Source: an uncultured archaeon
GTDB lineage: Archaea > Iainarchaeota > Iainarchaeia > Iainarchaeales > DATDZZ01
Length of the DNA: 32,000 nt
Direction: 5' to 3'
Assembly: GCA_964373795.1 (NCBI GenBank)
Contig: CAYJVY010000001.1
Span: 1-32,000 of the forward strand
The position numbers and the translations under genes were made by a program. Of the stretch, positions 1 to 32,000 are shown in pieces (position 1 is the stretch's first letter; the number at the start of each line of letters is the position of its first letter). The notes under the pieces were generated by a model. That model had not been told where the DNA came from and made no database searches. It was given only the letters and a program-made list of their open reading frames with translations.

Positions 1-198
1 TTTAGGGAAGTGAACAATTCTTTCCCCAATTTTGAAATACATTATCTTCCACAAAGCAAATCACCTAAATTTATAACTCTTTCAAAGTATTTAAATATTA
101 CTTTTCAGGGTTTTCAGCAATACATTATACGTCTGAAGTTCATGTTTTGGTTGAAATTCAACCCAAATATTTTTTGTAATCAATTATATGTGACTTAA

Positions 199-393
199 TT
201 ATCTTCTTCGCCTCCAGGCACCTAAACTACCATGTGGATAAATTCCTTTTTTTAATTGTTCTTCTCTTAGGCGGATATTATGCCTTTGCGCTTCCGCTGC
301 AAGCCTGTCAAATTCTGCTTTTTCTACTGATCCCCTGCCTTCTGAGACAGCTCTTTGTTTACCAGTTCTTGGATCAGTTTCTATATAAGCCAT
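199..393 (-). CDS. small hypothetical protein (64 aa, C-terminal RRRR)
   Basis: ORF-track frame 199-402. Start placed at the internal ATG (393) because AGGTGATC, complementary to the archaeal 16S 3' end, lies just upstream. GC is locally higher than in neighbours. No family recognised. Confidence 0.45.
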   Translation of the reverse strand: MAYIETDPRTGKQRAVSEGRGSVEKAEFDRLAAEAQRHNIRLREEQLKKGIYPHGSLGAWRRRR

Positions 394-618
394 TTTGATC
401 ACCTAAAAAATGAATGTTTTAGTTGAATAAATAGTTTTGCATTAACCAAAAGATGGTGTGTAAAAATTTTTGTTGTTGAATTTACCATACTTTTAGGAGC
501 TGGTAAAGAATAATTCAAGCAAAATTCCAAAACCAATTAATACATTATTATATTGCATGCCTCCTACAAAATAACCAAAAAAGGTCAAAAAAATTTAGCA
601 GTCACTTTTCAGCTTTTT

Positions 619-870
619 TTACTTGAAAAACCTAATTTTTAAATGAATAATTAAGTGAATTAAAGCAATTAAAAACCAAATCAAATTCAATACTAAAAAA
701 GTCCAACCTTGTAAAGTAAAAGCATAAAACGCTAAAATGCTTGCTCCAATTAAATTCAATAAATCATATTCAATTGAATTTCTTTTAATTTTTTTAAAAT
801 AATTCAATGCAAATGCAATCAAAATTAAAGACATTCCAATTGAAGCAAACAATTCCAAATAAAAACTCAT
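619..870 (-). CDS. small integral membrane protein (83 aa, about 3 TM helices)
   Basis: ORF with three hydrophobic stretches (LILIAFALNYF, ASILAFYAFTL, FLVLNLIWFLIALIHLII). No catalytic motif recognised. Confidence 0.5.
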   Translation of the reverse strand: MSFYLELFASIGMSLILIAFALNYFKKIKRNSIEYDLLNLIGASILAFYAFTLQGWTFLVLNLIWFLIALIHLIIHLKIRFFK

Positions 871-966
871 GAAAAACTTAAAGCCAAACTATTTAAAGAA
901 TTTTTGAATGAATAATAGTAAACTTAATAAAAAGAATTCACGAGAAATTACTTACTTCATCTATTT

Positions 967-1039
967 GGGCTCGTGGTTTAGTGGCTATAACATCGCCCTT
1001 ACAAGGCGAGGGTCGTCGGTTCGACTCCGACCGAGCCCA
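967..1039 (+). tRNA. tRNA-Val (anticodon UAC)
   Basis: Cloverleaf folded by hand. Acceptor GGGCTCG/CGAGCCC, anticodon stem TCGCC/GGCGA with loop CTTACAA, T arm GTCGG-TTCGACT-CCGAC, discriminator A. GC-rich island in AT-rich DNA. Confidence 0.9.
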
Positions 1040-1041
1040 TT

Positions 1042-1062
1042 AAGCTTTTTAAAAAAAAGCTT
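1042..1062 (+). terminator. palindrome AAGCTTTTT-AAA-AAAAAGCTT with T5 run immediately after tRNA-Val
   Basis: 9-bp inverted repeat read directly. The T5 tract at 1046-1050 fits archaeal oligo-T termination. Confidence 0.4.
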
Positions 1063-1112
1063 GCAAAAACAAACTTGCAAAAAAAAATGTGGCAAAAACA
1101 AACTTGCAAAAA
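1061..1112 (+). repeat. TTGCAAAAAC-type repeats (starts 1061, 1075, 1104; TGGCAAAAAC variant at 1090), including an exact 21-nt direct repeat
   Basis: GCAAAAACAAACTTGCAAAAA occurs at 1063-1083 and again at 1092-1112. The TTGCAA cores are palindromic and spaced 14-15 nt apart, just upstream of the ATG at 1129. Confidence 0.7.
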
Positions 1113-1128
1113 CAAAAAGGACTTTTAA

Positions 1129-1956
1129 ATGAAAAAAATCTTCTTAATTCTTGCAATAATTTTATTTTTTTTACTTGTTTCTGGATGCATTTCAAATCAA
1201 GTGTTATGTCAAAATGTAAACTGTAACGACAAAAACCCATGCACTCAAGACAGTTGTAGCCAAGGAGTATGTTCTAACAAGGTTTTAATTGATGGAACTA
1301 GTTGTGGAATTAAAGAGGTTTGTAAGTTAGGGCAATGTGTTTCAGATAAAAAGCAAGATTTAGATACTTTGAAAAATGTTGATGCAACAACTCAAGAAGT
1401 ATTGGATTATTTTTTTGAAATAGCTTTAGGATCTGAATTTGGAGATTCAAGTAAAACAATTGTTAAATGGGCTTCAGATGTAAAAATTAAAGTAAATGGC
1501 AATCCATCAAATGAAGATCTTACTTGTTTTAGGAGAGTTGTAGAAGAATTAAATGAATTAATTAATTCCATTGAATTACAAGAAGTTCAAAGTAATGAAA
1601 ATTTAAATATTTACTTTGTTCCAGAAAAAGATTTCAAAACCTATGAACCAAATTATACTCCACTAAATATGGGGTTTTTTTGGGGTTATTCAAATAATGC
1701 AAATGAATTCACTTCAATGAGAGTACTTATTTCAACTGAAGGAATAACTCAAAAAGAAAGATGTCACTTAATTAGAGAAGAATTAACTCAAAGCCTTGGA
1801 TTAATGAATGATTCATATAAATATCCTGAAAGCATTTTTTATCAAGGCTGGACTGATACTCAAAATTACACTGAATTGGATAAAAAAATAATTTCACAGT
1901 TATACAATCCAGCAATTAAACCTGGCTGCAATAAAGAAACTTGTTTTTCAAATTAA
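1129..1956 (+). CDS. secreted lipoprotein: N-terminal 8-Cys module plus DUF2927-like domain
   Basis: Lipobox-like signal MKKIFLILAIILFFLLVSGC. Cys module C27-V71. The C-terminal part (IYFVPEKDF ... HLIREELTQSLGLMNDS) matches my recollection of DUF2927. Confidence 0.7.
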   Translation: MKKIFLILAIILFFLLVSGCISNQVLCQNVNCNDKNPCTQDSCSQGVCSNKVLIDGTSCGIKEVCKLGQCVSDKKQDLDTLKNVDATTQEVLDYFFEIALGSEFGDSSKTIVKWASDVKIKVNGNPSNEDLTCFRRVVEELNELINSIELQEVQSNENLNIYFVPEKDFKTYEPNYTPLNMGFFWGYSNNANEFTSMRVLISTEGITQKERCHLIREELTQSLGLMNDSYKYPESIFYQGWTDTQNYTELDKKIISQLYNPAIKPGCNKETCFSN

Positions 1957-2016
1957 AATTTAAAACAGTTTCAAATTATGAAAATTTAAAAACATTCTTT
2001 CAAATAAATTACTTAC

Positions 2017-2081
2017 AATTAAGCCTCATCAGCTGTAGTCTGTGACAAGCGCGACACAGCCGTGTAGGATGAACCGCAAAT
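2017..2081 (+). other. GC-rich 5' leader of tRNA-Gly(GCC), candidate co-transcribed small RNA
   Basis: About 60-nt GC-rich stretch between an AAATTTAAAA TATA box (1982-1991) and the mature tRNA 5' end. Contains hairpin CTGTG-N10-CACAG. Confidence 0.25.
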
Positions 2082-2153
2082 GCGATCATGGTCCAGTGGT
2101 TAGGATTCGACCTTGCCAAGGTCGGGGCCCGGGTTCGATCCCCGGTGATCGCA
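2082..2153 (+). tRNA. tRNA-Gly (anticodon GCC)
   Basis: Hand fold. Acceptor GCGATCA/TGATCGC, D arm GTCC/GGAT, anticodon stem CGACC/GGTCG with loop TTGCCAA, T arm CCGGG-TTCGATC-CCCGG, discriminator A. Confidence 0.9.
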
Positions 2154-2155
2154 TT

Positions 2156-2944
2156 TCAATACTTTACTAGTTTTACTTCTTGTTCTAATCTGTCTAAATA
2201 TTTTGCGCATTGATTTCTGAATTCAAGAAATTTTGGATCTAAAGGCCCATTAAAAACGTGTAAAGGATTTTTAGTGTCAGCTATTCCACTTGGAGTAAAT
2301 CCAGTAAAAGTATAACTATTCCAAGGAGCTGAAGAAAAATTTTTTCTCATACGAGTTATTCCATTTCTTAAAACAGAGGTTAAAGCAATTCTTTGAGGAA
2401 TGTCGTTAATTCCTGCAAGATCGCTTGGAACCTCTATTGCTGAAATAGTGTGTAAAATTAAGCTCATTGGATTGTTTCGCAATTCTTCTCGGGTTTCTTC
2501 ATTTGCTTCTTGAATTAAAATTCTTACATCTGTTTTAATTTCTTTTAATTCTTTTGAATTTTTTCCTAAAAGTTTTTCCAAATCTTCAACATTAATTCCA
2601 ACTATTCTAATATTGTATTCAACTTCTTTTAAAGATTTAAAGCCAAAAAGATTTCTTCTTTTAAGTCTTTCAATAGATTTAGAAGTCTTTCTCAGCATTG
2701 CTTCAAGAATGTCTCTAAGATAAGAAGCCTTAAACCTTTTTGTCTTGAAATACTCTGGAGTATGCCTGTAAGCCTTGAATTCATCTACAACTGTTTTTCC
2801 AGTAAACATGCTTTGAATTCTTGCTTTTGTTGTAAACAATTCTCCTCCAATTTCTCTGTGATGAATTGCACTCAAACCAAGCAAAGCACTTAAAGCAGTT
2901 ACACCTAAACCTTTTAAGATTCTTTTTCCAGTTTTTAGCTTCAT
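2156..2944 (-). CDS. hypothetical protein with N-terminal signal/anchor (262 aa)
   Basis: Long ORF. N-terminus KRILKGLGVTALSALLGLSAI is hydrophobic. No family recognised. The stop lies 3 nt from the tRNA-Gly 3' end (convergent). Confidence 0.6.
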   Translation of the reverse strand: MKLKTGKRILKGLGVTALSALLGLSAIHHREIGGELFTTKARIQSMFTGKTVVDEFKAYRHTPEYFKTKRFKASYLRDILEAMLRKTSKSIERLKRRNLFGFKSLKEVEYNIRIVGINVEDLEKLLGKNSKELKEIKTDVRILIQEANEETREELRNNPMSLILHTISAIEVPSDLAGINDIPQRIALTSVLRNGITRMRKNFSSAPWNSYTFTGFTPSGIADTKNPLHVFNGPLDPKFLEFRNQCAKYLDRLEQEVKLVKY

Positions 2945-2971
2945 GTTTTTTTACCTTAAAAAATAAAGGCA

Positions 2972-3172
2972 TTATTGTAAGATTTTCTTTAAAGCATTTG
3001 AATCATATTTAGTTTTATATCCTTTAGTTGTTTTAGGCCTGTACTTTGAGGGAAACTCTAATTCTGCTTTCACATCAAAGGATATTTCTTCATTTTCATT
3101 TAAAATTAAATTAATGTCAATCATTGAATAAAAATAAGTATCAAGTAATATAAATTCATTTCTGGACTCCAA
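2972..3172 (-). CDS. possible small hypothetical protein (66 aa; TTG start, or 50 aa from internal ATG)
   Basis: Only ORF filling the 211-nt gap between tmk and the next gene. TTG start overlaps the tmk 3' end by 17 nt. No SD or family support. Confidence 0.25.
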   Translation of the reverse strand: MESRNEFILLDTYFYSMIDINLILNENEEISFDVKAELEFPSKYRPKTTKGYKTKYDSNALKKILQ

Positions 3173-3833
3173 AAAATGCTTTCAGTGAATTCCAAATTTC
3201 TTCATGAATTTCTTCTCTTGAACGCACAAACCATTTCCCATTTTCTAGTTTCGCGCATTTAACTGAAATCCAATCCTTTTCATTTAAAACAATTCTTTTA
3301 TAAATTTCTCTCACTCGCTCTAAATACTGCATATCTGCTTCATGTTGATCTTTTTTTCCTCTGCCTTCATTTTCCATTAATTTTTGAGTAACATCAATAG
3401 GCAGATCTAAAAAAATTTTTTTACTAGGCCTTGGAACCTTTGATTCAACTACTTTCAACCAAGTAATGAATTCATCTTGCTCGTTTCTTTTAACAAATTT
3501 TGCTCCTTGATGAGCTAAATTAGAATAATAATATCTATCCATTACCAAAATTTTTCCTTCCTTCAATTTTTTACTCACTTCTTTTTTAATTTGATACCTG
3601 TCTAATGCATAAAGCAAGGAAACAAATTCAGCTGGCAAATCTTCTTTTAATCCAAATTCTCCATCCAAGTATCTTTTAATTAGCGAACCAAAAAATTCAT
3701 TGTATCTAGGAAAAGAAATTAATTCAACTTTTAAACCTGCTTCTTTTAATTTCTCCATTAAAAGCTTTGACTGAGTTTTTTTCCCAGTTCCATCAGTTCC
3801 TTCAATTTCAATAATTTTCCCCTTCTCATTCAT
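3156..3833 (-). CDS. tmk: thymidylate kinase (dTMP kinase)
   Basis: P-loop IEIEGTDGTGKKTQ, DRY motif (VMDRYYYSNLAHQ) and lid-region basic residues. Length 225 aa is typical. Confidence 0.9.
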   Translation of the reverse strand: MNEKGKIIEIEGTDGTGKKTQSKLLMEKLKEAGLKVELISFPRYNEFFGSLIKRYLDGEFGLKEDLPAEFVSLLYALDRYQIKKEVSKKLKEGKILVMDRYYYSNLAHQGAKFVKRNEQDEFITWLKVVESKVPRPSKKIFLDLPIDVTQKLMENEGRGKKDQHEADMQYLERVREIYKRIVLNEKDWISVKCAKLENGKWFVRSREEIHEEIWNSLKAFFGVQK

Positions 3834-3860
3834 TAAACCACATTAAAAATAACTTGGGAA

Positions 3861-3872
3861 AAATTTAAATAC
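3861..3872 (+). promoter_or_regulatory. TATA box AAATTTAAATAC about 27 nt upstream of ATG 3894 (leaderless-type promoter)
   Basis: Sequence read directly. Same box and spacing recur before other first genes. Lies in the 57-bp divergent spacer shared with tmk. Confidence 0.45.
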
Positions 3873-3893
3873 AATATTAGTTATATTTAATTG

Positions 3894-4811
3894 ATGAAAA
3901 TTGCATTTATTTTATTTAGCATACTAGTTCTCCTTAGCGGGTGTGTTGACAGTAATAAAACCTATTACAATATCAATACTACGCATGAATGGAAGAAAAT
4001 TAACGACCAAACACTCTCTTCATATAATCCTCCAGTTATATATGATGGAGAAATTTATACTTATCAATATCCTGAAAAAGGACTTCTCAAAATGACAGAT
4101 ACTGGATGGGTAGATGTATCCCTTGAAGACAACTATAAACAAAACCCGGAAGGATTACTAGTATTTAAAAATAATTTATATTTAATACAAGACATAATGT
4201 CCGGCGCTTCTTTATTTGTATTAAAAGGAACTAATTGGATTGCTGTAACATCAGATTCAGACCCATTAATTATGGCTCTAAAAAGCAAGCCAGAAAAATC
4301 AATAAGTATTGGAGACCTTGTTGTGGTAAATGACGAGTTATATGCTGTAAAAAGCGCACTTTATAAGTTGGCAGAAAATGGTTGGACTAAAATAAGTGAT
4401 AGCACTGATTTTAAACCAAAATTAAAATATAAAGAAAAATTATATGCATACAAGAATCCAGAATGGAAAACAGACTTAAATACAAATGACGAAATAAGAT
4501 CAGAAGATACTGGTATTTACATACTTGAAAATGGGAAATGGATAAAAGTAAAAACAACAGTAAAAAATTACACCATTGGAAAATTATCAAACAAATTTGA
4601 TTCTGCCTTAATAGAACCAAGTTTAGTAAAAGATAATGTGTTATATGGATATGGTAATGGATATACATTTAAACTAATGGAAAACAATGAATGGATTCCA
4701 ATAGCTGGAGCAGAATCTTCTGACAGTTATTCGGCAGCACCATTCTTAGTCAATGAAGAGATATTTGGATTTGGTTATTTCGGATTTTTTAAACTAGAAG
4801 AAAAAAACTAA
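3894..4811 (+). CDS. lipoprotein with six Kelch-like beta-propeller repeats
   Basis: Signal plus lipobox MKIAFILFSILVLLSGC. Six repeats of the form x-[LI]-Y-x(10-20)-G/N-W-x-x-[IV] (EIYTY..TGWVDV, NLYLI..TNWIAV, ELYAV..NGWTKI, KLYAY..GKWIKV, VLYGY..NEWIPI, EIFGF). ATG at 3894 preferred over the track's TTG at 3891. Confidence 0.65.
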   Translation: MKIAFILFSILVLLSGCVDSNKTYYNINTTHEWKKINDQTLSSYNPPVIYDGEIYTYQYPEKGLLKMTDTGWVDVSLEDNYKQNPEGLLVFKNNLYLIQDIMSGASLFVLKGTNWIAVTSDSDPLIMALKSKPEKSISIGDLVVVNDELYAVKSALYKLAENGWTKISDSTDFKPKLKYKEKLYAYKNPEWKTDLNTNDEIRSEDTGIYILENGKWIKVKTTVKNYTIGKLSNKFDSALIEPSLVKDNVLYGYGNGYTFKLMENNEWIPIAGAESSDSYSAAPFLVNEEIFGFGYFGFFKLEEKN

Positions 4812-4824
4812 TTCAAAAAAACAT

Positions 4825-4837
4825 CAAATTTAAAACG
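4825..4837 (+). promoter_or_regulatory. TATA box CAAATTTAAAACG upstream of the tRNA-Gly(UCC) transcription unit
   Basis: Near-identical to the box upstream of tRNA-Gly(GCC) at 1981-1993. The GC-rich leader starts about 25-30 nt downstream. Confidence 0.4.
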
Positions 4838-4857
4838 ATTACATTCAGCAATTAATT

Positions 4858-4974
4858 ATATGCCGAGCACACAGCAAGCATGAACAACAAACACTTGGAC
4901 GCCATTCAGATGGAGAGACTGATTTGCCTTAAACGCACAAGACAATTCCTGTTTGCGGAGCATGACCTTGAAAT
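4858..4974 (+). other. GC-rich about 115-nt 5' leader of tRNA-Gly(UCC), candidate co-transcribed small RNA
   Basis: Clearly GC-richer than surrounding DNA, bounded by the TATA box and the mature tRNA 5' end. All ORFs across it in the track also run through the tRNA and look spurious. Confidence 0.25.
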
Positions 4975-5088
4975 GCAGCTGTAGTATAGTGGTTAGTATT
5001 GGAGCCTTCCAAAACCTTTTTCCAAAAGGTTTGCGAAAAACGCTGTTGAAGCGAGCTCTGGACCCGGGTTCGAATCCCGGCGGCTGCA
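4975..5088 (+). tRNA. tRNA-Gly (anticodon UCC) with 42-nt intron (5012-5053) at canonical position 37/38
   Basis: Hand fold. Acceptor GCAGCTG/CGGCTGC (one G-U), D arm GTAT/GTAT, anticodon stem GGAGC/GCTCT, loop CTTCCA|A, T arm CCGGG-TTCGAAT-CCCGG. Bulge-helix-bulge: CTTC (5006-5009) pairs with GAAG (5048-5051), flanked by 3-nt bulges CA|a and cg|A, with an AAC/GTT helix beyond. Confidence 0.85.
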
Positions 5089-5095
5089 TTCTGCC

Positions 5096-5124
5096 CTTTC
5101 TTTCTTTCAAAAAAAGAAAGAAAG
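5096..5124 (+). terminator. 12-bp hairpin CTTTCTTTCTTT-loop-AAAGAAAGAAAG after tRNA-Gly(UCC)
   Basis: Perfect inverted repeat read directly, 8 nt after the tRNA 3' end. A further GAAAGAAAGAAAA copy lies at about 5137. Confidence 0.4.
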
Positions 5125-5251
5125 CGCAAGTTGCGGAAAGAAAGAAAAACTAAAAAAAATTGAAGCTGTTTCTTTAAAGCGATAAAATTAAATCTTTTAA
5201 AAACTAATTTTATATTGCTTAAATAATAAGTTTTAAAATTGAGTGAATTAA

Positions 5252-5980
5252 ATGAGGAAACCCAATCTATTCAGAGAAAATCGTTTTTTGTCAATTCCAT
5301 TAAATCAAGATGCACAACGCGAATTAAATGAGTCCTGGAAAGCGTTTGAAAGACGAATAGCTAAAAACGCTCCTGGATTTCAAAAAAAGGAAATTTTTGT
5401 TGTAGATGAAAAAGGAGTTACAACAAGAGTTAAAGTTGCTCCAAGAGAATTAAGACAAGGAAAGTTTAGAAAGTCTTATCCAACAGAATTTACTTCGCAG
5501 GCATTGGAAAGACTTGAAAGAATAAGGCAAAGAAAATCTAGAAAAATTGAAACTCAAGTAAGAAAATTAAGAAAAAAACTTGAAGCTGAAAATCCTAGAT
5601 TTAAAAGATTAATGAATGCAGTTTCAGCATTGCAAGAAGAAATTAATAATAAATCTACACAAAAACATATTAGAGTAGATGTTGAAAAAACTTTAAAAGG
5701 ATTAAAGATTTCAATAACTCTTTTCACAACAGACATTAGATTAATTTTAAGAGATCTTGAACAACAAATTGATGTTTGTAAAAAAATAATTGAATTATCT
5801 GTTCTTGAAAGAAGTGCTACTTATTTGATTAAAAGGCTGGCTAAAGAAGAAGGTTTTCCAAAAACAGTTATTGACAGAATTGAAGGAACACTTAATTTTT
5901 TAAGTAGAAAAAAATCTGAATTAGATGTACAAATCCATCAATTTGAGGTAGTGAAAAGAAGATTAGAACAATCGATATAA
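5252..5980 (+). CDS. basic coiled-coil hypothetical protein (242 aa)
   Basis: ORF preceded by SD-like GAGTGA 7 nt upstream. K/R/E-rich heptad-like sequence. No family recognised. Followed after 18 nt by the RNase P subunit gene. Confidence 0.6.
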   Translation: MRKPNLFRENRFLSIPLNQDAQRELNESWKAFERRIAKNAPGFQKKEIFVVDEKGVTTRVKVAPRELRQGKFRKSYPTEFTSQALERLERIRQRKSRKIETQVRKLRKKLEAENPRFKRLMNAVSALQEEINNKSTQKHIRVDVEKTLKGLKISITLFTTDIRLILRDLEQQIDVCKKIIELSVLERSATYLIKRLAKEEGFPKTVIDRIEGTLNFLSRKKSELDVQIHQFEVVKRRLEQSI

Positions 5981-5998
5981 GAAGAGGGAAAAAATTTA

Positions 5999-6313
5999 AT
6001 GGATAAAAAAAATTTAATTCAAGTAATTGCAGTTGAAAGAATGCATAGATTAATTGAATTAGCTGAACAAGAGTTTCAAAGCCATCCTGAAAGAAGTAAA
6101 AGATTTATTGAATTAATTAAAAAAATTTCTTCAAGAAATAAAGCAAGAATTCCTTTAGAGTTAAGGCAAAGGTTTTGCAAGAAATGCAATACTTTTTGGA
6201 TTGAAGGAAAAAATGTTCAAAAAAGAATTAAAGGAAAAAGTGTAAGCACTAAATGTCTTAAATGTGGACAAGTTAAAAGAATTAATTTAACGCCGAGCAG
6301 CCGGCGAGGCTGA
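5999..6313 (+). CDS. rnp4: RNase P protein component 4 (Rpp21/Rpr2 family)
   Basis: N-terminal helical region (IAVERMHRLIELAE..PERSKRFIELIKKIS) followed by a zinc ribbon CKKC-x(26)-CLKC, as in archaeal Rpp21. Confidence 0.8.
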   Translation: MDKKNLIQVIAVERMHRLIELAEQEFQSHPERSKRFIELIKKISSRNKARIPLELRQRFCKKCNTFWIEGKNVQKRIKGKSVSTKCLKCGQVKRINLTPSSRRG

Positions 6314-6377
6314 GTCAAAAGCCGGCGAGGCTGAGTCAAAAGCCGGCGAGGCTGAAGCGATCAGCCGGCGAGGCTGA
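6300..6377 (+). repeat. four direct copies of GC-rich 14-mer GCCGGCGAGGCTGA (period 21, 21, 22 nt)
   Basis: Copies at 6300-6313, 6321-6334, 6342-6355 and 6364-6377, read directly. Copy 1 encodes the last residues and the stop of Rpp21. Confidence 0.9.
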
Positions 6378-6475
6378 AACAAAAATCAGAATTTTTACAC
6401 TGCTTTTTAAACAATGAATTAGTTGATTAACGTAAAATGGAGAACTATTTTAAACTTGTTTTTTCCAATTTTTGT

Positions 6476-6952
6476 ATGAAAAAATTTTTAGCAGTTTTAT
6501 TGTTAATTCTTTTTTTGCTTTCAGCAGCAAATGCATTCAAAAACAATGATTCAAATAATAAAGTTTTAAACAAATATATTGTACAATCCAAATTCGTAGT
6601 TGGAAAAGATTTTCTTGGATGCAAAAAATTTAAAGAATTTTCCAAATATCCTGTGCCGAATTTTTTTATTAAAGTTTCCAAAAAAGGATTTAATGAAAAA
6701 ATTTTTGAAGCACGTTTTGGAAAAGTATTAAGTAAAGGAGTTGCTTGCACTCTTTTTTTTGAAAGGAAATCAAAATATTGTGAATTGTATTGTGTTACTT
6801 CAACTAAAGCTTTGGTTGAAAATCCTCCAATTCCTTATCCAATAAGGCTTCCTGAAACCCTTATTCAAAAAATAATTTCAAAGAATTCTTTAAACCCTAA
6901 TTGGAGTGAAAAAACTCCTTTTCTAGATGTAAGGCCTTTTAGTTCAAGGTAA
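6476..6952 (+). CDS. secreted hypothetical protein (158 aa from ATG 6476)
   Basis: Sec-type signal MKKFLAVLLLILFLLSAANA begins at the second in-frame ATG. No family recognised. Confidence 0.55.
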   Translation: MKKFLAVLLLILFLLSAANAFKNNDSNNKVLNKYIVQSKFVVGKDFLGCKKFKEFSKYPVPNFFIKVSKKGFNEKIFEARFGKVLSKGVACTLFFERKSKYCELYCVTSTKALVENPPIPYPIRLPETLIQKIISKNSLNPNWSEKTPFLDVRPFSSR

Positions 6953-7068
6953 TAATTCAAAGCAAAAACCAATGTTTTTAAACCATTCCATGCAAAAAAT
7001 CTTTAGAAAATCTTTTTCTGTAGCTCCACTTTTAAAGTGTTGAGCCACATACACCGAGAGGTGAATTA

Positions 7069-7683
7069 ATGAGTGTATTTGAAGTTCCAGCACAAGAATT
7101 AATTGAAGAAATAGCAGTTGACTTAAAGGAAAATAAAAAAGTTCCTCAGCCAACATTTGTTCCATTCATTAAATCAGGAGTTCATAGAGAAAGAGCTCCT
7201 CAAAACAAGGATTGGTGGTTTATTAGAACTGCTTCAATTTTGAGAAGAATTTACATTGATGGCCCTCTAGGAACTGAAGACCTTAGAAACTATTATGGTG
7301 GAAAAAAAGCTAGAGGAGTTCGCCCGCATAGAAAAAGAAAGGCAAGCGGAAAAGTAATTAGAACTTGCTTGCAAGCACTTGAAAAACAAAAATTAATTGA
7401 ACAAGTAAAACCTTTAGGAAGAAAAATTACTTCTTTAGGAGAAAAATACTTAAATCAAAAAGCTAAAGAGGTTTCATTAAATTTGGAAAACATTTTAAAA
7501 GAAAAAGCTGTTGAAAAAATTAAACAAATGCAGAAAAGAACTGAAAGAGACAGAGAATTACAAGAAGCAAGAAAGGTTAAAGCAGAAATCCAAAAAACAG
7601 TGAAAAAAGAAAAAATAAAGAAGAAAAAAGAAGACGAAAAAAAGGAAGAAGTTGAAAAAAAGAAAGAAAAAAAGAAAAAATAA
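7069..7683 (+). CDS. rps19e: 30S ribosomal protein S19e with about 65-aa Lys/Glu-rich C-terminal extension
   Basis: Conserved S19e blocks (KSGVHRERAPQNKDWWFIRTASILRRIY, YGGKKARGVRPHRKRKASGKVIRTCLQALEK). Strong SD GAGGTGA at 7058-7064. Confidence 0.9.
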   Translation: MSVFEVPAQELIEEIAVDLKENKKVPQPTFVPFIKSGVHRERAPQNKDWWFIRTASILRRIYIDGPLGTEDLRNYYGGKKARGVRPHRKRKASGKVIRTCLQALEKQKLIEQVKPLGRKITSLGEKYLNQKAKEVSLNLENILKEKAVEKIKQMQKRTERDRELQEARKVKAEIQKTVKKEKIKKKKEDEKKEEVEKKKEKKKK

Positions 7684-7695
7684 AGAGATTAAAGC

Positions 7696-8022
7696 ATGTT
7701 AGAAGAGGAAGAAATTAAAAGCAAAAAATTAAATGAATTAAAGCAACAAGCATTACTACAACAAAAACAGCAAGAAAAAGAATTAGTTGCAGAGCAACAA
7801 GTTGATTACATTTTAAGACAGGTTTTAACTCCTGAAGCAAAGCAAAGACTTTCAAACATTAGACTAGTAAACAAGCAATTGTATTTACAAGTAGCTCAAG
7901 GATTAATTCAATTAGTTAAAGCAAAACAAATTGATGAAAAAATATCTGATGAACAATTAAAAGCATTACTTGAAAATGTTTCTTCAAGAGGGAGAAAAGA
8001 AATTAATATTAAAAGAATGTGA
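7696..8022 (+). CDS. dsDNA-binding protein, PDCD5/MTH1615 family
   Basis: Motif ILRQVLTPEAKQRLSNIRLVN ... LIQLVKAKQI..KISDEQLKALLE matches the PDCD5/TFAR19 family. Its position after rps19e is the conserved archaeal order. Confidence 0.8.
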   Translation: MLEEEEIKSKKLNELKQQALLQQKQQEKELVAEQQVDYILRQVLTPEAKQRLSNIRLVNKQLYLQVAQGLIQLVKAKQIDEKISDEQLKALLENVSSRGRKEINIKRM

Positions 8023-8032
8023 GGAAAAAAAA

Positions 8033-8221
8033 ATGGCTTCGAATAGAGATCAAGACTTGAAAGATTTTTTAATTGCAATCCGGAAAAAAATTGGTGCAGG
8101 AGTAACTAATGCTCCTGTATGGGCAATGCAAAAAGCAGGGAAAAGAATTTGGAATCAGTATGGAAAAAGGCATTGGAGAAGCACTAATTTAGGAAAGCAA
8201 TTCAGAAAAGAAAACGATTAA
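8033..8221 (+). CDS. rpl39e: 50S ribosomal protein L39e
   Basis: NAPVWAMQKAG...GKRHWRSTNLG matches the L39e signature (VP.W ... RHWRRTKL). Start moved to ATG 8033 (SD-like GTGAGGA upstream), because the track start 7970 overlaps the upstream gene. Confidence 0.85.
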   Translation: MASNRDQDLKDFLIAIRKKIGAGVTNAPVWAMQKAGKRIWNQYGKRHWRSTNLGKQFRKEND

Positions 8222-8232
8222 AGAGTGATTAA

Positions 8233-8664
8233 ATGACTGAAAAAACTCAACAAGACTATGTTGTTCCTTTTTATAATGCAATGCTTAGAGGTTGGAAGGT
8301 TCGCACAAATAATGCTTTAAAGGAATTAAAAAAATTTGTTTCAAGACATTGGAGAAATGACAATATTGTAATAACTGGGGAAGTGAATGAATTTATTTGG
8401 AGAAGAGGAAAATTCAAGATTCCAAACAAGATTGAAGTTACAACTAAAAAAGTTGACGGAAATATTAGAGTTTACTTGAAAGGCTCAAAATTAATTGAAG
8501 AAGAAAAAAAGAAGCTAGAACAAGAAAAGAAAAAAAAGGAAGAAAAAAAAGTGGAAAAGAAAACAGAAGAACCTAAAGAAAAAGAAGAAGAATTAAAAAG
8601 AAAACAAGAAGAAAAAAACGCAAAAGAAGACGCGCAAAAAAAAATGGAAATCAAGAAGGGATAA
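8233..8664 (+). CDS. rpl31e: 50S ribosomal protein L31e with about 55-aa Lys/Glu-rich C-terminal extension
   Basis: Core ALKELKKFVSRHWRNDNIVITGEVNEFIWRRGKFKIPNKIEV matches L31e. SD GAGTGAT upstream. Confidence 0.85.
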   Translation: MTEKTQQDYVVPFYNAMLRGWKVRTNNALKELKKFVSRHWRNDNIVITGEVNEFIWRRGKFKIPNKIEVTTKKVDGNIRVYLKGSKLIEEEKKKLEQEKKKKEEKKVEKKTEEPKEKEEELKRKQEEKNAKEDAQKKMEIKKG

Positions 8665-8679
8665 GTAATAGGGTTAAAC

Positions 8680-9336
8680 ATTGAAAAAGGAGATATTCTT
8701 TCCAGCCCTTATGTTGGAATTTTTGCTTCAATTACAGACAAGATCGGTTTATTCCCATTAGAATTGGATAAAAAGCAAGCAAAAAAATTTGAAGATTTTT
8801 TTGGAGTAGAAATAATTCAAACAAGTATTGCAAATAGTTCTTTAATTGGAATTCTAGTTAAAGGAAATTCTAATGGATTTATTGTACCAAAAATAATTGA
8901 AGAAGAAGAAAAAAAAAGGTTTAAAGAACAAGGAATTAAATTCAAGGAAATTAAATCAGAATTCACTTCAATTGGAAATCTCTTAGCTTTAAATGATTCG
9001 ATTGGCATTGCAAGCGAGTTATTTTCAAACAAGGTAATTAAAGAAATGGAGAAATTTCTTAAAACAAAGTTAATTAAAAAAAATCTAGCAAATAATTATT
9101 TAACTGGAGCAAACCTTGTAATTACAGGCAAAGGATTTATAGTGAATCCAAACATTTCAGAAAAGGAATTTAAATTCCTTGAAAAAACACTTAATTTAAA
9201 AGGAATGGCTACAACAATAAATTACGGGGATCAATTCGTTTCAAACAGTTTAATAGCAAATAGTTTTGGAATATTTGCAGGAAAACTTTCAACAGGATTT
9301 GAAATGCTTAGAGTAGATGAATCATTAAACAAATAG
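8680..9336 (+). CDS. eif6: translation initiation factor 6 (aIF6); 5' end uncertain, probable non-canonical ATT start
   Basis: aIF6 pentein-repeat sequence. The frame is open from 8665, and residues IEKGDILSSPYVGIFASITDKIGLFPLEL upstream of the track start (TTG 8764) align with the conserved aIF6 N-terminus. There is no in-frame ATG/GTG/TTG in 8665-8763. Confidence 0.8.
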   Translation: MEKGDILSSPYVGIFASITDKIGLFPLELDKKQAKKFEDFFGVEIIQTSIANSSLIGILVKGNSNGFIVPKIIEEEEKKRFKEQGIKFKEIKSEFTSIGNLLALNDSIGIASELFSNKVIKEMEKFLKTKLIKKNLANNYLTGANLVITGKGFIVNPNISEKEFKFLEKTLNLKGMATTINYGDQFVSNSLIANSFGIFAGKLSTGFEMLRVDESLNK

Positions 9337-9347
9337 AAGGAGATTAA

Positions 9348-9527
9348 ATGACTGAATTTGAAGTAAAAGGAATAATAACTGTAAAAAAGCAGACAAAAAA
9401 ATTCACTAAAAAAGTTACAGCTCCAAATGAAAAAATGGCTAGAGAATTCACTTATTGCTTAATTGGATCAAATCATAAAATGCCAAGAAGATTTATTTCA
9501 ATTAATGAAGTAAAACAATTAGCTTAA
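9348..9527 (+). CDS. rplX: 50S ribosomal protein LX (L18Ae family), 59 aa
   Basis: Not in the ORF track (below 60 aa). Hand translation: MTEFEVKGIITVKKQTKKFTKKVTAPNEKMAREFTYCLIGSNHKMPRRFISINEVKQLA. SD GGAGAT upstream. It occupies the canonical slot between aIF6 and pfdA. Confidence 0.75.
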   Translation: MTEFEVKGIITVKKQTKKFTKKVTAPNEKMAREFTYCLIGSNHKMPRRFISINEVKQLA

Positions 9528-9528
9528 A

Positions 9529-10038
9529 ATGAAGGAAAAAAAAATGGTTGAAGAAAAAAAAATTGAATTAACTTCTCAACAGCTTGAAGCATTATATTCA
9601 CAGGAAAGATCTAGACTTGAAACAATTAATAGACAAAAAAACTATTTAATTAACATATTAAATGAACACGATGCAACAATTAATGCATTAAATGAAATAA
9701 ATAAAACAAAAGAAAAAGAAATACTAGTTCCATTAGGCGGAGGAGTATTTGTTGATGCGACCCTTGGCAGTAAAAAAGTGAAAACCAGTTTAACAAACAA
9801 TGTATTAATGGATTCAACTATTGAAGAAACAGTTAAAGAGTTGGAGAAAAAAAAGTCCGAAATAAAAGAAGGACTTGAAAAACTAGAAAAAGATCAAAAC
9901 AACATCATAACAAACATTAATAATTTGGGAAGAATCATTAACATTGGAAGACAACAATCTCAAAAATTCAGAGAAGAACAATTAAAAACTGAAAATAAGA
10001 CAGATGAATCAAAAAAGAAAGAATTAAAGAAAAAATAG
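9529..10038 (+). CDS. pfdA: prefoldin alpha subunit
   Basis: Coiled coil, beta-hairpin core (ILVPLGGGVFVDATL), coiled coil. Conserved position upstream of ftsY. An alternative start is ATG 9544. Confidence 0.8.
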   Translation: MKEKKMVEEKKIELTSQQLEALYSQERSRLETINRQKNYLINILNEHDATINALNEINKTKEKEILVPLGGGVFVDATLGSKKVKTSLTNNVLMDSTIEETVKELEKKKSEIKEGLEKLEKDQNNIITNINNLGRIINIGRQQSQKFREEQLKTENKTDESKKKELKKK

Positions 10039-10075
10039 TTTTGAAATCTTTTTCTTTCTCTGAGTGTGAACGGTA

Positions 10076-11269
10076 ATGTTTGATTTTCTTAAAAAAAAGA
10101 TTTCACAATTCACTGAAAAAGTAAAAGATGTTCTTCAAAAAAAAGCAGTTGAAAAACCTGAAGAAAAAATTGTTCAACCTATTTCTGAAAAAGAAAAAAC
10201 TGAAGAAGAAGAAAAATCTGAAATTGAAGAAAATATTAAAACAACTGCCGAAACTCTTTCAAAAGAAGAACAAGAAGTCATTGGGAAAAAAGTTGAACAA
10301 AAAATAGAACTCCCTGTAGAAAGAGTTAAAGGTTTAAGTGAAGAAGTTCAAAAACTGAGGGAAGAAAAAGGAAGAGAATTAAAAGCCAAAACAAGGGTTT
10401 CAAAACAATTAACTAGTTTTTTGTTTGGCGGAATAACAATTGAAGAAAAAGATGTTACAGATTTTTTATGGGAGTTTGAATTATCTTTGCTTGAAGCAGA
10501 TGTAGAGCAAGAAACTGCTCAAGAAATAGTTCAAGAAATTAAAAAAGAATTGATTGGAAAAAAATTGAAGAGAGGAGAAGACTTAACTGGGTTTCTGAAA
10601 AAAGAAATTACTACTGCTTTAATTAAAGTAATGGGAAACCATGAAGAAGATTTGTTTTCAAAAATTCAAGGAAAAAAACCTTTTGTAATATTAATGCTTG
10701 GCCCAAACGGAGCAGGAAAAACAACTACTATTGCTAAACTAACTCATTTAATGCAAAAAAATGGAAAAAAAGTTGTTTTAGCTTCAGCTGATACTTTTAG
10801 AGCTGGAAGTATCGAACAAATAGAAGTTCATGCAAAAAAATTGAATGCAAGAGTAATAAAGCATTCTTATGGATCTGATCCAGCTGCAGTTGCATTTGAT
10901 GCAGTGAAAGCAGCTGAAGCCTCTAAAGCAGATATAGTATTAATTGATTCAGCTGGAAGGCAAGAAACAAACAAAAACTTAATGCAAGAATTGCAAAAAA
11001 TTAATAGAGTAGTTAAACCTGATTTAAAGATTTTCGTAGGAGAAGCATTATCTGGAAATGCTTTACTAGAACAAGCAACTAAATTTAATCAAGAACTAGG
11101 GTTAGATGGATTTATTTTAACCAAAATTGACACTGATGCAAAAGGGGGAACAAGCATTTCATTGCTATATAAATTAGATAAACCAATTTTTTTTGTAGGA
11201 ATAGGGCAACACTACGATGATTTAGTAAAATTTTCTCCGGAATTCATTCTAAAAAGAATTATTTCATGA
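10076..11269 (+). CDS. ftsY: signal recognition particle receptor FtsY
   Basis: SRP-GTPase motifs GPNGAGKTTTIAKL, DTFRAGSIEQ, DSAGRQ, TKIDTDAKGG. Acidic N-terminal A-domain. Confidence 0.95.
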   Translation: MFDFLKKKISQFTEKVKDVLQKKAVEKPEEKIVQPISEKEKTEEEEKSEIEENIKTTAETLSKEEQEVIGKKVEQKIELPVERVKGLSEEVQKLREEKGRELKAKTRVSKQLTSFLFGGITIEEKDVTDFLWEFELSLLEADVEQETAQEIVQEIKKELIGKKLKRGEDLTGFLKKEITTALIKVMGNHEEDLFSKIQGKKPFVILMLGPNGAGKTTTIAKLTHLMQKNGKKVVLASADTFRAGSIEQIEVHAKKLNARVIKHSYGSDPAAVAFDAVKAAEASKADIVLIDSAGRQETNKNLMQELQKINRVVKPDLKIFVGEALSGNALLEQATKFNQELGLDGFILTKIDTDAKGGTSISLLYKLDKPIFFVGIGQHYDDLVKFSPEFILKRIIS

Positions 11270-11283
11270 AATTACTCTTTCGC

Positions 11284-11297
11284 AAAAAATTAAATAC
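11284..11297 (+). promoter_or_regulatory. BRE/TATA AAAAAATTAAATAC about 27 nt upstream of ATG 11319
   Basis: Read directly. No SD between box and ATG, consistent with a leaderless mRNA. Confidence 0.45.
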
Positions 11298-11318
11298 TTC
11301 AATACAACATATAATTTA

Positions 11319-13292
11319 ATGCAAAAAAACAATTCACAAGCCCAGGTTTCTTTAGAATATTTGTTGATTTGGGGAGTAGTTTTTGTTGGGGTTTTAATTG
11401 GAGCCTATGTTGTTATAACAAATTTTAATATAGCTTTAAATGCAGTAAAAAATGAAGCAACTGGAACAGCAGAAACTGGAACTACTCCTTCAAACCAAGA
11501 ACAAGGAACACTAATTTTGTCTGTAACTGACGCTCCTGTAGAGGGATTAAAGGAATTAAATATTACTTTAAGTGGAGTTGAAGTGCATAAAGATGGTAAA
11601 TGGTTTTCAATTCAACCAGCACAAAAAAGCTTTGAATTGCTTAAATTAGCTGATGCAGCAGAGGTAATTGGAGTAAAGAATTTGCCCATAGGAAAATATA
11701 CTCAAGTCAGATTACAAGTAGTTAAAGCAACAATAAAATTTGAAAATGGTTCGACAGCAAATGTTAAAGTTCCAAGTGGAGAAATAAAACTAGTCGATGA
11801 ATTCACAATAGAAAAAGATCAAAATATTTATTTGTATTTAGACTTTAAACCTGAAAGTCTGATAAAAGAAACAGGAAATCAATTCATTTTAAGGCCAGTA
11901 ATAAAATTGCAGAACTTTGATGAATTTGGAAAAGATTTATGTGAAAGCACTAGTTGTAGTGATGGAAATCCTTGTACAGAAGACAGTTGTAATGCTAGGT
12001 TTTGTAAAAATAGACCTGTTAAAGACGGAGTTAGTTGTGGAAATAATGGAGTATGCAAATCAGGAGTATGTGTTGATAAAACTATTACAACAACAGATCC
12101 TTGCAGTAAAATAAATTTTTCAAGATCTGGACAAGACTTAAGTACTCCTGAAAATGTTTGGTTTTTCTATCCTGGAAGTTCAGTTTTATCTGACTTAGAT
12201 GGAGATAAAGATTTAGACTTGGTTCAAAGCGGGGAAGTTAGTGATGAACAAATTCCTTGGATGCCATCAAGTTTCAAATTAGCTAAAGTAAAAGTGTTTT
12301 TTAACGACGGAAAAGGAAAGTTCACTGATTCAGGGCAATGGCTTGGATATCATACAATGTTTTCTGCAGTAGAAGACATTGATGGAGACAACGATAAAGA
12401 TATTGTTACAGGAACCTGGTATTACGGCGCTTCTATAAAAGTTTACTTAAATAATGGCCAAGGACAATTCACTGAATTGCCTCAAGACCCAAATGAAATT
12501 GGATGGGTTCCTTATATTGGTTTACAATACCTTCCAAGACTAGCAGACCTTGATGGAGATAAAGACTTGGATTTACATATAGGTTTATGGCCTTCTTCAA
12601 AACCTGGAAGTTTTATTTTATTAAACGATGGAAAAGGAAATTTTAAGAAAGCACTTAATACTGGATTAGAAAACAGGCCTTCAAGTCTTTCAGTTGAAGC
12701 AGGTGGAACAATTTCATCAGCAATATTTGATTTTGATAAAGATGGAGACAACGATTTAGTTGAAGAAAGTTATACTTGGTATCCAGAATACAAACACACT
12801 TATTGGATTTACAAAAATAATGGAAGCGCTCAATTCACTTTAACTCAAAAACAAGACGCGTCATGGGGAAGCGGCATTGGATATGCAGATTTTGATAGAG
12901 ACGGGGATATTGATTTTATAAGTGCATCTATTATTTTCAAAAACGATGGAAATGGGGTTTTCACAATGAGTGCATTCCCATATTATGTAGCATCATACTA
13001 TAACGATCCTATAACAGATATTGATAATGTAAATGGCCCAGACTTATTTAATGGATCTAATTATGCAATGCTAAATAATGGTGATGGAACTTTTACTCCA
13101 TGCTACCTTCCAAACCTAGCTCCTCCAAATAGTTCAAATATTTACTACAATTACGTACTTGGCTTTGGAGACGTTGACGGAGACGGAGACAATGATGCAA
13201 GTACATTGATTTACGTGTATAATGTAGTCAATGGAAACATTCAATATGATGTGAATATAGATATCTTAGTTAACAAATTAATCCCAAATTGA
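11319..13292 (+). CDS. surface protein: class III (type IV pilin-like) signal, DUF4382-like domain, 8-Cys module, 7-repeat FG-GAP/VCBS propeller
   Basis: N-terminus MQKNNSQAQVSLEYLLIWGVVFVGVLIGAYVVI (QxSxEyL class III motif). TDAP...VPSGEIKL...LDFKPESL resembles DUF4382. Cys module at aa 208-252. Seven Asp-rich Ca-loop repeats: DLDGDKDLDL, DIDGDNDKDI, DLDGDKDLDL, DFDKDGDNDL, DFDRDGDIDF, DIDNVNGPDL, DVDGDGDNDA. Confidence 0.8.
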   Translation: MQKNNSQAQVSLEYLLIWGVVFVGVLIGAYVVITNFNIALNAVKNEATGTAETGTTPSNQEQGTLILSVTDAPVEGLKELNITLSGVEVHKDGKWFSIQPAQKSFELLKLADAAEVIGVKNLPIGKYTQVRLQVVKATIKFENGSTANVKVPSGEIKLVDEFTIEKDQNIYLYLDFKPESLIKETGNQFILRPVIKLQNFDEFGKDLCESTSCSDGNPCTEDSCNARFCKNRPVKDGVSCGNNGVCKSGVCVDKTITTTDPCSKINFSRSGQDLSTPENVWFFYPGSSVLSDLDGDKDLDLVQSGEVSDEQIPWMPSSFKLAKVKVFFNDGKGKFTDSGQWLGYHTMFSAVEDIDGDNDKDIVTGTWYYGASIKVYLNNGQGQFTELPQDPNEIGWVPYIGLQYLPRLADLDGDKDLDLHIGLWPSSKPGSFILLNDGKGNFKKALNTGLENRPSSLSVEAGGTISSAIFDFDKDGDNDLVEESYTWYPEYKHTYWIYKNNGSAQFTLTQKQDASWGSGIGYADFDRDGDIDFISASIIFKNDGNGVFTMSAFPYYVASYYNDPITDIDNVNGPDLFNGSNYAMLNNGDGTFTPCYLPNLAPPNSSNIYYNYVLGFGDVDGDGDNDASTLIYVYNVVNGNIQYDVNIDILVNKLIPN

Positions 13293-13294
13293 AA

Positions 13295-13306
13295 ATATTT
13301 AAATAC
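13295..13306 (+). promoter_or_regulatory. TATA box ATATTTAAATAC about 29 nt upstream of ATG 13330
   Basis: Read directly. Same architecture as at 11284, 3861 and 26285. Confidence 0.45.
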
Positions 13307-13329
13307 TTTAAAACTCTAATCAATTCAAG

Positions 13330-15114
13330 ATGAATAAAAAAGTATTAATTTTAGTTTTCATTTTATTTTTTGCTTCTCTTTCCTTTGCTAAAAGCGTTGA
13401 ATTAATTAAAGCTGAAAATAATTATTTTATTCAATCAGATGGATTAGTTAAAGTTGAAGAAAATTTTTGGGCAAGATTTTCAGGGGAATTCACTGAAGGA
13501 TTTAGGATACTTGATTTTTCTAAAGGAGAAGAATTATTAAATGTAAAAGCTTTTGTGAATGAAGAAGAAGTCCCAGTAAGACTTATTGAAATCTCTGCTT
13601 CAAGAAAAGAAATTGATTATGAGTTATTTCCTTATAAAAAAAATCCTTCAAAAACTCATGTAAAACTTTTGTTTGAAGTAAAAAAAGCTGTTAAAGCATT
13701 CAATGATGTAGGCGAATTTGAATTAGATGTATGGGGCAATCAATGGGATTTAATGTTACCTGATTTGAACGGAAAAATTGTTTTGCCTAAAACTGTTTCA
13801 AATGCAAAAGAAATTTATTCTTGGGGCAGGCCAACACTCCAAGGAAAAATTGGTTTAGCTAAAGACAATCAATCACTTGTATTTGAGACATTTAATGTTC
13901 CCGCAAGACAAGCAGTAAAAATTACTATGGCTTTTCCAAGAGAATTACTTGATTCAACAGAGAATGCAATTGAAATTCAAGAAAATGGTTTGCAAAAAAT
14001 TATTGAAAGAGAAGAATTTTCAACAAAAGTTGATCCATTTCTAGCTTCAATAATTACTGCATTAATTGTTTTAGTTAACCTTTTACTGGTTTTAATTATT
14101 CCTATAAGCTTTATTGTTTTATGGTTTCATAGTGGAAAAGAACCACAAGTTGAATATAATGCAATTTATGAAAGAGACATTCCATTTAATTATTCTCCTG
14201 CAATTGTTTCATCTTTAATTAACATTGAATCCAAAAAACCTTCAGAAAAAGCAGTTATAGCAGTAATACTTGATTTGTGCTTGAAAGGATTTTTTAAATT
14301 AAGAAAAATAGAAAAAGAAAAATTTTTAGGATTAATTGGCGGAGGCACTGATTTTGAAATACTGTTTGAAGAAAAAACTCAAAACAAAAAGTTGGATGAA
14401 TTAACTGAACAAGAAAAAACTGTTTTCAAATGGATTACAATACATCATGAAGACAAAACATCTTTTAGTGAATTAGAAAAAGAAATCAAAAACGATGGAA
14501 ACTTCTCGAATAAATTCCTTGACTGGCAAAAACAAGTTGAAAAAGAAATGCAAAAAATGAAATTTTTTAAAAGCACTTTTGCAGAATATGCTTTTCCAAT
14601 AATCGCGGCAATTACAATAATTACATCATTTGTTTTCATATGGATCCTTAATGACATGCTTTTTTTCATTATATTTGCAGTTGTTTTTATTGAAGGATTT
14701 ATTGGATTTGCAGTATATAAAAAAGCTTTAACTGCTCGCACTAAAGAAGGAACCCTCCATTATTTCAAATGGATGAAATTAAAGGCTTTCTTGAATGACT
14801 TCAGTCAATTAAAAACAATGCCTGCAGACGCAATTATTTTATGGGAAAAATTCCTAGTTTATGCAATTGTTTTAGGTTGTGCAGACAAAGTTCAAGAAGC
14901 AATGCAAGTAGTATTTGCAACTCAAAATCAAATTCATTCAAATATTTTTGTAGGAAGCATTGGATATAGTTCTTTCAGAAATTTAACTAATTTTGCTCCA
15001 ACTTTTAGTTCAACTATTGCAAGCTCTACTTCTACAAGCGGGTCAAGTGGATTCAGTGGAGGAGGCTCTTATGGAGGAGGTGGATCGTTCGGTGGAGGAG
15101 GAGGATTTAGGTAA
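13330..15114 (+). CDS. DUF2207-like membrane protein with Gly-rich C-terminal tail
   Basis: Signal peptide, large extracytoplasmic domain, several TM helices and a terminal GSSGFSGGGSYGGGGSFGGGGGFR tail, which is the typical DUF2207 layout as I recall it. Confidence 0.7.
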   Translation: MNKKVLILVFILFFASLSFAKSVELIKAENNYFIQSDGLVKVEENFWARFSGEFTEGFRILDFSKGEELLNVKAFVNEEEVPVRLIEISASRKEIDYELFPYKKNPSKTHVKLLFEVKKAVKAFNDVGEFELDVWGNQWDLMLPDLNGKIVLPKTVSNAKEIYSWGRPTLQGKIGLAKDNQSLVFETFNVPARQAVKITMAFPRELLDSTENAIEIQENGLQKIIEREEFSTKVDPFLASIITALIVLVNLLLVLIIPISFIVLWFHSGKEPQVEYNAIYERDIPFNYSPAIVSSLINIESKKPSEKAVIAVILDLCLKGFFKLRKIEKEKFLGLIGGGTDFEILFEEKTQNKKLDELTEQEKTVFKWITIHHEDKTSFSELEKEIKNDGNFSNKFLDWQKQVEKEMQKMKFFKSTFAEYAFPIIAAITIITSFVFIWILNDMLFFIIFAVVFIEGFIGFAVYKKALTARTKEGTLHYFKWMKLKAFLNDFSQLKTMPADAIILWEKFLVYAIVLGCADKVQEAMQVVFATQNQIHSNIFVGSIGYSSFRNLTNFAPTFSSTIASSTSTSGSSGFSGGGSYGGGGSFGGGGGFR

Positions 15115-15702
15115 ATGATTAAAGCAATTGTTTTTGACTGGGGAGGAGTACTAATTGACAGTCCATGGAATGAATTAATTGAAAATTGTTCACAAGAACT
15201 CGGCGTTGATGCAAATACATTTGAACGAGTTCACAAAATGCTTGAACCAGAATTCCAAAAAGGACTTAAAGAAAAAGATTACTTAAAAAAAGCATGCATT
15301 AAATTACAAATTCCTGTTCCACATGACATTTTTGTATGGAAAAAAGCCGTAGAAAAATCCTTTCATGAAAGAAAAGAAGTAATAAATTTGGCAAAAAAAT
15401 TACGCAAAAAAGGTTATAAAATTGGGCTCCTTTCAAACACTGAAATTCCAGCAGTAGAATATTTTTATAAACAAGGATATGACTTTTTTGATGTTGTCAT
15501 TTTTTCATGCAATGAAGGAGTCATCAAACCGGAGAAAAAAAGTTACAATATATTGATTGAAAGGCTTGAAACAAAACCAAATGAAATTATTTTTATTGAC
15601 GATCAATTGGAAAACATTGCTGGCGCCAAAAAAACAGGAATAAATGGAATTTTGTTTAAAAGCTTTAAACAAGTGAAAAATGATCTAAAAAAACTTATTT
15701 AA
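15115..15702 (+). CDS. HAD-superfamily hydrolase (subfamily IA-like)
   Basis: Motif I FDWGGVL, motif II LLSNT, motif III/IV K...IFIDDQLENIAGAKKTG. ATG directly abuts the upstream stop, and GGAGGAGGAGGA (15094-15105) acts as SD. Confidence 0.8.
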   Translation: MIKAIVFDWGGVLIDSPWNELIENCSQELGVDANTFERVHKMLEPEFQKGLKEKDYLKKACIKLQIPVPHDIFVWKKAVEKSFHERKEVINLAKKLRKKGYKIGLLSNTEIPAVEYFYKQGYDFFDVVIFSCNEGVIKPEKKSYNILIERLETKPNEIIFIDDQLENIAGAKKTGINGILFKSFKQVKNDLKKLI

Positions 15703-15854
15703 AAAGCCCTGCTTCGTCTTTTGACTAATTTTTGTAAAGTTTTAAATGATTTCTGAAATAAACTTTTGTTGTTGTAATCAATGTTACATCCAATATATTT
15801 ATATATTTGCACATAATATATTTATTTACACATAATTTATTTGGAGGCGGATAT

Positions 15855-16103
15855 TTGGCTACTATGACTTTGGCTGTGCCTGATGACCTGAAGCGTAAAA
15901 TGGACAAGTATGCGGAAATTAACTGGAGCGAGATTGCAAGACAAGCTTTCAAGAAAAGAATTGAAGACTTTGAATTTGTGAAAAGATTTATCTCCGATAG
16001 CGAGTTAACTGAAGAAGACGCTTTAAGGCTTGGTAAACTAGCTAAAAAAGGAATGGCAAAACGACTAAAAAAAGAAATCTTTTCAAGAAACAAAATAAGG
16101 TAA
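15855..16103 (+). CDS. ribbon-helix-helix (CopG/antitoxin-like) protein
   Basis: MTLAVPDDLKRKMDKYAEINWSEIARQAF is a typical RHH beta-strand plus helix. TTG 15855 lies 7 nt after GGAGG (15843-15847). ATG 15864 is the alternative start. The track start 15807 is unlikely. Confidence 0.6.
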   Translation: MATMTLAVPDDLKRKMDKYAEINWSEIARQAFKKRIEDFEFVKRFISDSELTEEDALRLGKLAKKGMAKRLKKEIFSRNKIR

Positions 16104-16209
16104 AAATATTCAATACTCTGGAACTTGCAAAAATTATTTTATAATAAAAGGCGCTATGAAAATTGTGAGAGCATTTTAAAATTCTTTTCAAAGCTAATTT
16201 TTATTGTTT

Positions 16210-17583
16210 ATGAGTTTAGGTGAAAAATTAAGAAATGCTTTAGAGAAGCTGCGAAACTCTTCAGCTTTAGATCAATCAGCTGTAAAAGAGGCAGTGAAAG
16301 AAATTCAAAGAGCATTAATTTCTTCAGATGTAGAAATCTCCTTAGTTTTAGATTTAAGTAAAAAAATTGAAGAAGAATCCTTCAAGGATCTGCCTGAAGG
16401 AGTCAACAGAAAAGAATTCGTAATCAAGGCAACTTATGATTTATTGGTTAGCTTGCTTGGCGGAGAAACAGTGGAGGTTCCTGAACGACCTAAAAAAATT
16501 TTATTAGTTGGAACCTTTGGACATGGAAAAACTACTTCAACAGCAAAGCTTGGAAAATATTATTCAAAAAAAGGATTAAAAGTTGGGGTAATTTGCGCAG
16601 ATTCTTTCAGGCCAGCTGCATTTGATCAATTAAAACAATTATGCGAGAAAGCACATTTAAAGTTTTATGGAAACAAAGAAGAAAAAAATGCTGCAAAAAT
16701 TGTGCAACATGGATTGCAGGAATTAAAGGAAACTGATTTAATTATTGTTGACTCTGCTGGAAGAAGTTCTTTAGATGAAGAACTAGTGAAAGAAATTAAG
16801 GAAATTAATTCCATTCTGAAACCAGAATTAAATTTACTTGTATTAGGAGCAGATATTGGTCAAATAGCTAAAAAACAAGCAATTGGTTTTCACGATGCAG
16901 TTGGAGTGCAAGGAGTAATTATTACTAAAATGGATGGCTCTGCAAAAGGAGGAGGAGCATTAGCTGCCTGCCATGTAACTAAAAGCCAGGTATACTTTAT
17001 TGGAGTAGGAGAAAAAATTGATGACTTTGAAGAGTTTAATGCTCAAAGATTTTTAAGCAGAATAATGGGTTACGGAGACTTGAAGGCTTTACTTGAAAAA
17101 GTTCAAGACATTGAATCAGAGGTTACTCCAGAACAACTAGAAAAAATAATGCAAGGAGAATTCAATCTTCAAATGTTTTACGATCAATTAAAGGCTGCTC
17201 GTTCAATGGGGCCAATAAAAAAAGTAATGGAGTTAATGGGTTTAGGTTATAAAATTCCGGACGAATTAATGGAAGGCGGAGAAAAAAAGCTTGATTCATT
17301 TAAAGTAATAATGGATTCAATGACAAAACAAGAAAAATCAGATCCAGAAATAATTAATTCCTCTAGAATCCAAAGAATTGCTAAAGGCTCTGGAACAAAA
17401 GAAAAAGACATTAGAGAATTAATTAAAAACTTCAAGCAAATGAAGAAAATGTTTAAAGAATTTAATAGAAGTAAAATGGATAAACAATTAATGCAAGGCA
17501 AGGGCGCAAATCTAGATTTAAATTCTTTAATGCAGAAATTCCAAGGAAAAAAACTAGCTAAAAAGAAATTCAAGTTAAGATAG
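16210..17583 (+). CDS. srp54: signal recognition particle protein SRP54
   Basis: N domain, then G domain (GTFGHGKTTSTAKL, DSFRPAAFDQL, DSAGR, TKMDGSAKGGGAL), then a Met-rich M domain. ATG 16210 preferred over TTG 16204. TATA-like ATTTTAAAATT lies about 28 nt upstream. Confidence 0.95.
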   Translation: MSLGEKLRNALEKLRNSSALDQSAVKEAVKEIQRALISSDVEISLVLDLSKKIEEESFKDLPEGVNRKEFVIKATYDLLVSLLGGETVEVPERPKKILLVGTFGHGKTTSTAKLGKYYSKKGLKVGVICADSFRPAAFDQLKQLCEKAHLKFYGNKEEKNAAKIVQHGLQELKETDLIIVDSAGRSSLDEELVKEIKEINSILKPELNLLVLGADIGQIAKKQAIGFHDAVGVQGVIITKMDGSAKGGGALAACHVTKSQVYFIGVGEKIDDFEEFNAQRFLSRIMGYGDLKALLEKVQDIESEVTPEQLEKIMQGEFNLQMFYDQLKAARSMGPIKKVMELMGLGYKIPDELMEGGEKKLDSFKVIMDSMTKQEKSDPEIINSSRIQRIAKGSGTKEKDIRELIKNFKQMKKMFKEFNRSKMDKQLMQGKGANLDLNSLMQKFQGKKLAKKKFKLR

Positions 17584-17600
17584 CTCTTACAAAATAACAA

Positions 17601-17611
17601 GATTTAAATTA
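17601..17611 (+). promoter_or_regulatory. TATA box GATTTAAATTA about 28 nt upstream of ATG 17634
   Basis: Read directly. Confidence 0.4.
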
Positions 17612-17633
17612 GTTACAATGATTTATATTTAAC

Positions 17634-18293
17634 ATGAAAAAAGTTTTTTCGCTTTTAATTTTTTTATTGTTTTTACAAACAAGTTTTGCACAAACAGAAA
17701 CAACTACTCAAACTCAAATTCTTGATTTCAGCGTAATTGTATCTGTAATAATTGTATTAGCATTTATTGTGTTATTTGTTTTAATTGCAATTGCAATAAT
17801 TGGGTTAGTTTACTATCTTGGATTTAAAGGAAGCGCTCATGTTCAGCCAAAACCAGTTACAAGAGACTCAGACTATTCCATGCCAAGAATTGTTTTAACT
17901 CCAAAAAAAGAAGAAGAAAAAGAACCAGAAATTTCAAAACCATTAGAAAAACCAGTGGAAAAACCTTTAACAACAGAAGAAAAAGAAACACAAGAAAATG
18001 AAGCAAAATCTCTTGCCTATAAAGAATTAGAATTAGATGACTCTTCAATAAAACAACCATTTGAAGAAAAAAAAGTAGTTGAAGAAATAAAAGAAAAACA
18101 GCCTAAAAAACTTTTTTCTTTTGGTTGGAAAACAAAAACCGAAACTGAATCAAAGCCAGTTGAAGAGGTAAAAGAAACTGAAAAAACAGAGGAAAAAGTT
18201 TTTGAAGCAAAACCAATAATTGAAACTGAGGAAGAAAAAGAAAAATCAAAAATTTCAAAAGCTTTTCTTGACAGATTTAAAATAAAAAAATAA
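17634..18293 (+). CDS. membrane protein: signal peptide, very short ectodomain, one TM helix, Glu/Lys-rich tail
   Basis: MKKVFSLLIFLLFLQTSFAQ signal, TM helix VIVSVIIVLAFIVLFVLIAIAIIGLVYYL, then a low-complexity E/K/P/T tail. No family recognised. Confidence 0.6.
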   Translation: MKKVFSLLIFLLFLQTSFAQTETTTQTQILDFSVIVSVIIVLAFIVLFVLIAIAIIGLVYYLGFKGSAHVQPKPVTRDSDYSMPRIVLTPKKEEEKEPEISKPLEKPVEKPLTTEEKETQENEAKSLAYKELELDDSSIKQPFEEKKVVEEIKEKQPKKLFSFGWKTKTETESKPVEEVKETEKTEEKVFEAKPIIETEEEKEKSKISKAFLDRFKIKK

Positions 18294-18303
18294 AGTGAAT
18301 TAA

Positions 18304-19128
18304 ATGGAGTTCTATTTACTAAGAGTAATTGTTTTATTAATAGGAAGTGCAATTGCATCTTACACTGATTTAAAGTCTGGCTATATTTACGATAAAATAA
18401 CCTATCCAATGATTGCAATTGGATTAATAATTAATTTATTTGAAAAAGAATTAATTCAAATTTATTTGCTTGCAGGAATAGTTTTTGTTTTAGGCTACTT
18501 GTTATATTTTACTGGAAAAATTGGAGGCGGAGACGTAAAACTCTTTATCGGAGTATCATTGCTAATGCCTTTTCTTAATTCAAGCATTCCATTTATTTTA
18601 TTAGTATTATTTTCAAGCGGAGTTATTAGCATCGTAGTTTTGTCTGTTTATTATTCCATTAAGTATTTTAAAAAAGGGATTGAATTAAATTTAATTAAGT
18701 CAAAATTGCCTGTAACTTTGTTTCTTTCAATACTGTTAATTGTTTATTTTTATTTTTTATATAACTTTAAAGTGATTTCATTAATTCCATTCATTGCATT
18801 AATTGTTATAGCAGTTTGTGCATTAATTTTCTTATTGCTTGAAAAAGGTATTAGAAAAGAATTTTTTTTGAAAAAAATTAAATTAAAGGATTTAGAAGAA
18901 GATGAAATAATTGCATTAGAGTTTGCTTCAGAAGAGTTAGTAAAAAAACTTGAATTAAATGGGAAAAGTATTTTAGGTGAAAAAGAAGTAAAGCAATTAA
19001 AGGAATTAAAAGTAAAAGAAGTGCCTGTTTATAGAAACCTTCCAAAATTTGCTCCATTTGTTTTCCTGGGAATAATTGGTTCTCTGTTGTTTCCTAATTT
19101 AATGGATTTATTTTTCATGTTAAAATAG
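18304..19128 (+). CDS. A24-family prepilin/preflagellin peptidase
   Basis: Polytopic membrane protein with both catalytic Asp contexts (SAIASYTDLKSGYIYD and GKIGGGDVKL). SD GTGAAT 6 nt upstream implies co-transcription with 17634-18293. Confidence 0.75.
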   Translation: MEFYLLRVIVLLIGSAIASYTDLKSGYIYDKITYPMIAIGLIINLFEKELIQIYLLAGIVFVLGYLLYFTGKIGGGDVKLFIGVSLLMPFLNSSIPFILLVLFSSGVISIVVLSVYYSIKYFKKGIELNLIKSKLPVTLFLSILLIVYFYFLYNFKVISLIPFIALIVIAVCALIFLLLEKGIRKEFFLKKIKLKDLEEDEIIALEFASEELVKKLELNGKSILGEKEVKQLKELKVKEVPVYRNLPKFAPFVFLGIIGSLLFPNLMDLFFMLK

Positions 19129-20185
19129 TTTTTTCAAAACTTAAACCATTGCAAGAAATTTTTGCAGGGGAATTTAACTCTCCTTCTACTTGAAAATCCA
19201 CGTTTAATAATTTTTTTAATACAAGCATGTTTGTTTGAGCATGCATTGTTAAATTCGTTGTTTCGATTTCGGATTTTCCTCTTGCAATAGCCATTAAAGG
19301 AAGTAATTGATCAACTAAATGCCTGTCAACAGGTTTTTGTTGAGCAGTTTCTTCAAGAAATCTTAATGCTGCTTGTTCGCCAATTTTTAGTGCAGGAACT
19401 CCTTTCACTCCTAATTCGCTTACTCCGATTCTTGCATCATTAGAGTAAAAAGCAATTAAATCAATTACTGATCCAATTGATTCCTTTAAATCAATTGAAT
19501 TAATTTCTTCAATTAAATCACATGAAAATTTTTCTTCCAAAATTTTTTTAGCTGCTTTTGCTTGATTTAATGCAACTTCTTTAGGCAAGCCACTTGAATT
19601 GGAAAAAATTTTAATAAATTTTGGTTCTCCTAAAGAAGTTAAATTAATTTTTTTTAAAGGAAATTTTGGTTTACTTGATTCAAACACTACTACTCCGTTT
19701 CCTAAAGGATTAAATCCATGCTTAATTAATTTGGCTTCAAAATTGCAGCCCATTTTATTTGCAATTGGCATAAAAACTTCTTTAAAATAATTAAATGAAG
19801 GAGAAAACGGAACATCAGTTCCTCCAACGATTCTTAAAGAAATTTTTTCTTCTGCAAACAAACATGAAAGAAAAATTGTTTGCAGTAAAAGAGTAATGCT
19901 TCCAGCTGTTTTAATGTTTACTGAAAAAGTTCCTCCTTGAATTTTTTTTGGATTAAAAAAAAGTTTAGTGGAATTTAAATTACAATGCTCTAATTCTGCA
20001 TTTGATAGTTTTGCAAGCGTTTGAACTGCAGTTAAATGCTGTGGCCTTAATCCTTGTTTTTCTCGACCTTTCCTAATATTAATTAATTTAATTGGTTTTT
20101 GAAGAAGAGTTGAAACACTTAAAGCAGTTCTTAAAACCTGGCCGCCGCCTTCTCCAAGAGAACAATCAAATTCAATTAAATCCAT
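19115..20185 (-). CDS. rtcA: RNA 3'-terminal phosphate cyclase
   Basis: N-terminal signature DCSLGEGGGQVLRTALSVSTLLQKPIKLINIR..R...GLRPQHL. Length 356 aa is typical. Confidence 0.9.
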   Translation of the reverse strand: MDLIEFDCSLGEGGGQVLRTALSVSTLLQKPIKLINIRKGREKQGLRPQHLTAVQTLAKLSNAELEHCNLNSTKLFFNPKKIQGGTFSVNIKTAGSITLLLQTIFLSCLFAEEKISLRIVGGTDVPFSPSFNYFKEVFMPIANKMGCNFEAKLIKHGFNPLGNGVVVFESSKPKFPLKKINLTSLGEPKFIKIFSNSSGLPKEVALNQAKAAKKILEEKFSCDLIEEINSIDLKESIGSVIDLIAFYSNDARIGVSELGVKGVPALKIGEQAALRFLEETAQQKPVDRHLVDQLLPLMAIARGKSEIETTNLTMHAQTNMLVLKKLLNVDFQVEGELNSPAKISCNGLSFEKTILT

Positions 20186-20290
20186 TAAATCCCTTTACTA
20201 AGCCTTAAAACAGCACTTTAAATTAGCTTTAAAGCTATTAAAATTGTTATAAAAATAGTAATTTAATGCTTTTCTCTCTTTAAATCCTTC

Positions 20291-21196
20291 ATGAAAGTCT
20301 TGGTTACAGGCTCAACTGGATTCATTGGAAAACATTTAGTGAAAGAATTAAAAAAAACAGGTTTTCAAGTAAAAGAATTTAGTTTAAGTGAAGGAAAAGA
20401 CTTGCTTAATAGAGAGGATTTAAAGCAAGAATTATTCGGCGTGCAAGCAGTAATTCATTTAGCTGCTTTATTGGATGAAACAAAGAGTTTAGAAGAATTA
20501 AGAAAAGTAAACGTTTTAGGAACTGAAAACCTGTTAAAAGAATGCGCTGAACAAAGAATTGAAAAATTTATTTATTTAAGCACTACAGGAGTATATGGAG
20601 ACATTAAAGAAAAAGCCAATGAATTAACTCATTTAAATCCTTTAACTGGTTACGAGAAATCAAAAACTGAAGCAGAAAAAATTGTTTTAAGCTTTCAAGA
20701 ATTAGTGCCAATTACAGTTATTCGATCTCCAATTGTTTACGGGCCAAACACTTATTGGAGGAAAATAATTTCTTTAGTGAAAAAAGGTTTTCCAATAATT
20801 GGTTTAGGCGAAAACAAAATGCAATTAATTTACTTCAAAGACTTGGTTGATGCAATCATTTTTTTACTTAAATCTGATGAAGCAATTGGAGAAACATTTA
20901 TTGTTGCTTCAGACGAGATTTTAACCTACAAACAAGTGCACAAAATTATTGCAGAAAAACTTGGCATTCCATTCAAAGAAAAACACATGCCTATTTGGAT
21001 AGCTAAAATTCTTGCATTCATTAATTTAATGAAGTCAAAAATTTTTGGCAAAGAATCAATTTTAATTCCTTCTCATATTGACAGATTGCTTAGATTAAGA
21101 GAATATGATTTAAGTAAAATTCACTCACTTGGATGGAAATCCAAGCATTTTTTCAAAGAAGGAATTCGAGAAACAATTTTAGAACTAAACCTATAA
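20291..21196 (+). CDS. NAD-dependent epimerase/dehydratase (extended SDR)
   Basis: Rossmann motif VLVTGSTGFIGKHL, catalytic YEKSK (YxxxK). 301 aa. Confidence 0.85.
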   Translation: MKVLVTGSTGFIGKHLVKELKKTGFQVKEFSLSEGKDLLNREDLKQELFGVQAVIHLAALLDETKSLEELRKVNVLGTENLLKECAEQRIEKFIYLSTTGVYGDIKEKANELTHLNPLTGYEKSKTEAEKIVLSFQELVPITVIRSPIVYGPNTYWRKIISLVKKGFPIIGLGENKMQLIYFKDLVDAIIFLLKSDEAIGETFIVASDEILTYKQVHKIIAEKLGIPFKEKHMPIWIAKILAFINLMKSKIFGKESILIPSHIDRLLRLREYDLSKIHSLGWKSKHFFKEGIRETILELNL

Positions 21197-21210
21197 AGCA
21201 ATTGAAAAAA

Positions 21211-22005
21211 TTATTTTAATTTTTCTTTTCCTGCTTTTTTAACTGAAGAAGTTAAATCCTTGAATAATTTTTCCAACTTTTTTTCGTCTCCTTTAGTTTT
21301 TTCAAAAGCAGTTCCAACTTGAATAATGTCTGCTCCGGTTTTAATTAATTCAAATGCTGATTCAGGAGTTCTAACTCCTCCTGCTACAATCAATGGCACA
21401 TCAATTAATTGTTTAGTTAATTGCACCATTTCAATTGGAGCATGAGTTTCAGCTCCGCCTCCTGATTCAAGAATAACTAAATGTGCACCCATATATTGCC
21501 CAGCTAAAGCAGTTATTGCAGCCAAATAAGGCATGTTTCTAGGAATTAATTGAGCTCTTCCAACCCATCCAGCTGCTCTTCCAGGCTCTAAAATAATGTA
21601 AGAGGTTGGAATTATTTCTACTCCGCTTTTTTTTGCTGGAAAGGATGCAGCTATTTGAGCTCCACTAATATAATAAGGATCAATTGAGTTAAGCAATGAC
21701 ATGAAATAAATTGCATCTGCATACTTTGAAAGAGTTGCAATGTTTCCTGGAAACAATATTACAGGCAAAGAACAGTTTTCCTTAATAGTTATAATTGCTT
21801 GATCTAGTACAGGGCCTTGAGCTCCAACGCTTCCTCCAACAGCAAAGGCATCTAAACCGCTTTTCTCTGCAATCTTTGCAATCATTGCAACTTGTTCTTT
21901 TGAATAATTAGGCGGATCTAATTGCATGAAAGTTAACCCTCCTTCTTCTTCAATTTTTTTAATCATCCATTTAAATGTTTTCCCAAAATGTTTTTCAAAA
22001 TCCAT
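21211..22005 (-). CDS. geranylgeranylglyceryl phosphate synthase (PcrB/GGGPS family)
   Basis: TIM-barrel motifs AFAVGGS, ESGGGA, VAGGVRTPESAFELIKTGADIIQVGTAFE. SD GAGGA upstream. Confidence 0.75.
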   Translation of the reverse strand: MDFEKHFGKTFKWMIKKIEEEGGLTFMQLDPPNYSKEQVAMIAKIAEKSGLDAFAVGGSVGAQGPVLDQAIITIKENCSLPVILFPGNIATLSKYADAIYFMSLLNSIDPYYISGAQIAASFPAKKSGVEIIPTSYIILEPGRAAGWVGRAQLIPRNMPYLAAITALAGQYMGAHLVILESGGGAETHAPIEMVQLTKQLIDVPLIVAGGVRTPESAFELIKTGADIIQVGTAFEKTKGDEKKLEKLFKDLTSSVKKAGKEKLK

Positions 22006-22100
22006 GAAAAATTCCTCTACTTGAATTTAAGATTTCAGAAAGGAAAGCTTTAAAATGTGTTTCATTTTTTCGTTGATCACCAACACTAAAAAAGAAGGAT

Positions 22101-23348
22101 TCACTCATACATTGGAAATCTTTTAGTTAACTCTAAAACATCTTCTCTTACGCGAGAAATTACTTGTTCATTTGAATGATTTTTTACAACCTTGGCAATT
22201 AATTCTCCAATGAATTTGCATTCAGATTCCTTCATTCCGCGAGAAGTAATTGCTGGCGAGCCAAGTCTAATTCCGCTTGGATCGAATGGTTTGCGTGAAT
22301 CAAATGGAATTGCATTCTTGTTTACTGTAATCAAAGCTTTATCCAAGGCTTCTTCAGCGAGTTTTCCTGTAACGCCTACACTCATAGTGTCTGCAAGAAT
22401 CAAGTGATTATCGGTTCCTCCTGAAACCAAACGAATTCCATTCTCCATTAAATATTGAGCCATTGCTTTTGCATTCTTCACAATTTGTTTCGCATAATTC
22501 TGGAATTCTGGTTTCAAGGCTTCTCCTAATATGACTGCTTTTGAAGCAATTTGATGTTCATGTGGGCCGCCTTGCATTCCAGGAAAAACAGCTTTATCAA
22601 CTGCTTGAGCAAATTTTTCCTTGCACATTATTATTGCTCCTCTTGGCCCACGCAATGTCTTGTGAGAAGTAGTCATTACCAAGTCAGTGAAAGGAAAAGG
22701 ACTTGGATGAGCTTTTCCAGCAATTAATCCTGCAATGTGCGAAATGTCAGCCATTGAAATTGCTTGCACTTCTTCAGCTATTTCATGAAATCTTTGAAAA
22801 TCAATTTCTCTTGGATAAGCAGTTGCTCCTGAAACAATCATTTTAGGTTTTTCTTCAAGCGCGAGCTTGCGAATGAAATCATAATCCAGTGTTTCAGTTT
22901 TCTGGTCAACAGGATATTGAACAAACTTCCAAAGCTTTCCACTAAAATTTACTGGATGCCCATGAGTTAAATGTCCTCCCATATCTAACTTCATTCCCAT
23001 TATTTTTTCTCCAATAGGAACAGTTGCTAAATAAATTTCTAAATTAGCTGGACTACCAGAATAAGGTTGAACATTTACATGCTCGCAACCAAACAATTGC
23101 TTGCAACGCGAGATTGCAAGATTCTCCATTTCATCAATAAAAGTATTTCCACCATAATAACGTTTTCCTGGATAGCCTTCAGAATACTTGTTATTCATTA
23201 CACTTCCAAGTGCTTGAAGTGCAGCAAGTGAAGGAAAATTCTCTGAAGGAATTAATTCTAATCCATTGTTTTGACGCTGTTTTTCCTTGTCAATTATTGC
23301 TTGAACTTGTGAATCGTGTTTCTGTAAAACAGTCTTGAAATCATTCAT
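22101..23348 (-). CDS. glyA: serine hydroxymethyltransferase
   Basis: LELIPSENF, NKYSEGYPGKRYYGG, and the PLP-lysine motif TTSHKTLRGPRGA. ATG 23348 preferred over the track's TTG 23357. Confidence 0.95.
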   Translation of the reverse strand: MNDFKTVLQKHDSQVQAIIDKEKQRQNNGLELIPSENFPSLAALQALGSVMNNKYSEGYPGKRYYGGNTFIDEMENLAISRCKQLFGCEHVNVQPYSGSPANLEIYLATVPIGEKIMGMKLDMGGHLTHGHPVNFSGKLWKFVQYPVDQKTETLDYDFIRKLALEEKPKMIVSGATAYPREIDFQRFHEIAEEVQAISMADISHIAGLIAGKAHPSPFPFTDLVMTTSHKTLRGPRGAIIMCKEKFAQAVDKAVFPGMQGGPHEHQIASKAVILGEALKPEFQNYAKQIVKNAKAMAQYLMENGIRLVSGGTDNHLILADTMSVGVTGKLAEEALDKALITVNKNAIPFDSRKPFDPSGIRLGSPAITSRGMKESECKFIGELIAKVVKNHSNEQVISRVREDVLELTKRFPMYE

Positions 23349-23408
23349 TAAAATCAAGAAAATTAAGGAAGAGAATAATTTTAATTCTATTCATGCAAAA
23401 ATCTTTAA
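23349..23408. promoter_or_regulatory. 60-bp divergent promoter region shared by glyA and thyX
   Basis: AT-rich spacer with a central AATAATTTTAATT element about 30 nt from both start codons. No SD on either side. Confidence 0.4.
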
Positions 23409-25076
23409 ATGGTTGAAGAAAAAAAACTTGGATTCAAAGAAGAAGATTTCACTGAAGAAGAAAAAAAAATTCTCGCCCCTTTTTTCACTAATTTCAACAA
23501 ACCAGTTTTTGCTTTCAAAAACCTGCCTCAAGTCGTATGCGGAGCATTATTTTCAAGGTACTCTAGAACAGATAAAAGCTTGCGCAGACTTTTATTGGAT
23601 GAATTCATTAACGCTCCTGAAATGGGTTTCAAAGAAATTGTTGGCTTTCAATTAGATAGAGGACAATCAGAATTAATTGCAATTCAAAAAGCCGAAGAAT
23701 TTTATGACAGAGTATTAGTAGGATATGGAGATGACTCTGTAGCAGAACTAGGCGGAGCACATTTAGCTGTAGAACAAATAAGCAATATTGCTACAAAGGT
23801 TTTAGAGGATGCAAGAATTGGTTTAAGTCCTTTAGAAAAAAGTTCTAGATATGTTTACTATGACAACAAAATTGATGAAGAATTCCAATTCTACCGCGAA
23901 CCAAAAATAATGCAATCCAAGCATGCAAAAACTTATTTGGAATTAAACAATGAATTGTTTGAAACCTATTCAAAGCTTATTCCTGAAATGAAGAAATTCA
24001 TAATGGAAAAATTCCCTCAAACAGCAGACATATCAGACAGAGCATATCAGTCAACTGTTAAAGCAAAGGCTTGCGATGTTTTAAGAGTTTTTTTGCCTGC
24101 AAGCACTTTAACGAATATAGGAATTTATGGAAACGGCCGAGCATTTGAATACTTGCTTACAAAAATGTATGCACATCCATTAACTGAAATTCAAGAACTC
24201 GCTGCAAGCATGCAAGAAGAGTTAGAAAAAATAATTCCTTCCTTTGTGAAACGCGCAAACGACAAATATGGACAGAGAACAATTTCATACCTTCAAGAAA
24301 CAAGAAAAGCAATGGAGAATTTAACAGAAGAATTCCTTGGAAAAGAATCCCTGCACAAATTCTCAGGCAAACAAGAAGAAGTTTCATTAGTGGAATTCGA
24401 TAAAGATGCAGAAGACAAAGTTCTTGCAGGAATCTTCTATCAATACACTGATTTGCCAAAAAAAGAAATCAAGAAAAAAGTAAAAAAATTGAATGCTGAG
24501 GAAAGAAAAAAAGTAATTCAAGAATTCCTTTCACGCAGGGAAAACCGCAGACACAAACCTGGAAGAGCTTTAGAGAATACTTATTATACTTTTGATATTC
24601 TTGGAGACTATGGAGTTTACAGAGATCTTCAAAGGCATAGAATGCTTTCACAAGAAAGGCAATTGCTTTCAACAAAGCATGGCTATTATACTCCAATAGA
24701 ACTTGCAGAAATTGGAGCAGAAAAAAAACATACAGAATTAATGCAAAAAGCTGATTCAGTATTCAAAGAAATTGCAAAAGATTTCAAAAAAGAAGCTCAA
24801 TATGTTGTTCCGTTTGGATATAAAATTAGATGGTATTTCAAAATGAATTTACGAGAAGTATATCATTTAACTGAGTTGCGAAGCGTTCCCCAAGGCCATC
24901 CAAATTATAGAAGAATTGCTCAAAAAATTTTCTTGGAAACACAAAAAGTTCATCCTGCTTTAGCTGAATACATGAAATTCGTTGACTTAAAAGAATACGC
25001 TTTAGAAAGACTTGAAGCAGAAAAAAAGCAAGACAAAAAACAAGCAGAATTGGAGCAAAAATATGGGAAAGGGTGA
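23409..25076 (+). CDS. thyX: FAD-dependent thymidylate synthase ThyX, long (about 2x) form
   Basis: ThyX signature RHRMLS at aa 409-414 (nt 24633-24650) plus ELRSVPQGHPNYRRIA. N-terminal half (GALFSRYSRTDKSLRRLL) is ThyX-like but lacks the RHR motif. 555 aa versus about 220-250 for canonical ThyX. Confidence 0.85.
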   Translation: MVEEKKLGFKEEDFTEEEKKILAPFFTNFNKPVFAFKNLPQVVCGALFSRYSRTDKSLRRLLLDEFINAPEMGFKEIVGFQLDRGQSELIAIQKAEEFYDRVLVGYGDDSVAELGGAHLAVEQISNIATKVLEDARIGLSPLEKSSRYVYYDNKIDEEFQFYREPKIMQSKHAKTYLELNNELFETYSKLIPEMKKFIMEKFPQTADISDRAYQSTVKAKACDVLRVFLPASTLTNIGIYGNGRAFEYLLTKMYAHPLTEIQELAASMQEELEKIIPSFVKRANDKYGQRTISYLQETRKAMENLTEEFLGKESLHKFSGKQEEVSLVEFDKDAEDKVLAGIFYQYTDLPKKEIKKKVKKLNAEERKKVIQEFLSRRENRRHKPGRALENTYYTFDILGDYGVYRDLQRHRMLSQERQLLSTKHGYYTPIELAEIGAEKKHTELMQKADSVFKEIAKDFKKEAQYVVPFGYKIRWYFKMNLREVYHLTELRSVPQGHPNYRRIAQKIFLETQKVHPALAEYMKFVDLKEYALERLEAEKKQDKKQAELEQKYGKG

Positions 25077-25083
25077 ACACTAA

Positions 25084-25755
25084 ATGCCAAAACCAAGAAA
25101 AGTAATTAAGACTAAACCTTTGAATCCATACTCCATTTTGGAATCAAAACTTGTGTGGAAAGAGAGATTAGGAACTGGACAAATTAGGACTGTCACCAGA
25201 GTAACTGTTGGAAAAGAAGAAAAGAATTTGGTAAAAAAAACAATACACATAGATTATGTGGGCAAAGAGAAAGAAGCTAAAAGACTATTAACTAGGGAAG
25301 CAAAACTTTTGAGGCTGTTTGAAATAAATGGAATAAAAGTACCAAAAAATATAAAAGTTGATTTGAGGAAAGGTCAAGAAGGTTTGTGGATGGAAGACTT
25401 ATCACAAGAAGGTGAGATAATTGAAACACATGTTAGAGGAAACCCAATAAAGTTTAGAGAATTATCCATACAAAAGCATGAGCAAACAATTAGAGAATTA
25501 GCAAGACAACTTAAAACAATCCATAGTCTTGGATATCATCTTGTATTTGACATAATAGATATATGGGTTTTTATTAAAAAAGGAGGACAGTTAATTCCTG
25601 CAGTTGTAGACACAGAATTTATTACTAAGTCAAAAAAAAGAATACAAGAACACAGAAGAGAAAATGTTGAATATATTGGGTGCTATCTTGGAAAAGAAGA
25701 GTTTCAATTATTTAAAAAAGAATACGTAGAATATGCGCCAAAATTGGTGAAATAA
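25084..25755 (+). CDS. hypothetical protein with degenerate protein-kinase-like features
   Basis: Gly-loop-like LGTGQIRTVTRV, Lys in LVKKTI, hinge-like LWMEDL, DFG-like VVDTEF. The catalytic loop HxD...N is not conserved (GYHLVFDIIDIW). SD GGGTGA overlaps the thyX stop. Confidence 0.4.
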   Translation: MPKPRKVIKTKPLNPYSILESKLVWKERLGTGQIRTVTRVTVGKEEKNLVKKTIHIDYVGKEKEAKRLLTREAKLLRLFEINGIKVPKNIKVDLRKGQEGLWMEDLSQEGEIIETHVRGNPIKFRELSIQKHEQTIRELARQLKTIHSLGYHLVFDIIDIWVFIKKGGQLIPAVVDTEFITKSKKRIQEHRRENVEYIGCYLGKEEFQLFKKEYVEYAPKLVK

Positions 25756-26187
25756 ATGCAAAACCAAATATATATTTGTGGAGCATTAACTTTTGTTCCA
25801 GAACAAGAAAAAGATGAATTAACGCAGTTCTTTATTGATTTGGCTAGGTTGTGCAAAGAATACGGCTTTCATGCACTTGTACCTGGAAAAAAATGGCTTG
25901 ACAGAGGAATTCCAAATCCTAGTTCTCAACAAGTTTACGAGGTAGACAAAAAAGAAATAAGAGAGTCAGTGTTCATGATTGCTGTCCTGGATTACTTGTC
26001 TTTTGGAGTTGGAATTGAGTTAGAGATATGCAATGCAAACCAAATTCCAGTACTAGCTCTTTTAAGAAAAGAAAACAGTATTTCGAAAATAACTGCAGGA
26101 TGCCCTGCAATCGAACAAATAATTGAATACGAAAACTATTCAGATGCTTTGCAAAAAGTAAGAGAATTTTTTGAAGAATGCAAATAA
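25756..26187 (+). CDS. nucleoside 2-deoxyribosyltransferase / DNPH1 (Rcl)-like protein
   Basis: IYICGAL N-terminus, YEVDKKEI, and SFGVGIELE (catalytic Glu context, compare SLGVGYELG in DNPH1). ATG abuts the upstream stop, with SD TGGTGA at 25745-25750. Confidence 0.6.
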   Translation: MQNQIYICGALTFVPEQEKDELTQFFIDLARLCKEYGFHALVPGKKWLDRGIPNPSSQQVYEVDKKEIRESVFMIAVLDYLSFGVGIELEICNANQIPVLALLRKENSISKITAGCPAIEQIIEYENYSDALQKVREFFEECK

Positions 26188-26284
26188 AAACTAAAAAAAA
26201 AGGATTAATTAGTTAGTAACATTATCTTTTGTTGAAAAAAATTTACACAATTCCTAGAATAAAATAAAAAGGTTTGACCGTCAA

Positions 26285-26294
26285 CTATAAATAT
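26285..26294 (+). promoter_or_regulatory. TATA box CTATAAATAT about 27 nt upstream of ATG 26317
   Basis: Read directly. Confidence 0.4.
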
Positions 26295-26316
26295 TTCTTT
26301 CTTGCAAATATATTAA

Positions 26317-28446
26317 ATGAAAAAGTTCTACAGACTTTTTGCAATATCTCTATTCTTATTTTGTCTAGCGGCTAGTGTACAAGCAACTGATTTTAATGTA
26401 TTAAGGCAAAAAATTGATTCTGTCGGTAATTTTGGTCAACAGTTTGAAAACAATGAAATATCTTATCCTCAACTTGTTGTTCTCTCAAAAACTATTGCAC
26501 AAGAAGTGCGCGAAGAGTTGTTGCAACAAACATCCAAAGAAGGCGGCTTTAAAGAAGAAATTCTTTCGGAAAATGTGATTAGAGAATTGTTTGGCGGCAA
26601 TAGTGGTTTTACAAACTGGGTTTGGGTAAAGAATGAAAAAAAAGCTGTACGCATACAACAACAACTGCCTTACTGGCAAAAAGCGTTATTTGATGGCAGA
26701 AAGACAAGAATTACTGCAACAATTCTGCCACAAGCAGTGAACGCAGGAGAGAAAACAGTTTTCTTTTACGATTTTGTTTTCAATATTAGGCCAAAAACAT
26801 TTCAAAAACCAAGTCTTGAAAGTATTAGCACTGAAATCAGAACTGCCTTGCTAGACTACAACTCTGGCAAAGACACAAGAATTGTTGACTTGGCTTTAGA
26901 GCAGAATGCAAAAATAAAATGGTATATTGAGGACAGCTCTGTTGGAAATGATTGTGGAGTTGTTCAAGAATTAATAGGCGAATACAGGGAGCTTTCCTTC
27001 ATGGAACTAGTTTTAAATCTACGCGAGTTCGAACAGGGAAAAATAGTAATGAAAATGAATTGGTGTGAAAACAATTGTGAAAACCAAGAAATAGGTGCAA
27101 ACATTATTATAGAATTCAACACCTGGGAGCACTATATTCCTCCAGGAAACCAGACAAGATTTAGTTCTGAAGACTTCAACCAATTTTCTGAAGAAGAACT
27201 AAAGGACTTAATAAGCCAAACATTGCAAGAAATAAAAAGCTCTGAAACAAGTATCGAGTTTTTAAAAAAGGTAAGAGACGAAAGTGCACCAAAAATTGAT
27301 GCAATGTTTCATGCGTTATCAAAAAAAGGTCCAAGCAATTATTCATGGGCTAAACAATTGGCAACAGAGCTAGCAGTTGGCAAATCTATTATAGAAAACC
27401 CTTACACTAGAAGAATTTTCGAACAAGATATTCTCAACACAGAGGAAGGTAGGGCAGCATTCTATGCTGACTGCACTATAAAACCTAATGGAACTGGAGG
27501 ATCAAGTGGCGGAATTATTTTCCAAAAAGAATTGTTTCACACAATTGGTGTTGCAATGCAAGAAAAACGTTTTGACACCAAATCAGATTGCTCTTTTTAT
27601 TTACAGTCATTCGAGAACCATAGAAATTTGTTGCAACAAATTGATAACAAGTTCTTAGAATGGTTTCTTGATAGCTATGTTTCTGCAAACGAAGAAAAAT
27701 GGTGGATGCATGCAAGCACAATTAATGCCCTACATAATAACATTACTGATAACACTAGAGAAATCGTTAGACAATTGGACTGCTTGCAGGCAAAAGAATT
27801 ACCTAGTGGATTAAAGTCAATAAATGCAGAATTTTCCAGCAGATATGGAAGCATCAAAATTTGGGAGAAAAACAAAACAGCAAAAGTATTTGAAACAGCA
27901 CAGGAAAGAATTGTTCCATCAACATATCTGGAAATGCAATTATTGCCTCCAAAACCTGAACTAAAGAAAAGTATATCAAAAGCTCTCTTAAAAATTTCTG
28001 AAAGAGATATTAGTGCTAGAATTGAAGCAGATCCTGAATTGAAGAACAATATTGCTCAAGAATTAAAAGGAAAAAAAGTTTCACAACTAGTAAACTATAA
28101 GGATGGAGAAGAAGTTTTTGCTTCAATAATGATAACAGTTGATGAAAACAATATTTTATTAAGACAGGCACAGGCAACAGAAAACGCTGACATAAGGATG
28201 GGAATTGATATTGAATTCATTTACTCTATAATGAAGGTCACAGGAAAACCAAAAACATTTAATCCTCCTTGGGAATCAGAAAAACCTGTTGGATTAATAG
28301 AAAAGACTGGACAAATAATGGAGCTTACCCTAGTTGTTCTAGAAGCACTTGTTTCTGGAAAACTTAGTGTAGAACCTATTACTGTGTTGCCTGCAACTAT
28401 TGCAAGTGCTAACAAAATAGCGGAAAGTATTGCCAGGTTTGCATAA
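26317..28446 (+). CDS. large secreted hypothetical protein (709 aa)
   Basis: Sec signal MKKFYRLFAISLFLFCLAASVQA. Long uninterrupted ORF. No domain recognised. Confidence 0.7.
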   Translation: MKKFYRLFAISLFLFCLAASVQATDFNVLRQKIDSVGNFGQQFENNEISYPQLVVLSKTIAQEVREELLQQTSKEGGFKEEILSENVIRELFGGNSGFTNWVWVKNEKKAVRIQQQLPYWQKALFDGRKTRITATILPQAVNAGEKTVFFYDFVFNIRPKTFQKPSLESISTEIRTALLDYNSGKDTRIVDLALEQNAKIKWYIEDSSVGNDCGVVQELIGEYRELSFMELVLNLREFEQGKIVMKMNWCENNCENQEIGANIIIEFNTWEHYIPPGNQTRFSSEDFNQFSEEELKDLISQTLQEIKSSETSIEFLKKVRDESAPKIDAMFHALSKKGPSNYSWAKQLATELAVGKSIIENPYTRRIFEQDILNTEEGRAAFYADCTIKPNGTGGSSGGIIFQKELFHTIGVAMQEKRFDTKSDCSFYLQSFENHRNLLQQIDNKFLEWFLDSYVSANEEKWWMHASTINALHNNITDNTREIVRQLDCLQAKELPSGLKSINAEFSSRYGSIKIWEKNKTAKVFETAQERIVPSTYLEMQLLPPKPELKKSISKALLKISERDISARIEADPELKNNIAQELKGKKVSQLVNYKDGEEVFASIMITVDENNILLRQAQATENADIRMGIDIEFIYSIMKVTGKPKTFNPPWESEKPVGLIEKTGQIMELTLVVLEALVSGKLSVEPITVLPATIASANKIAESIARFA

Positions 28447-28503
28447 CCCTGTTACAAAATAATCCTCCTTATTTAACTCAGTTAATGTAAAACTGAATGC
28501 TCG

Positions 28504-28522
28504 TTTTTCCATTTTTTCTTTT
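28504..28522 (+). terminator. oligo-T tract (T5, T6, T4) about 58 nt after the 709-aa ORF
   Basis: TTTTTCCATTTTTTCTTTT read directly. Archaeal terminators are oligo-T runs. Confidence 0.4.
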
Positions 28523-28721
28523 AGAGCACTTACTCGTCCAAAAATATGTTCTATGTCGACTTGTTTGTTATATAGAGTCGAAGTTTTACCTTATTTAACT
28601 AATTGGTACTGACTTAATACGTGATGACAATTAGTATATTTAACTGGAATAGCACAATCCAGCAAAACAATTACAATAGGAATAAATTCATAATGTTCCT
28701 GATTGTATTAGTGAACACTTC

Positions 28722-29981
28722 ATGGCTTTAATTGAAAAGATTTTAGCAAGGCAAATTCTTGATTCAAGAGGCAATCCAACAATTGAGGTAGAAGCTTGGA
28801 GTGGAAATGCTTCTGCTAAAGCAATTGTTCCATCCGGTGCAAGCACTGGAAAACATGAAGCACTTGAACTAAGAGATGAAGGAAAAGAATTTTCAGGAAA
28901 AAGCGTTTTAAAAGCAGTGAAAAATGTTAATGAATTAATTGCTCCAAAATTAATTGGATTATGCTTTGATGAACAAAAACAAATTGATGAATTAATGATT
29001 AAATTAGATAACACTTCAAATAAATCAAAACTTGGAGCAAATGCAATTCTAGGAGTTTCATTAGCAGTATGCAAATTGTCTGCTTTAAAAAATGCAATTC
29101 CGCTTTACAAATACATTGCTAATTTAAGTGGAAATAAAAAAATTTGCTTGCCTATTCCTCAACTAAATGTCTTGAACGGAGGAAAACACGCAGGACAAGA
29201 AAACGATGTTCAGGAAACAATGCTTTACCCAAGTAAAGCAAAAAGTTTTTCTGAAGCCTTAAGGTTTTCAGTTGAAGTATATCAGGAATTAAAAAAACAA
29301 TTAAGTAAAAAGTTTGGATGGCAATCTGTTTTACTTGGAGATGAAGGAGGATTTGCTCCTCCAATTAAATCAGAAACTGAAAGGCTTGAATTACTGGAAA
29401 AGGTTTTAGAAGAACTATGCTTAAAAGAAAAATTTGAATTTGCTTTAGATGCTGCTGCTTCAGAGTTTTTTAAGGAAGGAAAATATTTTATTGGAGAAAA
29501 AAGTTTTTCATCTGAAGAATTAATTGATTACTGGAAAAATTTAGTGAATGAATTCAAAATTTATTCTTTAGAAGATGGATTAAGTGAAGATGATTGGCTT
29601 GGGTGGCAAGCATTAAATAAAGAACTTGGAAGAAAAACTCAAGTGGTTGGAGATGACTTGCTTGTAACAAATATTTTCAGAATTCAAAAAGCAGTTAAAG
29701 AAAAATCTTGTAATGCATTACTTTTAAAAGTAAACCAGATTGGAACTTTAACTGAGTCAATTCAAGCAGCAAATCTTTCTTTTAAAAATAACTGGAATGT
29801 AATTGTTTCACACAGATCAGGAGAAACAGAGGATTCATTTATTGCAGATTTAGTTGTTGGCTTGAATTGCGGTCAAAGCAAGTTTGGCGCTCCAGCCCGT
29901 TCAGACCGCAATGCCAAGTACAACCAGCTTTTAAGAATTGAAGAAGCTCTAGGAAAGAAAGCAGTTTATGGAAGAAAATAA
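28722..29981 (+). CDS. eno: enolase (phosphopyruvate hydratase)
   Basis: ILARQILDSRGNPTIEVE N-terminus, SHRSGETED, GQSKFGAPARSDRNAKYNQLLRIEE. 419 aa. Confidence 0.95.
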   Translation: MALIEKILARQILDSRGNPTIEVEAWSGNASAKAIVPSGASTGKHEALELRDEGKEFSGKSVLKAVKNVNELIAPKLIGLCFDEQKQIDELMIKLDNTSNKSKLGANAILGVSLAVCKLSALKNAIPLYKYIANLSGNKKICLPIPQLNVLNGGKHAGQENDVQETMLYPSKAKSFSEALRFSVEVYQELKKQLSKKFGWQSVLLGDEGGFAPPIKSETERLELLEKVLEELCLKEKFEFALDAAASEFFKEGKYFIGEKSFSSEELIDYWKNLVNEFKIYSLEDGLSEDDWLGWQALNKELGRKTQVVGDDLLVTNIFRIQKAVKEKSCNALLLKVNQIGTLTESIQAANLSFKNNWNVIVSHRSGETEDSFIADLVVGLNCGQSKFGAPARSDRNAKYNQLLRIEEALGKKAVYGRK

Positions 29982-29985
29982 TTAC

Positions 29986-30984
29986 TCATTTTTTCAACAA
30001 TTGTTTGCCAACTCTAAAGGTATCTCTGTTAAGTTCTTTAGAAATTAACAACAGTTCATAAGATTGAATTATGTCAGAAAAATTGTTTTTTAATTCTCTC
30101 AAAACTTCGTGAAACTCATCACTTGATTTAACCATTATTTGTAAATCCATGTCATTTATTCCAACAGTATTAACTAAAATAAGAATATTTGGATGTACGC
30201 TACAAAAACTGATTAAATCGTTTTTTCGTTTAAGCGTAAGATTTTGAAATTTTAACATCAAAGAATAATAAGAATAACCAATTAAGGCATAATCCAAGAA
30301 AACTCTATTTCCAACAATAACATCTTTTGAAACTAAATTTTTTAATCTATAATTAATTGTGTCTGGAGAGACATTAAGTTGAAAAGCTAATTCAACTAAA
30401 TTTAACCTAGCATTATTTGACAAAAGCATTAAAATCTTTAAATCCAAATCATCATATCTGAATTGTTCGCTCGCAGAAAAATAAGGTTTTGGAATCCTCT
30501 CCAATGGCGCTTTTTCAACTAAAAATTTTCCATTAAATCTAATTAATTGGGTTGTGATTGAAACTGCTCTGTCTTTAATGAACTTTCCATATTTTGTAGA
30601 AATTTCATTTAAAAAGTTTTCAAAATGAAAAACACTTAACATGCTTGCAGCAATCATTAAATCCCATTTACCATCTGAGGAAGCCAACCAAACAACTGAA
30701 GGATTATCAATAAAAAAAGAAATTAATTCTTGCTCTTGTTCTTGAGAGATTTCATCAAACCTCAAATAAGTTTTTGTTTGAATGAAACCAAATTTTTCAA
30801 CTCTAATAAAGGACACAAATTTTTTAATTACTCCCGCCTGAAGAAGCTTATCTAATCTATATTTTACAACTTGCTTGGATGTTTTAACTTTTTTTGCAAT
30901 TAAAGAAAGAGGTTGTCTACAATTTACATCTAATTCAAACAAAATTTTTTTATCCAAATTATCCAATAAAAATAGATCTACCAT
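29986..30984 (-). CDS. tandem (duplicated) Lrp/AsnC-family transcriptional regulator
   Basis: Two HTH segments (LDKKILFELDVNCRQPLSLIAKKVKTSKQVVKYRLDKLLQAGVI and LDLKILMLLSNNARLNLVELAFQLNVSPDTINYRLKNLVSKDVI), each followed by a RAM-like domain. Confidence 0.7.
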   Translation of the reverse strand: MVDLFLLDNLDKKILFELDVNCRQPLSLIAKKVKTSKQVVKYRLDKLLQAGVIKKFVSFIRVEKFGFIQTKTYLRFDEISQEQEQELISFFIDNPSVVWLASSDGKWDLMIAASMLSVFHFENFLNEISTKYGKFIKDRAVSITTQLIRFNGKFLVEKAPLERIPKPYFSASEQFRYDDLDLKILMLLSNNARLNLVELAFQLNVSPDTINYRLKNLVSKDVIVGNRVFLDYALIGYSYYSLMLKFQNLTLKRKNDLISFCSVHPNILILVNTVGINDMDLQIMVKSSDEFHEVLRELKNNFSDIIQSYELLLISKELNRDTFRVGKQLLKK

Positions 30985-31078
30985 AATTTAACTATTTGGC
31001 AAAATATATATTAATATTTCGTTTAAATTAAAAAAAATAAAAATTAATTTAATATATATGTAAAACTATAGTTAATTT

Positions 31079-31432
31079 ATGCCAATAATCCTAAGCTATC
31101 TTTCACACCTTCTTGTCTTTGACTTTGGTTTTATTATTATAGCTATTTATAGAAATTTATTCCATTTATTTTCTCAATTAATTTTTTTTAAGGTATTAGG
31201 GGGCGAAAAATTATTTCCAAACTTTATTTTTCACATGATTTTTTTATGGGGGGTTATAGATTTAGCTGAGCTTCTCGGATTAATTCAAATTGCTTCTACA
31301 AATATATTTGAGTTTACAATATTTCAAGCAGTTGTATTTGTTTTACTGGAAAAGACTAGATTTCAAAAATTTGAAGCACTAATCATTCTTTTAGGATTTT
31401 TTATTGGATCAATAATTGTTTCTCTTATTTAA
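31079..31432 (+). CDS. small integral membrane protein (117 aa, about 4 TM helices)
   Basis: Hydrophobic ORF with a TATA-like TAATATATATG about 25 nt upstream. No family recognised. Confidence 0.5.
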   Translation: MPIILSYLSHLLVFDFGFIIIAIYRNLFHLFSQLIFFKVLGGEKLFPNFIFHMIFLWGVIDLAELLGLIQIASTNIFEFTIFQAVVFVLLEKTRFQKFEALIILLGFFIGSIIVSLI

Positions 31433-31530
31433 AAAATTTGTCAATCAAAGCAAAAACTCTTTTAATACATTAATTGACAACAAGTTTTTTGAGGGGTTCT
31501 CAGTTAAAAGAGGGTGAGAAATTAATTCAG

Positions 31531-31923
31531 CTATCTTCTTGCTTTTAGAGCCTTTGAAACAGCTAAATTCATGGCATGTTTATTTGAAACTATTTTTTGA
31601 ATCTTTAAATCAGTTGATAATTCTTTCCAAATCCTTTCATATAAGAGTTCTTCGAATTCTTTTAACTTGTTTTCACTGAAATCATTTAATTCAATTGCCT
31701 GCAATAAAACTTGTGCCACAATTTGCCATGAAAGCAATGCATTTCCAATTCCTTCTCCAGTAAAAGGATCAATTAATCCAGCTGCATCTCCAATGAATAA
31801 AACTCTTTCAAAAGCAATTTTTCTTTTTTCCAAGCCACTTGAAGGCAGAGTCCAACCCTTTATTTCTGAAACCAGTTTAGCATTGTCAAATCGTGCTTTA
31901 AAAAAAGGATCGCCAAAAAAAAA
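31531..31923 (-). pseudogene. C-terminal fragment of a geranylgeranyl reductase-family flavoprotein
   Basis: RVLFIGDAAGLIDPFTGEGIGNAL is the conserved GDAAG/GEGI block, normally at about residue 280-300 of a protein of about 390 aa. Here the frame opens only about 30 codons upstream, at stop 31924-31926, and the FAD-binding GxGxxG N-terminus is absent. Confidence 0.55.
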
Positions 31924-32000
31924 TTAAATAAAAAAAATAGAGAGTAAACTTAATCACTCTGTTACAACTACTTTTCCAGTCATTTTTGAATGATCTTGTC

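Follow-up and report, generated by a model that had tools for sequence, protein, structure and literature searches.

A modular pilin-like archaeal protein with a seven-bladed FG-GAP propeller is a candidate adhesin

A gene at positions 11319..13292 (+) of the window, the 32-kb stretch of DNA that was analysed as a whole, encodes a 657-aa modular pilin-like surface protein composed of four parts: a leader with a hydrophobic helix, a DUF4382 domain, an 8-Cys Dicty_CTDC-like module, and a seven-bladed FG-GAP propeller. The best explanation, given a probability of roughly 0.55, is that this protein is a modular pilin-like adhesin that is cut by an A24 peptidase and shown on a type IV-like filament. 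Because a pilin-like helix is joined to a propeller with Ca loops, the protein is probably an adhesin on or beside a pilus. No gene in the visible sequence ties it to pilus machinery.

Little has been learned of how DPANN archaea recognize and hold their hosts, and few adhesins have been put forward. This gene is a concrete candidate: processing is predicted at Ala8|Gln9 and Ca dependence is predicted for the propeller, and the genome encodes a cognate peptidase. The pilin-propeller design is already known from bacteria and the concept is not new. The combination had originally been put forward as uncharacterized, which stands for the exact architecture, as no paper in the collection searched unites FG-GAP, archaea, and pilin, and falls for the design, which has precedents in bacterial modular pilins and in PilX2.

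Gene and overall architecture

The open reading frame begins at the first start codon in frame. A TATA-like decamer read from the sequence, TTAAATACTT, lies at 11290..11299 (+), 20-29 nt upstream of the ATG, and recurs at 13299-13308, 22-31 nt upstream of the ATG of the adjacent DUF2207 gene; the window holds three copies versus 0.44 expected. The decamer may be the gene's own promoter, in which case the transcript would be leaderless. An AF2 model of the whole protein comprises a long N-terminal helix (residues 6-44), a disordered linker, a beta domain, the Cys module, and the seven-bladed propeller. The linker (aa 45-61; 11451..11501, +) is flexible and rich in Thr, Gly, Pro, and Glu, with pLDDT <50 at aa 44-59 and variable sequence in the family alignment. 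A search of NCBIfam returned no matching family for the protein.

A pilin-type N-terminus

The protein begins MQKNNSQA|QVSLEYLLIWGVVFVGVLIGAYVVI, with a putative class III leader at aa 1-8 (11319..11342, +; predicted cleavage after Ala8) and a pilin-like helix at aa 9-44 (11343..11450, +) that opens with Q(+1)VSLE(+5)Y and continues with ~21 hydrophobic residues. By residue number, Q9 and E13 occupy +1 and +5 and the hydrophobic stretch spans 14-34; pLDDT in the AF2 helix is 81-86 over residues 11-30. Substrates of the EppA type are defined by a leader of 5-13 aa, Gln at +1, and Glu at +5 (PMC3875500). The 8-aa leader falls within this length and ends in Ala, which is tolerated along with Ser in place of the usual Gly, and the +1 Gln, the +5 Glu, and a hydrophobic helix of ~20 aa are all present. 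Leaders of the family homologues are 6-8 aa long and end in G or A. A globular pilin domain packed on the helix is absent.

The class III signal in the original prediction is upheld by conservation of this motif within the family and by profile searches, whose best matches are small PF04021/UPF0333 pilins. Five of the seven family members retain [GA]|[QN]xxxE(+5)Y ahead of a hydrophobic helix, while their helix residues diverge to 24-36% identity; these five and P0132 all have Glu at +5 and either Q or N at +1. PF04021 is the best Pfam family for the 60 N-terminal residues, at a subthreshold 14.3 bits (E 0.039; gathering cutoff 23.7). The best score in the family, 21.8 bits for homologue P0002, is still under that cutoff, the remaining members have no PF04021 match, and an N_methyl-type Pfam match to the N-terminus was not found even at E up to 10. 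When a profile of the family N-termini was run against 5.8 billion proteins, the best matches were tiny proteins of 38-76 aa, some carrying PF04021 or the name 'UPF0333'; the match P0271 had an E of 5e-4, and the small proteins P0274 and P0275 start MDEKG|QAALEYLLII. A reciprocal HMM made from the small pilins only, a partly circular test because these had been retrieved with the family profile, ranked the protein's family first among 484 proteins and gave the protein itself 13.4 bits versus ≤3.2 bits for ~240 unrelated Sec, lipobox, or TM N-termini.

The FlaFind-type rule of Szabo et al. 2007 reportedly asks for Lys or Arg at -2. The protein departs from it, with Gln at -2 and with Ala rather than Gly at -1, and K3 is the sole positive charge in its leader. 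Position -2 varies among relatives, being Lys in P0002 and P0004, Arg in P0003, and Ser in P0005 and P0132, and Ser is likewise found at -2 of P0277, a small protein annotated as UPF0333. Within the window, this gene is the only open reading frame with a class III-type N-terminus, the remaining exported proteins having ordinary Sec signals or lipoboxes. No further pilin-like genes were found in the window or at homologue loci, spurious antisense open reading frames aside. Taken as sequence comparisons, these results support an N-terminus of the EppA/UPF0333 (PF04021) pilin type, probably cleaved after Ala8.

DUF4382 domain and Cys module

The DUF4382-like domain and the 8-Cys module that had been proposed from the letters alone are both present. 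The DUF4382 beta domain occupies aa 62-199 (11502..11915, +) and matches PF14321 over aa 62-193 with an E of 4.6e-20 (72.7 bits vs a cutoff of 25). An exhaustive search with this domain gathered 2749 relatives. Among 147 matches outside the family, a lipobox stands directly before DUF4382 in 89 by a strict pattern and in 103 by a relaxed one; the protein described here has no lipobox Cys, its first Cys being position 208. The domain was also considered as the globular domain of a pilin, which was rejected given its usual place behind a lipobox, and it is read as a membrane-proximal stalk. Modeled separately together with the Cys module (pLDDT 70), the domain had no significant structural neighbor, Foldseek giving nothing at E ≤ 1e-3 and only weak beta-sandwich resemblances.

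The Cys module (11931..12104, +) was delimited from the family alignment and a subthreshold Pfam match, and consists of eight cysteines between Cys 208 and 251, all invariant in the family, plus an invariant Cys262. Residues 205-252 alone score 23.6 bits as Dicty_CTDC/ADAMTS_CR_2, below the cutoff of 27, and the same module is clearly scored as Dicty_CTDC in multi-repeat relatives. A paralogous copy is found in a lipoprotein encoded at 1129-1956 of the window.

A seven-bladed FG-GAP propeller

The C-terminal part of the protein, aa 267-652 (12117..13274, +), is a seven-bladed FG-GAP beta-propeller, as the original prediction had it, identified from Pfam, loop motifs, the AF2 model, and Foldseek. 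FG-GAP_3 (PF13517) matches in five stretches with an E of 8.7e-26 (90.7 bits vs a cutoff of 26.9). Seven Asp loops lie at residues 292, 353, 410, 471, 524, 567, and 618 and include the D-x-D-x-D-x-x-x-D hairpins that mark the Ca loops of FG-GAP propellers; all are full DxDxDxDxD loops apart from the one at 567, which is degenerate (DIDNVNGPD), making six of seven. There are also six N-x-G-x-G-x-F motifs. The loop Asp residues are invariant in the seven family members, and many are invariant also across 41 FG-GAP proteins. These predicted loops would be expected to bind Ca.

Structure prediction, which had been suggested as a check on the propeller, agrees with the motifs. In the AF2 model, strands assigned by DSSP fall into seven groups of about four, with pLDDT mostly 80-97. 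The best Foldseek match is the lectin PVL (4up4; E 3.6e-10), followed by PAL, AAL2, CRTAC1, UmbA4, and integrins alpha4 and alphaV, and a PDB profile search likewise recovered CRTAC1 (4.6e-8), PVL-type lectins, and integrins. The loops and motifs, the seven strand groups, and the matches to seven-bladed PVL and PAL together point to a closed ring of seven blades. The match to PVL has a moderate TM (TMt 0.53) and ~19% identity, and ligand-site residues are therefore not transferable from the lectins.

Genomic context and the A24 peptidase

The window encodes an A24 (prepilin-type) aspartic peptidase at 18304..19128 (+), a candidate processing enzyme, which was identified by Pfam (E 1e-14) in agreement with the original prediction. 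Its catalytic D22 and its GGGD motif align with those of FlaK (PDB 3S0X), and both catalytic Asp are present. At least 319 orthologue-like matches occur in DPANN archaea, and the gene is part of a conserved DPANN block, Tmk-Rpr2-S19e-L31e-eIF6-prefoldin-FtsY-SRP54-x-A24-RtcA-epimerase-PcrB. The block is colinear in a related genome from which the pilin-like gene, DUF2207, HAD, and orf98 are missing.

The neighboring genes encode the surface proteins that had been described. A DUF2207 membrane protein, identified by Pfam and synteny, is encoded beside the pilin-like gene at 13330..15114 (+); the syntenic relative lacks it. An E/K-rich protein with a signal peptide and TM segment (17634-18293) fills a slot of the conserved A24 block. 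As anticipated, the 32-kb window has no gene for a pilus ATPase or platform protein among the open reading frames scanned by Pfam or annotated in the matching Logan contig, a few short ones having been identified by synteny with L066 alone. The surroundings of every homologue, out to 10 kb, likewise hold no pilus ATPase, platform protein, or other pilin, and the gene neighborhoods of the homologues have no gene in common. A local adhesin or pilus system made of the A24 peptidase and its neighbors, also part of the original prediction, had to be given up: the peptidase and the slot of the E/K-tail protein sit in a conserved housekeeping block, this block exists without the adhesin in the related genome, and homologue neighborhoods share nothing. 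Archaeal pilin genes are often unlinked to assembly genes (PMC3875500), and the Epd-type 'system 1' has been placed in some DPANN archaea in the literature.

Family and distribution

The family is tiny: a set of 15 billion proteins contains only about ten clusters of it. Its relatives affiliate with DPANN archaea, bearing out the affiliation suggested at the outset. The cargo cassette stands behind four kinds of N-terminus: besides the pilin-like helix, it is found entire behind a plain TM helix that lacks the motif (P0007), behind a Sec signal with an additional domain (P0006 and P0121), and behind a different repeat domain (L006/P0122). A metagenome scan added one full-length locus, L010 (= P0003); the remaining 51 loci mostly have the Cys module alone, a few with partial FG-GAP or DUF4382 stretches. 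Since the cargo follows varied N-termini and DUF4382 proteins are mostly lipoproteins, the helix could be one of several interchangeable anchors. One cassette behind four kinds of N-terminus amounts to a small natural experiment on modes of surface display.

Proposed mechanism and alternative explanations

Under the preferred reading, the hydrophobic N-terminal helix would insert the pre-protein into the membrane, and an A24 prepilin-type peptidase would cleave it after Ala8 at the cytoplasmic face. The mature protein would then open with a helix like that of 'helix-only' Epd/UPF0333 pilins, with Gln(+1) and Glu(+5) at its head. Through this helix, the protein would become a minor component of a type IV-like filament, most likely at the tip, or else on the filament surface by way of the flexible linker. 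The cargo would face outward as a DUF4382 stalk, a spacer rich in disulfides, and the seven-bladed FG-GAP propeller with its Ca loops, and the propeller would bind a glycan or a protein presented by another cell or surface. Host attachment by this protein is conjectural. A narrower version, rather unlikely, would place it at the tip of an Epd-type pilus as the adhesin by which a host-dependent DPANN archaeon recognizes its host, the Ca-loaded propeller binding glycans of the host S-layer or envelope. Were this version true, the interchangeable N-termini would record a cassette that DPANN archaea shuttle between pilus and membrane display.

Two alternatives concern the N-terminus. The protein may undergo class III processing and yet stay off any long pilus, its helix held by the membrane or by a short assembly resembling a pseudopilus and its propeller serving as a surface lectin or binding protein; such an arrangement has been proposed for sugar-binding proteins with class III signals (bindosome) in Sulfolobus. 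This possibility, a less probable one, draws on the thousands of archaeal class III-signal binding proteins that have been described and are not classical pilins, on the normal position of DUF4382 directly behind a lipid anchor, as in the lipobox glycoprotein HVO_1030 of Haloferax, on the differing anchor types of family members, and on the absence of pilus genes nearby. It fits poorly with the conserved Glu(+5) and Tyr(+6), as Glu+5 is unneeded in a mere anchor, and with nearest N-terminal relatives that are helix-only pilins. In type IV pilins, Glu+5 is associated with filament assembly. As the bindosome model itself has a type IV filament-like assembly, the gap between this alternative and the best explanation is one of degree. 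It is improbable, in turn, that the N-terminus serves as an atypical Sec signal or an uncleaved (type II) signal anchor, with the Q..E motif an inherited, functionless relic and the propeller tethered to the membrane. The subthreshold PF04021 score, the Gln at -2, the single leader charge at K3, and the motif-free TM helix of P0007 in front of a whole cargo would fit such an anchor, as would a possible A-x-A-like site after the helix (LNA|V, aa 39-42, read from the sequence). However, the LNA site is not conserved among homologues, the hydrophobic stretch, at ~21 aa, would make a long Sec h-region, and the Sec signals and lipoboxes elsewhere in the window look quite different; moreover, five diverged members preserve the motif even as adjoining helix residues drift, and the small-pilin profile separates the protein from the ~240 other N-termini.

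A last alternative concerns the cargo, which may be no cell adhesin at all. It could instead serve, in a Ca-dependent manner, as a lectin or scavenger of free glycans or polymers, or be a structural protein associated with the S-layer. The top structural matches include soluble GlcNAc-binding lectins (PVL, PAL, and AAL2) and UmbA4, which binds teichuronic acid, and in free-living bacteria FG-GAP/VCBS proteins abound and have diverse roles. This reading is nevertheless judged unlikely to be correct: the similarity to the lectins is too moderate for ligand-site residues to be carried over, lectin activity and adhesion are not mutually exclusive, and a Pfam scan detected no catalytic domain in the protein.

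Comparison with known systems

The individual parts of the protein have counterparts in several surface proteins. PVL-type fungal lectins, CRTAC1, and integrin alpha heads belong to the same fold class, with seven blades and Asp-rich Ca loops, but are eukaryotic proteins that are soluble or type I membrane proteins, whereas the present protein is an archaeal surface protein onto which the binding pockets of the PVL-type GlcNAc lectins cannot be mapped. Haloferax volcanii HVO_1030 is a DUF4382 surface glycoprotein with a lipobox (PMC8241124); in this and other DUF4382 surface lipoproteins, such as L007 of a related archaeon, DUF4382 likewise follows an anchor and a short linker, the anchor being a lipobox Cys rather than a pilin-like helix. 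Class III-signal substrate-binding proteins (bindosome) of Sulfolobales and other archaea (bioRxiv 10.64898/2026.04.22.720090) are also large extracellular proteins on a class III signal and helix and are also encoded away from assembly genes, although their cargo is an ABC-type solute-binding domain in place of a stalk and propeller.

Among archaeal pilins, the closest likeness is to the EppA-processed DUF361/PF04021/UPF0333 pilins of M. maripaludis (MMP1685, EpdA-C, and MMP1283; PMC3875500), which have the same short leader, +1 Gln, +5 Glu, and hydrophobic helix. Their genes lie dispersed rather than beside those for the ATPase and platform protein, and the major pilin is essentially helix only. 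These pilins are 67-299 aa long, compared with 657 aa and three extra domains here, and the present protein also differs in its Ala at -1, its Gln at -2, and its subthreshold Pfam score.

Bacterial type IVa pili carry PilY1/PilC, a Ca-binding beta-propeller protein at the pilus tip that functions in adhesion, and some PilY1 proteins have FG-GAP modules. Unlike the protein described here, PilY1 is no pilin; it attaches to minor pilins by a C-terminal propeller of a separate family (IPR008707), for which Pfam gave no match in the present protein at E up to 0.1. Similar in design are the bacterial modular pilins, of which more than 1200 are known, including fusions of IPR012902 to FG-GAP (IPR013517), the simplest such architecture being represented by five proteins; PilB (vWA) and PilC (lectin) of S. 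sanguinis are modular type IV pilins (PMC8179133). Both these proteins and the archaeal one consist of a carrier pilin module, a short linker, and an adhesion module, and among the bacterial ones metal-dependent binding modules occur and a location at the tip is predicted. In the terms of Raynaud et al. 2021, the archaeal protein has non-pilus domains attached C-terminally through the linker at aa 45-61. The bacterial proteins carry the N-methylation motif IPR012902, in contrast to the helix-only archaeal Q+1/E+5 type found here, and the cargo order DUF4382-CTDC-propeller is not in the catalogued bacterial architectures. The protein would work like a modular pilin outside the bacterial IPR012902 set.

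Another close parallel is PilX2, a minor type IV pilin of Nanosynbacter lyticus TM7x (Saccharibacteria/CPR) whose C-terminal part is a seven-bladed propeller. Deletion of PilX2 halves host binding (PMC12206443), a role that the original prediction proposed for the archaeal protein. Both proteins combine a pilin-type N-terminal helix and a non-canonical signal peptide with a seven-bladed beta-propeller, and PilX2 belongs to an ultra-small organism attached to other cells. PilX2 differs in being bacterial, in having a globular domain in its pilin module where the archaeal protein has a helix only, in its RCC1-type rather than FG-GAP propeller, and in having neither DUF4382 nor the Cys module. 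Its gene also lies in a type IV pilus locus with pilA2, pilB2, and pilC2, whereas no such genes are near the archaeal one, and its role has been tested experimentally, whereas that of the archaeal protein is a prediction. As a host-recognition tip adhesin, the protein would be an archaeal counterpart of PilX2 and PilY1. More broadly, the 'modular pilin' principle, experimentally shown in bacteria including the CPR episymbiont TM7x, would be extended to the archaeal helix-only pilin type.

Domain architecture and predicted fold

The open reading frame at 11319-13292 (+) is a real coding sequence for a 657-aa protein; no start codon precedes the ATG in this frame, so the leader is exactly eight residues long. 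Pfam places DUF4382 at residues 62-193 (E 4.6e-20) and recognizes five FG-GAP_3 stretches (E 8.7e-26), with only subthreshold Dicty_CTDC/ADAMTS_CR_2 matches to the Cys-rich stretch at 205-252. By motif count there are seven Asp loops, six of them full DxDxDxDxD loops (at 292, 353, 410, 471, 524, and 618) and one degenerate (at 567), along with six NxGxGxF motifs. The original prediction had described this sequence correctly in every checkable point. A search of 5.8 billion clusters found the full architecture in only six other proteins (35-49% identity), and an NCBIfam search gave no matching family. All ten cysteines of the target are invariant across the family, namely the eight of the module, C262 (12102-12104) just before the propeller, and C595 (13101-13103) in blade 6; the last two, kept in 7/7 members, might clamp the propeller through a disulfide.

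The AlphaFold2 model (41 aligned sequences, mean pLDDT 78.6, pTM 0.66) consists of a long helix (residues 6-44), a disordered linker (44-59), a beta domain (62-199) followed by a small Cys-rich module, and a beta-rich domain (267-652) of seven groups of ~4 strands each, with pLDDT mostly 80-97. The closest PDB folds in Foldseek were the seven-bladed fungal GlcNAc lectins PVL, PAL, and AAL2 (E 3.6e-10, TMt 0.53), with CRTAC1, UmbA4 (which binds teichuronic acid), and integrins alpha4/alphaV ranking next; a search with a family sequence profile again gave CRTAC1 (4.6e-8), PVL-type lectins, and integrin alphaV/alpha4. Strand groups, fold matches, and profile matches together support the FG-GAP propeller that had been predicted, the ligand of which is not deducible at ~19% identity to the structural matches. 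A structure search with residues 55-264 modeled separately (pLDDT 70.4) gave no significant neighbor, and DUF4382 would, as modeled, be a generic beta-sandwich.

This genome uses the 8-Cys module as a mobile extracellular spacer. A paralogous Dicty_CTDC-like copy (QVLCQNVNCNDKNPCTQDSCSQGVCSNKVLIDGTSCGIKEVCKLGQCV) precedes DUF2927 (E 2.5e-35) in a 275-aa lipoprotein with lipobox LVSGC at 1129-1956 (+), and the module is widespread in metagenomes, where some proteins carry it in arrays of as many as 11.

A pilin-type N-terminus

Five of the seven family members carry a motif-type N-terminus: MQKNNSQA/QVSLEYLLIW in the target, and MNGKKG/QAALEYLLIF, MFLANNRA/QASTEYTIVW, MGVIKG/NAALEYLLVV, and MFKLEKSA/QAGTEYLLVW in its relatives, the slash marking the predicted cleavage site. 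Glu(+5) and Tyr(+6) are invariant in all five, and the helix after the motif is just 24-36% identical. EppA-processed DUF361 pilins of Methanococcus maripaludis have leaders of 5-13 aa, Gln at +1, and Glu at +5 (PMC3875500), a published pattern that the five N-termini match at the level of sequence.

PF04021 (Class_IIIsignal) was the top Pfam match of the isolated target N-terminus, subthreshold at 14.3 bits against a cutoff of 23.7; the family member P0002 reached 21.8 bits, also below cutoff. A profile of six N-termini, including that of P0132, a DUF4382 protein outside the family, was run against the whole protein collection, and its top matches were proteins of 38-76 aa, part of them annotated as PF04021 or "UPF0333 family" (e.g., MFMEEKA/QAALEYLLIIGAAVLV, E 5e-4, and MDEKG/QAALEYLLII). 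A reverse HMM built from the small proteins alone ranked the family first among 484 proteins, with the target at 13.4 bits and no unrelated N-terminus of the Sec, lipobox, or TM kind above 3.2 bits. The test has some circularity, since it was the family profile that retrieved the small pilins. The weight of the likeness rests on the independent annotation of those small proteins. With the motif in five members and small pilins as best profile matches, the predicted class III signal is supported.

Small PF04021/UPF0333 pilin genes (53-55 aa; loci L065 6251-7713, L062 5434-8162, L063, and L064) adjoin a gene for a HerA/FtsK-like DUF87 ATPase, following it directly or overlapping it by one base. 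In two contig types the gene at this position encodes an 853-aa protein with a LAGLIDADG intein, and no T2SSE-type ATPase was found near the small pilin genes of L062-L065. In these archaea, helix-only pilins may have an unusual partner in the DUF87 ATPase.

None of the other window ORFs has a class III-like start; its other exported proteins start with an ordinary Sec signal (13330, 17634, and 26317) or a lipobox (1129 and 3891). N-termini of the lipobox, Sec, and class III types are therefore in use together in this archaeon. Among them, the 709-aa protein at 26317-28446 (+), with its Sec-type signal peptide, belongs to no Pfam family and is conserved in a Logan contig of the same organism, and the 306-aa predicted lipoprotein at 3891-4811 (+), with lipobox LLSGC and abundant W/Y/K repeats, has no Pfam match.

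Anchors of DUF4382 and its cargo

An exhaustive search with target residues 1-262 returned 2749 DUF4382 relatives, and N-termini were classified for the 147 best non-family matches. A strict lipobox lay immediately ahead of DUF4382 in 89 and a relaxed one in a further 14; 43 had other TM or Sec starts, and a single protein, P0132, had a class III-like start. A lipobox-DUF4382 protein is also encoded in a related archaeon (L007), and HVO_1030 of Haloferax is an N-glycosylated lipobox protein with DUF4382 (PMC8241124), a domain that one paper of the literature searched mentions. Within the family, the cassette of DUF4382, Cys module, and propeller also occurs behind a plain TM helix (P0007), behind a Sec signal plus an extra domain (P0006/P0121), and, in a Candidatus Woesearchaeota MAG, behind a different repeat domain (L006/P0122). 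Because lipobox anchors abut DUF4382 and anchors vary within the family, the domain is read as a membrane-proximal stalk; because the cassette occurs behind other N-termini, the pilin-like helix is one among several interchangeable holders.

Genomic context

The A24 prepilin peptidase predicted downstream of the target was recovered at 18304-19128 as a Peptidase_A24 protein with both catalytic Asp aligned to FlaK (PDB 3S0X). Its family is large and well conserved (at least 319 matches of ~270 aa, 42-54% identity), named matches being A24 or prepilin peptidases of Candidatus Diapherotrites, Iainarchaeum, and unclassified archaea. As also predicted, no pilus ATPase or platform protein was found among scanned or annotated window ORFs, a few short ones being identified by synteny only.

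Thirteen window genes are colinear with L066, a 508-kb contig of a related genome ordered Tmk, Rpr2, S19e, dsDNA-binding protein, L31e, eIF6, prefoldin, FtsY, SRP54, a 222-aa protein, an EamA fragment, A24, RtcA, epimerase, and PcrB. The corresponding region at 3156-22005 is a conserved DPANN block, in which A24 neighbors two genes of protein targeting, FtsY and SRP54. L066 lacks counterparts of the target, DUF2207, HAD, and orf98 (11319-16103), and its FtsY and SRP54 genes adjoin each other. Because the family is so rare, the difference is more simply read as an insertion of 11319-16103 in the lineage of the window, and the nearness of the peptidase to the target would then be incidental. Family homologues sit among housekeeping genes, with no shared neighbors and no pilus genes within 10 kb. 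As a locus, the proposed "cell-contact adhesin system" is thus not supported, A24 lying in a conserved block and the target being absent from L066. The genome nonetheless encodes, as judged from sequence, the enzyme that class III processing requires.

The target and DUF2207 genes share the decamer TTAAATACTT, placed 20-31 nt ahead of their ATG codons. Its three identical copies, at 11290-11299 (+), 13299-13308 (+), and 85-94 (-), compare with 0.44 expected in the window, and 2/100 shuffles reach three. The decamer could be a TATA/BRE-like promoter element common to the two genes, which suggests separate leaderless transcripts for them, perhaps co-regulated.

Three other genes merit mention. 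The small ORF at 15807-16103 (+), at the edge of the inserted block, has a probable start at ATG 15866 (MTLAVPDDLKRKMDKYAEINWSEIARQAF...) and no Pfam match, and looks like a ribbon-helix-helix/antitoxin-type protein. The SRP54 ORF at 16204-17583 (+) is listed from TTG but more likely starts two codons later, at the ATG at 16210 (MSLGEKL...), which would explain the absence of the exact listed sequence from the protein collection. ThyX at 23409-25076 (+) has its Thy1 domain at residues 328-517, behind an N-terminal extension of ~320 aa without confident family assignment.

Proposed function and alternatives

The target is read, with a probability of roughly 0.55, as a modular pilin-like adhesin. 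It would insert into the membrane, be cut after Ala8 by the A24 peptidase, and through its Q+1/E+5 helix become a minor subunit of a type IV-like filament, with the tip as its probable place; stalk, spacer, and putative Ca-loop propeller would face outward, and the propeller would bind a glycan or protein ligand. The helix-only pilin module fits the Epd-type "system 1" reported for methanogens and DPANN, whose major pilin lacks a globular domain (bioRxiv 10.64898/2026.04.22.720090). In archaea, pilin genes often lie dispersed, at a distance from assembly genes (PMC3875500).

Interchangeable anchors and DUF4382 as a membrane-proximal stalk are the main argument for other readings. A protein processed yet cell-bound, in the manner of a bindosome, is somewhat unlikely. 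That the N-terminus is an uncleaved signal anchor is distinctly improbable given the five-member motif and the small-pilin likeness, the weak points of the class III reading being Gln rather than Lys/Arg at -2 and Ala rather than Gly at -1. A lectin or scavenging role for the cargo, instead of cell adhesion, overlaps these readings and recalls the GlcNAc lectin folds; it too is judged improbable. Within the preferred pilin-like adhesin reading, a host-recognition tip adhesin of a DPANN archaeon would be an unlikely specialization.

Comparison with known systems

The combination of a pilin with adhesion cargo is already established in bacteria, in which >1200 modular pilins fall into 264 architectures; fusions of IPR012902 to IPR013517 (FG-GAP) are on the published list, as are PilY1 variants carrying FG-GAP modules (PMC8179133). 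The tips of Tad pili are exchangeable, and their variable domains serve cell contact (PMC12075869). The episymbiont N. lyticus TM7x does not bind its host normally without PilX2, a minor pilin bearing a seven-bladed propeller (PMC12206443). For archaea, catalogs list class III-signal binding proteins and PilY-like adhesins by the thousand (bioRxiv 10.64898/2026.04.22.720090). The claim of an uncharacterized combination stands insofar as the literature search found no paper combining FG-GAP, archaea, and pilin, but not for the design, which is known in bacteria; the original observation is confirmed and its interpretation partly supported. Compared with known modular pilins, the target is new in its archaeal helix-only carrier, its cargo order DUF4382-CTDC-FG-GAP, and its DPANN setting, and its family is new in the swapping of anchors within a very small group.
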